Below, piece after piece: positions 1 through 64,000 of a DNA stretch of 64,000 bases. Position numbers and translations under genes: made by a program. The stretch comes from Alphaproteobacteria bacterium (GTDB lineage: Bacteria; Pseudomonadota; Alphaproteobacteria; CAAHEQ01; UBA3637). The stretch is taken from the NCBI GenBank assembly GCA_045613285.1, contig JAZLAQ010000017.1, positions 8,264 through 72,263 of the forward strand, in the 5' to 3' direction. How positions within the stretch are numbered: position 1 is the stretch's first letter; each line of letters begins with the position of its first letter. Under the pieces are notes generated by a model that made no database searches, had not been told where the DNA came from, and was given only the letters and a program-made list of their open reading frames with translations.

Positions 1-819
1 GCTTCTTATAAGTTTCATCCCCAGTGGACAATCGGTGCTGGCGTTGTTGCCCGTTATATCTATGGACACATGACGAATAGTCTGGATATAACACGTTTGG
101 GTGGAGGTCTCAGTGATTTTGAATTAGACGGTTGGACAAAGACAGGTATTGTGGGGGTAATGTATGAACCGACAGAAAATACTCGTTTTGGGTTATCATG
201 GCGTTTGCGATCCACTCAACAGGTTAAAGGGGATCATGAAATTTCCAATAACTTGGGTGGTTTTAATCAAATCGCAACCGGTTGGGCTTCTCCGGCTTTG
301 CCAGAAACAGTAACACTGTCTGCGTATCATAAATACAAAAAGTTTGGCTTTTCAGGGACAGCCCGTTGGACGCATTGGAGTCAGTCTTTCCCAGAATTTG
401 TAATGCGGTCTAATAGTAAATTGTTTGCTACATTGAGTGCAACCAGTTTAGGTGCTGCAGCTGGTGTATCTAATAATGAAAAAGTATCCAATTACAACTA
501 TGGTAATACATGGACATTGACAGCAGGGTTGGACTACTATCATAACGAAAACTGGACATTCCGCTGTGGAACCGGTTGGGATGAAAGTCCGGCTCATAAT
601 GATTCCGACAGAACTGTCCGTATTCCTGATAATGACCGTTTCTGGCTGTCTGCCGGTGCCAGTTATATGCAAAAAAATTGGCAAGTTGATGTTGGGTACG
701 GCATGATGTTTGGTCGAACAGGTAAAGCATTGGAAACAACTGATATTACGTCAGAAAAAGTCAAATATAAAAACTTACGTTCGCACTTGTTGGGTGTGCA
801 GGTTCAATACAAGTTTTAG
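1..819 (+). CDS. Outer-membrane beta-barrel transport protein, FadL/OMPP1/TodX-like (5' end lies outside the window)
   Basis: The frame is open from base 1, in frame with the listed ORF at 70. Sequence alternates hydrophobic and polar residues and is Gly/Tyr/Trp-rich, with a terminal aromatic ...VQYKF typical of OM barrels. A hairpin plus T-run follows. Confidence 0.55.
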   Translation, partial: ASYKFHPQWTIGAGVVARYIYGHMTNSLDITRLGGGLSDFELDGWTKTGIVGVMYEPTENTRFGLSWRLRSTQQVKGDHEISNNLGGFNQIATGWASPALPETVTLSAYHKYKKFGFSGTARWTHWSQSFPEFVMRSNSKLFATLSATSLGAAAGVSNNEKVSNYNYGNTWTLTAGLDYYHNENWTFRCGTGWDESPAHNDSDRTVRIPDNDRFWLSAGASYMQKNWQVDVGYGMMFGRTGKALETTDITSEKVKYKNLRSHLLGVQVQYKF

Positions 820-846
820 TTAGTTGATGAACGAATAGAAAAATAT

Positions 847-876
847 CCTCTGGTTTTACAGGGGGTGTTTTTTTTG
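847..876 (+). terminator. Rho-independent terminator after the OM barrel gene
   Basis: Hairpin cctctg/cagggg followed by a T8 run. Confidence 0.5.
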
Positions 877-962
877 TATTGTTTTTTAAAAATATATTTG
901 CTTCCTTTTTACAAAAAATTGTAGATTTCTGAAAAAATATCGCAAAAATCACGAAAAAGCAC

Positions 963-991
963 TTGACATTTGATTTAAAAAAATGTATTAT
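963..991 (+). promoter_or_regulatory. Sigma70-like promoter for tRNA-Trp/secE/nusG
   Basis: TTGACA (963-968), 17-nt spacer, TATTAT (986-991). Confidence 0.45.
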
Positions 992-1048
992 AAGCCGTCC
1001 GAAGTCTTGTTCGGGGTATTTTTGTACCTTGAAGGAAACTAAAAAAAT

Positions 1049-1124
1049 AGGGGCATAGCTCAACTGGTAGAGCGTCGGTCTCCAAAACCGAAGGTCGTGG
1101 GTTCGATCCCTACTGCCCCTGCCA
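1049..1124 (+). tRNA. trnW: tRNA-Trp (anticodon CCA)
   Basis: 76-nt cloverleaf AGGGGCA...TGCCCCTGCCA with anticodon loop CTCCAAA and T-loop GGTTCGATCC. It sits immediately upstream of secE. Confidence 0.95.
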
Positions 1125-1145
1125 TAAAAAGAAAAGGAAGAAAAC

Positions 1146-1334
1146 ATGAAAGTATCACCCGCTTTATTTGTTCGTCAGGTTAAACAGGAAGTGTCTAAAA
1201 TTACATGGCCAACCCGTGCCGAAACATTGCAGGGAACGATTGCGGTTATGGTTATCTGTTTAATTGTTGCTGCTTTTTTGTTTGTTGTAGATTCCTTGTT
1301 TGCCGGTATTATTCAGAAAATCGTAGAGTTATAG
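1146..1334 (+). CDS. secE: Preprotein translocase subunit SecE
   Basis: 62 aa with the motif VKQEVSKITWPTRAE followed by one TM helix. It lies directly upstream of nusG. Confidence 0.9.
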   Translation: MKVSPALFVRQVKQEVSKITWPTRAETLQGTIAVMVICLIVAAFLFVVDSLFAGIIQKIVEL

Positions 1335-1346
1335 GGGGCGGAATAT

Positions 1347-1874
1347 ATGCGTTGGTATGTGATACATACATATTCAGGATTTGAAAATAAAATTGCCAGT
1401 TTTATTATGGAACAGGCCGCTAAAAAAGGCATTGCGGATAAGGTGGAACAGGTTTTAGTTCCTCAGGAAAAGGTTATATCCGTTCGTAATGGTGTAAAAA
1501 AAGAAATGGATCATAAAATTTTGCCGGGATATGTTCTGATTAAAATGGAAATGACCGAAGAAACATGGCATTTAGTTAAAGGAACGCCTAAAGTAACAGG
1601 ATTTTTGGGGGGTAAAAAGCCGACTCCAATTACGGAAAATGAGGCAATGCGTATTCTAAATCAGGTTCAGGAAGGCGCTGAAAAGCCACGTACGGTTGTG
1701 TCTTATAGGGTTGGTGAAACGGTTCGTGTTGTTGATGGTCCGTTTGCTTCTTTTATCGGAACAGTGGAAGAAGTTGATGAAGAAAAACAGCGTTTAAAAG
1801 TTTCTGTTTCTGTTTTCGGACGGGCAACCAATGTTGATTTAGATAATGTTCAAGTAAAGAAAGAGAGTGTCTAA
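1347..1874 (+). CDS. nusG: Transcription termination/antitermination factor NusG
   Basis: N-terminal MRWYVIHTYSGFENK (NGN domain) and a C-terminal KOW region (GETVRVVDGPFASFIGTVEEVD). Confidence 0.95.
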   Translation: MRWYVIHTYSGFENKIASFIMEQAAKKGIADKVEQVLVPQEKVISVRNGVKKEMDHKILPGYVLIKMEMTEETWHLVKGTPKVTGFLGGKKPTPITENEAMRILNQVQEGAEKPRTVVSYRVGETVRVVDGPFASFIGTVEEVDEEKQRLKVSVSVFGRATNVDLDNVQVKKESV

Positions 1875-2068
1875 TGTTTAGTTTGTTGGATAGAATGATT
1901 TTTGGTCGGGATGGTTTGTCTAATGCGATCGCTCAGGCTTTTGTGGAATATGAAAAAGAAATGAATAGAGGAAGGGTTGTTGTAAATCATAAAAGTCATG
2001 ATAGGAAAAATTTGGTTTTGGCTAAAAAAGCAGAAATAGCACGTCAAGGGAATTTAGTTCGGGACTAA
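1874..2068 (+). CDS. Hypothetical 64-aa protein between nusG and rplK
   Basis: Its ATG shares one base with the nusG TAA (TAATG). No recognisable family. Confidence 0.3.
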   Translation: MFSLLDRMIFGRDGLSNAIAQAFVEYEKEMNRGRVVVNHKSHDRKNLVLAKKAEIARQGNLVRD

Positions 2069-2188
2069 TAACGAAAAATCAGCCGGAAAGCAAAACCGAT
2101 TCGACTTTCTGGTTGTTGTGGGAGATGAGCCATCATCGGACCACGAAACTTCAAAAGGAATCGGATATTTTTTATAAGAGGTTATAAA

Positions 2189-2617
2189 ATGGCAAAAAAG
2201 ATTATTGGCTTTATTAAACTTCAAATTGAAGCTGGTAAAGCAAACCCTTCACCTCCGGTAGGTCCGGCTTTAGGTCAACGGGGTTTAAATATTATGGAAT
2301 TTTGTAAAGCATTCAATGCTAAAACACAGAAAGAAGAACCAGGTTCTCCGATTCCTGTGATTATTACGGCTTATGCTGATAGAACATTTTCTTTTGTGAC
2401 AAAATTGCCACCGGTTAGCTACTTAATTAAAAAAGCAGCTAACTTGAAGAGTGCTTCTAAAGAACCTGGTCGTTCTAAAGCTGGTAAAATTACAAAAGCT
2501 CAGGTTAAAGAAATCGCTGAAAAGAAAATGCCGGATATGAACTGCCATACAGTTGAATCTGCTATGGAAATGGTCGCCGGTCAGGCTCGTTCTATGGGTA
2601 TTGAAGTGGTGGAGTAA
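2189..2617 (+). CDS. rplK: 50S ribosomal protein L11
   Basis: [43 protein letters not shown] is a canonical L11 sequence. Confidence 0.97.
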
Positions 2618-2621
2618 GATT

Positions 2622-3314
2622 ATGCAATACGGAAAAAGATTAAAAAAAGCTTATGAATCCATTGATACCAATAAGGTTTATGCTTTGGATGAAGCAATTG
2701 CAATGGTAAAAGCCGGTGCAACTGCTAAATTTGATGAAACAATCGATATCGCTGTTCGTTTGGGTGTTGATCCTCGTCAATCTGATCAGATGATCCGAGG
2801 TGCCGTGTCCTTGCCGGCCGGAACAGGTAAAACTTTAAAAGTTGCTGTTTTTGCTAAAGGTCCTAAGGCTGAAGAAGCACGTAAAGCAGGTGCCGATATC
2901 GTTGGTGATGAAGATTTAATGAATGACATTTTAGGTGGTAAAATTGACTTCCAACGTTTAATTGCAACGCCGGATATGATGGGTGTTGTCGGTCGTTTGG
3001 GTAAAGTCTTGGGACCGAAAGGTTTAATGCCAAACCCAAAATTGGGAACCGTTACAATGGATGTAACGAATGCTGTTAAGGCTGCTAAGGCCGGTCAGGT
3101 TCAATTCCGTGTAGATGCCGCTGGAGTGGTCCATGCTGGTATCGGTAAAGCCAGTTTTGATGCCGATAAAATTGCCGAAAACGTAAAAGCCTTTGTGAAA
3201 ACATTGGTTGCTATGAAACCGGCTTCTTCTTCAGGTTTATACTTGAAACAAGTTGCTATTTCCAGTACGCAAGGCGTCGGTGTAAAAGTGTCTGTTCCGA
3301 CAATTGTCGGATAA
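2622..3314 (+). CDS. rplA: 50S ribosomal protein L1
   Basis: The internal ATG at 2622 ([15 protein letters not shown]...) lies just after the rplK stop. The listed 2553 start would overlap rplK by 65 nt. Confidence 0.93.
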
Positions 3315-3574
3315 GAAATTTTGTCGGTACTTGGAAACAGGTACCGACAAGAACCTGTCCTAGACTGCGGGTATTCAATCACGGGATTGAATTTAAGGGA
3401 AAGCATTCCGCCGGCATAGACAGAAATGAATCAGTGATTCCTTATGGAGTTAAAGAGGATTGTTTCTAGGCAGGAAAATAAGGTGGGTTAGTCAAAAGAA
3501 TTTTTGAAAAACCTGTGTAGAAACCGAGGCGAGGGGAAAGCCCGACCCTCACATGAAAATGCGGAGACATTATC
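3315..3574 (+). promoter_or_regulatory. Long structured rplJ leader (candidate L10/L12 autoregulatory leader)
   Basis: 260-nt non-coding gap before rplJ. It contains a 10-bp stem, ttgtcggtac/gtaccgacaa, at about 3325-3354. The assignment rests on position and known L10-leader biology, not on a consensus match. Confidence 0.4.
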
Positions 3575-4063
3575 GTGAAACGTGAAGAAAAACAACAACT
3601 GATTTCCGAAATGAAAGATGTTTTTACCAACTCTGCTTTGGTAGTTGTCGCTTTAAATAAAGGTTTGACAATGCCTGAAACAACAGAATTGCGTAACAAT
3701 GTCCGTCAAGACGGTGCCAGTTATCGTGTTGCTAAAAACCGTTTGGCAAAATTGGCTCTGGCAGGAACACCGTGCGAATCCATGGCGGATTTGCTGGTTG
3801 GCCCAACAGCTATCGCATATTCAGCAGATGAAATTGCTGCTGCACGTGCAGTTGTTAAAATGGCCAAAAACAACGACCGTTTTGAAATTGTCGGCGGTAT
3901 TATGAACGGACAAAAGATTGATGCCCAAATGGTTAAAAATTTGGCTGCATTGCCTTCTTTGGACGAACTGCGTGGCAAACTTGTTGGGTTGTTGCAAGCA
4001 CCTGCTGGTCAGTTGGCCAGACTTGCAAAAGCTTATTCCGAAAAGGATCAAGCTGCTGCTTAG
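3575..4063 (+). CDS. rplJ: 50S ribosomal protein L10
   Basis: GTG start. Conserved L10 sequence (LRNNVRQDGASYRVAKNRLAKLAL) and position before rplL. Confidence 0.93.
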   Translation: MKREEKQQLISEMKDVFTNSALVVVALNKGLTMPETTELRNNVRQDGASYRVAKNRLAKLALAGTPCESMADLLVGPTAIAYSADEIAAARAVVKMAKNNDRFEIVGGIMNGQKIDAQMVKNLAALPSLDELRGKLVGLLQAPAGQLARLAKAYSEKDQAAA

Positions 4064-4101
4064 AACTAAATTATTAACAATTAAATTAAAGGAAATTTAA
4101 A

Positions 4102-4467
4102 ATGACTGATTTAAACAAAATTATTGATGAACTGTCTGCTTTGACAGTTTTAGAAGCCGCTGAATTGGCTAAAATGTTAGAAGAAAAATGGGGCGTTTCT
4201 GCTGCTGCTCCGGTTGCTGTTGCTGCTGCTGGTGCTGTTGCTGCTGCTGAAGAAAAAACAGAATTTGATGTTATCTTGGCTGACGGTGGTGCAAATAAAA
4301 TTGCCGTTATTAAAGAAGTCCGTACAATTACAGGCTTGGGCTTGAAAGAAGCTAAAGACTTAGTTGAAGGTGCACCGAAGGAAGTTAAGAAAGGTGTTGC
4401 CAAAGACGAAGCTGAAAAATTGAAAAAACAATTAGAAGCCGCTGGCGCTAAAGTTGAATTGAAGTAA
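4102..4467 (+). CDS. rplL: 50S ribosomal protein L7/L12
   Basis: Ala-rich hinge and the C-terminal motif [24 protein letters not shown]. Confidence 0.97.
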
Positions 4468-4548
4468 TTCGTTCTTCAAAAATCGCATTGGGTCGCATCA
4501 ATTTAAGTAAAATTGATGACGGCCCGATAGCGGTAAATATAACGAATG

Positions 4549-4581
4549 GGTCTCGGTGCCCTTACACCGACCAGAATTTTT
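4549..4581 (+). terminator. Candidate rplL-rpoB intergenic attenuator
   Basis: Bulged hairpin ggtc(tc)ggtg/caccgacc followed by agaattttt. A partial terminator at this position is known in other bacteria. Confidence 0.35.
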
Positions 4582-4605
4582 GATTATTAAAATGGGGAAA
4601 AACGC

Positions 4606-7600
4606 ATGATCAAACAAGAAACGAATCGCAGAAGAGTTCGTAAAAATTTCGGAAAAATTGAAGCCGTTGCACAAATGCCAAATCTGATTGGGGTTCAAAC
4701 AGATTCTTATACTGAGTTTTTGCAATGGGGTGTGCCTGTTTCGGAACGAAAAGATATCGGTTTGCAGGCCGTTTTTAAATCTATCTTTCCAATTCATGAC
4801 TTTGCCGGTCGTGGTGATTTAGATTTTGTTGAATATGAATTGGATATGCCGAAATTTGATGTTGATGAGTGCTTAAAACGCAGTTTGACTTATGCGGCTC
4901 CGGTACGTGCTAAGTTGCGCTTGGTTGTTTGGGATGTTGACCAGTCCACAGGTGCACGTTCTTTTAAGGATATGAAAGAACAGGATGTTTATATGGGGGA
5001 TTTGCCCTTAATGACGGAAAAAGGGACTTTTATCGTCAATGGAACGGAACGGGTTGTTGTTTCCCAAATGCATCGCTCCCCAGGTGTTTTCTTTGATCAT
5101 GATAATGGTGAAACACATTCTTCCGGTAAATTTTTATTTGCAGCCCGTATCATTCCCTATCGCGGGTCTTGGATTGATTTTGAATTCGATGCAAAAGATT
5201 TATTGTATGTTCGGATTGACCGTCGTCGGAAATTGCCAGTATCTTCATTTTTGTATGCATTAGATAGCGAATATACAGCACAAAAACGTTTGGAAGCTAC
5301 TGCCGCCGGAACTGAAATTGATCCGAGCGATGTTTACGGCATGAGCAAAGAAGAAATCTTGAATTATTTCTATCAGACGGTTGTTTTCAAAAAAGATAAA
5401 AAGAATTGGAAAACAGCTTTTGAACCGGCTTTATTAAAAGGGCAAAAATTGGCCTTTGATTTGGTTGATGCTAAAACCGGTAAAGTTGTTTTTGAAAAAG
5501 GGCAAAAACTGATTTCTGCCAAAGCAAATAAACTGAAAAAGGAAGGTTTGGAAGAATATGTTTTATCTGAAGATGAATTAATCGGTCGTTTTGTTGCAAC
5601 GGATATCGTTGATGAAAAGACCGGCGAGGTTGTTATGGAAGCCGGTAATGAGCTGACAGAAGACGACTTTGAAAAAATCAAAGAAATGAAATTGAAGGAA
5701 TTGCCGATACTGCATATTGATTATGTGACAGTTGGTCCTTATATCCGGAATACTTTGATTGCGGACAGAAATACGACCCGTGAAGAAGCATTGATTGATA
5801 TTTATAAAATTATGCGTCCAGGTGAATTGCCTGTTGTAGAAACGGCAGATGCTTTATTCCGTAGTTTGTTCTTTGATTTAGAACGTTATGATTTATCAGC
5901 TGTCGGTCGGGTTAAAATGAACGCTCGTTTGGGTTTCAATAATGAAGAAGTTTCTGATGAAATCCGCGTCCTACGTAAAGAAGATGTTTTGGGTGTCTTG
6001 AAAACCTTGATAGAGATTAAAGATGGCCGTGGTGAAGTTGATGATATTGATAACTTGGGTAACCGTCGAGTTCGTTCTGTTGGTGAATTGATGGAAAATC
6101 AATATCGTTTAGGTTTGCTTCGAATGGAAAGAATGGTTCGTGAACGGATGACTTCCAGTGATATTGATACCGTTATGCCATCCGATTTAATTAATGCTAA
6201 ACCGTTGTCTGCTGCGGTCAGAGAGTTCTTTGCCAGCAGTCAGCTCAGTCAATTTATGGATCAGAATAATCCGTTATCTGAAATTACACACAAACGGCGT
6301 TTGTCTGCATTGGGACCTGGTGGTTTAACACGTGATCGTGCCGGTATGGAAGTTCGTGACGTTCATCCGACCCATTATGGACGGATTTGTCCGATTGAAT
6401 CACCGGAAGGTCAAAATATCGGTTTGATAAACTCATTGGCAAGCTTTGCCCGTATCAATAAGTATGGTTTTATTGAAACACCTTATCGTAAGGTTGTTGA
6501 TGGTAAAGTAACCAGTGAAGTTGTTTATTTATCCGCTATGGAAGAAGCACGCTATAATATTGCTCAGGCAAATGCGGCTTTGAATGATAAAGGCGAATTT
6601 ACAGAAGAATTGGTAACGTCTCGTCATGCTGGTGAAGTTGTTTTAGTAAAGCCAGAAGAAATTGAATTTATTGATGTTTCTCCGAAGCAAGTTGTTTCTG
6701 TTGCAGCGGCCTTGATTCCATTCTTGGAAAACGATGACGCTAACCGTGCTTTGATGGGTTCAAACATGCAACGTCAGGGTGTTCCTTTGTTGAAAGTTCA
6801 GGCTCCGTTGGTTGGTACAGGCATGGAAGCAGTTGTTGCGAAAGATTCTCGGGCTGCTATTACGGCAAGACGTTCCGGGGTTGTGCAACAGGTTGATTCT
6901 TCCCGTATCGTTATTCGGGCTACGGATGAATTGAGTGCTACGGCATCTGGTGTAGATATCTATACACTAGAAAAATTCCAACGTTCTAATCAGGGAACCT
7001 GTATGACACAGCAACCGATTGTTAAAACCGGTGAAGTTGTCAATAAAGGTGATATTATCGCAGATGGTCCTTGTACACAGTTGGGTGAATTGGCTTTGGG
7101 ACGTAACGTATTAGTTGCTTTCGTTCCTTGGAATGGGTATAACTATGAAGACTCTATCTTGATTTCTGAACGGATTGCCCGTGATGATGTGTTTACATCT
7201 ATTCACTTGGAAGAATTTGAAGTGACGGCCCGTGATACAAAGTTGGGTCAGGAAGAAATCACACGCGATATTCCGAATGTCGGTGAAGAAGGCTTGAAAA
7301 ACTTGGATGAAACCGGTGTTATCTATATCGGTGCAGAAGTTAAAGCCGGGGATATCTTGGTTGGTAAGGTGACACCGAAGGGTGAAACAATCATGACACC
7401 GGAAGAAAAATTATTGCGGACAATCTTTGGTGAAAAAGCTGCTGATGTTCGTGATTCTTCTTTGCGGGTACCTCCGGGAATTTCTGGTACGGTTGTTGAT
7501 GTACGTGTCTTTACGCGTCGTGGATTGGAAAAAGACGAACGTGCTTTGTCTATTGAACAGTCTGAAATCAGCCGTTTGGCAAAAGACCGCGATGATGAAA

Positions 7601-8787
7601 AGGCTATTTTACAAGGCAGTTTCTATGATCGTATTCGTGGTTTATTGGCTGGTCAGAAAGTTTCTAAATCTGTTGGTTTTAAGGCCGGTACCGTTTTGAC
7701 GGTTGATGCTTTGACGGCGGTTAAAAATGAAGACTTACGTAAAATCAATGTCGAAAATGACAAAGTTATGGCTGAAATAGAACAGTTATTAGCAACATTG
7801 GATGAAGCCGAAAAAACATTACAGGCTAAATTTGAAAATCGTGTTGAAAAATTACAACGCGGTGATGAAATGATGGCTGGTGAATTAAAGAAAATTAAAG
7901 TCTTTATTGCCACGAAACGTAAATTGCAACCTGGTGACAAGATGTCTGGTCGTCATGGAAACAAGGGTGTTGTTTCCCGTGTTTTACCGATCGAAGATAT
8001 GCCTTATACCGAAGACGGTACGCCGATGGATATCGTTTTAAATCCGTTGGGTGTTCCTTCCCGTATGAATGTGGGGCAGATTTTGGAAACACACTTAGGT
8101 TATGCTTGTCGTGAATTAGGTCGTCAGATTGGTGAAGTTGTAGAACAGGTAAAAGCACAAGGTGCTGATATGGCTGATTTGAAGGCTAAATTAAAAGATG
8201 TTTACGGTGATCGTGAATATAATAATAAAGTGGCCGATATGACAGATACAGAAATTTTGTCAATGGCTGAAAACCTGAAAGACGGTTTGCCGATTGCAAC
8301 TCCTGTTTTTGATGGTGCTCACCAGGAAGACATTGATAATATGTTGAAGAAAGCTGGTTTGAGTGTATCCGGTCAGGTAACTTTATATGATGGTTTGACG
8401 GGTGAACCGTTTGATCGTCCGGTAACAATCGGTTACATGTATATGCTGAAGTTACACCACTTGGTTGATGAAAAAATTCACGCTCGTTCCATCGGACCGT
8501 ACAGTTTGGTAACACAACAACCGCTTGGTGGTAAGGCTCAATTCGGGGGTCAACGTTTTGGTGAAATGGAAGTGTGGGCATTAGAAGCTTATGGTGCAGC
8601 CTATACATTGCAGGAAATGTTGACGATTAAGTCCGATGACGTTTCAGGTCGTATCAAAGCCTATGAAACAATTATCCGTGGTGACAACAACTTTGAATCC
8701 GGTATTCCGGAATCTTTCAATGTTTTAACCAAGGAAATGCGTTCTTTGGCATTAGATGTTGAACTGAATCAAAATGAAAGCAAATAA
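4606..8787 (+). CDS. rpoB: DNA-directed RNA polymerase subunit beta
   Basis: 1393 aa containing canonical beta-subunit blocks ([37 protein letters not shown]). Confidence 0.99.
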
Positions 8788-8841
8788 TTAGACAGGGGAA
8801 AGACCTCTTTCCCCTTTAACCCAAGAAAAAAGGCAAAAAAA

Positions 8842-11800
8842 ATGAATGAATTAATTACAAATTTTAGTCCTGTTGCTAATCCTCAATCTTTTGATGATAT
8901 CCGAATTTCTATCGCATCACCCGAAAAAATTCGCAGTTGGTCATTTGGTGAAGTGACCCGTCCTGAAACAATAAACTATCGGACATTTAAACCGGAAAAA
9001 GATGGTTTGTTCTGTGCTAAGATTTTCGGACCTGTTAAGGATTATGAATGTTTGTGTGGAAAATACAAACGGATGAAATATCGTGGTATTACCTGTGAAA
9101 AGTGCGGTGTTGAAGTAACATTGTCAAAAGTGCGTCGGGAACGTATGGGACATATCGAATTGGCTTGTCCGGTAACACATATCTGGTTTTTAAAGTCTTT
9201 ACCGTCTCGAATCGGGACTCTGTTAGACATGATGTTAAAAAATTTGGAAGCTGTTTTGTACTTCGAAAAATACATCGTGATTGAACCGGGGTTGACAGGT
9301 TTAAAATTACATGATTTATTGACGGAAGAACAATATCAGCAAGCCGTAGAAGAATATGGTGAAGATACTTTCCGTGTTGGTATCGGGGCAGAAGCTATCA
9401 AAGAAATGTTGTCTCAGATTGATTTAGCAGGTGAAGCGGCTTCTTTGCGTGCTGAATTGATTGAAACAAAATCTGATATGAAACGCAAAAAGATTGTTAA
9501 GAAATTGAAATTGGTAGAATCTTTCTTAGAATCCGGTTCGCGTCCGGAATGGATGGTTTTGGATGTATTGCCAGTTATTCCGCCTGAATTGCGTCCGTTG
9601 GTTCCTTTAGATGGTGGTCGTTTTGCTACATCTGATTTGAATGATTTATATCGTCGTGTTATCAACAGAAATAATCGTTTAAAACGGTTGTTGGAATTAC
9701 GTGCACCGGAAATTATTGTTCGTAATGAAAAACGTATGTTGCAGGAATCTGTTGATGCTTTGTTTGATAATGGTCGTCGTGGTCGTGCTGTTGCTGGTAT
9801 GAACAAACGTCCTTTGAAATCTTTGGCTGATATGTTAAAAGGGAAACAAGGTCGTTTCCGTCAAAACTTGCTTGGTAAACGTGTTGACTACTCCGGTCGT
9901 TCTGTTATTACGGTCGGTCCGGAATTGATGTTACATCAATGCGGTTTACCAAAAAGAATGGCTTTGGAATTGTTTAAGCCTTTTATCTATTCTAAATTAG
10001 AACAATATGGTATGGCTTCTACAATTAAAGCTGCCAAGAAAATGGTTGAAAAAGAACGCCCAGAAGTATGGGATATCCTGTCCGAAGTTATTCGTGAGCA
10101 TCCGGTTTTGTTAAACCGTGCTCCGACATTGCACCGCTTGGGTATTCAAGCCTTTGAACCGGTGTTGATTGAAGGTAAAGCCATTCAATTACATCCGCTT
10201 GTTTGTACAGCCTTTAACGCAGACTTTGACGGTGACCAGATGGCCGTTCACGTTCCGCTTTCTATGGAAGCTCAATTGGAAGCCCGTGTTTTGATGATGT
10301 CTACAAACAACATCTTGTCTCCGGCATCCGGTAAGCCGATTATTGTGCCGACACAAGACGTTATTTTGGGATTGTATTATATGTCTATGGCTTTAGACGG
10401 CGAACCCGGGGAAGGTATGGTCTTTTCATGTCCGCAGGAAATTGAACACGCTTTGTTTGAACGTGTTGTGACATTACACTCAAAAATTAAAGTCCGGTTG
10501 ACAATAATGGAAGATAACGGTGTTAAACAAACACGGGTTGTTGAAACAACACCAGGACGGATGAAGTTGGCTGCCTTATTGCCAGACAATAGTAAAATTC
10601 CGTTCAGTTTGATGAACCGTTTAATCCGGAAAAAAGAAGTTTCCGATATTATTGATGCTGTTTATCGTTTCTGTGGTCAAAAAGAAACCTGTATTTTTGC
10701 CGATCGGATTATGAATTTGGGTTATCGTCAGGCTGCTAAATCCGGTATTTCTTTCGGTAAGGACGATTTGATTGTGCCGACAGAAAAGAAAAAATTGTTG
10801 GCTGAAACAGAAAAGAAAACAAATGAGTTTGAACGTCAATACCAAGACGGTTTGATTACCCGTTTGGAAAAGTACAACAAGGTTGTTGACGCTTGGGCGT
10901 CTTGTACGGATAAAATTGCCGGTGCGATGATGCAGGGTATTTCAAAAATTGAACCAGGTAAACCAGTCAATTCCGTCTATATGATGGCTAATTCCGGAGC
11001 CCGTGGTAGTGCTGCTCAGATGAGACAGTTGGCCGGTATGCGTGGGTTGATGGCTAAACCATCGGGTGAAATTATTGAAACGCCTATTCGTTCCAACTTT
11101 AAAGAAGGCTTGACCGTTATGGAATACTTTAACTCCACGCACGGTGCCAGAAAAGGGTTAGCTGATACGGCTTTGAAAACAGCGAACTCAGGTTATTTAA
11201 CCCGTCGCTTGGTTGATGTGGCTCAGGATGCTATTATTACCATTGATGATTGTGGTACGGATAATGGAATTACCATACAACCGATTATTGAAGGTGGTGA
11301 TGTTATTGCAACAACCGGTGAACGGATTTTAGGCCGTACAGCTGCCGAAGATATTAAAGATCCAGCTACTGGCGAAGTTATCGTTTCAAAAAATACATTG
11401 ATTGATGAAAATGATGTAGAAAAGATCGATAATGCCGGTGTTGATTCGGTAAAAATTCGTTCTGTTTTAACTTGTGAAGCTGAAGACGGTATTTGTGCAG
11501 CTTGTTATGGACGTGATTTAGCCCGTGGAACGGCAGTTAACTTGGGTGAAGTTGTCGGTATTATTGCCGCTCAATCCATTGGTGAACCGGGAACTCAGTT
11601 GACAATGCGTACTTTCCATATCGGTGGTGCGGCTCAACGTGGTGCGGAACAGTCCAATATTGAAGCAGCATTTGATGCTAAAATCAAGTTAGGTAACTGT
11701 AATACTATCAAAAATTCTGCTGGCGATGTTATTGTCTTGTCACGGAATTGTGAAGTTTCTCTGTTGGATTCCAATAATCGTGAAAAAGCCCGTCATAAAG

Positions 11801-12981
11801 TACCTTATGGTGGTAAGTTGTTGGTTGAAAATGGTCAAAAAGTTGAAAAAGGGACTCGTTTGGCTGAATGGGATCCGTATACAACACCGATTATTGTTGA
11901 TAAAGCCGGTAAGGTAAAATTTGAAGATTTAATTGATGGGGAAACCATTCGTAAAGTGACAGATGAAGCAACTGGTTTGGATTCAACTGTTGTAACGGAT
12001 TGGCGTCAACAATCTTCAAAACAAGAACGGAAACCGCATGTGGCTTTGTTAAACGAAAAAGGCAAAATCTTTAAATCTGCCAGTGGTGCTGAAGCCCGTT
12101 ATTATTTGGCGGCGAATGCCGTTGTCATGGTAACGGATGGTCAGGATGTAAAACCTGGTGATGTATTGGCCAGATTACCGCGTGAATCTACAAAAACACG
12201 TGATATTACGGGTGGTTTGCCACGGGTTGCTGAATTATTTGAAGCCCGTCGTCCGAAGGATGCTGCTATTATTTCCGAAATTGACGGTCGTGTGGAATAT
12301 GGTGCTGACTTTAAGACAAAACGGCGTATCTTCGTTATTGGTGAAAATGAAGAAGACAAGCGTGAATATTTGATACCGAAAGGTCGAACAGTGGCCGTTC
12401 ACGAAGGTGATATTGTCCAAAAGGGCGACTTATTAGTTGAAGGTTCATTAGTACCACATGATATTTTGCGTATCTTGGGTGTTGAAGCCTTGGCTCACTA
12501 TATGATTAAAGAAGTGCAGGCTGTTTATCGCTTACAAGGTGTGCGTATCAATGATAAACACATTGAAGTTATCGTTCGTCAGATGATGCGGAAATTGGAA
12601 GTTGTTGATGCTGGTGATACAACATTGTTGGCAGGAGAACAAATTGACAAAGAAACTTTGGTTATCGAAAATGTCAAAGCTGCTAAAGCTGGTGGGCGTG
12701 AAGCTAAGGCCGAACCGGTCTTGTTGGGTATTACAAAGGCCAGTTTGCAGACACGTTCTTTCATTTCAGCGGCTTCCTTCCAAGAAACAACTCGTGTGCT
12801 GACAGAAGCAGCAGTTGCTGGTAAGAAAGACCCGTTGCATGGTCTGAAAGAAAATGTCATTGTCGGTCGTTTAATCCCGGCAGGAACAGGAGCACAAATG
12901 CAACGGTTACGTCAAATTGCTATGGGTCGTGATAAAGAAATCATTGATGCACGCAATAAAGAAACCGCAAATGCTGGTTAA
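8842..12981 (+). CDS. rpoC: DNA-directed RNA polymerase subunit beta'
   Basis: 1379 aa with the NADFDGD catalytic motif and zinc-binding Cys residues near the N-terminus. Confidence 0.99.
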
Positions 12982-12996
12982 AAAATGAAAAATAAG

Positions 12997-13028
12997 ACAC
13001 CCCATCGGTTTCGATGGGGTGTTTTTTT
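12997..13028. terminator. Rho-independent terminator after rpoC, possibly bidirectional with convergent der
   Basis: Perfect 11-bp stem acaccccatcg/cgatggggtgt, 4-nt loop, then a T7 run. Confidence 0.85.
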
Positions 13029-13080
13029 AGACTTAAATATATAAAACTATAAGTTTTGTTTGATTCGTCCTGTATAGTTA

Positions 13081-14460
13081 TTACTTCTTTTTTCTGGAAC
13101 GGGATTTACCGGCATAAGGATTTTCTCGCTTACGCATGTGTATCCGTATCGGAACGCCTACTAAACCGAATTGTTCCCGTATACCGTTGGATAGATACCT
13201 TAAATATGATTCTGGCAGTTGATCCGGATTACTGGAGAAAATAACAAAAGTCGGTGGACGGGCATTGACTTGCGTCATATATTTCATTGGTATTCGGCGA
13301 CCATTACTGGCAATTGGTGTAGGATGAGCTTCGGTCATTGCTTTTAAAAAGTCGTTCATTTTATGTGTGGAAACACGTTTATTCCATAGTTTATAAATAT
13401 GAAAGACTGTTGTCATCATTGGCTCTATCCCAAAACCGGTTTTTGCTGAAACTGTGACAATCGGTAAGCCTTTTACCTGTTGTAGTGAAGATTCCATTTT
13501 TATTTTTAAATCGTTTAAAACTTGTCGCTGATTTTGAACAGAATCCCATTTGTTTAAGGCAATAATCAAACCACGTCCTTCGTCCAGTACTTTTGATGCG
13601 ATCATTAAATCCTGTCGTTCCATCGGTTGATTGGCGTCTAGAACTAAAATAACAACCTCAGCAAAGTCAATGGAGTTGCGTGTATCGGCAGCGGATATTC
13701 TTTCCAAATCATCATCTACTTTACCATATTTTCGAAGACCGGCTGTATCCGTTAAAAGAATTTTATTTCCTTTCCATTCCCAAGGGATTGTAATAGCATC
13801 CCGTGTGACACCGGCTTCCGGTCCTGTCAGAAGTCTTTCTTTTTTTAATAATCGGTTGATGAGTGTTGATTTACCGACATTCGGTCGACCGACAATAGCT
13901 AATTTTAAAGGTTTTTCTGTTTTTTTTCCTTCATTTTCTTCTGACTCAGGGTCCGTATTTTCTGTTGATTTCTCAATTTTACACAGGGGTTTTAATAAAG
14001 TATACAATTTATCCATTCCTAGGCCATGTTCGGCAGAAATAGGGGTCGGATCACCAAGACCTAAACGATAAAATTCAGCCAGTTGGTGTTGTTGCATCTT
14101 TCCTTCACATTTATTGGCTAAGACAAATAATGGTTTGTCTATACGTCTTAATTGTTTCGCAACACGTTCATCTAAACTGGTTAACTCTGAACGTGCATCC
14201 AGAACCAAAACAACGATATCAGCCTCTTCAACAGCCGTTTCTGTTTGTTTCCACATAGCTTTGGCTAATGAACTGGTCTCTTCTAAACCAGCGGTGTCAA
14301 TCAAACGAAATTCTAAGTCATTTAATGTTGCTATGGCTTCTTTTCTATCCCGTGTAACACCTGCACGATCATGTACAATTGCCAATCGCCGTCCGCACAA
14401 GCGATTAAATAATGTAGATTTTCCAACATTTGTTCTGCCGATAATAGCCACTGTTTTCAT
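13081..14460 (-). CDS. der: Ribosome-associated GTPase Der (EngA)
   Basis: Two tandem GTPase domains (GRTNVGKST and GRPNVGKST P-loops; DTAG repeated) plus a KH-like C-terminus. Confidence 0.95.
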   Translation of the reverse strand: MKTVAIIGRTNVGKSTLFNRLCGRRLAIVHDRAGVTRDRKEAIATLNDLEFRLIDTAGLEETSSLAKAMWKQTETAVEEADIVVLVLDARSELTSLDERVAKQLRRIDKPLFVLANKCEGKMQQHQLAEFYRLGLGDPTPISAEHGLGMDKLYTLLKPLCKIEKSTENTDPESEENEGKKTEKPLKLAIVGRPNVGKSTLINRLLKKERLLTGPEAGVTRDAITIPWEWKGNKILLTDTAGLRKYGKVDDDLERISAADTRNSIDFAEVVILVLDANQPMERQDLMIASKVLDEGRGLIIALNKWDSVQNQRQVLNDLKIKMESSLQQVKGLPIVTVSAKTGFGIEPMMTTVFHIYKLWNKRVSTHKMNDFLKAMTEAHPTPIASNGRRIPMKYMTQVNARPPTFVIFSSNPDQLPESYLRYLSNGIREQFGLVGVPIRIHMRKRENPYAGKSRSRKKK

Positions 14461-14472
14461 TTGGATATTCCT

Positions 14473-15732
14473 TTACTTGTAAATCAATAAATCACCCTGT
14501 GTCGTTAATAACAGCATTGTTTCCTTTACCAAAACAGGTGCTTTTAACAGAGGGGATATTTTTTCTTGTCTTTTTTGCTGACCGGTTTTGGCATCTAAAA
14601 ATACCATATTACCCTCTGATGAGGTCAATATAACCTGATTATTGACTAAAACAGGAGCAAACCAATCAGCTGTTTTACTTAATTCTTTTAAGTCTTTTTC
14701 CCAAAATAAAGTACCGTTCTGTTTATCCAAGCAAAGTAACTTATTGTGATTTGTTATCACAAAGACGGAATTGCCACTGATAACCGGTGTTTCACGACCA
14801 CCAAAGGGGAGAGTATAAATCGGCATACCTGTTTCCAGTTGCCATAATCCGCTACGACCGGCATTGCCCACCATAAAAATAGATTTTCCTTCTATGACAG
14901 GGGCAGATGTAATCTGTGGCATATCCAAGAGGGTATTGTATGTTTTGTTTTTCCATAATGTTTCCGCCCATAGCAAGACACCAGTTTCAACATCAAAAGC
15001 ATTGACCCGTCCCGTTGTTGTCGGCATAACAACAATATCCCCTTGAACTGCTGGCGTAGCTACACCAAAGAAATTTGTAATGGTTGGTTTGTCGCCTTTA
15101 TATTGCCACAGTTCTTGACCATCCTTTGTTTTCAAAACAAATAATTCATTATTGATGGATGTAACAAACAAACGTCCTTCATCAGCCGTTGGAGAAGAAC
15201 GTAAAGGAACTTTTAAATCTTTTCGCCATTGTTCTTTACCGGACAGGTTTGTTGCAATAACCAATCCATTCCCGGATACAGCATAAAGAGAATTGCGATA
15301 AATAGATAATCCGACACTTTTAGATGACGTTCCATGAATATCTGCTAATTTTTTACGCCATTTTTGTTGGCCTGTTTTTAAATCGGTAGCCTGTAAAACA
15401 AAACGGCTATCCAGTGTATAAACCGTTGTTCCGAAAATAACAGGACCTGCCAAACTGAAACCTTCTTCATCAACACCATCGCCAATAGATACAATGGCTG
15501 TTTGCTGTATATCTTTCCCTAAGCGTGTATGTGGTCTGTTATTTCGAGAGTTCTTATACTGCATTGTCCAGTTTTCTGTTTTTTCAGCAGAGGATAATTG
15601 CGGTTTACCAGTGCTTTTTTCAAGGGATACTTCCGCGTCAAAAACGGAACGCCTTCCGGATAAGGGAGCTATATCCCCTTTTTCAGTACATCCAAACAAC
15701 AACAGAACGAATAATAACAGTAATTTTTTCAT
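14473..15732 (-). CDS. bamB: Outer-membrane assembly lipoprotein BamB-like (PQQ-type beta-propeller)
   Basis: Lipobox LLLFGC, repeated W-containing propeller blades, and conserved position upstream of der. Confidence 0.7.
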   Translation of the reverse strand: MKKLLLLFVLLLFGCTEKGDIAPLSGRRSVFDAEVSLEKSTGKPQLSSAEKTENWTMQYKNSRNNRPHTRLGKDIQQTAIVSIGDGVDEEGFSLAGPVIFGTTVYTLDSRFVLQATDLKTGQQKWRKKLADIHGTSSKSVGLSIYRNSLYAVSGNGLVIATNLSGKEQWRKDLKVPLRSSPTADEGRLFVTSINNELFVLKTKDGQELWQYKGDKPTITNFFGVATPAVQGDIVVMPTTTGRVNAFDVETGVLLWAETLWKNKTYNTLLDMPQITSAPVIEGKSIFMVGNAGRSGLWQLETGMPIYTLPFGGRETPVISGNSVFVITNHNKLLCLDKQNGTLFWEKDLKELSKTADWFAPVLVNNQVILTSSEGNMVFLDAKTGQQKRQEKISPLLKAPVLVKETMLLLTTQGDLLIYK

Positions 15733-15736
15733 GTAA

Positions 15737-16447
15737 TTATTTCACTTCATTTTGTAACATAACCAAACGTTCACGTAAGGAAGGTTGTAGATTTTCCTGT
15801 GTTAAAGCCATCTCTAAAACCGCTTTAGCCGAATTATTATCACCGGATAAACGATAGAGTAATGCCGATAATTCGGAAGCGTTTCCAAAGAAAACAGACT
15901 CTTTGTCGGCCAATATTGGGGATAAAAGAGCCAATAATTCAGATGTATTTCCGTTATCAACCTGATGCCCGACATAGGAAATTAGGCAAGCTTGGCGTAA
16001 AGCGTTTGGCACATCATCGTTATCTGCCAGACCTTTTAAAATTATTAAGGCTTGTTTTTTATCACCTGTTTTCAGTAAAATACCGGCCTGTTCAATGTCA
16101 GCCAGATATCGGTAACCTGTTTTGCCGGTTTCGGATAAGTTTTTGAAATCGGCAAGGGCTTGCTCATTATTATTTTGAACAGCCTGAATCATAGCAGCTT
16201 CGTATTTATCGGATTCAGATAAACGAACCTTGTTCCACCAAGATTGATAAAATTCCATACCGATTGTAGCTAAAATAACCGCAATGGCGCCGCCAATAAT
16301 CAAAAAACGGTATTTTTTCCACCATTTTACTAACTGTTCTTGGCGAAGTTCTTCATCTACTTCCCGTTCAAAAATTCTTTGCTGAACCGGACAAGTTCCT
16401 GTTCCACAATCCTGTTTATTGCAATCACAATTTTTATCTTTTTTCAT
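15737..16447 (-). CDS. YfgM-like single-TM TPR protein with a Cys-rich N-terminal extension
   Basis: One TM helix (FLIIGGAIAVILATIG) followed by a helical TPR-like region. The yfgM-bamB-der arrangement is conserved. Confidence 0.55.
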   Translation of the reverse strand: MKKDKNCDCNKQDCGTGTCPVQQRIFEREVDEELRQEQLVKWWKKYRFLIIGGAIAVILATIGMEFYQSWWNKVRLSESDKYEAAMIQAVQNNNEQALADFKNLSETGKTGYRYLADIEQAGILLKTGDKKQALIILKGLADNDDVPNALRQACLISYVGHQVDNGNTSELLALLSPILADKESVFFGNASELSALLYRLSGDNNSAKAVLEMALTQENLQPSLRERLVMLQNEVK

Positions 16448-16513
16448 GGTCTTTTTCCTTTTGTTTTTTTAGATGCTATCTTTATAGCAGAAAATCAACT
16501 TTTTCGCAACTTT

Positions 16514-17284
16514 TTATTTTTCTTTTTTTGGTAATTTTCCTAAAATCGGTAAAATCAGGCGAGCCGGTAACATACCGCCAAACCAAGCACCTAATGCCAT
16601 AATCCAAGGAAAAGCCACAATCGGCGGGCGTTTTGAAACACGTTTTTTTATGATTTGAGCTGCTTTTGGGGCGGACATTAAAAAAGGCATTCTAAATTGG
16701 TTTTTATCTGTCAGTGGTGTCTCAATAAAACCAGGACAAACAACCGTTACATGAATGCCAAAGGGCTTCAAAGAACCCCATAGAGCTTCACCCCAGGCTT
16801 TGACGCATGATTTTGATGCTGAATAAGCAGGACAACTGGCCATGCCACGATACCCCGATAAAGAGCTGATGATTACAAGATGTCCCTGTTTTCTTGTTTT
16901 CATTAGTTCTGAAGCCGGTAGGATTGTGTTGATAACACCAAAAATATTTGTTTCAAAAATAGATCGTGTGCTGACGGGGGTCTCGTCCATTCCTAAAACA
17001 CCAGCCGAAACACCGGCGTTGGCTATAACTAAATCTAACGGACAGATCGAATCGGCTTGTCGGACGGCTTTTTCGGCAGTATCTTTGTCAGTTACATCAA
17101 AAAGATAAGTGTAAACATCTGCACCTAGAGTTCGACATTTTTCTGCTGTTTCGTTCAAACGTTGTTCATTTCGTCCACATAAAAATAAAATTATGCCCTG
17201 TTCAGCATAGGCATAAGCAAGTTCCCGCCCGATACCGCTGGATGCACCAGTGATAAAAATAGACTTGTTTTTTTGTTGTTTCAT
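16514..17284 (-). CDS. Short-chain dehydrogenase/reductase (SDR) family oxidoreductase
   Basis: TGASSGIG cofactor motif and YSASK catalytic motif. Start set at MKQQKNK (17284), which has a GAAAGGAA RBS. Confidence 0.85.
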   Translation of the reverse strand: MKQQKNKSIFITGASSGIGRELAYAYAEQGIILFLCGRNEQRLNETAEKCRTLGADVYTYLFDVTDKDTAEKAVRQADSICPLDLVIANAGVSAGVLGMDETPVSTRSIFETNIFGVINTILPASELMKTRKQGHLVIISSLSGYRGMASCPAYSASKSCVKAWGEALWGSLKPFGIHVTVVCPGFIETPLTDKNQFRMPFLMSAPKAAQIIKKRVSKRPPIVAFPWIMALGAWFGGMLPARLILPILGKLPKKEK

Positions 17285-17380
17285 AGGGTTCCTTTCAAAA
17301 AAATACATTTTTTTAAATTTTTTACTTGACAAATCATTTTATATGAGTATAATGCAATTGTCCAGTAAAAAATCACAGAA

Positions 17381-17467
17381 GCCTCTGTGGCGAAACTGGT
17401 AGACGCGACAGACTCAAAATCTGTTGATAGCAATATCATGCTGGTTCAAGTCCGGCCAGAGGTACCA
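17381..17467 (+). tRNA. trnL: tRNA-Leu (anticodon CAA)
   Basis: 87 nt, long variable arm, anticodon loop CTCAAAA, T-arm GGTTCAAGTCC, 3' CCA encoded. Confidence 0.93.
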
Positions 17468-17473
17468 AAACAT

Positions 17474-17501
17474 ACAACTCCCATTTCGGGAGTTGTTTTT
17501 T
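17474..17501 (+). terminator. Rho-independent terminator after tRNA-Leu(CAA)
   Basis: 9-bp stem acaactccc/gggagttgt, 5-nt loop, then a T-run. Confidence 0.8.
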
Positions 17502-17839
17502 ATTTATTTTCAAGCGCTTGTACCGGTTCGGTAACTGCCCTTTCAGAAAGTGCTAAATTTTGTGAACCATCGAACTTTTAATATCCAATTCCGCCTAAAT
17601 TTCAAACGGCGTTTGATGGGACAAACTTGTTTTCAATAAGGCTCATTGCTTTGCGCATAAAAATTGTCCACTGGACATTTTTTATTTACGCAGTTATCGA
17701 ACTATTAAATGCAAAGTACCTTAAAAACAATAACTTATTCAAGTTCAAGTTCAAGTCCGGCAAGAGTTCCAGGAAAAAATTGACTTTTATAATATTTTAG
17801 GTTAAAATCATGTTATCACCTAAATGAAAGGTTGTTTGA

Positions 17840-18799
17840 ATGTCTACTGCAAATTATTCCGTAACTGTTAATTCTTCAAAAAGTGTCAAAAAGAGTAGCC
17901 CTTTTGAAGATATAAAACATCTTTTTTGTTTTGGGGCATTTTTTAAGAAAGCCACTTTCTATACCCAAAAGACGATTGCAGATAAAATTATAGAACCCGC
18001 TAGCATTCAAGAAATAAAGCGAATTTATACAACTCCAGAAGAACCTTTAGAAAAAAAGACAATAGATAAGTTTTTACATTTTTTTTATTGTATGCCCCAA
18101 AACACTTTACCGATGCCTCATACAAATACTTTTGCAATGCCAGGGCGTCCTATGTTTTCACAAATCAAGATGAGTAATGGGCTGACTTATTTAGCAGCGA
18201 TTTCAGAGGTAGGCGAAATCAATTGGTTTCAATCAATTGATGGAAAAGTGAGTGGTTTTAATCCGGCTGAACATACTCTGGATGAAATTAAACAATTATC
18301 TGATAAAAAAGAAATTTTTCCAACCGGTGATTTGAACAGAAATTATTATAAAATCCTTCTTTATCCTTACCATGAAGATGGCAAAATCCGAGAAGATGAT
18401 TTTTTGGATATAGGCCTGAAAAAAGATGCACCACTCAACTCAAGAACACCTGTTCAATTAGATGATCGCCTTTTTGACAGCAGAATGACTTCTTTTGACG
18501 TATTGAAAAAAAGAATTTCAGTAGGTAATGATTCTCTGCCTGTTGGACTGGAATTTCCGCCACATTTATTGAATGTATTTAAGAAATTAGAGGAATTTTA
18601 TGAAGCTCAAAAACCAACACTCGGACAAATGATATATACATTGTTTTCTCAAAAGTGCGTTGGGACAATAAGCCCTTTATTTTCAAATACACCCGGCATT
18701 CGATTTTATAATACAAAAGTTGTTAATCCAAATATAACAACAAAGCTAAGCTCTAAGCATCAATGCGAAATTCCACATCCATTAGTAAATGGAAGATAA
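17840..18799 (+). CDS. Hypothetical protein (319 aa), no recognisable family
   Basis: Long ORF preceded by TTGACT-17 nt-TAAAAT at about 17781-17809. No signal peptide or motif recognised. Confidence 0.55.
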   Translation: MSTANYSVTVNSSKSVKKSSPFEDIKHLFCFGAFFKKATFYTQKTIADKIIEPASIQEIKRIYTTPEEPLEKKTIDKFLHFFYCMPQNTLPMPHTNTFAMPGRPMFSQIKMSNGLTYLAAISEVGEINWFQSIDGKVSGFNPAEHTLDEIKQLSDKKEIFPTGDLNRNYYKILLYPYHEDGKIREDDFLDIGLKKDAPLNSRTPVQLDDRLFDSRMTSFDVLKKRISVGNDSLPVGLEFPPHLLNVFKKLEEFYEAQKPTLGQMIYTLFSQKCVGTISPLFSNTPGIRFYNTKVVNPNITTKLSSKHQCEIPHPLVNGR

Positions 18800-18936
18800 A
18801 TAGGAGTTTATATTTGTTGTGCCAACTTTTTGAAATCCGCATCTGAAAACGATAAAATTTATTTAAGGTTGTCAAAAAAGTCACAAGTAGATATAAACTA
18901 TATCCCCTCTGTCATGTTGAGATAACCCAAAATGGA

Positions 18937-20091
18937 TTAACGGCATAATGCGTAGTAAGTATCACGATTGCGAGAATCATATCCAATAGCTGACAGGTTA
19001 AGAATAATACGGTGTGAGAGACAAGAACCGCTTGGAGGATTATCTGCTAACCAAATAGAGCCTGTGCTTCCTAACAAAGAAAGTGTCTTTGCTGTCTCTG
19101 AACATTTTTCCTCTCCTTCACAGATGCAATAATACGAGGGGTCAGTTGTTTTTGAGTGTTCATAATAACACACAATTTCCCCTGATTCATCCGATATACC
19201 CAAGTCTGATATAGTTAGCAGTTGTTTCCCATGTGATTGACATAGATTAGCTGCTCCCCACCAATTCATCGCAGTCGAACTCTTGTAAACAGTTAAAGTA
19301 CCACTTGGAAGTTCTAATGTATAAGGCATTAAGACACCCTTGTCAGTACAAGCCCCTGTTCCTGGATCACTACAAGTTCCTTTAGAAAATTTACAATATT
19401 CAGTTTCTTCATTACAATCACTATTTTTTGTACAATTCCCTTTTGGAACAGAACAGGTATAAATCGATGAATCAGCTCCCTGTGTACAATAGGTTCCTTC
19501 TTCACAACATTGTTCACCACACATGAACGTTCCATCATTACATTTACATTCTCCGTGATAACAAGTTAAATTCGACATACATACAACTCCCTCACATTCA
19601 GGATCTGTTATGCTTTCGCTTTTGTTATCTATTCCGATCCCATAGATAAATACCATTTCATTTGTATTTTTACAATCGTCTATTTCTACATCTGCTAATG
19701 TTTTTCCTGTATTTATAGCTATGGTAACTTCAGCTCCTTCTGTTTTTCTTATCAGTTCTTCACAAACAGCAGATTTTATACCAGATACTGTTATTCCGAC
19801 TCCATTTTTCACTTTTAAAATATTTGGGTCAAATGTCCCATACTCTGTGGTATTTTTAAATTCCCGCATAGAAAGTTCATGGCCTGAAGATCGTTGTGAT
19901 AACAACACTATAGCACGTTTTGAAGTTTCTGTAAGTAATGTGTTTGCATGATGCTTATTCATTAAATAAGTATATCCTACAATACCACCAACGGATAATA
20001 CACCGACAATTGCCAGAGTTCCCAGCATTTCCACCATCGAACGCCCTTGTTCTTGTTGTTTGTTTTCTGTTACTTTTGCTTTTCTAGTCAT
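18937..20091 (-). CDS. Prepilin-like N-terminus, Cys-rich module and C-type-lectin-like C-terminal domain protein
   Basis: QG/RSMVEMLGTLAIVGVLSVGGIVGY has Gly at -1, Glu at +5 and a hydrophobic helix. A central stretch is dense in Cys (CEGVVCMSNLTCYHGECKCNDGTFMCGEQCCEEGTYC...). The C-terminal part reads WWGAANLCQSHGKQLLTISDLG...YYALCR. Confidence 0.6.
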   Translation of the reverse strand: MTRKAKVTENKQQEQGRSMVEMLGTLAIVGVLSVGGIVGYTYLMNKHHANTLLTETSKRAIVLLSQRSSGHELSMREFKNTTEYGTFDPNILKVKNGVGITVSGIKSAVCEELIRKTEGAEVTIAINTGKTLADVEIDDCKNTNEMVFIYGIGIDNKSESITDPECEGVVCMSNLTCYHGECKCNDGTFMCGEQCCEEGTYCTQGADSSIYTCSVPKGNCTKNSDCNEETEYCKFSKGTCSDPGTGACTDKGVLMPYTLELPSGTLTVYKSSTAMNWWGAANLCQSHGKQLLTISDLGISDESGEIVCYYEHSKTTDPSYYCICEGEEKCSETAKTLSLLGSTGSIWLADNPPSGSCLSHRIILNLSAIGYDSRNRDTYYALCR

Positions 20092-20218
20092 AAATTATTT
20101 CCTTTTATCAAAATTATTTTTATTGGATATTTCTACATCAAAAAAATACATCAGTCAAGCATATTGATAAAAAATAAGCTCGATTTGAAGAAATCGAGGT
20201 TTTGTGGAATACAAACTG

Positions 20219-20422
20219 CTATTTACAAACAACAGAATAGTATGTTTTATTAGTACGTTGCGTATCAATATCTACTCTTGGATTATGATTCAGAGTAACA
20301 TTGTATGCTAAGCATGAATTATTATCGGAAGTCCACCAATTGGAACCAGCCAAACGACCTTTAAATCTGGCCCAAGAACAATTATTAAAAGATTTAGATG
20401 ACTTAGAAGCAAAGGAATTACC
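20219..20422 (-). pseudogene. Start-less C-terminal remnant of a paralog of the 18937-20091 protein
   Basis: The minus-strand frame reads ...NCSWARFKGRLAGSNWWTSDNNSCLAYNVTLNHNPRVDIDTQRTNKTYYSVVCK*. This aligns with ...LLGSTGSIWLADNPPSGSCLSHRIILNLSAIGYDSRNRDTYYALCR*. The frame has no Met and is bounded upstream by TAG. Confidence 0.5.
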
Positions 20423-20721
20423 CTATGATGAATAAAAATAACTATTTTATTGATGATATTGATGATTTAAAGGAAATCCTCTCAATTAAGCAATACAACT
20501 CATCAATTTCTTTGTAATAATTAGCTTGGTATTCGCTAAGCACGCTGTACCAAAAATTAAATAAGTACCTGAAAATGGGACTTTTTATGTCTTATGAATA
20601 CTTACCCGTCAGGGCTTCTCGTTAAGATTGAAAATGCATTTTACTAATAAAAAACAACCTCGGTTTTTATAAAGCCGAAGTTGTTAGAGATAATTAGCTT
20701 TTTATGTATCAGATAAAAGAT

Positions 20722-20931
20722 TTATTCTCGATTACGAGATTTTCCACGTAGTATCTTTAACATCATTTTTCTCTGGTGTTCCGGGTATGTAGAAACATAG
20801 CGCAACAGATCTTCTTGTTCCATACTTCTAAATATAGAATCGATATCTGTTCCACGACTGTATCCCCCTTTACGGCTGCTTGGCATTGTGTTTCCGGCAA
20901 CGGGAGCTATGCTTTCTATATCTTCATACAT
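20722..20931 (-). CDS. Hypothetical small protein (69 aa from MYEDIES...)
   Basis: GAAAGGA RBS before the ATG at 20931. A hairpin plus T-run terminator lies downstream at about 20652-20686. Confidence 0.4.
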   Translation of the reverse strand: MYEDIESIAPVAGNTMPSSRKGGYSRGTDIDSIFRSMEQEDLLRYVSTYPEHQRKMMLKILRGKSRNRE

Positions 20932-21200
20932 ATTGTATCCTTTCTTTTTTAGAAAATCAGAGTATAACAAAAATTAGTTAAGAAGTCAATCTTTTTGAAA
21001 AGAATTGACGAAAAAATACAACGAGATTTATTCTGATAATAAAAATAGAGAATATAATGGAATAATTTGTTTGGTATTATTTTGAGTTGTAATATAAATA
21101 AAAATATTTTGTATATGGAAATGATCTACTGATGTTTTGAAAAGTTGTTTGACTTTTTTATAGAAATGTGTTATAATCCGCCTGAAAAGAGAACCTAATC

Positions 21201-22574
21201 ATGAGTCCCCTCAGAAATAAAAGAGACTTAATTTCTTGTTATATAGATTATCCGGAAAAACCACAAGACATTAAAATTTCTTTTGAGGTTGATCCGGAAG
21301 AAGGCATTATTTTGAAAAAATACAAGATTCCGAATGTTGAGGAATTTTCAAAACTTGCTTCTCCTTTTTTAAAACATTTTGTAAGTATTCCGGATTTTTT
21401 CTCTCGTATGAAGGACATTATTGAAACAACGGTCAAATTACGATTGTTTGCCGAATATATGCAATTCAATGTGCAGGAACAAAAACAATTCATTTTTCAA
21501 AATGTCCAACAAAAAATTCAAAAAATGCCTTTTCGGGTTGTTATGCCGGATGCCATGAATAAAAAAGATCGCCTAAGATATAAAAATTTAAGGTTAAAAT
21601 CGGAACTGAAAAAAAATCAGCTTTCCAACTACTCGATGGGTGAAATGGCTGTTCTTTTTGATTTTGATACAAAAGCAAGAGATTTTTTTGCGATTATCAA
21701 AAATTATCCTATTGCATTAAAAGCATCATTAAATAACGACAAAAAAATGAAAAATGCACTGTATAAGGATAGTCAGCTTTTTTCTGATTTAGTGCATATA
21801 TTATTTTTTATTGCTGACTATTGCGATAAAAATCAGGATAATTTTACACAAAAAAATTGGAATGATTTTTTATTTCAAGCAGAATATGATTATATGTTAT
21901 CATATGCTCAGGAAAACGTGGTAAATCCCTCAATGATGTATTTGGTCGATAATGTCAGACGCTTTTTGCATGAGGCTCTGATTGAAGAACATGGTTTAAA
22001 AATTGCCCCTACAAAAGCAGAGGCATCCTTTATGTTAAAGAAAGATAAAACGAAAATTTATAAGTTGGCCGAAAAATATGGATATATTGAAAATGTTGAA
22101 GCGTTTTTATTGAGTGAAAAGATACGTAATAAAATTGCTCATCCGGATGAACATATACAGGATATCTCTCGAAAAGCACTTGAAATATCAAATTTATATA
22201 CCAATTTTGTATTTCGTTTTATTGATGAAAATTTTATCACTGATTATTATGCTAAAACACCGGTTTCGATCCCTTTGGAAGAAGTAAATGCGCAATATCA
22301 AGCCTATCAAAAGCTAAGACATGCAGAAATTATCTCAGATGAATTGGATCTTTTATTACCCGAGGATATAAAGCATAAAAACAGACAAAAAAAGCTCTCT
22401 TTTCTTAATAAAAAAGGGATCCTTAATTCTCGTGAAACGGCGGAAATAGAAGAATTACTGCTGAATCGAAATGCAGTAGCGCATGGTCAAAGGATTGTGT
22501 GTCAGGCTAGGGGACAATCGATACCAGATTTTTTTGCTATACGACACGCATTGGTTCACAGACAACATTCATAA
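21201..22574 (+). CDS. Orphan protein with multiple R-x4-H (HEPN-type) motifs; putative RNase or toxin
   Basis: 457 aa. The motifs are EKIRNKIAHP (R309/H314), LLNRNAVAHGQ (R423/H428) and a third, IRHALVHR, near the C-terminus. The N-terminal 300 aa match no family I recognise. Confidence 0.55.
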   Translation: MSPLRNKRDLISCYIDYPEKPQDIKISFEVDPEEGIILKKYKIPNVEEFSKLASPFLKHFVSIPDFFSRMKDIIETTVKLRLFAEYMQFNVQEQKQFIFQNVQQKIQKMPFRVVMPDAMNKKDRLRYKNLRLKSELKKNQLSNYSMGEMAVLFDFDTKARDFFAIIKNYPIALKASLNNDKKMKNALYKDSQLFSDLVHILFFIADYCDKNQDNFTQKNWNDFLFQAEYDYMLSYAQENVVNPSMMYLVDNVRRFLHEALIEEHGLKIAPTKAEASFMLKKDKTKIYKLAEKYGYIENVEAFLLSEKIRNKIAHPDEHIQDISRKALEISNLYTNFVFRFIDENFITDYYAKTPVSIPLEEVNAQYQAYQKLRHAEIISDELDLLLPEDIKHKNRQKKLSFLNKKGILNSRETAEIEELLLNRNAVAHGQRIVCQARGQSIPDFFAIRHALVHRQHS

Positions 22575-22710
22575 AGCTGTTTTATAAAAATAATTTTGAA
22601 TTTTATAACGCATATTACTTCGGCGTTTTCTCTGCTAAGAAACGTATTCCTCTGTTTTGAGGTACTGAGAATAGGGGAACGTTCTTCTCCTTATGAGGGG
22701 ATAGATAATA

Positions 22711-23070
22711 CTATCGTTCCAAAAATTCCTTTTGTCGTTTTAACCAAGCCTGATATTGATTCCAATCTTCTTGAATTTCATTGCGCAGATCGGGATTTTC
22801 TTTGGCAAAAGTGTAGACTGCCTGAGATACAATTTTGGAATCATCTTGATGTTTTGGACCATCCCATGGCAGAAACTGGACGTCTGTCTGACCAGAACTT
22901 GGGTTATAATAAACGCTACCGATTGAAACGGCATCTTCAAAGGCGATGTTATTATTTCTTAAATAATCCCGATGGGAACATTCACGATTTTTGGAATCCC
23001 GATATTGACTTTTTGTCCAGATAGCAACTTCAGGTGTTGAGTTTTCTTTTTGAATAACGACATAACGCAT
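22711..23070 (-). CDS. Hypothetical protein (119 aa)
   Basis: A strong AGGAGG RBS lies 7 nt before the ATG at 23070. Preferred over the overlapping plus-strand ORF 22596-23024. Confidence 0.55.
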   Translation of the reverse strand: MRYVVIQKENSTPEVAIWTKSQYRDSKNRECSHRDYLRNNNIAFEDAVSIGSVYYNPSSGQTDVQFLPWDGPKHQDDSKIVSQAVYTFAKENPDLRNEIQEDWNQYQAWLKRQKEFLER

Positions 23071-23222
23071 GAAAAACCTCCTTTAAAAATGCAATTTATG
23101 ATACCACAATATCTTAAACTTGTCAAGTTTGTCTGATAGAAGATGCTCAAAAGTTGCCTATACAGATGACTTTTTAGATTTAGCAAGGGAAGATGTTAAA
23201 AAAAGCCAGTATTTTTTAGAAA

Positions 23223-23999
23223 TTACCGTTGTTTTTGGATAACATAACGAAAAAATGAAGCATTGTCTTTTCTTATCTGGCTGAATTCTGAATCTGAAAG
23301 TTGTTTACGACTTTCCCTGACACGTTCAATCATTTCTTTTCGTCTTATTCCATATTCGTTATCTGTATAGGATACATGCAAACGTGGGCGGCCTAATAAT
23401 TTTTCAAGCCAATTTTGTTTTTGTTTTATCTTGACGATTTTACCATCTTTATGGATCTCTTGTTGAGATAAATTCCCATTATAGTCGTATGTAGAACGCG
23501 TGCAGTTTTCACCAAATAAAATCTGATACTTTCCTAATATATAACGGGGATAATGATGTGATAGTCTTCCTTTAAAACACACGCTGGGAAAATCAATATC
23601 ATTTTCAGAATTTGCACGATAAATACTTCTTTCTAATAATTCATCAAATTCATTGGAAATTTCTTCACGGATATAATCGGACTTTTTTACGTAATTAAAT
23701 ATAAACTTAGGAGTTTTATTTGAATCATAAAAAATTCTACATAATGCATTACCATTGAATCTGACTTCTTCGACTAATTGTTCTTTTATTTTGGAAGTGG
23801 TAACAAATTTTTTATATCCACTTGAGGTTTCCTGAAAGCGGAAAATACCTTTATTGAAATAATGATATCCCGATTTATCGGATTCTAATTTAATATATTT
23901 GTATTCTTCTTGATTATTTTTGGGGTAATCTGCCTGAAATGTAATTTTTAAATCAGGATTTAATCGCATAAAAAGATCAATAAATTTACTATTACTCAT
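23223..23999 (-). CDS. Hypothetical protein (258 aa from MSNSKF...)
   Basis: AGGAG RBS before the internal ATG at 23999. No family recognised. Confidence 0.5.
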   Translation of the reverse strand: MSNSKFIDLFMRLNPDLKITFQADYPKNNQEEYKYIKLESDKSGYHYFNKGIFRFQETSSGYKKFVTTSKIKEQLVEEVRFNGNALCRIFYDSNKTPKFIFNYVKKSDYIREEISNEFDELLERSIYRANSENDIDFPSVCFKGRLSHHYPRYILGKYQILFGENCTRSTYDYNGNLSQQEIHKDGKIVKIKQKQNWLEKLLGRPRLHVSYTDNEYGIRRKEMIERVRESRKQLSDSEFSQIRKDNASFFRYVIQKQR

Positions 24000-24218
24000 G
24001 TTGGCTCCTATGTCACCAATTATAATAGATAAGTGAATATTTGTCAAGTTTTATTTAAAAAATATATAAAATAGAGTGTGATAGAGAGTTTTTTATTTAA
24101 TTTTTTTTCATTTTTTAATACAAAAATGTATAAAATAATCGTTTTTATATATTTGCTTAGCGAGATTATAAATTGGTCTGAGTGTAAAATAAAAAACACC
24201 CTGAATGGGTGTTTTTAA

Positions 24219-24295
24219 TGGCGCGCTTGGCGAGATTCGAACTCACGACCCTTGCCTTCGGAGGGCAATACTCTATCCAGCTGAGCTACAAGCGC
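24219..24295 (-). tRNA. trnR: tRNA-Arg (anticodon CCG)
   Basis: Reverse complement GCGCTTGTAGCTCAGCTGGATAGAG...CTCCGAA...GGTTCGAATCTCGCCAAGCGCGCCA, 77 nt. The downstream hairpin acaccc/gggtgt acts as a terminator. Confidence 0.93.
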
Positions 24296-24404
24296 AATGA
24301 ATATGAAAACCTTTATACACCTTTTTATTTAAAAAATCAAGTTTTTTTTATCAACTTGACTTTTTATTTTCATTCTGGTATTCTATTCTTAAAGGGAAAA
24401 ACAA

Positions 24405-25082
24405 ATGCAATTTAATACAAGACCATTAAAAACGCACTTAAAAAAAGATAGAAAACGTTCGGCCAGTTCTACAAAATGGTTGCAACGACAAATCAATGAT
24501 CCTTATGTATCCGAGGCTAAACGACAAGGTTATCGGGGAAGGGCGGCTTTTAAAATTATCCAACTGAACGATCAATTCCATTTTTTTAAGCCCGGTAAAA
24601 GGGTAGTGGATTTAGGATGTGCCCCAGGGGGATGGTCTCAGGTTGCTGTTAAAATGGTTAAATCAACGCCTGAGAATCCTTTGGTTGTTGGGATGGATTT
24701 ATTACCGGCTGATCCGATTGCAGGGGCAAAACTGGTTCAAATGGACTTTACTGCAGATGAGGCCCCTGATAAATTAAAAGAAATGTTGGGGGGGAATCGG
24801 GCTGATATTGTAATGTCTGATATGGCTGCTAACACAACCGGAATTCATAATATTGATCATTTGCGTATCATGGGTTTGCTGGAAATGGCTTATGATTTTG
24901 CTGTTCAGATTTTGGCACCAGGTGGTGTTTTTATTGCCAAGATTTTTCAAGGTGGAACGGAACACGAATTTTTAGCCCGTATGAAACGGGACTTTGCCGT
25001 TGTCAAGCATGCTAAACCGGATGCAAGTCGTAAGGATTCGTCTGAATTTTATGTGATTGCTACAGGTTTTAAAGGAAAATAG
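24405..25082 (+). CDS. rlmE: 23S rRNA (uridine2552-2'-O)-methyltransferase RlmE/FtsJ
   Basis: WLQRQINDPYV, RGRAAFK, DLGCAPGGWSQV and VMSDMAAN are the FtsJ family motifs. Confidence 0.92.
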   Translation: MQFNTRPLKTHLKKDRKRSASSTKWLQRQINDPYVSEAKRQGYRGRAAFKIIQLNDQFHFFKPGKRVVDLGCAPGGWSQVAVKMVKSTPENPLVVGMDLLPADPIAGAKLVQMDFTADEAPDKLKEMLGGNRADIVMSDMAANTTGIHNIDHLRIMGLLEMAYDFAVQILAPGGVFIAKIFQGGTEHEFLARMKRDFAVVKHAKPDASRKDSSEFYVIATGFKGK

Positions 25083-26156
25083 ATGAAACCAGAATCTTTA
25101 AAGACAGCCGTTATTGAATTGCTGACGGAAATTTATCAAACAACCCGTCCGGCTAGTGAAGTTATTAATGCTTATACACGAAATCGGCGCTATATAGGTT
25201 CAAAAGATAGGCGGTTTTTAACCGAAACCGTTTGGCATTATATTCGTCATAATAGACGGTTGGCATATGCTTATCCTGATATGGATATTGTAGAACGCTT
25301 GGAAAAATTACCTGCGTTACCTGAAGTAATCACAGATGCCCCACCAGCGGTTAATTATGAGATTCCCGACTGGTTATTGAATAAAATTCCAAATGCGGAT
25401 AAGGAGTTATCGGCATTATTGGAAGTGGCTGATACAATTTTAAGGGTTAATGGTAATCGTGATACAGTCCAAAAGATGCTGTCCGAAACAGGTATTGAAA
25501 CCGAAAAAACAACTTTATCCCCCTATGGACTCAGATTAAAAAAGCGAATGAATTTAAATGCACATCCTTTGTATAAGCAGGGGATGATAGAAATTCAGGA
25601 TGAAGGGTCTCAATGCGTAGCCTTAGAAACCGGTATTCAATCCGGTGATACCGTTTTGGATTATTGTGCCGGTGCTGGTGGTAAAAGCCTGATTTTTGCA
25701 CAAATGATGCATGATAAAGGTAAAATAACGGCATTTGATGTATCTGAACGGAGCCTGATGGAACTTCAAAAACGGGCTAATCGGGCAAATGTTCATTGTA
25801 TAGAAGTACAAAAGTCTTTAAAACCGGCTTTGTATGATCATGTCGTCGTAGATGCTCCTTGCTCGGGTACAGGGACATGGCGGAGATGTCCGGATGCCAG
25901 ATTTAAATTGACACAGGAACAACTGAACAGACTTGTGAAAATTCAATCTGAAATTTTAGATACGGTCATTCCTTTTGTTAAGCCATTTGGGAAACTTTCC
26001 TATATGACTTGTTCTCTAACTGAAATTGAAAATAGCGGACAGGTTCAGTCTTTTTTAAACAGACATCCTGATTTCAAATGCATTAAGAAAAAACAATATT
26101 CACCCCACCAAACGAAAACGGATGGTTTGTTTGTTGCGGTTTTGCAACGTGAATAA
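25083..26156 (+). CDS. RsmB/NOP2/Sun-family RNA (cytosine-C5) methyltransferase
   Basis: DYCAGAGGKS SAM-binding motif, DAPCSGTGTWRRCPD and TCSL catalytic Cys motifs. Confidence 0.85.
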   Translation: MKPESLKTAVIELLTEIYQTTRPASEVINAYTRNRRYIGSKDRRFLTETVWHYIRHNRRLAYAYPDMDIVERLEKLPALPEVITDAPPAVNYEIPDWLLNKIPNADKELSALLEVADTILRVNGNRDTVQKMLSETGIETEKTTLSPYGLRLKKRMNLNAHPLYKQGMIEIQDEGSQCVALETGIQSGDTVLDYCAGAGGKSLIFAQMMHDKGKITAFDVSERSLMELQKRANRANVHCIEVQKSLKPALYDHVVVDAPCSGTGTWRRCPDARFKLTQEQLNRLVKIQSEILDTVIPFVKPFGKLSYMTCSLTEIENSGQVQSFLNRHPDFKCIKKKQYSPHQTKTDGLFVAVLQRE

Positions 26157-26302
26157 AAAAATAGTTTTTTGTATTTATTTGTAATTTTCTTGACATTAAA
26201 ATAAAAACATGGCATACTTGTTCTCAGTTTCATCAGGTGATGAGATGATGTGGATTTAAACCGACTTGTCCCACTAAAGAGGACTAAACAGGAGAAAATA
26301 AA

Positions 26303-27331
26303 ATGCAAAGAACTGCAGAAGCGGTGTCTGTTGGCCATCCGGATAAAACAGCCGATTATATTTCAAGTTATATTTTAGACAGATTGATTGAACAAGATTC
26401 AAATGTGCGGTATGCCGTTGAAGTAATGTTAAAGGACAATACAGTTGTCCTTGGTGGTGAAATAACTGGACGGTTTGATTCTTTTAAACCGGAAAATTTT
26501 GTAAAACAGGCTTTGTGTGAAATCGGATATGATGAACGATATGCTGATATTTGGGGAAATAAAGCCATTGATGTTAATCAAATAAAAGTCATCAATCTTG
26601 TTGGGAAACAATCCTCTGAAATCGGACAGGGAATTTTACAAAACGGTTGGGGAGACCAAGGCGTATTTGTTGGATATGCCTGTCAGGGGAAAGGATTGAT
26701 AAATTCGGAATTATATTTAGCTAGAAAACTTAATTTTGCTTTATATCAAAAAGCACGTCAAAGTCAGAATTTGGGGTTGGATATCAAAACACAGATTACG
26801 TTGGCTGAAGATGGTCATATTGAAACAGCCATTGTTGCGATCCCGATGCTGAAATCAGAAGATTTGACGTCATTTATTTATCAAACACTCGGGCAAAAGC
26901 CTAAAAATATTATTGTTAATGGGACTGGGATTTATCAGATGCATTCCAGTATCGCAGATTGTGGTATTACCGGTCGGAAATTAGCGTGTGATTTTTATTC
27001 AACAGCTTCTCCAATCGGGGGGGGATGTCCTTGGACAAAGGATGGCAGTAAGGCCGATTTAACTTTGAATTTGCTTGCTCGCCAATTGGCTGTTGAAAAT
27101 CTGTCGCTTAATGACGAATGTTTTGTTTATCTCTCGTCATGTATTGGTCGTAGTGAATTGATGGGGTGTTGTGTTAAAACAGTATTGGATGGTAAAATAA
27201 CAACTAAAAATATGGTATGTCAATATGATCCTCGACAACTGATAAAGTTATTTAGTCTAGATAAACCTATCTATACAAAATTATGTTTGAATGGTATAAC
27301 ACAAACTATTCTAACAATGAATACTATTTGA
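26303..27331 (+). CDS. metK: Divergent, short S-adenosylmethionine synthetase-like protein
   Basis: It retains GHPDKTADYIS, GWGDQG, DIKTQI, GITGRK and GGGCPWTKDGSKADLT blocks. It is 342 aa, and several canonical MetK blocks are altered. Confidence 0.6.
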   Translation: MQRTAEAVSVGHPDKTADYISSYILDRLIEQDSNVRYAVEVMLKDNTVVLGGEITGRFDSFKPENFVKQALCEIGYDERYADIWGNKAIDVNQIKVINLVGKQSSEIGQGILQNGWGDQGVFVGYACQGKGLINSELYLARKLNFALYQKARQSQNLGLDIKTQITLAEDGHIETAIVAIPMLKSEDLTSFIYQTLGQKPKNIIVNGTGIYQMHSSIADCGITGRKLACDFYSTASPIGGGCPWTKDGSKADLTLNLLARQLAVENLSLNDECFVYLSSCIGRSELMGCCVKTVLDGKITTKNMVCQYDPRQLIKLFSLDKPIYTKLCLNGITQTILTMNTI

Positions 27332-27424
27332 TCTTGTTAAGCCCTGTTTTTTTAACAGGGCTTGAAAAAACTTGACCTTTATATTTTTTTATGCTCTATT
27401 ATAAAAAACATAAAGGAGATAAAA

Positions 27425-28291
27425 ATGAGTCAAAAAAATCAAATTGAAATTTGTTTGGCAACGGATAATCGAGGATGTGTTTGGGTTGCTCCATTATTGG
27501 TATCTGTTTTAAAAAATACAAAATCTGATGTACAATTTTATATCTTAGAAAGTGATTTAACTCAGGAAAATAAAGAGAAACTGAAAGCGTCAATTCAAAG
27601 GTATCCTAAGGGAGATATTCAATTTATTTCAGTGACTGAAACATTTGATTTTTATAAAGATAGTCCTTGGCCAAAACAGACTTTGTATAGATTGATGATA
27701 CCTGGTCTTTTCCCAAATTTAAATAAAATGATTTATTTGGATATTGATACGGTGGTTTATCGGGATATTCAGGAATTGTGGGACATTGATCTGGCAAGCA
27801 ATTATTTGGCAGGTGTTTGGGGATTGGATAAATATGGACACATTTTTCAGGATGGTGATATGTATATTGAATTACAGGAGTATTTTAATGCCGGTGTTTT
27901 ACTGATGAATTTAAATCAGATGAGAAAAGATTCTGTTTCTGAAAAAATGCTTCAATTCGCATCAAAACATTTTTCAGTGATAACGGCGGCGGATCAAGAT
28001 TTATTGAATATTGCTTGTGTCGGTAAAATTAAACCCATCAGCACGACATGGAATTGGTATATTTCTTTGGGAAGAAAATCAACTAGAAAATTGAAAAAAC
28101 TTTTTGGTGCGTATTGGACACCGATTCCTTCGGTTATTCATTATTATTCGGCATTTAAACCAAATCGTATTTTTATATATCCGTTACATCCTATAGCTAC
28201 GGTTAAAAATTATTTGAGACAACGATATTTCTTTCAGTGTTTAAAAGAAACACCGTATGTTTGCAAAAAAGAAATTTGTGTCAAGTGGTAA
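27425..28291 (+). CDS. Glycosyltransferase family 8 (LPS/glycan alpha-glycosyltransferase-like)
   Basis: ATDN..., YLDIDTVV (DxD) and FNAGVLLMNL motifs. Start at MSQKNQ has an AAGGAG RBS. Confidence 0.8.
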   Translation: MSQKNQIEICLATDNRGCVWVAPLLVSVLKNTKSDVQFYILESDLTQENKEKLKASIQRYPKGDIQFISVTETFDFYKDSPWPKQTLYRLMIPGLFPNLNKMIYLDIDTVVYRDIQELWDIDLASNYLAGVWGLDKYGHIFQDGDMYIELQEYFNAGVLLMNLNQMRKDSVSEKMLQFASKHFSVITAADQDLLNIACVGKIKPISTTWNWYISLGRKSTRKLKKLFGAYWTPIPSVIHYYSAFKPNRIFIYPLHPIATVKNYLRQRYFFQCLKETPYVCKKEICVKW

Positions 28292-29263
28292 CTAAAATTC
28301 AGATCTATTGGGGCGCATAAATAACTTTTCAATTTGCTCTTTTGGATCTTTGTTATTGTAGATAACCTCATACAATACTTCACATATTGGCATTTCTACA
28401 ATATGGCGTAGAGAATAAACGGCATTTAAGGTGGGAACACCTTCTGCTAATTTGCCAAAACGAGGACCTTTTACCAAACTTTCTCCATATGCCCGGTTGT
28501 GACTATGTGGGGAAAATAAAGTAGCTTCATAATCTCCTAAATGAGCCAAACCGTAAGCCGATTGAGTATTGCCACCAAAATGTTGGATTAAACGTCCAAC
28601 CTCAACCGGTGCCCTTGCCATTAAAGCCCCTTTTAAACCGGCCCAATTCAAACCGTCCAAAATGCCTGCGGCCAAACCGATGACATTTTTTAATGCTCCG
28701 CCAACTTCATTTCCGATTAAATCATTACCGTAATAAACACGTATCAGATGACTATTCATAAAATCAGACACTTCACATTTGGAAGTTTCATCAGATGAAT
28801 CAATGACAACACAACTGGGAATTTCTTGTAGGTAATCTTGAACATGTCCCGGTCCCAATAAAACGCTGGCAGTTACGTCTTCCTGTCTAATTTCTTCATG
28901 AAAGATCTGTGTCATGCGTTTACCGGTTCCTTCTTCCAAACCTTTCATTGCCAATAAGAATCTTTTCCCTTTTAAATTATATTGATTAAGCTGTCTACAT
29001 AAACCACGAAAAGCCTGACAACCGATAGAAATAATGACAAATTGATTTTTTAAAGCCAGTTCAATATCCGTTGTATATGAAACATTATCAGGCATGGTAA
29101 CATAGCCGTTGTTCCCTGTTTTGATAAGGGATTGATAGGCAGGATCAATTTCTAATCCATACATCAGAACATGACTTTTTTTATATTTTGCGACATAATA
29201 GCCTAAAAAACCACCCCAACGACCACAGCCGATAACAGAAACCTGCGAAAAATCAATAGACAT
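28292..29263 (-). CDS. gpsA: NAD(P)H-dependent glycerol-3-phosphate dehydrogenase-like (divergent GpsA)
   Basis: N-terminal GCGRWGG Rossmann motif, GPGHVQDY, and GGALKNVIGLAAGILDGL, which matches the GpsA core block. Confidence 0.6.
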   Translation of the reverse strand: MSIDFSQVSVIGCGRWGGFLGYYVAKYKKSHVLMYGLEIDPAYQSLIKTGNNGYVTMPDNVSYTTDIELALKNQFVIISIGCQAFRGLCRQLNQYNLKGKRFLLAMKGLEEGTGKRMTQIFHEEIRQEDVTASVLLGPGHVQDYLQEIPSCVVIDSSDETSKCEVSDFMNSHLIRVYYGNDLIGNEVGGALKNVIGLAAGILDGLNWAGLKGALMARAPVEVGRLIQHFGGNTQSAYGLAHLGDYEATLFSPHSHNRAYGESLVKGPRFGKLAEGVPTLNAVYSLRHIVEMPICEVLYEVIYNNKDPKEQIEKLFMRPNRSEF

Positions 29264-29275
29264 TTCTAACTCCTT

Positions 29276-31510
29276 TTATTGTCCGAATTTATTGCTACGA
29301 GGAAAACCAACCGGTGGGAATTTTCCGACGCTTGCCCGTTTAGAAAGCCATAATCCGATGTTTCTTTCCACATGAATACCGTTTCCGGATGGGAAAGGAA
29401 GACCTTCTTCTAGATTAAAGAAACGGACATCCGATAAAGTTGCATCTGTATATTTTTGAAGGATAACACCACTTCCACGTGTCATTACCGGAATTTCGTC
29501 TGATTTAAAAACGATCATTTTTCGGTTTGTTCCAATGACAGAAATATGGTCACCATTTGCCGGTTTACACAGATAAGCCTTGTCCCCTGAGGCAATATTT
29601 AAAATAATTTTACCTGTTCGGGTTTGAGCAATAATATCTTTACTTTCAACGATGAATCCTTTTCCTTTTCTGGTCGCAACTAATAGCTTTTCATCCGGTT
29701 TGTAGACAAACAAGGAGATAATATCGTCGTTTTCAGGTAAATCCATTGACAAACGTAACGGTTCTCCAAAGCCACGTCCGCCGACGATTTTATCACCCAA
29801 TAAAGTATAAAAACGTCCGTTTGTGGCAAAGAAAATTAAATTATCCGTTGTATAGGCTTTGATTGATAACTTTAAATCATCGCCTTCTTTGAATTTCGTT
29901 TCGTTGGCATCTACGTGACCTTTTAAAGCCCGTATCCATCCTTTTTTGGATAAAACAACGGTTATCGGTTCTTTTTCAATCAGGGCTTCTATCGGCATTT
30001 CTGTGACAGGTAGAGCCTCGGTTACGGTTGTTCTACGGGCACCTAAAACGGTTTTGGGACCGAATAGTTTTTTAATTTCTGAAATTTCAGAACTAATTCG
30101 TTTAAACCTTTCTGTTTCATCGCCTAACAGAACTTCCAAAGATGCTTTTTCAAGGGCCAAATTTTCAAATTCCCGTTTTAATGCTTCTTCTTCTAATCGT
30201 TTTAAAGAACGTAAACGCATATTTAAAACGGCTTCTGTCTGAATATCAGATAAAGAAAATTCCCGCATTAAAATCGGTTTGGGTTCATCTTCTGTTCGGA
30301 TAATTTCAATAACTCGATCCAGGTTTAAGTAAGCAATCAAGAAACCTTGCAATAGTTCCATCCGATGGGCAATCTTATCCAAACGATAATTTGCACGACG
30401 GATTAAAACAATTTCCCGATGTTTTAGAAAAGCAGACAGAACTTCTTTAATGTTCATAACCCGTGGTGTGTGATCAGCATCCAGTACATTCATATTCAGA
30501 TTAAAGTTGACTTGTAAATCAGTGCTTTTATATAAATGTTCCATCAGCTGTTCTGCCGGCACAGTGCGAGATTTTGGTTCCAGTACAATCCGGACGATAT
30601 CGGTGGATTCATCACGAATATCCGTTAGGAAAGGCAACTTTTTTTCTGCCAATAATTTGGCAATTTTCATGATTAAATCTGATTTTTGAACGCCATAAGG
30701 AATTTCTGTAATGACAATCTGATATTGTCCATGCGTCAAGTCTTCTTTTTCCCAGCGAGCCCGTACCTTCATTGCACCGCGACCGGTTGTGTATGCTTTT
30801 ATGATATTTTCACGGCTTTCTGCTAAAATACCACCGGTTGGGAAGTCTGGCCCCTGAATATAATCCAACATTTTGGTAACTTCGCAATCCGGATGTTTTA
30901 TCAGGTACTGCAAGGCATCACAAATTTCCCCAACATTATGAGATGGAATATTTGTTGCCATGCCGACAGCAATCCCTGAAGAACCGTTTGCCAACAGGTT
31001 AGGAAAGGCAGCAGGCATAACGACGGGTTCTTCTTCTTCTCCATCATAAGTTTTATCAAAATCAACAGCATTATCGTCCAATCCGTCCATTAAAGCAATG
31101 GCTGTTTCTGTTAAACGTGCTTCTGTATATCGCATCGCAGCTGCACGATCGCCGTCAATGTTGCCAAAGTTTCCCTGACCGTCCACCAACGGATAACGAA
31201 CCGCAAAATCCTGTGCCAGTCGTACCATCGCATCATAAACCGAAGAATCCCCATGTGGATGGTACTTACCAATCACATCCCCAACAACACGGGCACATTT
31301 TTTAAAGCCGGTTGAAGGGTCCAGTTTTAGTTGCCTCATTGCATATAAAAGTCGACGATGAACAGGTTTTAGACCATCCCGTACATCCGGTAGAGAACGA
31401 GCAACAATAGTTGACATGGCATAGGCCAAGTACCGTTCAGACAAAGCACCGGCAAAGGGAGTTTCTTTGATTGTTTGAGTATTTTCTTCTGTATTCAATT
31501 CTTGTGTCAT
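29276..31510 (-). CDS. parC: DNA topoisomerase IV subunit A (ParC); GyrA is less likely given the length
   Basis: [27 protein letters not shown] and AAMRYTE (catalytic Tyr) motifs. 744 aa from MTQELN (ATG at 31510). The listed 31708 start would run through the divergent rpmI promoter. Confidence 0.75.
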
Positions 31511-31593
31511 AGGATGAATTATACCTAAGGGATACATAAAAAGCAAGATTTTTTTCTGTAAAAATAAAGAAAATGTAAAAAGTAAAAAAAATA

Positions 31594-31622
31594 TTGACTT
31601 TTGATGAAAAAAAGAGTATAAT
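31594..31622 (+). promoter_or_regulatory. Sigma70 promoter for rpmI-rplT, followed by an ~80-nt leader
   Basis: TTGACT (31594-31599), 17-nt spacer, TATAAT (31617-31622). The leader contains the hairpin gcccgagtttgggc. L20-mediated leader control is known elsewhere but is unverified here. Confidence 0.6.
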
Positions 31623-31701
31623 TCGCCCGAGTTTGGGCAAAAAGGCTGATAAATTGGCTGCCTTCCGCCCGTTTGAAACAATATTTGAAAAGGAAAATAA
31701 A

Positions 31702-31893
31702 ATGCCAAAAGTAAAAAATAAAAGCGCTATCAAAAAGCGTTTTAAATTGACTGCAACAGGTAAAGTTAAAGGCGGACACGTCGCCAAACGACACCTTTTA
31801 ATGAATAAACCCAGAAAAATGAAATTGAAAGCACGCGGTAGCCATATCGTTGGTGAAGTCGTGGCCAATATCGTTAAGAAGTTTATGCACTAA
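31702..31893 (+). CDS. rpmI: 50S ribosomal protein L35
   Basis: [23 protein letters not shown]..., 63 aa. AAGGAAA RBS. Confidence 0.93.
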
Positions 31894-31904
31894 GGAGGTC
31901 TGTC

Positions 31905-32258
31905 ATGGCAAGAGTAAAACGCGGCACGACAGTTCGTGCAAAACACAATAAAATTTTGAAATTGGCCAAAGGTTATCGTGGTCGTAATTCCAAAGTTTTC
32001 ACAGTTGCAAAACAAAAAGTTGAAAAAGGTCTGCAATATGCTTATCGGGATCGTCGTAAGAAAAGAACCGAAATCCGTCAATTGTGGATTGTCCGTATCA
32101 ATGCTGCCGTTCGGGAACAGGGTATGGTCTATTCCAAATTTATGAATGGATTGGCAAAAGCCGGTATCGCTTTGGATCGTAAGGTTCTGGCTGATATTGC
32201 TTTAAATGATGCCAAGGCCTTTGCCGAATTGGTTGCAAAAGCAAAAGCTGCTTTATAA
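31905..32258 (+). CDS. rplT: 50S ribosomal protein L20
   Basis: [27 protein letters not shown] is a canonical L20 N-terminus. Confidence 0.97.
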
Positions 32259-32280
32259 GATTATATCGGTATTGTAAAGA

Positions 32281-32307
32281 ATCCCTGTATTTTGTACGGG
32301 GATTTTT
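32281..32307 (+). terminator. Rho-independent terminator after rplT
   Basis: 9-bp stem atccctgta/tacggggat (one G-U pair) followed by a T5 run. Confidence 0.75.
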
Positions 32308-32321
32308 CATATAAAACGATG

Positions 32322-32609
32322 ATTTTAAAACTTTATAATAGTATTTATTTTTCAGTGTGATATATGTAAAATGAGTATATTAAATCTAGACGGTCGTCTA
32401 GATTGCACATATAATCACATTATTAAAATTTAGGAAATAAGTCAAGAAAAAAATAAAAAACAGCTTGTATTTCTGGTGTTTTTTATTTTTAAACCTCACC
32501 CTATCAAAAACGGGCACACTATATTAAATCTAGACGACCGTCTAGATTTAATATACTCATTTTACATATATCACACTGAAAAATAAATACTATTATAAAG
32601 TTTTAAAAT
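32322..32609. repeat. 288-bp element: two perfect 83-nt inverted arms (32322-32404 and 32527-32609) around a 122-nt core
   Basis: The arms were checked base by base as exact reverse complements. Each inner arm end carries a tctagac-N4-gtctaga palindrome. Confidence 0.9.
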
Positions 32610-32676
32610 GTTTTTTTAAGGTTTAATCATATTCTTCTTGACTTTTTAATTTCAAAAGAGTATAAATAGACGCATT

Positions 32677-32750
32677 GCGGGTGTAGCTCAATGGTAGAGC
32701 GGAAGCTTCCCAAGCTTAAGACGAGGGTTCGATTCCCTTCACCCGCTCCA
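32677..32750 (+). tRNA. trnG: tRNA-Gly (anticodon CCC)
   Basis: GCGGGTGTAGCTCAATGGTAGAGC...TTCCCAA...GGTTCGATTCCCTTCACCCGCTCCA, 74 nt. An upstream promoter reads TTGACT-17 nt-TATAAA (32638-32666). Confidence 0.93.
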
Positions 32751-32951
32751 AAATTTAAATGGTCATCTTTTGATGGCCGTTAAATTTTTATAGGGTAAGG
32801 ATTAAGAACCCGAGTAGAGGGTTCGTTCACGTAGCGTAAGCGAAGTAGATGTCCGACAGGACAGTCCGAATATCATGAGGACGAGGGATAATGTCCCGAG
32901 CTTTCCCTTCACCCGCTCCAAAATTTAAATGGTCATCTTTTGATGGCCGTT
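32733..32951 (+). repeat. Perfect 49-bp direct repeat (32733-32781 and 32903-32951) covering the tRNA-Gly 3' end plus its terminator hairpin
   Basis: ttcccttcacccgctccaaaatttaaatggtcatcttttgatggccgtt occurs twice, 170 bp apart. Only the second copy is followed by a long T-run. Confidence 0.9.
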
Positions 32952-32960
32952 TTTTATTTT

Positions 32961-34091
32961 TTATACCCGAGTCTTAGTTTTATTAAACTTTAATGCCGTT
33001 CTTCTGGGAACATCGGCAGTAGCTGTGTGAAACTGCTGAGCCAATTCATAAGCTTTATCTTTATCTGTTTGCTTAATTTGTTTTAGTTTTTCAGCCAATT
33101 CATCCCGTTCTTTTTTATCTACCCGTTTTTCAAAATCAAGTTTTTTTATCAGTGGATTAACCTCTATCTGACCATGATTATACTTAACCCGTTTCACAAC
33201 ACGGAAGGATGAATCATACTCTAAATAATCCCCATGAAAGCGACCACTCGCATCATAACTACACTCATCCTTTAAAAAACTGGTAAAACCACGCACCTGA
33301 TACCGATACCGACGACGAATTGCACCTATATCGTAAATCCGCTTTTCAATAATAATACCATCGTCATTAAACAAACAATATTCTTCATCCAAAGAACCGT
33401 TCTTAAGTTTAAAATCTTTTTCCTTCCTACCTTGTCTGTCAAAAATAATTGAACGCAACAGCATATCCTTGCCCCGTTCTAGCTTGCAATTATATGTTGT
33501 CTTACCATCCGCTGTTTTAAATTGATACACGCTTGAAGATATAATGTCCAATGTGTCAAACAACGCAATATCTAATTTTTCTAATCTAGGATATCCGACA
33601 GTTTGGCTTTCTATAACTCTGCCGGAATAAACCTTGGACCACTTCTTTTTGCCGTGTTCATAAAAAGTCTGTTCATAACAACCGGCAGTCCAACTTTCGC
33701 ACAATCCGTCTAGTTCCCCGTTTTCATCCCTATGATCACGAACGCACATTTGTCTGTTTTCATTATATATTTTTGATTCGCCAACAATTACCCCATTTTT
33801 ATAAATACATTCTACATGGGGGGTTTCATCCAAAAAGTAAGAACGGAAATATCCTTCCCACTGACCATCTTTCTTAAATCCTTCCGTTGCAACACGTCCA
33901 TTTTCGTGAAAGCGGATATATTCGCCTTGTGGTACATTACTACGATAGATAAAACGTTCCTTTTCCTGTCCATTTTTGTAATATGATTGGTATAGTCCGT
34001 TTTTGACACCTAATTCGTCTACAATGTAACGTTCCTTGACCTGTCTTCGGATACCTAACAGGTTTTTATAATAAACGGTATAAACCGGCAT
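32961..34091 (-). CDS. MORN-repeat-variant / YwqK-like repeat protein
   Basis: Repeated G-x-Y/W-x-x-Y/F-x-x-NG units (GLYQSYYKNGQEKERFIY, GEYIRFHENGRVATEGFKKDGQWEGYFRSYF) and a charged helical C-terminal tail. Confidence 0.65.
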   Translation of the reverse strand: MPVYTVYYKNLLGIRRQVKERYIVDELGVKNGLYQSYYKNGQEKERFIYRSNVPQGEYIRFHENGRVATEGFKKDGQWEGYFRSYFLDETPHVECIYKNGVIVGESKIYNENRQMCVRDHRDENGELDGLCESWTAGCYEQTFYEHGKKKWSKVYSGRVIESQTVGYPRLEKLDIALFDTLDIISSSVYQFKTADGKTTYNCKLERGKDMLLRSIIFDRQGRKEKDFKLKNGSLDEEYCLFNDDGIIIEKRIYDIGAIRRRYRYQVRGFTSFLKDECSYDASGRFHGDYLEYDSSFRVVKRVKYNHGQIEVNPLIKKLDFEKRVDKKERDELAEKLKQIKQTDKDKAYELAQQFHTATADVPRRTALKFNKTKTRV

Positions 34092-34187
34092 AAAGTCCTC
34101 CTCAAGATTTTATACCGGTTATTGTATCATATTTTTTAAAAATTGTCAACTTTTTTCAAAAAATCATAGTTTAACCCATTGATTTTA

Positions 34188-34802
34188 TTAAAGTTGCTTA
34201 TTTTTTTTATCAGATCCAAATTTAAAATCCTGACTCTTTTTTTGCAGTTCAGCAGTTAATTCTGATACCTTTCCGCCATGACTTTGTAAAAAGGCACTGT
34301 ATTCATTTCGATAACTCATCGCCATACTGACACCTTCTACAATAATATCAATAATTTTATAGTCACCATTTTTTTGACGTAATCTCCAAATAACCTCTAC
34401 CGGCGGATTATTTTGAAACTGACTGTCAACATACAGCTGATTTTTTTCAGCATTTCTTGTACCAGTAAAGACCAATTCCTGCCCGTTATACATATCAAAC
34501 CGGTCTGCCCAAACTTTTGTTGTTAAATCCTTAAAGGCTTCCAAAAAAGCATCTTTTTCTTCCGGTGATGCCTTACGCCAATAAACACCCAAGACAAACT
34601 GACCGATATTTTTCAAATCCAAAGCTTTGGAAAATTCAACCTGAAAACGGGATAATTTTTCATCTTGTGAAATATTTGCCTGCAAAATATCCGTAATAAC
34701 GGTATCCGCCGTATCTTTCACAAAATCAATCGCCGGATTAGAAGCCAAGGCAACAGACGGTACCATAAACAACCCCAAGATAAAAGCATATATTTTTTTC
34801 AT
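34188..34802 (-). CDS. mlaC: Phospholipid-binding periplasmic protein MlaC/Ttg2D family
   Basis: Signal peptide, the Ttg2D-type block LDLKNIGQFVLGVYWRKASPEEKDAFLEAF, and adjacency to mlaA. Confidence 0.8.
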   Translation of the reverse strand: MKKIYAFILGLFMVPSVALASNPAIDFVKDTADTVITDILQANISQDEKLSRFQVEFSKALDLKNIGQFVLGVYWRKASPEEKDAFLEAFKDLTTKVWADRFDMYNGQELVFTGTRNAEKNQLYVDSQFQNNPPVEVIWRLRQKNGDYKIIDIIVEGVSMAMSYRNEYSAFLQSHGGKVSELTAELQKKSQDFKFGSDKKNKQL

Positions 34803-34820
34803 TATTATTTCTCCTTTTGT

Positions 34821-35603
34821 TTAATAATCTTCATCATCCGGAAAGTCAAAATCATAGTCCATCTGAGGTGTTTCCGAATTTTCTTTTTCCAGAATTTCAT
34901 TAATTTCTTTCTGCCGATTTTGTTGAGCCATGCTACGCATAGTGGCATATAAATCCATTGATGATTGTTTAACATTATCAACTAATTCTATGGATTTTTC
35001 ACGCTTTTGTATGGCATCAATTGACCAACGGCTGACTGTAATCCAATGTTCCCCTTTTTCCAGATAATCCAGAGGCTGCAAAAAAGCATCCACCGCCATA
35101 CCACTGGCATCCCGAAAATTAGAAGCCCCCCAAAAAGGAAGCATTAAATAAGGACCGCCATTTTCCACCCCCCAAACAGCCAATGTTTCCCCAAAATCCC
35201 TTTTGACAGCTGGTATTTCCAATTCTGTCGCCGGATCAAACAATCCAAAAAATCCCCAAACGGTATTAGCCAAAAATCTTTTTCCAATATCACCGGCAGC
35301 GTCCATATCTCCTTGGAGTATCGAATTGGTAAAATAAACAGGTTGTTTAATATTCGTAAAAAAATTACTAATACCCGTCCGGATAAATTGAGGTGTGATG
35401 GCACGATACCCCTTAGCAATCGGATTTAAAATATAATCATCCATAAAAAGATTAAAACTGAATACTTTTCTGTTTAACGGTTCCAATGGATCATTATTTT
35501 GTTCATAAATTTTCAATTCATAAGGATCCGTCGGTTTCGTTGCACATCCCGATAAAACGATAATCAATAAACAACAAGCCAATCCGACAATTTTTTTATT
35601 CAT
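34821..35603 (-). CDS. mlaA: Outer-membrane lipoprotein MlaA/VacJ
   Basis: Lipobox VLSGC and the VacJ block DPLEPLNRKVFSFNLFMDDYILNPIAKGY. Start set at MNKKIVG. Confidence 0.85.
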   Translation of the reverse strand: MNKKIVGLACCLLIIVLSGCATKPTDPYELKIYEQNNDPLEPLNRKVFSFNLFMDDYILNPIAKGYRAITPQFIRTGISNFFTNIKQPVYFTNSILQGDMDAAGDIGKRFLANTVWGFFGLFDPATELEIPAVKRDFGETLAVWGVENGGPYLMLPFWGASNFRDASGMAVDAFLQPLDYLEKGEHWITVSRWSIDAIQKREKSIELVDNVKQSSMDLYATMRSMAQQNRQKEINEILEKENSETPQMDYDFDFPDDEDY

Positions 35604-36192
35604 CTTTCTTTTTACTCTTTTTTTCAGCAATTAATTTTTTTTGAAACCGTAAAGCAGGAATAATTTCTTCAACCTCATCAACGAAATGAAATAAAGCCAT
35701 TTGATGCGGTTTAGCAAATCCCTGACCGACCATTTCCAATAAAAACTGTCTTAGTGTATTATAATATCCATCCGTATTCAGGATAACAATCGGCTGTTCA
35801 CTAATACCCAATTGACGTAGAACAATCAACTCAAACAACTCGTCCATTGTTCCCAATCCACCGGGAAGAACACAAATAGCATCGGCCTGCTTTGTCATGG
35901 AAACTTTACGTTCATACATCGTTTGAAAAATTTCCATTTTCGAAACCTTGGTAGATAAATCCGGTCGTTCTATACCAAACAAAGACTGAATAGTTGCCCC
36001 AATCAGATACCCGTCTTCAGCCAAGACGCCATCAGCGACAGCCCGCATCATACCGGTTCCACCGGCACCATAGATAACCTGAATATTTTGTTCTGCAAAC
36101 ATTTGTCCGACCTGATACGCTTTCTGAGTAAAAATGTCTTTCCGACCAGATGAACCACCACAAAAAACAACAACTGATTTAATTTGACTCAT
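35596..36192 (-). CDS. LOG family (TIGR00730) nucleotide phosphoribohydrolase
   Basis: GGGSSG...GAGGTGMM and PGGLGTMDELFE motifs. Confidence 0.85.
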   Translation of the reverse strand: MSQIKSVVVFCGGSSGRKDIFTQKAYQVGQMFAEQNIQVIYGAGGTGMMRAVADGVLAEDGYLIGATIQSLFGIERPDLSTKVSKMEIFQTMYERKVSMTKQADAICVLPGGLGTMDELFELIVLRQLGISEQPIVILNTDGYYNTLRQFLLEMVGQGFAKPHQMALFHFVDEVEEIIPALRFQKKLIAEKKSKKKDE

Positions 36193-36292
36193 TTTTTCCT
36201 TGCTTTTCCTTTTTATTTAAGTTAAAACATTTCATATAGAAGTTTTAACCTGTTATTTTGAAAAGGTCAAGTTAAAAATGAAGGGGCAACAA

Positions 36293-37408
36293 ATGAAAAG
36301 AAGTTATTTTATTGTTTTATCATTATTTTTATCGTTTTCAGTTCAAGCAGAAGATGTTTACATTCCTTTGTTTGAAGATGATATAAAACCAAATTTGGGT
36401 CGGGATGCACAGCCTTTAAAAGAATTATCTATACTTCCCGAATCATTGGGTGATGTCAAAATTTCTTTAGATGACACCAAAAAACAATCCGCCCAACCAC
36501 CAAAAAAACAGACAAAATCGGAAAAGGAAACGGTTAAGAAACCATCTAAACCCATTTCATTATCTCCTAAATCAAATCAAATATCAGAAGAAAACAAACA
36601 ATTATCCGAAAAATTAAAACAAAATGCCGAAAAATTCCAACAAGACCTAGCAAAAGAACAAGCGGAAAAGAAACGTTTGGAAAATGAAAAGAAAATGGCC
36701 GAACTCAAGAAAAAACAGGCAGAACAACAAAAACTCATGCCTGAATCACTGACAGATATTTTTGGTAATTTGCATGATGTTCGTACTTTCGACATTGCCG
36801 GTGTTGCCTTGGGCATGGACGTAGAAGAAACTATAGAGATGGCTCAAGAAAACGGATATACCGTTACAAAAGTAGAACATGGTATTCCTTTACACAGAAC
36901 CACTATTTACGAACAGAATTGTCGTTTAGCAAAACTTTACAGAACAGATATAATAAAGAATTGTGTTATTGAACAGGCCAAGGAAGATGAATTATATTAT
37001 GTGTCTTCCATAACCTTTGCTAAACCACAAACAGCCGAATTCCTACAGGTTCTATTTTCAAGTCCCTTAACTGATAATTTATCTTACAAGGTTTATTATG
37101 AAAATAAAGGGGATAATTCCTTAAATTTCACACGCAAAAATTTAGCTAAAAAAATCAGCAGACGTGACGCATTTTTTAATATGTTGTATGATAACTACGG
37201 TTACCCTGATGATAAAGAACTTTTAATCTGGGGCGATTCGCAAACAGCCTACATGCAAGCATTAATGCGTGGTGCGAATTATGACGCTTATCTGGTATTA
37301 GAAGATAAAGAATTATCCGACAATGACCTGATGGATATGCACGATGAAGGAAAAGCTCTTCAATTAAAACATAACTTTACATTTGCGCCGTCAGATGATG
37401 AGGAATAA
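36293..37408 (+). CDS. Secreted Lys/Glu-rich coiled-coil protein, unknown function
   Basis: Signal peptide MKRSYFIVLSLFLSFSVQA, a low-complexity KE-rich stretch, then a globular C-terminal half. Its stop lies 3 nt before the Clp-like gene. Confidence 0.6.
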   Translation: MKRSYFIVLSLFLSFSVQAEDVYIPLFEDDIKPNLGRDAQPLKELSILPESLGDVKISLDDTKKQSAQPPKKQTKSEKETVKKPSKPISLSPKSNQISEENKQLSEKLKQNAEKFQQDLAKEQAEKKRLENEKKMAELKKKQAEQQKLMPESLTDIFGNLHDVRTFDIAGVALGMDVEETIEMAQENGYTVTKVEHGIPLHRTTIYEQNCRLAKLYRTDIIKNCVIEQAKEDELYYVSSITFAKPQTAEFLQVLFSSPLTDNLSYKVYYENKGDNSLNFTRKNLAKKISRRDAFFNMLYDNYGYPDDKELLIWGDSQTAYMQALMRGANYDAYLVLEDKELSDNDLMDMHDEGKALQLKHNFTFAPSDDEE

Positions 37409-37411
37409 CCT

Positions 37412-39364
37412 ATGACGATTGATGTTTCTCAATATCTAATCAACTATACGGCTCTGGCTAAACAAGGAAAATTGACGGAACTGGTCGGACGTGAGACAGA
37501 ATTGGAACGTCTGATACATATTTTACTCCGCAGTACGAAAAGCAACCCTGTTGTTGTTGGTCCATCTGGTATTGGTAAGACCGCTTTAATTGAAGGATTG
37601 ATTGCTTTTATGGCATCCGAAAATGCTCCGGAATATTTACAACAGCGGGAGGTTGTCGGTCTAAATGTACCCCGTTTAATGTTAGATACGAAAACGGAAG
37701 AAGAATATGCCGAACTGACAAAACGGGTTATGCAGACCATTATTGACAGTAATCATCAAAAAGTTTTGTACCTGAAAGATATCAGCTTTTTGGTTTATGT
37801 TGATACAAATCCTGAAAATAAAGAACCGGCAAAGTTTTTAAAGCTGTCTTTATTGGCAAATGATTTAAGTTGTATCATTGAAACAGACACAATGCACTTC
37901 GTCGGATTTATGGAAAAAGACACTGCCGTCATGGGGTGCGTTCAAAGTCTTTTACTAGAAGAACCAACTTTGGATGAAAGTATCCAAATTGTTGCCCAAC
38001 GAAAAGGAAAATACGAAGAACATTATGGTATCAAAATTCCGGACGAAACGGTACGGGCAGCTTGTCAGTTGACGCATCGCTATATCAAACAAAGGTACTT
38101 TCCGGAAAAGGCTCTGGATTTATTGGACGATTCATCCAGTTTATTGATGATGGATGTGGCAAAAGGCGAATTGGACCCGGATACAAATATACTGGATGTT
38201 GAATTTTGTAACCGGACTGTTTCCTCTTGGACGGGTATCCCGGTTGAAAAAGTAGATGCTGATTCTCGAAAACGACTGGCAAAAGCAGATGAAATTATCA
38301 GACAGCGAGTTGTCGGTCAGGATAATGCTGTAAAAGTGGTGGCTGATGCTCTACGCCGTTCCAGATCCGGTTTACAGGATCCGAACCGGCCTATCGGTTC
38401 ATTCTTGTTTATTGGGACAACCGGGGTCGGTAAAACCGAGTTAGCAAAATCTTTGGCTGACTTTATGTTTAATGATGAAACGGCTTTATTACGTATTGAT
38501 ATGTCCGAATATATGGAACGTTCCTCGGTTGCCCGTTTAATCGGTCCGCCACCAGGATCCCCCGGATTTGAACAAGGCGGTTTATTGACTGAATCTGTTC
38601 GTTTAAAACCGTTTCAGGTTGTCCTGTTTGACGAAATTGAAAAAGCCCATTTGGATATTTTAAACCTAATGTTGCAATTATTAGATGAAGGACGTTTGAC
38701 TGACAGTAAAGGTGTAACTGTTGATTTCCGAAATACAATTATTATTTTAACGTCTAACGTTGGTGCAAACCTACCCAGTTATCAGCGGGTTGAAAAATTG
38801 AGTGAATACTTCCGTCCCGAATTTTTAAACCGTCTGGATGATATTGTTTCCTTTCACCAGTTAAAAGAAGAGCACTTGCGTGCCATTGTGGATATTCACC
38901 TGAATAAGTTATTGAAACGTGCTAAAGCCGTCAATCTGAATGTTGTTGTGGATGAAAAAGCAAAAGATTGGTTCGTAGATGAGGTTTTTACCTCAAAGTT
39001 CGGTGTTCGTGCTTTAAAACGCTTGATTCAGGAACAAGTGGAAACACCTTTGTCTTTACTAATTATGCAAGGTAAAATCCAAGCAGGTCAAGATGTCTAT
39101 TTGCGTGTAGACCCTAATTCAAAACGAAAATTACAGGTCTTAGCCAGAACCGTTCAAACTATTCAAAAGGAAGAGGTTGTACCTTTATCCGTCCCTGAAA
39201 TACAGCCGGTCGAAGAAGATATTCCACCACAATCAGAAAACACAGAAACAGTACCTTCCGTTATTCCGGAACCTGATAGTAGTTCTGATATTAAACAAGA
39301 AATAAAAACCGAAACGGATTTGTCGGAAGAAACGATATCCCCTGAAGATGATTTAGATATATAA
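37412..39364 (+). CDS. Truncated Clp/Hsp100-family AAA+ ATPase (no N-domain, no M-domain, degenerate D1 Walker B)
   Basis: D1 has GPSGIGKT, but VLYLKDIS replaces the ILFIDELH-type Walker B. D2 looks intact (GTTGVGKTE, VVLFDEIEKAH, TSNVG). The C-terminal tail is acidic and Pro-rich. Confidence 0.75.
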   Translation: MTIDVSQYLINYTALAKQGKLTELVGRETELERLIHILLRSTKSNPVVVGPSGIGKTALIEGLIAFMASENAPEYLQQREVVGLNVPRLMLDTKTEEEYAELTKRVMQTIIDSNHQKVLYLKDISFLVYVDTNPENKEPAKFLKLSLLANDLSCIIETDTMHFVGFMEKDTAVMGCVQSLLLEEPTLDESIQIVAQRKGKYEEHYGIKIPDETVRAACQLTHRYIKQRYFPEKALDLLDDSSSLLMMDVAKGELDPDTNILDVEFCNRTVSSWTGIPVEKVDADSRKRLAKADEIIRQRVVGQDNAVKVVADALRRSRSGLQDPNRPIGSFLFIGTTGVGKTELAKSLADFMFNDETALLRIDMSEYMERSSVARLIGPPPGSPGFEQGGLLTESVRLKPFQVVLFDEIEKAHLDILNLMLQLLDEGRLTDSKGVTVDFRNTIIILTSNVGANLPSYQRVEKLSEYFRPEFLNRLDDIVSFHQLKEEHLRAIVDIHLNKLLKRAKAVNLNVVVDEKAKDWFVDEVFTSKFGVRALKRLIQEQVETPLSLLIMQGKIQAGQDVYLRVDPNSKRKLQVLARTVQTIQKEEVVPLSVPEIQPVEEDIPPQSENTETVPSVIPEPDSSSDIKQEIKTETDLSEETISPEDDLDI

Positions 39365-40356
39365 TGCATCATTTAGCACAAAAACTTCTGAACTGGTTCT
39401 CACTGCATGGTCGGGATATGCCATGGCGGGTAAAGGGTGGTGCCCATTTTGATGCTTATGCTGTTTGGATTTCTGAAATTATGTTACAACAAACAACAGT
39501 TAAAACTGTTTTAGAATACTTTCCCCGTTGGATGAAACGATTTCCCAACATTCAAATATTGGCCGCTTCCGATATTCAGGATGTTCTATTGATGTGGCAA
39601 GGTCTAGGTTATTATACCCGAGCCAAAAAAATCCATGAATGTGCCCGTATTCTGACAGAAAAATATAACGGAAAAATACCCGATAATCGAGAAACATTAT
39701 TAAAATTACCAGGAATTGGTCCTTATACAGCATCTAGCATTTGTTGTTTTGCCTTTAACTTGCCAGAAACAGTCGTAGATGGTAATGTCGTACGGGTTAT
39801 TGCCCGCCTTTATGGTTTAACCCATGCCGTTACCAAAGAAGAAATCTATCAACTGGCACACCCCTTAACACCATCAAAATACGGAGCAGATTATGCCTCA
39901 GCCATTATGGATTTAGGGGCGACCGTTTGTACACCGGACAAACCAGATTGTTCAAATTGCCCTTGGAATAAGGACTGTATTGCCTATCAAAAGAACCTAA
40001 CTGACACAATTCCTTTAATTCAAAAGCCGATAAAAAAAGAACGATATGGAAACTTATTTCTCATTCAAAATAAAAAGGGAGAATTTCTGATACAAAAACG
40101 AGAAGGAAAAGGACTTTTATCTGGTTTATACGAATTCCCATGGAATTATCAGGAAGAAGATAACCTTTATTCTGTTCAAGCCAGCAATAAGTTGGGAACA
40201 ATAACCCATACATTTACACACTTTAAACTGTCTTTAACCGTTTATCTGATAAAGGATGAAAAAACACCAAATAAAAAAGGGGTATTTATCCCTAAAAATA
40301 AATTTAAAGAATACCCCTTTTCCACGCTGATGCGAAAAGTTTTCCGCTTTATTTAG
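39364..40356 (+). CDS. mutY: A/G-specific adenine DNA glycosylase MutY
   Basis: HhH-GPD blocks (WISEIMLQQTTV, LPGIGPYTA), a 4-Cys Fe-S cluster loop (C-x6-C-x2-C-x5-C) and a NUDIX-like C-terminus. Confidence 0.9.
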   Translation: MHHLAQKLLNWFSLHGRDMPWRVKGGAHFDAYAVWISEIMLQQTTVKTVLEYFPRWMKRFPNIQILAASDIQDVLLMWQGLGYYTRAKKIHECARILTEKYNGKIPDNRETLLKLPGIGPYTASSICCFAFNLPETVVDGNVVRVIARLYGLTHAVTKEEIYQLAHPLTPSKYGADYASAIMDLGATVCTPDKPDCSNCPWNKDCIAYQKNLTDTIPLIQKPIKKERYGNLFLIQNKKGEFLIQKREGKGLLSGLYEFPWNYQEEDNLYSVQASNKLGTITHTFTHFKLSLTVYLIKDEKTPNKKGVFIPKNKFKEYPFSTLMRKVFRFI

Positions 40357-41294
40357 GTCAATGCCTTTAATACACTTTCAATACCGGCAGAATCACCAAC
40401 CGATAATAAATTAGCATTCGGTGCCAACCGTTTCATTAAACCTGTCATAACTTTACCATTGGCACATTCGATAAAAGTGTCTACCCCTTGTTCTACCATA
40501 TAACCAGCACTTTCCGTCCAACGAACTGTTCCCGTCATCTGAGCCAACAGATTTTGTTTAATTTCCGTTGTTGATGTTTCCGGTCGTGCTGTCACATTGG
40601 CAATAACCGGAATACTTATTGACTGAATAGATACCCCATTTAAAACCGGTTCTAATTCCAATTCGGCTGGTTTCATATAGGGGCTATGAAAGGCTCCACT
40701 GACTGCCAACGGTAAAACCCGTTTTGCGCCCAAACTTTCTGCTAATTCTTTAACACGATTTAAAGCATTTTTATGACCACTGACAATGGTTTGACCGACA
40801 CAGTTATCGTTGGCAACGACAACCTGTTCTGTTGGTGTAGAAGCCTGTTCAACCAAAGTTTCAATCTGTTCTTTCGTCAGACCCAGTACTGCCGTCATTC
40901 CACCGGTTGTATCGGCCTTGGACATTGCATTACCACGGGCCCGTAACAACATTGCCGTATCTGTTAAAGAAAAGGCGCCTGCTGCACATAAAGCCGTATA
41001 TTCACCCAAAGAATGTCCAGCCATAAAAGTTGCTTTATTGGTCAAAGGCATCCCCAATTCCTCTTCCAAAACTCGAACAACAGCCATCCCGACTGCCATA
41101 ATAGCCGGTTGAGCATTCTGTGTCTGAGTCAATTCGGATATATCCCCCCGAAACATTAATTCAGATAAATTTTGTTTCAAGGCTTCATCTACCTCTTGAA
41201 AAACGGAACGAGCAGTCGAAAAATTTTGGTATAAATCCAATCCCATACCGATACTTTGGGAGCCCTGTCCCGAAAAAAGAAATGCTGTTTTCAT
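40353..41294 (-). CDS. fabD: Malonyl-CoA:ACP transacylase
   Basis: FLFSGQGSQ and GHSLGEY active-site motifs. Confidence 0.93.
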   Translation of the reverse strand: MKTAFLFSGQGSQSIGMGLDLYQNFSTARSVFQEVDEALKQNLSELMFRGDISELTQTQNAQPAIMAVGMAVVRVLEEELGMPLTNKATFMAGHSLGEYTALCAAGAFSLTDTAMLLRARGNAMSKADTTGGMTAVLGLTKEQIETLVEQASTPTEQVVVANDNCVGQTIVSGHKNALNRVKELAESLGAKRVLPLAVSGAFHSPYMKPAELELEPVLNGVSIQSISIPVIANVTARPETSTTEIKQNLLAQMTGTVRWTESAGYMVEQGVDTFIECANGKVMTGLMKRLAPNANLLSVGDSAGIESVLKALT

Positions 41295-41296
41295 AT

Positions 41297-42412
41297 TTAT
41301 TCTCCTGTTTCTTGTTTAAAATTATGATAAAAACCGCCGGTCATTTGTTCCGGTACACCCGTCGTCGTCGGGAATGTAATTGGCAAACCGGCTAAAGAAC
41401 GAACAGCTAAAAAAGCGTAACCGGCTGCCGATAAATTATAATGAGGCATATTTAACTCGCTGATTGTTTTAACAGTATTACCTAATATTTTCTTCAATCT
41501 TAAAACAATCGCTGGATTAAGTGTTCCACCCCCTTTTAAAATCCAAAGAACGGGTTTATCCGGCAAAAAAGAAACTGCATTTAAAATACTTTGAACAATA
41601 AAAGCTGTCAAGGTTGCCGTACCATCTGCCGGGGAACATCCTTCCACATGTTCCAATAAATGATTAAAATCATCTCTATCCAATGTTTTAGGAGGGCTTT
41701 TTAGTAAATAAGGTGTTTTTAACAAGTAATCCAATAAACGCCTGTCAACTTGCCCACGTTCGGCCCAAGTACCATCAAAATCCATTTCAATATTGATATG
41801 TTTTTGGACCCATCTATCCAATAACAAACATCCAACACCAACATCAAAAGCGTACTGCTCTCCCAAAGGGCCGATATAAGTTATGGTGGATACTCCACTT
41901 AAATTGATAACAGCCAAAGGCTTTGGATGATTTCTAAGTACTGCTTCCAAAAATGTTGTTAATAAGGGCCCACCTGTTCCACCTGCCTTTAAATCAGCAA
42001 CTGAAAAGCGATCAATAACCGGTACACCTAGACAACGAGATAAAACAGAAGCATCACCTAAAATAATATCTTGTTTATCCATAACCCGATGATTTAACAT
42101 GTGTCCGGAATACCCGACAATGTCTATATCAGGAATAGTACGTTGATGTTCATCCAATAATTCCTGAGCTACACAAAGATGTTCTGCCGTTATCCGATCA
42201 TGTAATTTCTTCAACATTTGCGTATCCGTAAAATCATCCGGATACCGTAAAGACAAAATCTGTTCCCGTAAATCCGCCGGATAAGGTCTAGTTATTGATA
42301 CCGGTTCAGATAGTATATCCAATCCGTCCGTTTTCAATATACAGGCATTCATATAAACCGCTGATAAATCGGAATATAACCCCAATGCTGTTTTACATTC
42401 TAAAAAAGACAT
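41297..42412 (-). CDS. anmK: Anhydro-N-acetylmuramic acid kinase-like
   Basis: Length and blocks (NLSGVSTITYI, GGGTLNPAIV) match AnmK. The N-terminal ATP-binding motif is divergent. Confidence 0.65.
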   Translation of the reverse strand: MSFLECKTALGLYSDLSAVYMNACILKTDGLDILSEPVSITRPYPADLREQILSLRYPDDFTDTQMLKKLHDRITAEHLCVAQELLDEHQRTIPDIDIVGYSGHMLNHRVMDKQDIILGDASVLSRCLGVPVIDRFSVADLKAGGTGGPLLTTFLEAVLRNHPKPLAVINLSGVSTITYIGPLGEQYAFDVGVGCLLLDRWVQKHINIEMDFDGTWAERGQVDRRLLDYLLKTPYLLKSPPKTLDRDDFNHLLEHVEGCSPADGTATLTAFIVQSILNAVSFLPDKPVLWILKGGGTLNPAIVLRLKKILGNTVKTISELNMPHYNLSAAGYAFLAVRSLAGLPITFPTTTGVPEQMTGGFYHNFKQETGE

Positions 42413-43137
42413 TATTTATCCTTAAACGGATTAGGTAACACATCTTGTGTTTCTTCAATCCGATCATATAATTCCGACATAAAAGCCCGTTTATGTAAAC
42501 CCGCTTCAATCGGCTTTAAGAAACGAACTGTAACCGTTCCGGCATACTTCATTGTTTTATTCCTTGGCCAGCAATATCCCGTATTCAAAGCCACCGGTAC
42601 AACAGGAACCTGACATTGTTCATATAAGAAAGCAACCCCTGGACTATATGGTTTTTTGGCCCCCGGAGTCGTTCTGGTACCTTCTGGAAAAATAACCAGA
42701 TTCATTCCTTCTTTCAATCGTTTTTGGACACCGTTTAACATTTTACGCATTGTTTTGGTGCCACCTTTTCGATCAATCGGAATACAGCCTGTTTTAATAA
42801 AATAAAAACCAGCCAATGGCAAATACATCAACTCCCGTTTTAAAACATAAAACGTATAAGGAACAATCCTGTGAAAAATCATGGTATCCAAAGCCGACTG
42901 ATGTTTAGATGCCACAATATAACCATTATCTTTTGGTAAGTTTTCCAATCCTTCAATATTGATTTTAATACCACAAAACAACCGAACCATAAAAGCAGCC
43001 AATTTCGTCCATAAAATCGGAAAACACAAGGATTTTTTTCTTGGTAACAACAAGGTCGGAGACATAATCACAAACAAGACAAGCGTTGTCAGATAAAAAG
43101 TATATGTAAATAAAACAGAACGAATTTTTTGCATCAT
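42412..43137 (-). CDS. plsC: 1-acyl-sn-glycerol-3-phosphate acyltransferase
   Basis: HQSALD (HX4D) and FPEGTR motifs with an N-terminal TM helix. Confidence 0.88.
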   Translation of the reverse strand: MMQKIRSVLFTYTFYLTTLVLFVIMSPTLLLPRKKSLCFPILWTKLAAFMVRLFCGIKINIEGLENLPKDNGYIVASKHQSALDTMIFHRIVPYTFYVLKRELMYLPLAGFYFIKTGCIPIDRKGGTKTMRKMLNGVQKRLKEGMNLVIFPEGTRTTPGAKKPYSPGVAFLYEQCQVPVVPVALNTGYCWPRNKTMKYAGTVTVRFLKPIEAGLHKRAFMSELYDRIEETQDVLPNPFKDK

Positions 43138-43724
43138 TGATATATCCTTTCAGTATAATTTTGTAATCTTGTTGCAATAAATTTATGATACTCCACAAAC
43201 AACAACCATGCATATCGTGTTCGTATCCAATCAACGGAATCATTAAAAGATTTCGGAAAAACCGGTAACGGAACAACTTGTAAATCAGGACTTTCTTTTA
43301 AAACTTCAAAAATACTACGTGGCATATGGTAAAAACTGGTAACCAACAGTATTTTTCGGATTTGTTTTCCCTGTATCCAATCTGCAATTTCTTTTGCATT
43401 TCCTCTTGTATTTTGAGCCTGATACCCCAGCGTCACATGTTCAGCCAATTCCGACGATAATGAGCCAATTAAATCCGCTTTTTTTACAGATTGATTCACA
43501 CCTGAAATCAATAAATTTTCAGAATATTTATCTGTCAATAGATTTAAAGCCGTCTGGACACGTTCTCCGCCTCCTGTTAAAACAACAATGGCATCTGTTT
43601 TTTCTGCCGGCTGAAACTTAAAACTCAACGCATATAAACAAAAAATTCCAAAACCGATAATCCAAATCGTCAGAAACAAAATTCCAAGATAAAGAAAACT
43701 GGTTGTAATTATATGTTTTATCAT
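43134..43724 (-). CDS. YdcF/SanA-like DUF218 membrane protein
   Basis: N-terminal TM helix plus DAIVVLTGG...LISG...TSFYHMPR blocks. Confidence 0.7.
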   Translation of the reverse strand: MIKHIITTSFLYLGILFLTIWIIGFGIFCLYALSFKFQPAEKTDAIVVLTGGGERVQTALNLLTDKYSENLLISGVNQSVKKADLIGSLSSELAEHVTLGYQAQNTRGNAKEIADWIQGKQIRKILLVTSFYHMPRSIFEVLKESPDLQVVPLPVFPKSFNDSVDWIRTRYAWLLFVEYHKFIATRLQNYTERIYQ

Positions 43725-44614
43725 TATAAAAACCGCTTCAAATAATCAAAAACCGCTTTAACCGTTGTTATAAAGGCTAACAGGGACAAAATAACCGGAA
43801 CAGAAAATAAAATTGCCCATTCCTGCAAACCAATTACAGACTGAAAGCTTGTTTCTAAAGACGCCCCCCTCAACAGGAAAGAAACGCCTGCCATAATCGG
43901 TAAAGCCAATAAAAATCCAAAAATACCACCCGACAGTGTCTGTTTAAAATTCCGAAAGGCATATTGTCGTACAATAAAAGCATCATTTGCCCCCATCATA
44001 TGGGTCAAGGAAATAACATGTTCATGTGCCGATAACCCTGTTTGTGTAGAATAAATAACTGTAAAAGAAGCTGTTATAGCCAACAATATCAAAATGAACC
44101 CTATCAACTTGACGATGCCACCGGCCATTTTTAACAATGGTTCTAAATGCATCCGATGACTATCCAAAATAGCAGAAGGAACCTGAACGGCTAAATCCGT
44201 TTTTAATTGCGCAATATCCGGATAATTTTCCGGATCGATATTAACATCAATCAATTTAGGTACCGGTAATTCGGATAATACAACTTTATCCCCCAACCAT
44301 GGGGTCATCAATTCAATCATCTGCGCATCGGAAACGACAGTAGCCCCCAATACCCCTGGGCTAGAGCGTAAGATTGTCAAAGTCGTTTCTATATCTTTTT
44401 GAATAACATCTCCACGTGTTTCCCCTGTTATTGTAGAGGTTGGTATTTGAACTGTTAATGCCCCAGACACAACACGTTGCCAATTTGTAATCCCTTTATA
44501 TGAAACGATACCACCGGCCAAAAACAGCACAGCGATAAATGTCATCAACATACTCATCCATGGCAGGAATAATCGGGACGAATCCGTCGTAAAAAAGATA
44601 TTATTTTTTTTCAT
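43724..44614 (-). CDS. ftsX: Cell-division ABC transporter permease FtsX
   Basis: Four TM helices with a large periplasmic loop. Translationally coupled to ftsE. Confidence 0.85.
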   Translation of the reverse strand: MKKNNIFFTTDSSRLFLPWMSMLMTFIAVLFLAGGIVSYKGITNWQRVVSGALTVQIPTSTITGETRGDVIQKDIETTLTILRSSPGVLGATVVSDAQMIELMTPWLGDKVVLSELPVPKLIDVNIDPENYPDIAQLKTDLAVQVPSAILDSHRMHLEPLLKMAGGIVKLIGFILILLAITASFTVIYSTQTGLSAHEHVISLTHMMGANDAFIVRQYAFRNFKQTLSGGIFGFLLALPIMAGVSFLLRGASLETSFQSVIGLQEWAILFSVPVILSLLAFITTVKAVFDYLKRFL

Positions 44615-45363
44615 TGAGTACCTCCGCGATTAAATAACTTGTTTGCCATATCACGAACAGAATGAGCGTGTTCAACGGTTAAATGTCCTTTTTCCAAATG
44701 CAATTTTGGGAAACCGAAATGTTTAATCAAACCTTCGTTATGTGTTGCTATAACAACAGTTGTTCCTAACTTATTCAATTCCAAAAATAAGTGCAACAAT
44801 CTTTTAGCCATTGCATCATCTACATTACCGGTCGGTTCATCCGCCAGCAACAGGCTGGGGCGATTAATAACAGCGCGTGCAATAGCAACCCGTTGTTGTT
44901 CCCCCCCGGATAATTCAGCTGGATAAGATCTCATTTGTTTTTCCAATCCTACCCAACTAAGTAATTCAGATACATGACGACGAATTTCATTTTCTTTAAC
45001 CCCTGCGATTCGTAAAGGCAGTGCTACATTATCAAATGCCGTTAAATGATTCAACAGTCTAAAATCCTGAAAAACAACCCCCATTTGTCGGCGAATACGT
45101 GATTTAGCTTTACGTGTCAATTCGTCAACTGCATACCCAAATAACCGCACACGCCCCTTTGACGGTAGGTTATAAAGGTAAAGCAAACTCAATAAAGACG
45201 TTTTTCCTGCCCCACTTTCCCCTGTCATAAAATGAAATGACCCTGGTTCCAGTGTAAATTGAACATCCTTTAATATTTCCGGCCCGTTATCATATCGAAA
45301 AGAAACGCCGTTAAATTCAGCAATTGGTGTTTGCAATTTATTATTTTCACTCACGTTTTTCAT
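44611..45363 (-). CDS. ftsE: Cell-division ATP-binding protein FtsE
   Basis: Walker [10 protein letters not shown], signature LSGGEQQR, Walker [10 protein letters not shown]. Confidence 0.9.
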
Positions 45364-45446
45364 TCCTTAATTAAAAATAGTTGTATCTTTTTTCAAAATC
45401 GTCTATAATTCTTTTACACTATTTTTTTGAAAAGGGAAAGCAAAAA

Positions 45447-46331
45447 ATGTTTATTATTTGTCCAAAATGTAATGCAAAGTACAAAATACCGGCTGAAATC
45501 ACCTTATCTGACGGGCAAAAACTCAAATGTTCGGCCTGTCAATTTATTTTTTCTAAAGGAGAAGAAAAACCACTTATTCTGGAAAAAGCGATTCGCGAAG
45601 AGGAAAAACAATCGGACAATTTACCTAAAATTGAAAAAATAACGGTTCCAAATAACGAAATAGAGCCAATCCCGGTCATAGAATGTGATGCCTTTTCCAA
45701 ACCTTTATATACACAAGAGGATATACCTGAGGTTTCCCAAAATTCCGTTCCGGATGCATTTCAACCTACATCCCCTCAAAAAAAGAAAAATTATTTATGG
45801 CTTATTCCTGTCTATATTCTCTTATTAATCATACTTTGTTATGCCGGATGGATGGGGCGAGATTTATTAAAACCTCAATTTTCAAAAATGTTACCGTCTG
45901 TACCGGTTCAAGATACTCAATCTTTACCCCAAACAGAAAATAAAGTAACTTTAAAAACAAAATCCACATCAATGGATGAAACTATTTCAATCCCTTTATT
46001 CTCGGAACAAACAGATATATTGAAACTTGCAACAGAAAATTTGGAAATTGAAAAAATAAAATACGAAATCAACTCTAATCCTGCTGAAAATCAAGAAGAG
46101 TTACTAATTGAAGGACAAATCGTGAATAGAACTCCAAATATCCAACAAATACCTGAGCTGATTGTTTTAGTATATGATGATATGAACAAAGAATTAATGC
46201 GTAAAAAAATACATTTAACAACTGATAAAATTGAACCAAATACAGAAATTCCTTTCTATACGGGAATTACACCTGCGCCATTAAATGTAAAAGATATTTC
46301 TGTTATTTTTGCAAATAAGGATAAACCATGA
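45447..46331 (+). CDS. MJ0042-type zinc-ribbon membrane protein
   Basis: MFIICPKCNAKYKIP...LKCSACQFIF zinc ribbon followed by one TM helix. Start set at the ATG at 45447. Confidence 0.75.
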   Translation: MFIICPKCNAKYKIPAEITLSDGQKLKCSACQFIFSKGEEKPLILEKAIREEEKQSDNLPKIEKITVPNNEIEPIPVIECDAFSKPLYTQEDIPEVSQNSVPDAFQPTSPQKKKNYLWLIPVYILLLIILCYAGWMGRDLLKPQFSKMLPSVPVQDTQSLPQTENKVTLKTKSTSMDETISIPLFSEQTDILKLATENLEIEKIKYEINSNPAENQEELLIEGQIVNRTPNIQQIPELIVLVYDDMNKELMRKKIHLTTDKIEPNTEIPFYTGITPAPLNVKDISVIFANKDKP

Positions 46332-47047
46332 GATACATTCTATTCACATTATTTGTTTGTTTTGCCTTCCCTTGTTTATCTGCATGTCCCAACGGGGAAA
46401 AAATTGCCCGTTTAAAAGGATTACAACAGGCCATTTCTGTCCTGACAGAATGTGCTTTATACGAAGATGATGATGATACTCAATTATACTTGGGGCAAAT
46501 TTATGAAACCGGACAAAGCGGAATTCCTCAAAATATGAAAAAAGCCCTTTTATTTTATCATTTATCCGCCGAAAACGGCAATGCAAAAGGACAAGTGCAA
46601 TTATCACTGTTGATGACAAAATTAGATTCTCAGGAAAATGGCAGGATGATTATTTTAGACTATTTTCAAAAATTGAATTCTCAACTTAAAAATCGGGCGA
46701 AATCATCGTTTCAAGGTCAAATGTTACATCCTTACGCTTTATTGGCTTTAGCTGCTGAGGATCAAAAAAACAAATGGTTTTACAATACAAAAACAAAAAC
46801 AGATAATCGTGCAAAAACCCTACTAAATGCCTATAAGATAGAAACACCAGAAAAAGAAACCGCATTGAGAAATGCTTCTTTATGGAAACAACGCAAAATG
46901 TTGGATGTTGCCCGTGAAATATTGTCACCGCAAGAATATCAAAAGTTCAACAATACTGTTTATCCGACAATCGGACGCCCTGATGCTTTTGCCCGTTCGC
47001 GTGCTGTTCAGGAATTACAAAACAAATTAGAAGGACTGGAAAAATGA
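46328..47047 (+). CDS. Sel1-like repeat (TPR-family) secreted protein
   Basis: Signal peptide plus LGQIYETGQSGIPQNMKKALLFYHLSAENGNAKGQ, a Sel1-type repeat. Confidence 0.7.
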   Translation: MRYILFTLFVCFAFPCLSACPNGEKIARLKGLQQAISVLTECALYEDDDDTQLYLGQIYETGQSGIPQNMKKALLFYHLSAENGNAKGQVQLSLLMTKLDSQENGRMIILDYFQKLNSQLKNRAKSSFQGQMLHPYALLALAAEDQKNKWFYNTKTKTDNRAKTLLNAYKIETPEKETALRNASLWKQRKMLDVAREILSPQEYQKFNNTVYPTIGRPDAFARSRAVQELQNKLEGLEK

Positions 47048-48360
47048 AGTATGTTTATATAAAAACATTTGGTTGTCAAATGAATATGTATGATTCAAGT
47101 CGTATGTTGGATTCTTTAACTGTTCTGGGGTATAAAGAAACGCATAAACCAGAACAGGCTGACATTCTACTACTGAATACCTGTCATATTCGTGAAAAAG
47201 CATCTGAAAAACTATTTTCTGAAATCGGACGGTTAAAAGAAATCAAAGAAAGACGAAAGCAAGAAGGTCTATCCACTTTGTTGGTTGTAACAGGATGTGT
47301 CGTTCAGGCTGATGGAGATGAACTACTTAAAAGAGCACATGCTGTGGATATTGCACTGGGCCCCCAAAACTATCATCGTTTGCCGGAACTGATCACCAAG
47401 TATAACCGTAAAAAAGGACGTATCGTTATCGCCGATTTTCCGGCAGAAATGAAATTTGATTACCTACCCCCAATACAAAAAACAAACGCCTCTGCTTTCC
47501 TGGCCGTTCAGGAAGGATGTGATCATTTTTGTTCCTACTGCGTTGTTCCATATACTCGTGGTTGCGAATATTCAAGATCTGCCGATGAAATTTTAACAGA
47601 AGCCAAACAACTGGTTGCCTGTGGTGCCAAAGAAATTATGTTATTGGGACAAAATGTCAACGGCTGGCATGGGGATGGTGCTAAGGATTTGGGTGATATT
47701 ATTCGGATGATCGCCGATATTGACGGATTGGAACGAATCCGATACACAACATCGTATCCATCAGAAATGACAGATAATATCATTACAGCTCATCGGGATA
47801 TTTCTAAATTAATGCCGTATATTCACCTACCCATACAATCCGGTAGTGATACCATTTTAAAAGCTATGAACAGACAATATAACCGACGTCAATATTTAGA
47901 TATTATCGATCGCTTTCGCTCAGTTCGTCCGGACATTGCCATTTCATCCGACTTCATTGTCGGTTTCCCAGGGGAAACTAATGAAGACTTTGAACAAACA
48001 ATGGATATTGTACAACAGGTTCAATATGCCAGTTCTTTTTCATTCAAGTACAGTTCCCGTCCCGGAACACCGGCCAGTTTAATGAAAAATCAGATTGATG
48101 AAAAAATTAAAACAGAACGTTTAATGCGATTACAGGAACTTTTATTATCCCAACAGAAACAATTTAATCTAAATACGATTGGAAAAACACTGGATATTTT
48201 ACTAATCGAAAAAGGTAAAGAAAAAGGACAATTATCAGGATACACCCCCTATTTACAAAATGCCCATATTGAAACAAACAATCACAAAATCGGCGATATT
48301 GTATCGGTCAAAATCGTATCGGCGACAGCGACTTCCTTAACCGCTGAAATAAAAGAATAA
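47044..48360 (+). CDS. miaB: tRNA-2-methylthio-N6-dimethylallyladenosine synthase MiaB
   Basis: N-terminal UPF0004 Cys residues, the radical-SAM motif CDHFCSYCVVP, and a TRAM C-terminus. Confidence 0.93.
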   Translation: MKYVYIKTFGCQMNMYDSSRMLDSLTVLGYKETHKPEQADILLLNTCHIREKASEKLFSEIGRLKEIKERRKQEGLSTLLVVTGCVVQADGDELLKRAHAVDIALGPQNYHRLPELITKYNRKKGRIVIADFPAEMKFDYLPPIQKTNASAFLAVQEGCDHFCSYCVVPYTRGCEYSRSADEILTEAKQLVACGAKEIMLLGQNVNGWHGDGAKDLGDIIRMIADIDGLERIRYTTSYPSEMTDNIITAHRDISKLMPYIHLPIQSGSDTILKAMNRQYNRRQYLDIIDRFRSVRPDIAISSDFIVGFPGETNEDFEQTMDIVQQVQYASSFSFKYSSRPGTPASLMKNQIDEKIKTERLMRLQELLLSQQKQFNLNTIGKTLDILLIEKGKEKGQLSGYTPYLQNAHIETNNHKIGDIVSVKIVSATATSLTAEIKE

Positions 48361-48364
48361 GAAC

Positions 48365-48736
48365 ATGTTCACATCCTTTTATGATAATATAACCAACATT
48401 ACCTATCCGACAATCGGTATTTCTGGTTGGATGCCAGATTGGTACACTGGACCAACATATCGAAAACTAGCTCCTAAGTACAAAACTTGCTATCTGCCTT
48501 ATATCAATGGAGAAATTGATTCACAGGAATATACAATACGTTATACTACTGAAGTTTTAGATAAACTAAATCCAAAAGATGTATACCATGATTTATCTGA
48601 ACGAGGTGGACCAAATGCCGTTTTATTATGCTATGAAAAACCGGGACAATTTTGTCATAGACACTTAGTTGCTAAATGGCTCAATCTGTCATTAGGAATT
48701 AAAATAAATGAACTGAAACAGTTTCATAAAAGATAA
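48365..48736 (+). CDS. DUF488-family protein
   Basis: LLCYEKPGQFCHRHLVAKWL matches the conserved DUF488 C-terminal block. Confidence 0.55.
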   Translation: MFTSFYDNITNITYPTIGISGWMPDWYTGPTYRKLAPKYKTCYLPYINGEIDSQEYTIRYTTEVLDKLNPKDVYHDLSERGGPNAVLLCYEKPGQFCHRHLVAKWLNLSLGIKINELKQFHKR

Positions 48737-48827
48737 CCCTCAATTTTTTACTTGCAAGAAACTAAAAAATAGAGTATAATGACCCATGATGAGTTGTGAG
48801 GGATTTACCTGATAGGGTGGATTTGAC

Positions 48828-50720
48828 ATGTCAGATAAAGAAGATATCGTTTCGGATGAAAAGAAACAAGAACAAGACACAACTAATTCCGAACAAACTA
48901 CTGACCAAAAAGACAATACAAAAACGACCGAAGAAGGCGGTGGGATTAAAACAACCGAAATAAAGTTGGACGAAGAAAAATTTGATTTTTTTGAAATTCC
49001 TTCCATCCATATATCGGTATCTGAACAACGTATTAAAGAGCTGGATTATCTGGAAACAGTTTTTCATTCCCCTTACAGAAACGTCCCTGTTTTAAAAGTA
49101 AATCGTAAAGAAGAAGCTCTTCTTTTGTTAGGATTGTATCAATATCATAGAAATAATGACTCTAATTTTTACACTGTTTCTGCAGATAATTTTGAAATCA
49201 CAAACGACAATAATTACGATAAAGATGACAATATAAAAGAAGGTGCAATGGTTGTTGCCCTGAAACGACCGGATATCCCTGTTCACTTTGGTATGAATGA
49301 TTATATAGAAAATAATGTATTAAATTACTTTGTTAACCATTTTTTACAACCTGACATGCCGGCAGTTATTGTTGTTGAACGAAAACATTGGTCTATGTTT
49401 CAAGAAGAACTAAAAATAGCACAATCAAAAATATCCGGATTGGATAATTCTTATGAACCCTATGACCATGCCGGATTGGCTCGTTCTGCCCCTTTGGAAA
49501 TTAGTCCGTTGACAAAAAAAGAACGTGCTTTATATTTCCAAGGATATCTGGATATATATGCAGCCGATAATCAGATCATTCTGACAAGGCCGATTCAAAA
49601 ATATCTTATCAATCGTTCAGAAAATCAATTTAAATATGATAATATATTTCTAAAATTATTTGAAGTACTGGAACACTGCACGGCAGAAGTCACAAAACGG
49701 GGAGAAAACAAAATCACACAAAAAGTTGTTTCACAGGTATTCAAAAAATATTTTCCTGTTCACAACCCGGTTAAAGCACTGGCAGATATGGACATCCGAT
49801 TAAAGAAAAAAATATTTGGACAGGATCAAGCCATAGATACCTCTTTTAAAACAATTTTATCGCACTTAGATAACCATACCAGAACAAAACCAACAGTATT
49901 GGCATTCTTTGGACCATCTGGGGTCGGTAAAACAGCTTTAGCAGAAGAAATTTCCTTAGCAATGACAGGAAAAAAAGTTTCCTGTATCAACATGGCGGAA
50001 TATTCTGATTCTTTTAAAGCATCAAATTTAATTGGTTCTGCTAAAGGCTATGTCAATTCTAATGAAGATGGTTTATTGGCAACCATTATCAAAGAAAATC
50101 CAAACGCCGTTATTTTACTTGATGAATTTGAAAAAGCCGATGAACAGGTTCAAAAACTATTTTTAGGTATCTTTGATAAAGGAAATGTTTTTGACAATCA
50201 TTCTGGTGATATTGATATGACAAAAACAACCATTATTTTAACCTCTAATGCCGGTGTTAAAACTGAAAAAAGTATTGGATTTGATCAAGAAAAACAAAAG
50301 ATGATTGCCGATGGTGAAGCTGTCAACAATGCTTTTCCGCCGGAATTATTGGGACGTATTGATGCTAAAATATTCTTTAATCCCTTAACAGATAAAGCTA
50401 TGGAAAAAATAACTGACAAGTTTATGCAACAATTCAAACCTCGCTTTGATGAACTGCGTGTTCAGGTAACATTATCCCCCAAAGCACGTCAAGAATTGAT
50501 AGAGGATGGACAAGATCCACGTACTGGGGCAAGACCATTAATGGCTTTATTGCGTCAAAAGGTTAAAACACCCATAGAAATTGGCGTATTAAAGAAAAAA
50601 ATAAAACCCGGTTCACGTGTTGTGATCACCTCCATCAAAGATGAAACAATGCGAATATTTCCTATCGCCAGTCAAAAAAAACAACCGATAAAGAAAAAAG
50701 AGCAACATACTCGGGATTAA
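48828..50720 (+). CDS. Single-ring ClpA/B D2-like AAA+ ATPase with a unique ~330-aa N-terminal region
   Basis: FGQDQAI..., GPSGVGKTA Walker A, ILLDEFEKAD Walker B, TSNAG sensor-1 and a C-terminal D2-small domain. The N-terminus is acidic and low-complexity, followed by an unrecognised region. Confidence 0.7.
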   Translation: MSDKEDIVSDEKKQEQDTTNSEQTTDQKDNTKTTEEGGGIKTTEIKLDEEKFDFFEIPSIHISVSEQRIKELDYLETVFHSPYRNVPVLKVNRKEEALLLLGLYQYHRNNDSNFYTVSADNFEITNDNNYDKDDNIKEGAMVVALKRPDIPVHFGMNDYIENNVLNYFVNHFLQPDMPAVIVVERKHWSMFQEELKIAQSKISGLDNSYEPYDHAGLARSAPLEISPLTKKERALYFQGYLDIYAADNQIILTRPIQKYLINRSENQFKYDNIFLKLFEVLEHCTAEVTKRGENKITQKVVSQVFKKYFPVHNPVKALADMDIRLKKKIFGQDQAIDTSFKTILSHLDNHTRTKPTVLAFFGPSGVGKTALAEEISLAMTGKKVSCINMAEYSDSFKASNLIGSAKGYVNSNEDGLLATIIKENPNAVILLDEFEKADEQVQKLFLGIFDKGNVFDNHSGDIDMTKTTIILTSNAGVKTEKSIGFDQEKQKMIADGEAVNNAFPPELLGRIDAKIFFNPLTDKAMEKITDKFMQQFKPRFDELRVQVTLSPKARQELIEDGQDPRTGARPLMALLRQKVKTPIEIGVLKKKIKPGSRVVITSIKDETMRIFPIASQKKQPIKKKEQHTRD

Positions 50721-50806
50721 TTATAAGATAGAAAGTTTTATCTTACCTCGATATGCTTTTTTATTTTGCCGTTTATCATTTTTTTTATTTTTTAGTAATA
50801 AAAAGC

Positions 50807-50835
50807 TTGACTATCGTTTTTTTTTGGTGTAGAAT
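50807..50835 (+). promoter_or_regulatory. Sigma70 promoter for tRNA-Leu(TAA)
   Basis: TTGACT (50807-50812), 17-nt spacer, TAGAAT (50830-50835). Confidence 0.6.
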
Positions 50836-50854
50836 GCTCTCGTTTACCAAATAT

Positions 50855-50943
50855 GCGGATATGGCGGAACTGGTAGACGCAACAGACTTAAAATCTGTTG
50901 GGACTTTGCTCCCGTGCCGGTTCGATTCCGGCTTTCCGCACCA
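50855..50943 (+). tRNA. trnL: tRNA-Leu (anticodon TAA)
   Basis: 89 nt, GCGGATATGGCGGAACTGGTAGACGC..., anticodon loop CTTAAAA, long variable arm, GGTTCGATTCC T-arm, CCA end. Confidence 0.92.
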
Positions 50944-51077
50944 ATTAAAAAAGCTTGAAAAATCAAGCATTTTAAATCAAGGTCAAGGTTTTATCCTTGG
51001 CCTTTTTTGTTTTTGAAAAACACTTGTGTATCAACGGTTTATCCTATTTTTATTCAATTTGAACGAAAGGAAAAAAT

Positions 51078-52517
51078 ATGGTAAAAAACTGTGATGCAAA
51101 GTGGGATGCGCACCAATTTTCTGCACCAATACGTTTATGGTTGCGAAATCGTGTATTTTATAGTATAATGGAACTCCCTCGTGTGAATGGAAAAAGAAGA
51201 TATCATCGAATTTCTTTACATACGACCAATTATTATGAAGCCAGAGAGAAGTTACATTACATGGGAATCACATTTGATCAAAAAATTGCCGATAAAATCA
51301 GATTAAAATTGGCTGCAAAGCCTTTTTGGTCACAAAAGGAACTAAATAAAATTCGTGATGAAGCCATTGAAGAGTATAATACAGAGTACGCAGCTGCTAA
51401 CCCTGAGGCCTCCTTATTAAAGCAAAGTGAAAAAGTCACATCTGTACCCCAAAATTATATTGATAGCCTTATGTCAGCTCTTCTTCCTAAACCACAACAA
51501 GCACCACAGTATACTATCCAAGAAATTTTTGATGCTATGCTCTTAAAAAGCAATAATAAAAAGGCTTCCAAAGATCGTAAAAAGAATATGATTATCAAAA
51601 TGTTAGAGGAAGTTGGTTTATCATTGAAGGACAATTATACGAAATTTCACAATATCAAAATCATTGATCGGATCAGTGAAAATGTGTTGAATATTAAGGA
51701 CTTGAAAAACGGTGGTAAAAAAACACGGTTGGCTTATATCAGAGAGTTAGTCAGTTGTGCCTGTTCTATGGAACCAGATATTTACTCAATGAAAGTCATT
51801 GCCAATCTACCCAAGGTAAGAAAAGACAGTTCGAAGGCAGTAAAGAGCCATAAACAATATTCAAGTGAGCAATTATTAAATATTTTTGATCCAAAACATG
51901 ATTTTTTCAAAAATAATCCGGACTGCTTTTGGATTTGCATGGTTTCCTTATTTACAGGGTCGAGAGCCAATGCAGCCATCACCCTTCAATACGATGATAT
52001 TATAAACGAAGATGGGATTGATTGTATTTACTTTCAATCGAATCATAAGGCAAAGCAATTAAAAAATCAGGCTTCGGAACGAAAGGTCCCTATTCATCAT
52101 CAATTATTGAATTTGGGCTTTTTAGACTATGTCAGACGTAAAAAATCCAAACTAAAAGCATCAGGAACGGACTTTATCTTTGAAGGGGCAGTACATAAAA
52201 AAAGTCAGGCATATGACAATAATTACATCTCACGGCACATTAGTCCCTTTTTAAAAGGGGTTGGTGTCAAAAGTAACGCCCATGACGGATATGATTTCCA
52301 TTCATTTAGACAAACCGTCAGCCATATGTTGCAGGATACAGGACTTCCCAATTCATATATCAATGATATCATCGGATGGGAAGGCAAAGGTACGATGGAA
52401 GAATCCTATTCTAAGCACACATTGGATCAGATTAAAAAGAAACTGGACAGTTTCGAATATGACTTTTTAAAACCTCATTTTGCTGAGTGGAAGAAAATTA
52501 TGGCTGAAAAACCCTAA
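51078..52517 (+). CDS. Tyrosine-type site-specific recombinase (phage integrase family)
   Basis: C-terminal catalytic pattern: GSRANAAITL (Arg), HSFRQTVSHML (H-x-x-R), GW...MEESYSKH (Tyr). Adjacent to a tRNA. Confidence 0.85.
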   Translation: MVKNCDAKWDAHQFSAPIRLWLRNRVFYSIMELPRVNGKRRYHRISLHTTNYYEAREKLHYMGITFDQKIADKIRLKLAAKPFWSQKELNKIRDEAIEEYNTEYAAANPEASLLKQSEKVTSVPQNYIDSLMSALLPKPQQAPQYTIQEIFDAMLLKSNNKKASKDRKKNMIIKMLEEVGLSLKDNYTKFHNIKIIDRISENVLNIKDLKNGGKKTRLAYIRELVSCACSMEPDIYSMKVIANLPKVRKDSSKAVKSHKQYSSEQLLNIFDPKHDFFKNNPDCFWICMVSLFTGSRANAAITLQYDDIINEDGIDCIYFQSNHKAKQLKNQASERKVPIHHQLLNLGFLDYVRRKKSKLKASGTDFIFEGAVHKKSQAYDNNYISRHISPFLKGVGVKSNAHDGYDFHSFRQTVSHMLQDTGLPNSYINDIIGWEGKGTMEESYSKHTLDQIKKKLDSFEYDFLKPHFAEWKKIMAEKP

Positions 52518-53086
52518 ACATGACGTTTCACTCTTCTTTTTCCGATTTTAACAGTATCTTTTAAATGTTCGATTTTATCAAGTCGGATGTTTGATGGATT
52601 TACCGTTTTTGCACATCTAGTTGCTGGGGCATTATTTGATTTTTTTCGCTGTTTGGGTCTATGCCTTATTAAAAGTAAAATAGCAGCTAAATGATCTGTG
52701 CTTAACTTTCTTACGTCTTTAATGGATAAAGGGCACACCATACCATTTTTCTTTATTTCACTTTTTAAGTGACTTAATCTTCCCAATTCATCATTCCGAA
52801 AATCAAATTCAGTTATAATCTGATCGATTTCGGAAATATTTTTTATCAACAATCGAATCCAGGATAAAAGGGTTGTATCTGGGATACCAATATCCTTCCT
52901 TGTCTCTCGGCTACTATGGCCTTTTAAGTAGTGTTTGATTGCCCGTTTTTTATCTTTCAGTAGGTGGCCATTCCATATCTCTTGGGTATAGGTACACCCG
53001 CAATCATAACACTTAAAACGTTGTTTTCCTCTACTATTTTTGCCATTTTTAATATAGTAGATCGAACCACAACTTGGACATTGCAT
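52514..53086 (-). CDS. IS1 InsA-like zinc-ribbon/HTH protein with no DDE domain
   Basis: MQCPSCGS...NGKNSRGKQRFKCYDCGCTY resembles the InsA zinc ribbon. An HTH-like segment follows (RETRKDIGIPDTTLLSWIR). GGAGG RBS before the ATG at 53086. Confidence 0.5.
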   Translation of the reverse strand: MQCPSCGSIYYIKNGKNSRGKQRFKCYDCGCTYTQEIWNGHLLKDKKRAIKHYLKGHSSRETRKDIGIPDTTLLSWIRLLIKNISEIDQIITEFDFRNDELGRLSHLKSEIKKNGMVCPLSIKDVRKLSTDHLAAILLLIRHRPKQRKKSNNAPATRCAKTVNPSNIRLDKIEHLKDTVKIGKRRVKRHV

Positions 53087-53385
53087 AATTGCCTCCATTT
53101 TTTATTAAAATTTTAGCACGTTTTTTTCATAAAATCAATCTTTATTACGCATAATAGGCAAAAAAACAGGGTAAAAATTAAAATTTTTTTACAAATAATC
53201 AATGACTTATAAAAAACTTTATTTTTTTAGGTCATTTTTTTAGCAAAAAAACATTCTAGGTAGGGAAGGCGCCACAAAAGTGTCTTTACCAGCCGAAAAA
53301 AATTTAACGATTTTTGAAAGTTGGTTAGCGGATGAGGACATTCCTCATCTTAACGTCAATGACATTATAGTGAAAGGTAACCAAA

Positions 53386-54513
53386 ATGTCAAGAAAAATT
53401 AAAGAAGCAAAATCCCGCTTTGAAATGCAAGGGTATACAAATCTTTTTGCGTCAGGATCAATCGACTTGACGTATATTGAACAAGAATTAAATTTGATAC
53501 CGACGGTCAGTTGTGAACTTGTTCCGATCCGTGCACGTTGGACACGCGAGGTTATTGGCCACCCACAAGAAACGGAAGTTGTTTGTGGTGACATCTCGGA
53601 CAAAGCCACATTTGAAAAGCTTGTCAAACTACACTTGGCTAAGGGAAATGTGGGCGTGAAAGCCTCTCCCGTTTGCCGTGATTTCACGCTTGCAAATACC
53701 AAGCGTGATCCCAATAGTAAGAGAGCAAACCTATACAAGTACGTGTTGGAATTTGTTCGTCGCACAAGTCCTGTTTGGGTAGTCATCGAAAATTCCGATC
53801 AAATGATGAAAATCAAGGTCGGTGGCAAAATCGTCGGCATGAAAATTGTCGATGCATTAAAAGCCATGGGGTATTATGTGGATTATGGCGTGCAAGATTG
53901 TGCAGGCTTTAATACTCCATAACATCGCAGACGCACAATTATTATTGCGCATAAGTATAAATAATGTTATTTGCCAAAACCTGGTAACAAGCTCATCACT
54001 TTGCGTGATGCAATTGGACACTTGCCTGTCCTTGAATGTGGGCAAAAGTCCAATATTAAGTGGCACGATGCATCCATGTTTACATGGACAGCATCGCAAA
54101 TTGCGATTATGGCACATACCCCAAGTGGGAAATCGGCTCATGATAATCCGTATCCTTGGTTACCATTAACCGCAGCTGGATTGCCGAGTAAGGCGCGCTT
54201 TAAGTGTTCATTCCAACGCAAAGATCCAGATGATGCCAGTAACACTCTGTTGCAAGATAGCAAAAGCATCTCTGGCTTCAGAAACTGCCATTATGGCAAT
54301 TTTATCGGGTATGATTCAACAGGTCTTCGTCTGTTTGACAGCTGTAGGCCCCTGTCCGTTTTGGAGATTTACATCGTAACAGGTATCGATCCTGATGAAA
54401 ATGGTGACCTGCCAATCCCGGCATGGGCGAGTGACAACCTCATTCGTCAAATGATCGGCGGGTGTTGGGCACCGCGTCATTGTCTTGAGGTTATGCGTAG
54501 TGTAGCTAGATAA
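53386..54513 (+). pseudogene. DNA (cytosine-5) methyltransferase interrupted by two in-frame TAA stops
   Basis: ORFs 53386-53922 and 53971-54513 share one frame. Motifs present are LFASGS (I), SPVCRDF (IV, catalytic Cys) and IENSD (VI). FNTP-TAA-HRRRTIII shows the stop sitting where the Gln of P-Q-x-R-x-R (VIII) is expected. A second TAA lies at 53962-53964. Confidence 0.75.
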
Positions 54514-54801
54514 TCTTCTGACAAGCTTGAAAGGAAGGGTTGGTTTATCCGGCCCTTTCTTTTTATTTGGAACTGCTTTGGATAGGGTCGGTGTTACGTA
54601 AAAAAATTTAAAACAAAAAATTCGTGAAGCTGTCCGTTTTTAATTTACGTTGTTCTATGTATTAACAACTGCGATGTATCTGACTTAATTGCGTTATGTT
54701 AAGGTTGGAAAGGAGGGTTTTATTGCATAGATGGCGATAGGATTCTCTTCGGTTTCCTTTTGTTCATCTTATTACTGAAAATTATTGATAAAGGAAACAA
54801 T

Positions 54802-55506
54802 ATGTATCAAATAAAATCCGAAAATATAAAAAATAATGTATCCGAGTTCACTAAGCTGGAAGCCCTGATACAATTAAATAAAAACATCGAAAACGGTCAT
54901 TTGATCCGTCAATCCATGAAATACCATCATGCAAACGTTTGTGATTGGGTAGTATCAAGAAGAAAAAAAGTATCGGACATACGCTTACCCATATCATCTT
55001 TTAAAGACCTGTTTATGGGTTTAAAAAGTGAATCGGTCATACAAGTCTTAATTAAATGGATTGAAGAAATCTATCACCCGACTGCATTTTTAACGATTCA
55101 ATTACCAGACAAATTAAAAACCGAACGCAAAGATAAATCCTTGGATAAATTACGTCTGATTATGGCGTATTTTGAAAGGCAACTCTTAGGACGTGAATGG
55201 CATAAGCATCACCTACCTTTTATCTGCTTTATGGAAGAAGGAATTTCCGGTTGCTGTCATTTTCATGTCCTATTTAATCAAGGTAAGTTTAGGCCCTGGC
55301 ATTTGTACTTAGCCTTGGATAATACAATCCGTCATTTTGATTGGCCTGATTATTCAATGCGCTTGGATATCATGAATGCCGATAAAAAGAAGGCTATTGG
55401 GTATTGTTTAAAGGAAGTAAAGGTGAATGCATATGGACATTTTAACAGCAATAGGTTTGTTTTTTCTAGCGAGTTGTTTGGACTTAATCATTCGACTGCT
55501 ATGTGA
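54802..55506 (+). CDS. HUH-superfamily rolling-circle replication initiator-like protein (inovirus Gp2 / gene II type)
   Basis: Motif order is AFLTIQLP (I-like), CCHFHVLFN (HUH), then AIGYCLKEVK (Y-x-x-K). Start at MYQIKS has an AAGGAAA RBS. Confidence 0.5.
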   Translation: MYQIKSENIKNNVSEFTKLEALIQLNKNIENGHLIRQSMKYHHANVCDWVVSRRKKVSDIRLPISSFKDLFMGLKSESVIQVLIKWIEEIYHPTAFLTIQLPDKLKTERKDKSLDKLRLIMAYFERQLLGREWHKHHLPFICFMEEGISGCCHFHVLFNQGKFRPWHLYLALDNTIRHFDWPDYSMRLDIMNADKKKAIGYCLKEVKVNAYGHFNSNRFVFSSELFGLNHSTAM

Positions 55507-55779
55507 TAAAAATAAATAAAAAAGGAGGAAGCTGAAGGACTGATCATCTTTCAGCTTTTTTTGTTTTTAAAGCCCAGGGCTGTGAAAAAATCCCTAAAAC
55601 ACAGCTTAAAGTAGTGATGGACGCCATTTACCCAATTATGTTTTGGTATTTTTTAAAAGTTTACGGATAAAACGCAAAATAAAGCCCATAAAATGAGTCC
55701 TGAATCACAAATTAAGGGTCTGACTTATATCCGTATACCAAAAGAAAAAGGCTGTCCAAACGCGATTAAAACGATTTTT

Positions 55780-56697
55780 TTATTTTACCAACTTTTTTAC
55801 GTCATCCATTTGATTTTTTTCAAAGAGGGCGTAACCGGATTGGGTAAAGGTACTGGGTTTAATTTTGCCCTCACTCATCCAATAACGGATACTGGATACA
55901 GGTACATTACATAATTTTGCGAACTTTGAAATAGTCAGCATATCCTTTGTTGGTTCTTTGGTATTTACGTCCAACAAATCAATCATCATTTTTAAAGATC
56001 TGTTCAAAGCGGTCAGCATGAATTTATAATATGCTTCATTTTCACCCTTGGTCTGATATGTTTCAAGGGCGGTTAAATACCTGCGTCTATCAATGGATCT
56101 GATAATAATAGGACCATATCCGTTTTCAAGCAAAATTGCGTTCATAAGAAGTCTTGCAGTCCTTCCATTACCATCAACAAAGGGGTGAATGGTGACTAAA
56201 CGATAATGGGCTTCCAACGCTTTAATCAAAATATCATCTGTTTTTTGTACTAACCAAGCACCAAAGTCCTTCATTAAATCAGGAACTTTTAATGGATTAG
56301 GTAAAACAGTTTGTGATCCGGATATACGAACGCGAACAGAACGGTAGAATCCTGCATTTGTACTGTCTATGCCGGATAAAATTATTTTATGGATCTGTAA
56401 TACAAAATCCTCATCAATTTTGGTCTTATTTTTACCTGCCTCTAAAATAAATTCAAAAGCCTTGGCGTGATTAATTGCTTCCATATAATCTTTAACAGGC
56501 TTTGATCCAGACGTTATTTGCTCATCAATGGCCAGTTCTGTTTCGCGACGGGTTAAGGTATTGCCTTCAATCGCATTGGAAGTATAAGCAAGTTCTGTTT
56601 TAAGCCAAGCATCCAACACCTTTTGATTGTCTTTATTTTTCAAAAGTTGGTTCAATTTGACTTTGTTATCTGCAATTTTTTGTTTGATTTCTTGCAT
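55780..56697 (-). CDS. Fic-family protein (class II type with N-terminal inhibitory helix) and a C-terminal HTH
   Basis: Fic core HPFVDGNGRTARLLMN. The upstream TSNAIEGN fits the (S/T)xxxE(G/N) inhibitory motif. The C-terminal LTISKFAKLCNVPVSSIRYWMSEGKI resembles a MerR/excisionase-type HTH. Confidence 0.85.
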   Translation of the reverse strand: MQEIKQKIADNKVKLNQLLKNKDNQKVLDAWLKTELAYTSNAIEGNTLTRRETELAIDEQITSGSKPVKDYMEAINHAKAFEFILEAGKNKTKIDEDFVLQIHKIILSGIDSTNAGFYRSVRVRISGSQTVLPNPLKVPDLMKDFGAWLVQKTDDILIKALEAHYRLVTIHPFVDGNGRTARLLMNAILLENGYGPIIIRSIDRRRYLTALETYQTKGENEAYYKFMLTALNRSLKMMIDLLDVNTKEPTKDMLTISKFAKLCNVPVSSIRYWMSEGKIKPSTFTQSGYALFEKNQMDDVKKLVK

Positions 56698-56800
56698 AGT
56701 GACTCCTTACTTTATGGTTATCATTTTCTATAACTATAAACCATATTTTTTTAAAAGTCAAGCAAAAACTTTAACCTTTTGTGTTTTTTTAAGTATAAAG

Positions 56801-57145
56801 TCAATATTCGTCTGACAAGAGGATTGTCATAACCCTATGTGTATGAGCAGGATTACTTGGATCAGGGCTTAGATAGGTATCATCGTTATTATAATAGTCT
56901 ATCTTAAAAAATATTGTATCACCATTATAGTCAAACGAGCCAAAATCATGTTCACCGTACACGTCATTACTATCGTTAAAATCATTAAAATTTTTAACAC
57001 GTTCCAATATATCACATAATTCTTTTGGGCTCTTGCTTCTGATCCCTTTGCTTAACAATACTGTTCCACCGCTGAATGTTTGTCTCAACTGATCGTTCAA
57101 ATTGCGTATCTTTGCTATTCGTTCTTTTTCTTCTTTATTCGACAT
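56801..57145 (-). CDS. DUF3768-family protein
   Basis: ...VYGEHDFGSFDYNGDTIFFKIDYYNNDDTYLSPDPSNPAHTHRVMTILLSDEY matches my recollection of the DUF3768 conserved core. Start set at MSNKEEK. Confidence 0.6.
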   Translation of the reverse strand: MSNKEEKERIAKIRNLNDQLRQTFSGGTVLLSKGIRSKSPKELCDILERVKNFNDFNDSNDVYGEHDFGSFDYNGDTIFFKIDYYNNDDTYLSPDPSNPAHTHRVMTILLSDEY

Positions 57146-57341
57146 TAAACCACTCCACACATGTTGCTAACAAATGATTATAATCACCACTTGTGGCTTC
57201 TTTGGTAAATTCATTGATTTCAGATTCTGGTAAACGGACTCGTTTCATAGCGGTTCTGCATCTGCCCAAGATACTAAATGCATTACCGTCGAGCCCGATT
57301 AACTGAATAATTATATCCGGATATTTTGGATTATTGTTCAT
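57135..57341 (-). CDS. Hypothetical small protein (68 aa)
   Basis: The ORF overlaps the DUF3768 start by 11 nt, giving an operon-like arrangement. Confidence 0.45.
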   Translation of the reverse strand: MNNNPKYPDIIIQLIGLDGNAFSILGRCRTAMKRVRLPESEINEFTKEATSGDYNHLLATCVEWFNVE

Positions 57342-57367
57342 ACTTTTCCTTATATCAAACCATCAAC

Positions 57368-57682
57368 TTAATATTTAGAACTACCCAATTTGAATATGGA
57401 TAAAGCGCTTGATCTTTGTATTGAAATAAATTTTTTGAATTGTCTTAACGCATTAAGGTATGACTCATGGCTCCGTTTTCCAATGCACCATTGTTCACCA
57501 GATCTACCATACCGTTCTAAAACAGTGTTAATATTATCAGCCAATTGTTGTTCGGTCATACCTTCAATTAAACATATTCTGTTCACTCTCCAGACGTAAT
57601 CCAAGGCACTTGACGGATTTGAATTGGCAGAATATTCTTTAAAACCATGGGCAACTAAATATTTACAAAAATTTTCAAACAT
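57368..57682 (-). CDS. Hypothetical protein (104 aa)
   Basis: AGGAG RBS upstream (rc of ctcctttcg). Same strand and operon as the neighbouring small genes. Confidence 0.5.
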   Translation of the reverse strand: MFENFCKYLVAHGFKEYSANSNPSSALDYVWRVNRICLIEGMTEQQLADNINTVLERYGRSGEQWCIGKRSHESYLNALRQFKKFISIQRSSALSIFKLGSSKY

Positions 57683-57697
57683 AAAAACTCCTTTCGA

Positions 57698-57829
57698 TTA
57701 GCCAACTGATACAATATCTGTTACAACTGCACAGCCACGTTCTGCTTCTTTATGACACGCTTCAATCGCATCATGAAGGGACCAATAAATGGTCGGCAAT
57801 AATACATCATTTACTTTAATTTGATACAT
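57698..57829 (-). CDS. Possible 43-aa ORF (MYQIKVNDVLLPTIYWSLHDAIEACHKEAERGCAVVTDIVSVG)
   Basis: Not in the supplied track because it is under 60 aa. AGGAAA RBS 6 nt before the ATG. First gene of the minus-strand small-gene operon. Confidence 0.3.
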   Translation of the reverse strand: MYQIKVNDVLLPTIYWSLHDAIEACHKEAERGCAVVTDIVSVG

Positions 57830-58042
57830 AATATTTTCCTTTCATTTCCATATGTTATTTTATGTTCAACAGGCATATTATGCCGTGTTTTAACGGGAAA
57901 GTACGCAAAAAAATGCAAAAAACTCAAAAAAAGTGCATTTTTGCTAGCAATCTGTTAGTAAAATCAGTAAAAAATAATACGAAAGTCTTGATTTTTACTA
58001 TAGTATTCTGTATAATTGTCCAAAAAGAGGAATAAATTAACG

Positions 58043-60385
58043 ATGTCGTACCAACAATTATCAGAAGAAGATACAAAACGGATTGATATTACCCCTGCTA
58101 TTGTTGGGCATGGGTGGGATAACCGGAACCAAATTCGTCAAGAGTTTAGTTTTACAAAGGGTCGTATAATGGTTAGGGGAAAAGAGGTTAAACGTGGAGA
58201 ACCTAAACGAGCCGATTATGTTTTGTTTTACAAACCCAATTTACCTTTAGCGATTGTTGAAGCAAAAAATTCATATAAATCTGTGAGCGCAGGTATTCAA
58301 CAAGGTATCGATTATGCACAAACTCTCAATATCCCTTTTGTTTACAGTTCAAATGGAAAAGGATTTTATGAACACGATTTATTGACTGGCGCTGAACGTG
58401 AAATCGATTTAAATAGCTTTCCAACTCCAACCGAATTATGGAGGCGTTATAAAAAAGCAAAAGATATAACCGATGAACAAGAGGATAAAATATTTGCTCC
58501 ATACTATGATGATGGATCAGGACGTACACCTCGGTATTATCAGAGAATTGCTATAAATCGAACCATTGAAGCTATTGCAAAAGGACAAAATCGCATATTA
58601 CTTGTGATGGCAACAGGTACGGGAAAAACTTATACAGCATTTCAAATTATCTGGAGGTTATGGAAATCAAAGCAGAAAAAACGTATTTTATTTTTAGCCG
58701 ATCGTAATATTTTAGTTGATCAAACCAAAAATCAGGATTTTGCCCCATTTGGTAAAGCAATGACTAAAATCACGAACAGAACTATTGATAAGTCATATGA
58801 AATTTATCTTTCATTGTATCAGGCAGTAACCGGAACTGATGAAGAAAAGAATATATACAAACAATTTTCTCCTGATTTTTTTGATTTGATAGTCGTTGAT
58901 GAATGTCATCGAGGTTCTGCAGCAGAAGACTCTGCTTGGCATGATATTTTAACTTATTTTAGCTCGGCTACTCAAATTGGCATGACAGCAACACCTAAAG
59001 AAGAAACTAATATTTCCACATCAACATATTTTGGTGATCCTCTTTACACATACTCACTTAAACAAGGTATTGAAGATGGCTTTTTAGCTCCATATAAGGT
59101 GTTAAAAATAGGCCTAAATCGTGATTTAATGGGATGGAGACCAGAACTAGGAAAGCTCGATAAATACGGCAATGAGATTGAGGACAAACAATATACTCAA
59201 CCAGATTTTGACCGTACATTAGTTCTCGAAAAACGTACCAAAGAAGTTGCAAAACGAGTTATGCAATTTCAAAGAGAGAATGATCCATATGCTAAGACGA
59301 TTGTATTTTGCGAGAATATAGACCACGCTGACAGAATGAGAGCTGCTTTATGTCAAGAAGCACAAGAGTTTGTTAAAGAAAATCCTAAATACATTATGAA
59401 AATTACTGGTGATGATGCTTTAGGCAAAGCAGAACTTGATAATTTTATTGATTTAGATAGTCGTTATCCTGTTATAGCAGTTACATCTCGGTTAATGTCA
59501 ACTGGTGTAGATGCCAAAACTTGTAAATTGATTGTGCTTGACCGTACTGTTGGCTCTATGACTGAGTTTAAGCAAATTATCGGTCGTGGTACACGTGTGA
59601 ACGAAGAATACGGCAAATATTACTTTACGATTATGGACTTCCGGAATGCAACAAAACAATTTGCAAATCCAGAGTTTGATGGCTACCCAACGGAAGTTAA
59701 ATTAGAGCTTGGTGCCAATGTTGATGAACAAGATGCCGATGAAGGCGATATTGATGATATTGAGTTCGAAGAAGGTATTGAAGATACTTATGATTGGGAT
59801 GAAGCAGAGCCAATAGAAGAACATAAAGTCAAAAAATATTATGTTGATGATGTAGAGGTTGAAGTCGTTGATGTTAATGTCCAATACCTTGATGAAAACG
59901 GCAAACTAATTGCAGAAAATATCAAGTCATTTTGCAGAAATTTTATGCTTAAACGCTTTCCAGAAGAAAAAGATTTTATTGGTATATGGCAATCAGCATC
60001 AAATAAAACCAAGTTATTGACTGGTTTGAGTGATACAGGCTTGTTTTTAGATGAATTGCGCCGTGAATATGGTCGGGAATATGATGTGTACGATGTTATT
60101 TTGAAAAATACCTATGACATAGAGCCACTAACCAGAGAGCAAAGAGCGCAGAAAGCGAACAAAATACTTGAACAGCTTGAAGGCGATTGTAAAAATATAT
60201 TCGTTGATGTGATGGCAAAATATGTTGAGGTTGGTATTTCAGCCCTTGAAAACCGTAATACTTTCCGTATAGAGCCATTTACTTCACAATATGGGACAGG
60301 TGTTGAAATTGTAAGAAAAATTGGCGGTAATGAAAAATATATCGAAATTACCGAAAAATTGAAGAATGCTATTTATGGAGAGTAA
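58043..60385 (+). CDS. hsdR: Type I restriction enzyme R subunit (HsdR)
   Basis: N-terminal nuclease motif (SEEDTKRIDITPAI..., ADYVLF...AIVEAKNS = D...ExK), helicase motifs MATGTGKT and VVDECHRGS, and QIIGRGTR motif VI. Start at the ATG at 58043 has an AAGAGGA RBS. Confidence 0.93.
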   Translation: MSYQQLSEEDTKRIDITPAIVGHGWDNRNQIRQEFSFTKGRIMVRGKEVKRGEPKRADYVLFYKPNLPLAIVEAKNSYKSVSAGIQQGIDYAQTLNIPFVYSSNGKGFYEHDLLTGAEREIDLNSFPTPTELWRRYKKAKDITDEQEDKIFAPYYDDGSGRTPRYYQRIAINRTIEAIAKGQNRILLVMATGTGKTYTAFQIIWRLWKSKQKKRILFLADRNILVDQTKNQDFAPFGKAMTKITNRTIDKSYEIYLSLYQAVTGTDEEKNIYKQFSPDFFDLIVVDECHRGSAAEDSAWHDILTYFSSATQIGMTATPKEETNISTSTYFGDPLYTYSLKQGIEDGFLAPYKVLKIGLNRDLMGWRPELGKLDKYGNEIEDKQYTQPDFDRTLVLEKRTKEVAKRVMQFQRENDPYAKTIVFCENIDHADRMRAALCQEAQEFVKENPKYIMKITGDDALGKAELDNFIDLDSRYPVIAVTSRLMSTGVDAKTCKLIVLDRTVGSMTEFKQIIGRGTRVNEEYGKYYFTIMDFRNATKQFANPEFDGYPTEVKLELGANVDEQDADEGDIDDIEFEEGIEDTYDWDEAEPIEEHKVKKYYVDDVEVEVVDVNVQYLDENGKLIAENIKSFCRNFMLKRFPEEKDFIGIWQSASNKTKLLTGLSDTGLFLDELRREYGREYDVYDVILKNTYDIEPLTREQRAQKANKILEQLEGDCKNIFVDVMAKYVEVGISALENRNTFRIEPFTSQYGTGVEIVRKIGGNEKYIEITEKLKNAIYGE

Positions 60386-60387
60386 AA

Positions 60388-61314
60388 ATGAAAAAAATAG
60401 TTGAGGCTATCGCATGTGGAATTGTTTTTTTATTAGCTGTATGCATTATTATTTCCACAATATTCAATCCTTTTCATATCCAACATGAAATTATATTTTC
60501 ACCGGTTACTATTATATATATCTTTTTAATATTGCTTGTTTTGTTATTCGCTAATCATTATGAAGAAATTAATATAGGGAAGGTTTTTGAATTAAGGAAA
60601 ATTATAAAAGCAAAAGAGGAAGAAAAAGAAAGTTTACAGAAGAGAAATGACGCTTTAATTAATCAAATCACTATGATGACAACCAATATTTGTTCCCAAC
60701 AAAATCAAAGCACATTTAATTTGAACGGTTTTAGTGTTGAAACATTAAAAGAACTATTGAATGTTAAGGCAGCAACAAAGGAAGAAAAAGATGCCAACAA
60801 GAAACAAAAAGAAGAGGAGGTAAAAGAAGCCCGTGAAGCGTTAAACAACGATGAAAGAACTAGAAGATGGGATCATTGGAGGATGATAGAGGGTAATTTT
60901 ATTGATTACACTTTGTTGGATAAAAAAGATGCTCAGAAAGAAGTTAAAATGAGTTCAATTGTGGATTCGTTAGACCCTATTTCAACAGAATTTCCACTAC
61001 TTTTTGATGGATATTACAAAGTGGGCGAAGATGACATTTTTATGGATGTAAAAATTATGGCCTCTCTTATGCAAAGAGAACGTATATACATAATGCTAAA
61101 TCGGGTAAAGTTATATAGAGAGATTAAGAAAAATAATGCCAGTTTGCGTCTTGTATATCTTAATGTGGATAGAAAAGATGCTGATAATGAAAGGTTTTAT
61201 AGAGAAATAGACAGAATAAAATCAATTTTTAAAAAGTCTATTGATAGTGGATTGCTGCAAATAGATGTATATGACAAAAAATCCATAGATGAAATATTAA
61301 AGGATCAACAATGA
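60388..61314 (+). CDS. Unknown 308-aa membrane/coiled-coil protein embedded between hsdR and hsdM
   Basis: The ATG lies 2 nt after the hsdR stop, and its stop overlaps the hsdM ATG. It has two N-terminal TM helices, a KE-rich coiled coil, and a C-terminal globular domain with FDGYY...DDIFMDVKI. Confidence 0.7.
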   Translation: MKKIVEAIACGIVFLLAVCIIISTIFNPFHIQHEIIFSPVTIIYIFLILLVLLFANHYEEINIGKVFELRKIIKAKEEEKESLQKRNDALINQITMMTTNICSQQNQSTFNLNGFSVETLKELLNVKAATKEEKDANKKQKEEEVKEAREALNNDERTRRWDHWRMIEGNFIDYTLLDKKDAQKEVKMSSIVDSLDPISTEFPLLFDGYYKVGEDDIFMDVKIMASLMQRERIYIMLNRVKLYREIKKNNASLRLVYLNVDRKDADNERFYREIDRIKSIFKKSIDSGLLQIDVYDKKSIDEILKDQQ

Positions 61315-62768
61315 CAAACTTATCATCAACGATTAAGACTATTCAAAACATCATGCGCAAAGATTCTGGCGTTGATGGTGATGCTCAACGTATTGGACAA
61401 CTCTCATGGATGTTGTTTTTAAAAATATTTTCAGATAGCGAAGAAAACTGGAGCTTTTATGAAGAGGGGTATGAATCTCCTATCCCAGCAGAGCTTCAAT
61501 GGGCTGCATGGGCAAGTGATGATGAAGGTATAACAGGAGATGAACTTCTGGATTTTGTGAACAATAAACTTTTCCCAACATTGAAAAATCTGCCAACCGA
61601 AGGCAATAAAAGAGCCTTCATGATTCGGTCCATTTTTGAAGATGCGATCAATTACATGAAATCCGGTCAGTTATTACGTCAAATAATCAATAAAATTAAT
61701 GAAATTGACTTTAACTCATCTGAAGATCGTCATATTTTTGGTGATATTTATGAACAGATTTTAAAAGGTTTGCAATCAGCGGGCAATGCCGGTGAATTTT
61801 ATACACCACGAGCTGTTACTCAATTTATGACCGAAATGGTGGATCCCCAACTTGGTCAAACTGTATTGGATCCTGCATGTGGTACGGGTGGTTTCTTGGC
61901 CTGTGCAATAAACCATATGAAAAAGCAAGTCAAAACTCCTGCAGATGAGCAAAAGCTTCAAAAAGGCATTATCGGTTGGGAGAAAAAACAACTGCCCCAT
62001 ATTTTATGTACAACCAATATGATTTTACATGGCTTAGATGTTCCAAATATTCAACACCTGATTGCTGGTAGCTTGGCCAGACCTCTCAACAGTTATGGAA
62101 AAGACGATCGGGTCGATGTCATTTTAACCAACCCTCCATTTGGTGGTATGGAAGAAGATGGGATAGAAAATAATTTCCCGGCCGATGTGCGCACCAAAGA
62201 AACCGCCGACCTTTTCTTGGTTTTAATTATGAAACTTTTAAAAGATGGTGGAAAATGCGCAATGGTGTTACCGGATGGGGCATTATTTGGTGAAGGCGTT
62301 AAGACCCGTATTAAAGAAAAGTTGTTGACTGAGTGCAATTTGCATACAATCATTCGTCTGCCCAAATCGGTTTTTGCACCCTACACATCTATCAACACCA
62401 ATTTATTATTTTTTGAAAAGGGTAGCCCGACAAAGACCACTTGGTTCTACCGTTTAGATATGCCTGATGGTGTTAAAGCCTTCAATAAAACCAATCCAAT
62501 GAAAATAGAACATTTTTCACCGGTTCGGGAATGGTGGAATAACAAACAGGAAATTCAACAAGATGGTTTTGATAAAGCCAAGCAATATACCTTTGCAGAA
62601 TTGAAAGCACGTAACTTTAACCTTGATCTGTGCGGTTATCCGACTATTGAAGAAGAAATTTTAGAACCCAAGGAACTGATCAATCAATATCAAGCCAAAA
62701 GAACTGAATTAAATGCGAATATTGATGGGATATTGGCTGATATAAATAAAATATTGGGGATTAAATAG
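61311..62768 (+). CDS. hsdM: Type I R-M N6-adenine DNA methyltransferase subunit (HsdM)
   Basis: N-terminal HsdM_N block (IKTIQNIMRKDSGVDGDAQRIGQLSWMLFLK), DPACGTGGFL (motif I) and NPPFGG (motif IV). Confidence 0.95.
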   Translation: MTNLSSTIKTIQNIMRKDSGVDGDAQRIGQLSWMLFLKIFSDSEENWSFYEEGYESPIPAELQWAAWASDDEGITGDELLDFVNNKLFPTLKNLPTEGNKRAFMIRSIFEDAINYMKSGQLLRQIINKINEIDFNSSEDRHIFGDIYEQILKGLQSAGNAGEFYTPRAVTQFMTEMVDPQLGQTVLDPACGTGGFLACAINHMKKQVKTPADEQKLQKGIIGWEKKQLPHILCTTNMILHGLDVPNIQHLIAGSLARPLNSYGKDDRVDVILTNPPFGGMEEDGIENNFPADVRTKETADLFLVLIMKLLKDGGKCAMVLPDGALFGEGVKTRIKEKLLTECNLHTIIRLPKSVFAPYTSINTNLLFFEKGSPTKTTWFYRLDMPDGVKAFNKTNPMKIEHFSPVREWWNNKQEIQQDGFDKAKQYTFAELKARNFNLDLCGYPTIEEEILEPKELINQYQAKRTELNANIDGILADINKILGIK

Positions 62769-63635
62769 ATGAACGTTGATATTTCAAATATGGTAATCAA
62801 TATTGGCGAACAATTTTCAAAAATAAATTGGCTTGATGTTGGAGTTACTTTTATTTCCGTGTTTTTAGGTGCTTTTTGGGCTTATAAATTCGGTTTAAAA
62901 TTAGAAATGCTTAAAGCCAAACGTCAAATGAGAGGTGATTTTTGTTCATTATCTGCAGAAGTACAGTTAAAGTTATCAGAATTTCTTAGATATAAAGAGA
63001 ATTTCTTAGATAATATGTTACGATTACATAACGAGGAAAAATTACCGTCAAAAGAAAATTTTTTAATGTTCCCACAGCTTTCATTTTCTTTTGATTTTAA
63101 TAGATATATTTTTCTATCCGATTGTAATCGAGCATTCCTTTCAGAAATGCAGACACTAAAAAACATTGAAGATTTACTAAAAACAACAAAAAATGACTAC
63201 GTAAACAATCTCAAAAATACATTAAACAATAAAAACCTTAATGCTATAAAAGCACTTCAATTTTCTTTTGAAAATTTATATCAAATATATGTTTTAATGT
63301 GTGTTAAATTATATTATTTTAATAAACATTTATGTGAATGCTATGCCCGTTTTTTTAATGTTTATTATTTCGAAAATATCAAAGACGAATATAAAATTAT
63401 AGAAGAATATCATAATTTAGATAAAGATATTAAAGAAGGTATATCTCATTCTTCTAATATTCAATGGGATAAAGAATTCAATTTTTATTGGCAACAACCG
63501 ATGAGTATAAAATGCTATTTTTGTCTGTATTGGCGCATATTAAAAAATAAAATTCAAAAAGTTAAACATTTTTTTATTAAACCAATAAAATGTAAAAACT
63601 GTAGTGCTTGTAAATTCAAAAAAAGGAAAAAGTAA
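62769..63635 (+). CDS. Unknown 288-aa single-TM protein embedded between hsdM and hsdS
   Basis: The ATG directly abuts the hsdM stop, and its stop lies 1 nt before the hsdS ATG. One TM helix (VGVTFISVFLGAFWAY), an AT-rich helical body, and a C-terminal Cys cluster KCYFC...CKNCSACKF. Confidence 0.65.
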   Translation: MNVDISNMVINIGEQFSKINWLDVGVTFISVFLGAFWAYKFGLKLEMLKAKRQMRGDFCSLSAEVQLKLSEFLRYKENFLDNMLRLHNEEKLPSKENFLMFPQLSFSFDFNRYIFLSDCNRAFLSEMQTLKNIEDLLKTTKNDYVNNLKNTLNNKNLNAIKALQFSFENLYQIYVLMCVKLYYFNKHLCECYARFFNVYYFENIKDEYKIIEEYHNLDKDIKEGISHSSNIQWDKEFNFYWQQPMSIKCYFCLYWRILKNKIQKVKHFFIKPIKCKNCSACKFKKRKK

Positions 63636-63636
63636 T

Positions 63637-64000
63637 ATGAAAGCGCAAGATCTAAAAAATTCCATATTACAATTGGCGATTCAAGGGAAATTGGTACCTC
63701 AAGATCCGAATGATGAACCGGCCAATGTCCTATATGAAAAAATCCAATCTGAAAAGCAAAAACTGATTAAAGAAGGCAAAATCAAAAAAGACAAGTCCTT
63801 ACCATCAATCACCGATAATGAAATCCCTTTCACAATCCCCTCAACATGGAAATGGGTACGATTGGGTGATGTTTTTAACATTATAATGGGACAATCGCCA
63901 AATGGAGATAGTGTTTCTCACTCGGTATTAGAGGGAATCGAATTTCATCAAGGGAAGAGTTTTTTTTCAAAAACTTACTTATTGCACTCTGACACTTATA
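63637..64000 (+). CDS. hsdS: Type I R-M specificity subunit (HsdS), 3' end beyond the window
   Basis: Read directly from the sequence; it is absent from the track because it has no stop in the window. It starts MKAQDLKNSILQLAIQGKLVPQDPNDEPANVLYEKIQSEKQKLIKEGKIKKDK...IPSTWKWVRLGDVFNIIMGQSP, a typical HsdS N-terminus and first target-recognition domain (TRD). Confidence 0.85.
   Translation, partial: MKAQDLKNSILQLAIQGKLVPQDPNDEPANVLYEKIQSEKQKLIKEGKIKKDKSLPSITDNEIPFTIPSTWKWVRLGDVFNIIMGQSPNGDSVSHSVLEGIEFHQGKSFFSKTYLLHSDTY

Follow-up and report, generated by a model that had tools for sequence, protein, structure and literature searches.

A putative single-chain tandem-HEPN RNase encoded without a conserved partner gene in a tRNA-bounded islet of an uncultured gut alphaproteobacterium

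HEPN RNases normally build one active site from two chains, with Cas13 as the well-known exception. The window analyzed here (i.e., the whole 64,000-nt stretch of DNA) comes from an uncultured gut alphaproteobacterium and contains an open reading frame (ORF) whose product carries two HEPN-type motifs in a single chain of 457 aa. The locus raises the question of whether such a protein could be a one-chain RNase and, if so, what role it would have. With slightly more belief than doubt, we favor the reading that it belongs to a small, previously undescribed HEPN family with tandem units (i.e., a putative self-inhibited single-chain RNase acting as a conflict- or defense-type effector). The ORF and its motifs are as follows; counts refer to an alignment of 35 family sequences, in which identity drops to approximately 18%.

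21201 to 22574, forward strand: ORF of 457 aa with an ATG start, single copy and monocistronic; homologs align over the full length
22125 to 22142, forward strand: HEPN motif 1, R309-N-K-I-A-H314 (aa 309 to 314); R, H, and D/N310 each in 35/35 sequences
22467 to 22484, forward strand: HEPN motif 2, R423-N-A-V-A-H428 (aa 423 to 428); H428 in 35/35, N424 in 32/35, and R423 in 29/35 sequences
21948 to 21959, forward strand: acidic-basic pair D250..R253 (consensus LVExTRxFL) in the long helix of unit 1; both in 35/35 sequences
22542 to 22559, forward strand: third RxxxxH, RHALVH (aa 448 to 453), read from the sequence

The translation of the ORF places RNKIAH and RNAVAH where an earlier note on this DNA had located them, with 114 residues between them. 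Both have the form by which HEPN motifs are defined (i.e., Rx4-6H with a polar N, D, or H right after the arginine; PMC3710099). In 20,000 shuffles of the protein, the chance of at least one RNxxxH was 0.037 and that of at least two was 0.0007. As an argument from sequence, conservation weighs more than such chance statistics in judging whether the motifs are real. R253, R309, H314, and H428 are invariant in the family alignment (35/35 each), position 310 is D in 18 sequences and N in 17, so that a polar residue after the arginine is always kept, and position 250 is acidic (E or D) in all 35. P315 and G429 are found in 31/35 and 27/35 sequences, respectively. Both motifs are thus kept in the homologs, a check that the earlier note had proposed. 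In one distant subgroup, C, Y, or G replaces R423, and a symmetric site of two arginines and two histidines is therefore not a family-wide feature. The D250..R253 pair is similar to the acidic Ex3[KR] element that HEPN domains carry upstream of the motif (PMC3710099); no matching conserved acidic-basic pair was seen in unit 2 of the family alignment. The third RxxxxH had been presented as a further motif 24 residues after the second; it begins 25 residues after R423, is lost in P0012, P0013, P0014, and other members, and sits in the terminal helix. Since it is unconserved and lies within that helix, we regard it as irrelevant.

The protein had also been described as an orphan, which does not hold strictly: a word search turned up 12 relatives, and the family comprises 37 clusters at 50% identity among 1.84 billion representatives. 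All relatives are unnamed or labeled "hypothetical," and no paralogs were found in the same loci. Structure predictions divide the chain into three parts.

21201 to 21842, forward strand: N-terminal alpha/beta domain (approximately aa 1 to 214), fold without a match; AF2 strands 24-42, 111-114, and 144-176 plus helices
21843 to 22220, forward strand: first HEPN-like helical unit (approximately aa 215 to 340); AF2 helices 217-268, 272-281, 283-292, 299-313, and 322-337
22221 to 22571, forward strand: second HEPN-like helical unit (approximately aa 341 to 457); AF2 helices 343-352, 359-383, 388-391, 395-404, 410-427, and 444-456

Two AF2 models were used, i.e., one of the full-length protein (pLDDT 77.5) and one of the C-terminal two-unit region (pLDDT 88.6; pTM 0.80). 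In both, motif 1 closes helix 299-313 at its C terminus, and H314 falls in the loop that precedes helix 322-337; motif 2 likewise closes helix 410-427, after which come H428 and a loop that leads to helix 444-456. In HEPN domains, Rx4-6H canonically spans the point where core helix 3 ends and the loop leading to helix 4 begins (PMC3710099), and in the predicted structures both motifs occupy this helix-end position. Units 1 and 2 align motif to motif (hhalign P = 0.006 to 0.011; controls, 0.1 to 0.3), which weakly supports a possible internal duplication. Conservation within the family is lowest in the N-terminal region; distant relatives fit the family profile only from approximately position 105 to 270 on, and no significant profile or fold match was obtained for this domain. 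Longin/TRAPP-like Foldseek matches of the domain were weak and are not trusted. The unrecognized N-terminal part, previously put at approximately 300 aa, is approximately 210 aa long, because the first HEPN-like unit begins near aa 215 to 240.

HEPN sites need two HEPN domains, which may belong to the same chain (Cas13) or to two chains (HepT), and in active sites (Csm6, HepT, and DARNA) the two catalytic histidines are approximately 8 Å apart. Two conserved HEPN motifs per chain without a partner gene are an arrangement otherwise known mainly from Cas13. We propose a cytoplasmic protein composed of a variable alpha/beta domain of approximately 210 aa and two HEPN-like helical units, whose third core helices each end in an R-[ND]-x3-H motif; as in Cas13, the two units would pack as an intramolecular pseudo-dimer. 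R309/H314, N424/H428 (joined in most members by R423), and the invariant E/D250-R253 pair would then form one metal-independent RNase center, whose cleavage is predicted to leave 2',3'-cyclic phosphate ends. The active sites could instead lie between chains, with each unit paired with its counterpart in a homodimer or oligomer comparable to HepT, ApeA, or the DARNA dodecamer; the tandem units would then produce sites of two kinds, or only one of the units would be catalytic and the other structural. Most HEPN proteins do dimerize between chains, and the loss of R423 in one subgroup fits a degenerate, structural second unit. However, even where R423 is missing, H428 is always kept and N424 almost always, and the model of the two C-terminal units is compact and of high confidence (pTM 0.80); we consider pairing between chains unlikely, although it is the alternative that survives best.

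If the protein is a single-chain RNase with tandem HEPN units, its surroundings bear on how it would be controlled and what it would serve.

17381 to 17467, forward strand: tRNA-Leu(caa), left islet boundary (tRNA/Rfam scan)
21149 to 21177, forward strand: sigma-70-type promoter-like site, TTGACT-17 nt-TATAAT with TG before the -10 element (consensus scan, 11/12)
24219 to 24295, reverse strand: tRNA-Arg(ccg), right islet boundary (tRNA/Rfam scan)

Genomic context was compared across the eight loci with enough flanking DNA (i.e., the window, L001 to L004, L085, L087, and L088). The promoter-like site lies 24 nt upstream of the ATG and is the sole conserved upstream element (window, L001, L002, L003, and L088; analogous sites in L085 and L087); nothing is conserved in the downstream regions of the homolog loci. 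None of the eight loci has a conserved neighbor gene, an adjoining MNT or NTase gene, or McrB/McrC-type GTPase/nuclease partners, and no PTS gene was found as a neighbor. Near the gene in the window there are no cas genes and no Rfam RNAs except the two tRNAs, and no repeat arrays were found in 17 to 25 kb. The stand-alone status that had been claimed for the gene (i.e., no MNT antitoxin, CRISPR array, or cas gene) is thus borne out. Recognizable defense genes are nearby in only one of the eight loci (L001), and housekeeping genes flank the gene in the others. An AbiEii gene of L001 is located 3 kb away on the other strand, with three genes in between. Since the gene is preceded by a conserved, near-consensus promoter of its own, and neither a protein nor an RNA is conserved as its partner, the encoded enzyme would have to hold itself inactive. 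Most plausibly, the N-terminal domain would act as the regulator or sensor that keeps the enzyme inactive until a trigger arrives.

The two tRNA genes confirm that the gene lies in a tRNA-bounded islet, as had been suggested. The G+C content of the islet is 29 to 36%, versus approximately 39 to 42% in the flanks, and the gene itself has a lower G+C content than its flanks in seven of the eight loci. Its genomic position differs in every genome. In the relative L090, the same tRNA-Arg adjoins rlmE and has different cargo beside it, and in three close relatives the rlmE locus lacks the gene and carries other cargo instead. The 37 clusters of the family contrast with more than 120 clusters, at 75 to 91% identity, for RlmE of the same lineage. 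No relative was found among 185,579 GTDB species representatives or in viral contigs with search patterns that reach close relatives only. The gene is rare and patchily distributed within a well-sampled lineage.

These observations also bear on a reading in which the protein is a lineage-specific housekeeping nuclease for RNA processing or turnover, with a role comparable to that of Las1 or other HEPN processing enzymes. Such a role would suit the conserved, constitutive-looking promoter, the housekeeping genes that flank most loci, the lack of a partner gene, and the length and architecture of the protein, which are stable across the deep divergence of the family. Nevertheless, the family is very rare compared with RlmE, the gene is missing from the same locus in three close relatives and shifts position from genome to genome, its G+C content is below that of the flanks, and the patterns found no close relative in the GTDB representatives. 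We judge a housekeeping role to be decidedly unlikely. Since the gene is rare, patchy, and located in a variable islet, a conflict or defense role is the most likely one, and the protein may be a single-gene abortive-infection effector, by analogy with ApeA or DARNA.

Profile and structure searches address the HEPN assignment itself. Direct scans of the window protein against Pfam, NCBIfam, PADLOC, and PHROGs gave nothing significant, and PADLOC gave no match at E values of up to 1. Among 29 family members scanned, seven of the eight Pfam families most often matched at sub-threshold scores belong to the HEPN clan. The sub-threshold matches included DUF4145 (five members), HepT-like (four), HEPN_RiboL-PSP (four), HEPN_Cthe2314 (three), HEPN_MAE_28990 (two), HEPN_Swt1 (two), and NTase_sub_bind (one); the best E value was approximately 0.001 (HepT-like), and every match was below the gathering score. 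These weak matches cover both motif regions, with HEPN_Cthe2314 and NTase_sub_bind on unit 1 (in P0019 and P0022) and HepT-like, DUF4145, RiboL-PSP, MAE_28990, and Swt1 on unit 2. The weak NCBIfam matches were to HepT_toxin in four members (the commonest) and to HI0074 in one, and the weak PADLOC matches among members were to the CARF_HEPN and RTasHEPN models. When the C-terminal model was compared with the PDB by Foldseek, all matches with a probability of >0.2 were HEPN (E values of at least 0.96; target-normalized TM-score of up to 0.56). They comprised MtlR (top probability, 0.80), YutE, 1wwp, and HepT/HEPN toxins, with the HepT structures 7bxo, 6m6u, 5yep, 7ae8, and 8xeh among them. Foldseek searches of the PDB and BFVD with the whole chain yielded nothing significant, and searches of PDB sequences with phmmer and three profiles (whole family, unit 1, and unit 2) retrieved no HEPN entry; the PDB-sequence matches to APPBP1 and ribosomal L29 were attributable to chance only. 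Weak matches thus converge on HEPN in three HMM libraries and in Foldseek, and none is significant alone. The profile and fold evidence around the motifs, which the earlier note had asked to be examined, points to HEPN even though no single match reaches significance; this supports the HEPN reading of that note, and neither of the two computational tests run that could have spoken against it did so.

The same searches would allow a HEPN-like protein that is not catalytic, i.e., an MtlR-like regulator or a nucleotide- or ligand-binding module resembling NTase substrate-binding subunits. MtlR is the Foldseek match of highest probability, and single members match NTase_sub_bind and HI0074. However, HEPN families that have lost catalysis typically lose the R or the H of the motif (PMC3710099), and here R309, H314, and H428 are invariant, the polar residue after the arginine and the upstream acidic residue are kept, and no NTase or PTS gene is a neighbor. 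A non-catalytic role is accordingly highly improbable.

If the family is catalytic, the protein might still be the toxin of a toxin-antitoxin pair, whose antitoxin would be a small adjacent ORF (20722 to 20970 or 22711 to 23070) or an AbiF-like cis-encoded RNA. HEPN toxins are commonly neutralized by MNT proteins or RNAs, and small unannotated ORFs do lie on both sides of the gene. The earlier note had suggested the neighbors at 20722 to 20931, 22711 to 23070, and 23223 to 23999 as possible antitoxins; because these lie on the strand opposite to the gene and no homolog of theirs adjoins any other family member, they are poor candidates. The small upstream ORFs of the different loci are unrelated to each other and were rejected as a conserved partner. 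An AbiF-like RNA antitoxin and CRISPR-like repeats were likewise rejected, with the promoter as the only common upstream element, nothing common downstream, and no repeats or Rfam match. Comparative context thus largely refutes a toxin-antitoxin pair, to which we assign very little probability. Least credible of all is a chance occurrence of the motifs in an unrelated all-helical protein, which would agree with the lack of any statistically significant match to a HEPN model or structure but not with the low chance of two RNxxxH motifs (P = 0.0007), the invariance of R309, H314, and H428, the canonical helix-end position of the motifs, or the strong enrichment of HEPN families among weak matches in four independent resources.

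A bolder version of the favored reading, i.e., a self-inhibited tandem-HEPN effector, is less likely than not. According to this version, the protein would be a guide-free, CRISPR-independent single-chain tandem-HEPN RNase, in which a rapidly evolving sensor at the N terminus controls a Cas13-like intramolecular site; such a protein would constitute a new antiphage (abortive-infection) system of one gene, restricted to uncultured Alphaproteobacteria of animal guts, and would have arisen by an independent duplication and fusion of dimeric HEPN toxins. The origin of Cas13 through HEPN unit fusion is a matter of active inquiry, and, if the proposal is true, a guide-free and antitoxin-free protein of 457 aa would represent a compact natural one-chain solution. 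The window protein could be a new single-gene immune effector, and the family illustrates that uncultured Alphaproteobacteria of the gut harbor much unannotated conflict machinery. For now, its practical value is modest: the family is tiny, its hosts are uncultured, the superfamily assignment relies on convergent weak evidence, and activity is a prediction.

Among known systems, HepT (DUF86/PF01934; type VII HepT-MntA) gives the nearest sequence and fold signal and accounts for the commonest weak matches on unit 2; both proteins have a "G-[IY]-[IL] ... R-N-x-x-x-H" segment. However, HepT is a homodimer of chains of approximately 120 to 150 aa with a single HEPN domain each, and an MNT antitoxin always accompanies it, whereas the window protein has 457 aa, two units, an N-terminal domain, and no MNT partner. 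AbiF, a type III toxin-antitoxin component and proposed Cas13 ancestor, is a HEPN RNase in phage defense; unlike the window protein, it is a single-HEPN protein that assembles into a symmetric dimer, and a cis-encoded noncoding RNA, of which no conserved counterpart exists around the window family, neutralizes it. CnuE (type III-A CoCoNuT) is another non-CRISPR protein with two HEPN domains per chain, but its second motif is shortened to RxH, and it belongs to McrBC-type operons with helicase and coiled-coil parts that are absent here. Cas13 resembles the window protein in having two HEPN motifs per polypeptide, which permits an intramolecular composite RNase site. It differs in its CRISPR array, cas genes, conserved RNA partner, and crRNA-binding lobe, none of which is recognizable here, and no sequence or fold match to Cas13 was detected for the window protein. 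Cas13 proteins are roughly 775 to 1,250 aa long, far above 457 aa. ApeA and DARNA (PD-T7-3) are stand-alone, antitoxin-free genes that combine a HEPN RNase with a non-catalytic sensing domain; ApeA senses infection, and DARNA is self-inhibited until a phage cue arrives. Both have one HEPN domain per chain and build their sites by dimerization or oligomerization, and the HEPN domain of DARNA is N-terminal, whereas the window protein has two C-terminal units. Nevertheless, RNKITH, the motif of ApeA, is almost identical to the RNKIAH described here, and DARNA, with 456 aa, is of almost the same length as the 457-aa window protein.

The 457-aa product of the ORF at 21201 to 22574 carries two RNxxxH motifs and a third RxxxxH, and the coordinates and residue numbers assigned to them in the earlier note proved correct.

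Features of the islet (window coordinates; the three motifs were located by a scripted motif search)
17381-17467, + strand: tRNA-Leu(caa), islet border
21149-21177, + strand: promoter, TTGACT-17-TATAAT with TG, the sole element common to homolog upstream regions
21201-22574, + strand: HEPN-family ORF, ATG start, 457 aa
22125-22142, + strand: motif 1, RNKIAH, aa 309-314
22467-22484, + strand: motif 2, RNAVAH, aa 423-428
22542-22559, + strand: third RxxxxH, RHALVH, aa 448-453
24219-24295, - strand: tRNA-Arg(ccg), islet border

At least one RNxxxH occurred in 3.7% and at least two in 0.07% of randomized sequences (20,000 protein shuffles). RHALVH had been counted beside the HEPN motifs, but it is no HEPN motif, since it is missing beyond the closest relatives in the family alignments and sits within the last helix of the C-terminal model.

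Searched alone against Pfam, the window protein matched only HEPN_Swt1 (E = 0.18; aa 405 to 432). Profile scans covering all 29 members of the family alignment (A2) returned the Pfam families DUF4145 (5 members), HepT-like (4 members; best, 0.001), HEPN_RiboL-PSP (4), HEPN_Cthe2314 (3), HEPN_MAE_28990 (2), HEPN_Swt1 (2), and NTase_sub_bind (1), as well as HepT_toxin (4) and HI0074 (1) from NCBIfam and, from PADLOC, CARF_HEPN models (3) and RTasHEPN (at 2e-4). Seven of the eight most frequently matched Pfam families belong to the HEPN clan; the Pfam matches map to the motif 1 region in some members and to the motif 2 region in others. The full-length AF2 model had a pLDDT of 77.5 and a pTM of 0.74, and a model of aa 212 to 457 from a 35-sequence alignment had values of 88.6 and 0.80. 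When the C-terminal model was compared with the PDB by Foldseek, all matches with a probability of >0.2 were HEPN proteins, though none had an E value below ~1: MtlR 6kcr (0.80), 1wwp (0.69; TM, 0.56 by target), 8xeh (0.66), YutE 1ylm (0.63), and the HepT/HEPN toxins 8xdj, 7bxo, 6m6u, 7ae8, 7ae9, 8yuf, and 5yep (>0.2). Both models place each motif at a helix C terminus, its histidine opening the loop to the final helix, and short helices are inserted ahead of the motif helix. Anantharaman et al. 2013 (PMC3710099) reported exactly the same motif placement for HEPN domains, along with an insert that is often found between helices 2 and 3, a polar residue following the R, and an acidic residue farther upstream. 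Aligned with each other by hhalign, the two units (~aa 215 to 340 and ~aa 341 to 457) place their motifs in register (P = 0.011 and 0.006; controls, 0.1 to 0.3), and an internal duplication is weakly suggested by the sequences. No profile or fold match in these searches, which the earlier note had proposed, reached single-test significance for HEPN, but the weak matches converge on HEPN in several resources. The window protein is very probably a member of the HEPN superfamily, and it lies outside every named HEPN family.

Word-indexed searching recovered 12 relatives, all of them metagenomic and without a name, and an exhaustive HMMER search of 1.84 billion representatives with the family profile yielded only 37 clusters (E up to 0.001). 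Among the relatives, the only name on record, "hypothetical protein," comes from an Alphaproteobacteria MAG. The window RpoB is 83% identical to that of an uncultured Alphaproteobacteria MAG and ~66% or less identical to those of cultured Alphaproteobacteria. The domain anatomy of the protein and its conservation were both shown: in the 35-sequence alignment (identity among members down to ~18%), position 250 is acidic (E/D) and R253 is present in 35/35, and R309, H314, and H428 are likewise invariant (35/35 each), which bears out the motif conservation that was to be checked in homologs. Position 310 is D in 18 and N in 17 members; P315 is kept in 31/35, R423 in 29/35, and N424 in 32/35. In one distant subgroup within P0035 to P0045, R423 is replaced by C, Y, or G and N-x-x-A-H is kept; the sequences suggest that the second unit may be degenerating or re-specializing there. 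The proteins of this subgroup (P0035, P0036, P0037, P0039, P0042, and P0045 in A2; ~410 to 420 aa) have a 15- to 25-residue insert in the first unit. In the 467-aa homologs P0002 and P0003, a 10-residue N-terminal extension overlaps the conserved promoter (homolog loci L001, 10001 to 10033, and L088, 9968 to 10000); their start codons were probably called too far upstream, the true start being that aligned with the window ATG.

The two tRNA genes bracket a region with a G+C content of 29 to 36% (~39 to 42% on either side), the tRNA-bounded islet described earlier. It is flanked by Der, BamB, a TPR_21 protein, and an SDR on one side and by RlmE, RsmB/F, a MetK-like gene, and GT8 on the other. 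The MetK-like (i.e., SAM synthetase-like) ORF (26303 to 27331, + strand) encodes only 342 aa, with a central domain at 27.8 bits (under the Pfam gathering cutoff of 29), and is an atypical, shortened MetK.

None of the six islet ORFs had a profile match. Each locus has the family gene only once, and its neighbors all differ among the eight loci. The small upstream ORFs are not related to one another, homologs of the window islet ORFs are absent from the other loci (a prepilin-like gene excepted), and downstream regions have nothing in common. Near the family gene, no repeat array was found, and the only Rfam RNAs were tRNAs. With the promoter as the only common element, these observations exclude MNT-type, AbiF-type (RNA), and CRISPR-type partners as conserved features, and they agree with the initial reading that no MNT antitoxin, CRISPR array, or cas gene is adjacent. 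The 384-aa Cys-rich prepilin-like protein (18937 to 20091, - strand) is encoded 1.1 kb from the HEPN gene, and relatives of its prepilin-type N terminus lie 5 to 9 kb from the family gene in five other loci (L001, 17650 to 17859; L002, 17861 to 18091; L003, 10450 to 10668; L085, 2732 to 2872; L088, 3639 to 3728), the genes in between being unrelated housekeeping genes; no others were found elsewhere in the window, and three control loci (62 kb total) had none. A 44-aa ORF (20219 to 20353, - strand) shows weak similarity, at 34% identity over 41 aa (E = 0.005 in a single comparison), to the C terminus of the prepilin-like protein and may be a decayed paralog fragment.

RlmE of this lineage forms >120 clusters at 75 to 91% identity, whereas the close HEPN group comprises about a dozen. 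Three relatives with 85 to 88% identical RlmE keep the rlmE-rsmB pair with wholly different upstream DNA, and their rlmE loci (L090, L091, and L093) contain no family member. The same tRNA-Arg(ccg) is found in L090 but beside other cargo, a resolvase fragment lies next to a tRNA-Thr upstream of rlmE in L091 (9359 to 9855), and L093 has no islet whatsoever. The DNA upstream of rlmE thus varies among relatives; in L090, positions 935 to 3903 encode ART-PolyVal, a 423-aa protein, and an N6/N4 DNA methylase. The G+C content of the family gene is below that of its flanks in 7 of the 8 loci. An 18-nt stretch at the 3' end of tRNA-Leu(caa) (17444 to 17461) is repeated with one mismatch 305 nt downstream (17749 to 17766; 0.02 matches expected by chance), in what looks like an att-type scar of an old integration at this tRNA; the islet itself contains no integrase. 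The RlmE contrast, the absence from relatives, the low G+C content, and the tRNA scar therefore point to an accessory gene that is mobile by history. We counted against a defense reading that recognizable defense genes occur only near the homolog in L001, the sole one of the eight loci with a defense-like neighborhood. The genes there, 1 to 7 kb from the homolog (within 2596 to 8904 and 14513 to 15966), encode an HTH regulator alongside a Shedu-type SduA_C protein, a UvrD-like helicase that bears a Top1-type zinc ribbon, an HD protein, and AbiEii together with a small partner ORF.

HEPN RNases are metal independent, and their active site requires two HEPN domains, which pair in one chain in Cas13 and between chains in HepT and ApeA. 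ApeA and DARNA are single-gene HEPN defenses that join the RNase with a noncatalytic sensing domain, and apo DARNA keeps its catalytic centers blocked until it is activated by a phage cue. By analogy with known HEPN RNases, the two C-terminal units would form a pseudo-dimeric site from R309/H314, N424/H428 (joined by R423 in most members), and E/D250-R253. The variable alpha/beta domain at the N terminus would keep this site shut until a trigger, and the activated enzyme would cut cellular RNA, possibly tRNA. We regard this proposal as a whole, with its putative catalysis, pairing within one chain, gating by the N-terminal domain, and biological role, as modestly favored. The case is solid and testable, for a small family with a predicted activity and a putative juxtaposition of motifs.

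In sequence and fold, the family is nearest to HepT, a single-domain toxin paired with MNT, whereas the family has no such partner. Cas13 is nearest in chain organization, but the family has no array or RNA partner and is far smaller. CoCoNuT III-A CnuE likewise has two HEPN domains per chain, although it resides in McrBC operons. ApeA and DARNA, the nearest in lifestyle, have one HEPN per chain, and no match of their models to the family was found; AbiF depends on a cis RNA antitoxin, and none was found beside the family gene. Therefore, the family is new and is an unusual tandem form inside a very well-known superfamily, not a new kind of system.

Follow-up and report, generated by a model that had tools for sequence, protein, structure and literature searches.

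At the end of the window (the whole stretch of 64,000 nucleotides analysed here) lies a type I restriction-modification (R-M) operon into which two further genes are inserted, orf308 between hsdR and hsdM, and orf288 between hsdM and hsdS (Table 1). The gaps along the five same-strand genes are 2, -4, 0 and 1 nt: the TAA of hsdR ends at 60385 and the ATG of orf308 is at 60388; the TGA of orf308 and the ATG of hsdM overlap as ATGA (61311-61314); the TAG of hsdM ends at 62768 and the ATG of orf288 is at 62769; the TAA of orf288 ends at 63635, ahead of the hsdS ATG at 63637. This confirms the coordinates, the near-zero spacing and all four junctions reported in an earlier note on this DNA. A purine-rich, Shine-Dalgarno-like motif lies 6-10 nt 5' of each start. 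The longest reading frame of hsdR begins at TTG 58016; the ATG at 58043 is the start that agrees with homologues (780 aa, MSY..LSEED). With 10/12 matches, the promoter upstream of hsdR is the best plus-strand site within 57300-64000, yet it stays a candidate only, because the total of such sites is not above the shuffled expectation (27 versus 30.5). Judging only by gene packing, the operon would be read as a single transcript.

Table 1. Features of the hsd operon and its surroundings, in window positions
Feature	Position	Strand	Remarks
tRNA-Leu(taa), then tyrosine-recombinase integrase	50855..52517	+	Probable left boundary of mobile island
Fic-MerR fusion gene and DUF3768 gene	55780..57160	-	Both recur beside related hsd loci
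Sigma-70-like promoter candidate, TTGATT-17-TATAAT	57988..58016	+	27 nt 5' of hsdR ATG
hsdR	58043..60385	+	Intact restriction subunit of a type IB system (EcoAI family); 780 aa
orf308	60388..61314	+	Occupant of hsdR-hsdM slot; membrane hairpin, coiled coil, predicted PD-(D/E)xK-like C-terminal domain
orf308, two-helix membrane hairpin	60397..60546	+	aa 4-22 and 35-53; Kyte-Doolittle, AF2
orf308, long helix	60574..60702	+	aa 63-105; coiled-coil-like stalk; AF2 (H63-105)
orf308, C-terminal alpha-beta-beta-beta-alpha-beta domain	60850..61272	+	aa 155-295; AF2 topology
hsdM	61311..62768	+	Type I N6-adenine methyltransferase, 485 aa
orf288	62769..63635	+	Occupant of hsdM-hsdS slot; helical protein, borderline N-terminal anchor
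orf288, hydrophobic helix	62823..62888	+	aa 19-40; most conserved part of the family
hsdS, 5' part	63637..64000	+	121 codons; gene cut by window end

By its protein sequences, the R-M system belongs to type IB (EcoAI family) and its operon reads as intact. HsdR scores 1071 bits against NF046051, the EcoAI/FtnUII equivalog (cutoff 550), over model positions 1-767 of 768, and carries the Pfam domains HSDR_N, ResIII, Helicase_C and EcoEI_R_C, with a PADLOC match to REase_I. HsdM matches Pfam N6_Mtase (4.8e-74) and HsdM_N (5.7e-12) and PADLOC MTase_I (4e-208), and the 121-aa fragment encoded by the part of hsdS within the window matches PADLOC Specificity_I at 2e-47; the full-length HsdS relative in the syntenic locus L011 has 540 aa.

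The same five-gene array is found on four independent metagenome contigs (L011, L047, L048 and L049) and orf308 evolves under purifying selection (dN/dS 0.11-0.13), so the arrangement is not a product of chance. The two genes that the earlier note saw inside the type I R-M operon are real, conserved and unannotated, and many defence genes surround them: DRT2, Hachiman, HipA, Mrr, GmrSD and PDC-S42 are nearby, and DRT2 or Hachiman stands directly downstream in related loci. The locus is probably carried on a tRNA-Leu-linked mobile island of which the integrase region would be the left boundary. The loci most closely related to it belong to Alphaproteobacteria of the gut that have not been cultured; the source bacterium, also uncultured, is probably a gut one.

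This island, with its integrase, tRNA, Fic and DUF3768 genes, could simply carry the two inserts as passengers devoid of any defence role (conjugation- or envelope-related proteins, for example, or addiction-type genes) that persist through linkage. Their GC content, 24.5% for orf288 and 29.6% for orf308, is indeed below that of the hsd genes (35.6-38.1%; window 37%), and some members of the orf308 family sit in housekeeping contexts. We nevertheless hold this to be quite improbable. The purifying selection on orf308, together with a dS similar to that of hsdR and hsdM, marks it as a long-term resident, and orf288 keeps its position across hsd lineages whose HsdR and HsdM are only 45-55% identical (L033). 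Moreover, the other occupants of the same positions are defence genes or candidates, and genes embedded in type I R-M loci have been found to be mostly defence genes or unknowns, and in most cases neither mobility nor housekeeping genes (Payne et al., bioRxiv 10.1101/2024.01.29.577857).

Conserved hsd genes and two slots of changing content

Between sister loci, the identity of HsdR and HsdM is 83-97%, versus 29-45% for the orf288 homologues of the same loci. The hsdR-hsdM slot is empty in L001-L010, L018 and L019, where HsdR and HsdM are 87-94% identical, and orf308 is therefore dispensable for this enzyme lineage. Elsewhere, this slot holds a divergent orf308-family protein (37.7 bits; L016 and L031), an AriA/OLD-like ATPase (L015) or a 178-aa unknown protein (L035). 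The hsdM-hsdS slot contains orf288, with or without RhuM (PDC-S05). None of these hsd loci lacks orf288, but all of them were retrieved through searches with orf288 or orf308, and their agreement is therefore no guide to whether the enzyme could do without orf288. The L014 and L016 relatives match 0 PADLOC families.

The two slots do not travel together. L011 has an orf288 identical to that of the window and an orf308 of only 77% identity, whereas in L047-49 orf308 is 79% identical and orf288 only 38-39%, and DNA identity along the operon is mosaic. As read from these alignments, the two slots recombine and vary independently. The suggestion that the inserts form an effector/sensor pair is only partly supported: the pair is not obligate, and most orf288 loci are without orf308.

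The same loci bear on the idea that the inserts are accessory subunits of the restriction enzyme. They would then anchor the type IB complex to the inner membrane or control it there, for example by placing it where DNA enters the cell or by governing restriction alleviation, and would have no independent defence function. The way in which their stop and start codons overlap or adjoin those of the hsd genes would suggest coupled, stoichiometric synthesis; the N-termini of both inserts are hydrophobic; and EcoKI and EcoAI are reportedly associated with the membrane (Holubova et al. 2000, 2004). However, orf308 at least is missing from closely related hsd loci, unrelated proteins occupy the slots of others, and both inserts belong to families that also occur away from any hsd genes. 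We regard this explanation as very improbable.

The two inserted proteins

Neither orf308 nor orf288 has a match in Pfam, NCBIfam, PADLOC, PHROGs or PDB sequences, which bears out the earlier note's view that they belong to no known family. Its placing of N-terminal transmembrane (TM) helices in both proteins holds well for orf308, which has two strong ones (Kyte-Doolittle 19-mer means of 2.97 and 2.93), set by AF2 at residues 2-26 and 39-57; orf288 has a single, borderline one. The structure and homologue searches that it proposed also came out differently for the two proteins. A PD-(D/E)xK-like C-terminal domain is predicted for orf308, while orf288 has no recognisable fold; and 14/19 informative orf288 loci are hsd operons, while the distant orf308 members are outside hsd loci in 9/9 cases.

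The orf308 family is widespread and uncharacterised (223 clusters at 50% identity, mostly full-length and of about 300 aa). The predicted topology of orf308 is N-in/C-in, and the remainder of the protein would therefore be cytoplasmic. We considered an Rz-like spanin and rejected it, the PHROG E values being only 0.07-0.24 and the context an hsd operon rather than a phage lysis cassette; such weak spanin matches, like those to FtsB-like proteins, reflect only the composition of TM segments plus a coiled coil.

The AF2 model of orf308 has a pLDDT of 80.5 overall and of 88-98 over most of the C-terminal domain, in which helices (H155-176, H229-247) and strands (E180-187, E206-212, E215-222, E251-258) follow the PD-(D/E)xK core. 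The domain contains E168, D196-P-I, D207, D216 and D220-x-K222; all residues of the motif are thus present in the protein of the window, with D207 and D220-x-K222 on beta2 and beta3. In 155 members of the family the acidic positions are highly conserved (D196 98%, D207 94%, E/D216 95%, E/D220 90%), and at position 222 no more than 39% have K and 30% have R, so that either residue occurs in 70%. The leading Foldseek matches in the PDB are almost all PD-(D/E)xK nucleases, among them Can2, Card1, cap-snatching endonucleases, R.BspD6I and NucS; these matches are weak (E 5e-3 to 0.1, 10-15% identity), with TM-scores of 0.2-0.27 when normalised to the full 308-aa query. Pfam matches within the family are sub-threshold only (RE_TdeIII in 2/21 members and PDDEXK_2 in 1/21). 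On the model, then, the domain is predicted to be PD-(D/E)xK nuclease-like, and orf308 may be an active nuclease. A recurrent variant, that of L016 and L031, is without the acidic motif, and nuclease activity may therefore not be the common function of the family.

Distant members of this family, meaning those with at most 31% identity to orf308, stand alone, away from hsd genes and from orf288, in every context read (L020-L024 and L050-L053). Their neighbours include toxin-antitoxin genes, recombinases, CBASS parts and a patatin, and roughly one context in four has only neutral or housekeeping genes (L020 and L053, the latter housekeeping). Judged by gene neighbourhood, orf308 is an autonomous, self-contained single-gene module, most relatives of which live outside hsd loci.

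For orf288 there are 32 homologue clusters, found only in gut-type metagenomes. Its AF2 model is all helical (pLDDT 77) and has no significant fold match in the PDB or BFVD, nor any fold or motif pointing to a mechanism. The hydrophobic helix, followed by conserved E46, K49, R52 and R55, has a 19-mer mean of 1.49 (1.3-1.95 across the family), so that the hydropathy makes it a borderline membrane anchor; the C-terminal tail is polybasic and Cys-rich. The 14 informative metagenome loci in which it is hsd-embedded all have it between hsdM and hsdS; in the other 5/19 it stands beside PDC-S01, a defence-candidate ATPase, with no adjacent hsdM or hsdS and with an upstream region of its own. These stand-alone alleles are spread over two clades and intermingle there with embedded ones. 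As its distribution and divergence suggest, orf288 is a movable and rapidly diversifying cassette.

The position of orf288 invites an explanation in terms of guarding, as with Ronin and PrrC, in which one or both inserts would be toxic effectors held inactive by HsdM/HsdS: a phage anti-restriction protein (Ocr, ArdA) binding the complex would release the effector and abort the infection. Being immediately upstream of hsdS, orf288 would be the most plausible such effector. It adjoins hsdS, with spacing that resembles translational coupling, in about three quarters of the informative loci, and it is retained with hsdM and hsdS where hsdR is frameshifted (L001, L002, L004, L005 and L028), a state that resembles the R-less Ronin system. 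In Ronin, a TM protein encoded in tight linkage with hsdM and hsdS is the cell-death effector; HsdMS keeps it in check until anti-restriction proteins set it free (Silas et al., bioRxiv 10.1101/2023.04.06.535777); in addition, the ATPase in the neighbouring slot of L015 is like AriA, the ATPase of the Ocr-detecting PARIS. Against this, the orf288 alleles beside PDC-S01 do without adjacent hsdM/hsdS, and the identical orf288 occurs in the window and in L011 beside hsdS genes that differ in their target-recognition regions (67% identity over the first 121 aa). The relatives of orf308 are overwhelmingly outside hsd loci, and neither insert is like PrrC, or like RonA by size (61 aa), or matches PADLOC. 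On balance, we find guarding unlikely.

Accessory cassettes and known systems

We favour, with slightly better than even confidence, the reading of the locus as a type I R-M scaffold that houses two accessory cassettes, independent of each other and probably defensive. In this lineage the conserved operon would offer cargo slots at two places, hsdR|hsdM and hsdM|hsdS, and unrelated accessory genes would be swapped there by recombination in the conserved flanks. The defence role is suggested by embedding and association, and the presence of defence genes or candidates (AriA/OLD-like ATPase, RhuM) in the slots of sister loci fits the published 'guilt-by-embedding' logic. In such a scheme, orf308 would be a membrane-tethered nuclease, its hairpin lying in the inner membrane and its PD-(D/E)xK-like domain held in the cytoplasm on a coiled-coil stalk, acting on nucleic acid at the membrane either by cutting entering DNA or by abortive killing of the cell. 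A second defence or exclusion factor, orf288 would probably be membrane-anchored as well; it would ride on hsd expression while also being able to work outside the operon.

Several known systems offer partial likenesses. PrrC, the analogy drawn in the earlier note, is likewise encoded within a type I hsd operon, that of EcoprrI, and serves as back-up abortive defence, but it is a soluble protein in which an ABC-ATPase is joined to an anticodon nuclease, and neither insert has an ATPase or PrrC match in Pfam, NCBIfam or PADLOC. Ronin shares with this locus a TM protein whose gene is closely linked to the hsdM and hsdS of a type I system. It lacks hsdR, whereas the hsdR of the window is intact and that of some sister loci frameshifted; RonA is set apart by its size from the 288- and 308-aa inserts, with what would be large cytoplasmic domains, and orf288 is also found away from hsdM and hsdS.

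For orf308 the closest logic is that of SNIPE, a nuclease anchored in the membrane, which cleaves phage DNA as the latter is being injected and is kept off the chromosome by its tether (Saxton et al. 2025 preprint). Both are single polypeptides with an N-terminal anchor, an elongated middle and a cytoplasmic C-terminal nuclease or nuclease-like domain. SNIPE combines a single TM helix with DUF4041 and a GIY-YIG nuclease, while in orf308 a hairpin of two helices is followed by a coiled coil and a predicted PD-(D/E)xK-like domain; with two TM helices and no DUF4041 or GIY-YIG match, orf308 is not a SNIPE member and would at best work like one. The best structural matches to its C-terminal domain are PD-(D/E)xK effectors and enzymes (Can2/Card1, type II restriction endonucleases, NucS), whose D...(D/E)xK motif orf308 also has on strands beta2 and beta3, but the lysine is poorly conserved in the orf308 family and the similarity is at the level of the fold only. 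In contrast to them, orf308 is predicted to be membrane-anchored and lacks a CARF or other sensor domain.

The locus is most akin to the defence genes embedded in type I R-M systems (PDC/HEC, TgvAB, Campylobacter rlo), which likewise are unrelated same-strand genes between hsd genes and lie within defence islands. Because extra genes inside hsd operons are already established, what remains of the 'undescribed system' of the earlier note is that the kind is known but the families are undescribed. Unlike the PDC/HEC candidates and known systems, orf308 and orf288 match 0 families of PADLOC v2.0.0. TgvAB, from the VPI-2 of Vibrio cholerae, has demonstrated anti-phage activity (PMC11411939), whereas orf308 and orf288 are candidates. 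What further distinguishes the operon from other embedded type I R-M defence genes is that two slots are filled at once.

The operon and its variable slots

The five genes hsdR-orf308-hsdM-orf288-hsdS lie on one strand and are tightly packed, as an earlier note on this DNA had described and as both the ORF listing and a direct reading of the junctions bear out. The successive gaps are 2, -4, 0 and 1 nt, and a purine-rich Shine-Dalgarno-like motif precedes all five starts. HsdR scores 1071 bits against NF046051, for a cutoff of 550. We infer a single transcript from the gene packing, because promoter-like sites are overall no more frequent than in shuffled sequences. The two inserts are AT-richer (24.5% GC for orf288, 29.6% for orf308) than the hsd genes (35.6-38.1%).

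Coordinates of features in the window and in related loci
Locus	Feature	Position	Strand	Remark
Window	tRNA-Leu(taa), directly followed by 479-aa tyrosine-recombinase integrase	50855-52517		probable integration site and left end of island
Window	Segment with overlapping ORFs	52514-54513	both	looks like decayed R-M or IS remnants
Window	InsA-like zinc-ribbon ORF	52514-53098	-	
Window	C-5 cytosine methyltransferase fragment	53386-53922		truncated
Window	Fic-MerR fusion gene and DUF3768 gene	55780-57160	-	
Window	Best promoter-like site	57988-58016	+	10/12 matches; just 5' of hsdR
Window	hsdR	58043-60385	+	full-length EcoAI/FtnUII-family (type IB) subunit
Window	orf308	60388-61314	+	insert between hsdR and hsdM
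Window	hsdM	61311-62768	+	typical HsdM
Window	orf288	62769-63635	+	insert between hsdM and hsdS
Window	hsdS	63637 to window end	+	typical HsdS N-terminus; gene cut by window end
L001	Split in hsdR	3811-3847		1-nt deletion in T5 tract
L013	R-M-like pair	1437-4894	-	
L014	PDC-S42 and orf308-family gene	3246-5237		
L015	607-aa protein between hsdR and hsdM	3720-5543		
L039, L044	R-M-like pair	about 1270-1840		
L041	Rearranged hsd locus	6836-9637		
L051	Operon with distant orf308-family gene	1894-4529		

Comparison with related loci from genomes and metagenomes revealed a scaffold with two slots. The gap between hsdR and hsdM may be empty or filled by orf308, a divergent orf308-like gene, a 607-aa AriA/OLD-like ATPase (in locus L015) or a 178-aa unknown protein (in L035); the gap between hsdM and hsdS holds orf288, alone or together with RhuM (PADLOC defence candidate PDC-S05). 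The two slots assort independently. Relative to the window, the same five-gene array in L011 has an identical orf288 and an orf308 that is only 77% identical, while in the arrays L047-49 orf308 is 79% identical and orf288 only 38-39%; the DNA identity profile of the operon is a mosaic of ~100% and ~70% blocks. The interpretation in the earlier note is thus supported in part: the effector or sensor pair it saw in orf308 and orf288 is not supported, and we rejected an obligate pair on their co-occurrence and independent assortment. No orf308 or orf288 homologues beyond those described here were hidden among all the neighbouring ORFs of the 53 loci. We also discarded the notion that orf288 covaries with the region of hsdS for the first target-recognition domain, since the identical orf288 genes of the window and L011 stand beside different hsdS genes.

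Several loci show further variants. The N-terminal part of the L015 protein is an AriA-like ABC ATPase (PADLOC AriA, 1e-26) and residues 328-591, in its C-terminal part, match an OLD-family model (PADLOC Old, 3e-17), so that a PARIS/OLD-type fusion may be nested here within a type I operon. A sister hsdR is split by a single-nucleotide deletion (TTTTT to TTTT) in L001, L002, L004, L005 and L028, which come from several independent gut metagenome assemblies. In these loci hsdM, RhuM, the orf288 homologue and hsdS are undamaged, and the deletion could inactivate restriction recurrently or in a phase-variable manner. In L041, hsdS is cut off at about 65 codons, fragments of hsdM and hsdR come next on the other strand, and the orf288 homologue is split as well, which suggests an inversion or recombination within the operon. 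The hosts of the two-slot scaffold are uncultured; its slot variants (empty, orf308, AriA-like, RhuM) constitute a natural isogenic-like set for asking whether embedded genes cooperate with restriction.

The hsd locus lies on a mobile island, because it is preceded, in this order, by tRNA-Leu(taa), the integrase, the Fic-MerR gene and the DUF3768 gene. The segment with overlapping ORFs is of higher GC content (44-47% at 53500-54500). The Fic-MerR and DUF3768 genes recur beside the hsd loci L001, L007, L011, L026, L028, L038 and L047-49 in varying orientation and at varying distance, DUF3768 being often followed by a 169-175-aa unknown protein, and they may be part of the mobile-element backbone, or further defence or anti-defence genes. 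Downstream of sister loci we found DRT2, Hachiman (HamA and helicase) or an M78/HTH pair, and HipA, Mrr, GmrSD and MNT/HEPN-type genes are also nearby. A search of PLSDB plasmids did not recover the hsd-orf308-orf288 locus, nor did a search of IMG/VR viral contigs recover orf288.

orf308, a candidate membrane-tethered nuclease

The earlier note had recognised no family for either insert, and indeed neither has a significant match in Pfam, NCBIfam, PADLOC, PHROGs or PDB sequences, be it with single sequences or profiles. It had also given both proteins N-terminal transmembrane helices: this is confirmed for orf308, which has two strongly hydrophobic helices, and is no more than plausible for orf288, with its single borderline helix (Kyte-Doolittle mean 1.3-1.95 across the family). 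The profile and structure searches it had proposed yielded weak PD-(D/E)xK fold matches for orf308 and no significant fold for orf288. Weak PHROG matches of orf308 to Rz-spanin, FtsB and DivIC were dismissed as reflecting transmembrane plus coiled-coil composition.

The AlphaFold2 model of orf308 (65-sequence alignment, pLDDT 80.5) comprises a two-helix hairpin, a long helix (63-105) and a confident C-terminal alpha-beta-beta-beta-alpha-beta domain. Its leading Foldseek matches in the PDB are weak (E 5e-3 to 0.1) and almost all PD-(D/E)xK nucleases, namely Can2, Card1, the cap-snatching endonucleases of arenaviruses and bunyaviruses, R.BspD6I and NucS; the C-terminal domain alone gives restriction-endonuclease matches in Pfam, all of them sub-threshold. 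Among 155 family members, the acidic positions are D196 (98%, within D-P-I), D207 (94%), E/D216 (95%), E/D220 (90%) and E/D168 (78%), and position 222 is lysine in 39% and arginine in 30%; the window's orf308 carries the complete D207...D220-x-K222 motif. With moderate confidence, we consider the modelled C-terminal domain PD-(D/E)xK-like. This architecture suggests that orf308 could be a nuclease that faces the cytoplasm and is anchored to the inner membrane through the hairpin and a dimerising stalk. We word this with caution because the lysine is poorly conserved and because the variants in L016 and L031 lack the motif: this very divergent relative (37.7 bits), which fills the same slot, keeps the DPIS, FD, DRLY and AIxNG motifs without the acidic E...ExK residues.

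Comparison of the window, L011 and L047 copies gives a dN/dS of 0.11-0.13 and a dS similar to that of hsdR and hsdM, so that orf308 is a functional gene of long residence. A word-index search returned five close clusters (77-95% identity), all located relatives of this kind lying between hsdR and hsdM (L011, L047-49). An exhaustive HMMER search (E <= 1e-3) extends the family to at least 223 clusters at 50% identity, most of them ~300 aa long and aligned over nearly their full length; the members we located belong to one Kiritimatiellia MAG, to one Bacillus isolate and otherwise to metagenome contigs that are unclassified. We examined the context of distant members at nine loci (L020-L024 and L050-L053, including the Kiritimatiellia MAG, L020, and the Bacillus isolate, L022). 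All nine stand alone, away from hsd genes, and most have upstream regions of their own; their neighbours are BrnT/CopG or FitA-like toxin-antitoxin genes, resolvases and SMODS genes, with ordinary housekeeping neighbours at two of the loci. orf308 is thus an autonomous single-gene module captured by this hsd lineage. If the inserts were instead subunits or tethers of the R-M enzyme, an alternative that is weakened for orf308, they should not be dispensable, and close hsd relatives with an empty slot between hsdR and hsdM count against it; as orf288 or orf308 served as the query for all loci, this argument covers orf308 only.

Two loci display other arrangements. In L014, a 317-aa orf308-family gene, 37% identical to orf308 and outside any hsd genes, lies 9 nt behind the defence candidate PDC-S42, a 342-aa protein that is hydrophobic in a central segment; this single instance hints that PDC-S42 may sometimes act with an orf308-type partner. 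In L051, near an IS-interrupted CD-NTase fragment, the distant family member overlaps the start of a 56-aa ORF, and a patatin-like phospholipase gene and a 193-aa ORF follow, in what may be another operonic partnership.

orf288, a hypervariable companion of hsdS

The orf288 family has 32 homologue clusters (262-289 aa), the annotated ones all 'hypothetical', and is common in metagenomes of the human gut; some alleles are very common, one being present on 684 contigs. Our genome scan retrieved eight loci, mostly from MAGs of uncultured gut Alphaproteobacteria plus one Gastranaerophilales and one Bacteroidaceae bin; the metagenome scan retrieved 22, of which 19 were informative. In 14 of these 19, orf288 is flanked directly by hsdM (with or without RhuM) on one side and hsdS on the other, and in the other five it stands alone, ~200 bp upstream of PDC-S01, an AAA_14/DUF4143 ATPase. 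The genome loci show the same two contexts. The embedded position is kept also in L033, a locus of another hsd lineage that shares only 45% identity with the window in HsdR and 55% in HsdM. Stand-alone alleles fall in two clusters, both mixed with embedded ones, so the gene has changed context more than once.

A different R-M-like pair, a 675-aa protein and a 486-aa S-like subunit, is found 2-5 kb from stand-alone orf288 in L013, L039 and L044. The domain labels are putative: the 675-aa protein has an N-terminus that is nuclease-like by eye and a methyltransferase region that resembles hsdM (26% identity). These stand-alone copies are therefore still R-M-adjacent, if not embedded.

The AlphaFold2 model of orf288 (pLDDT 77) is all-helical, with one very long helix beginning in the hydrophobic segment, and Foldseek searches of the PDB and BFVD gave nothing significant, only generic helical bundles (E >= 0.1); we assign no fold, and nothing in the protein hints at catalysis. 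Conservation is highest in the hydrophobic helix, in the E46/K49/R52/R55 stretch behind it and in the FLxDCNR and CYxRFFN motifs; the C-terminus is polybasic. The conserved residues C59, C119, C178, C191 and H187 may be ligands of a metal. We rejected a HEPN-like motif, R-x6-H (consensus R-LYYLNK-H around H187), as its first position is not fixed as arginine (the window has K, and R, H or Y occur as well), the histidine is replaced by asparagine in some members and the fold matches include no HEPN structures.

orf288 varies far more than the restriction genes on either side of it: where HsdR and HsdM are 83-97% identical to the window's, its homologues are 29-45% identical, and 24 alleles form about 10 clusters at 65% identity. 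Such variability is the pattern expected of a protein that touches phage components directly. Together with the near-constant position beside hsdS and the retention of orf288 where hsdR is frameshifted, it is compatible with a guard of the HsdM/HsdS complex similar to Ronin (Silas et al., bioRxiv 10.1101/2023.04.06.535777), or with an entry-exclusion factor. The repeated occurrence of orf288 away from hsdM and hsdS argues against any such coupling being obligatory.

Accessory cassettes and known systems

We find most support for reading the inserts as independent accessory cassettes, which would borrow the hsd operon for their expression and most likely add layers of defence. A more ambitious scheme, which we consider unlikely, is that the two membrane-anchored passengers combine with the type IB enzyme into a layered defence, spatially organised at the inner membrane. 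Here orf308, a membrane-tethered PD-(D/E)xK nuclease, would cut entering DNA and tell self from non-self by location as SNIPE does, with a nuclease fold unrelated to that of SNIPE; orf288 would stand guard, sensing either a phage entry component or the interference of phages with HsdM/HsdS, and would trigger exclusion or cell death. An arms race with phage proteins would then have left its trace in the diversity of orf288 (about 10 clusters among 24 loci). The inserts offer two clean, testable candidate families, and for orf308 a single gene suffices.

New anti-phage systems have repeatedly come to light among genes embedded in R-M operons, over half of which still lack an explanation (Payne et al., bioRxiv 10.1101/2024.01.29.577857, a 'guilt-by-embedding' survey). 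Since there is ample documentation of type I hsd operons that contain additional genes, as with PrrC, the Campylobacter rlo genes and TgvAB (PMC11411939), orf308 and orf288 are two new families within an established class and not a new category. The earlier view of an undescribed system thus holds for the families, which are both absent from PADLOC v2.0.0 and Pfam, and not for the concept of embedding. For orf308, SNIPE (Saxton et al., 2025, preprint) offers a precedent in which location at the membrane separates self from non-self; orf308 has neither SNIPE's domains nor its nuclease fold, and its modelled architecture suggests that membrane-tethered nucleases arose a second time, independently.
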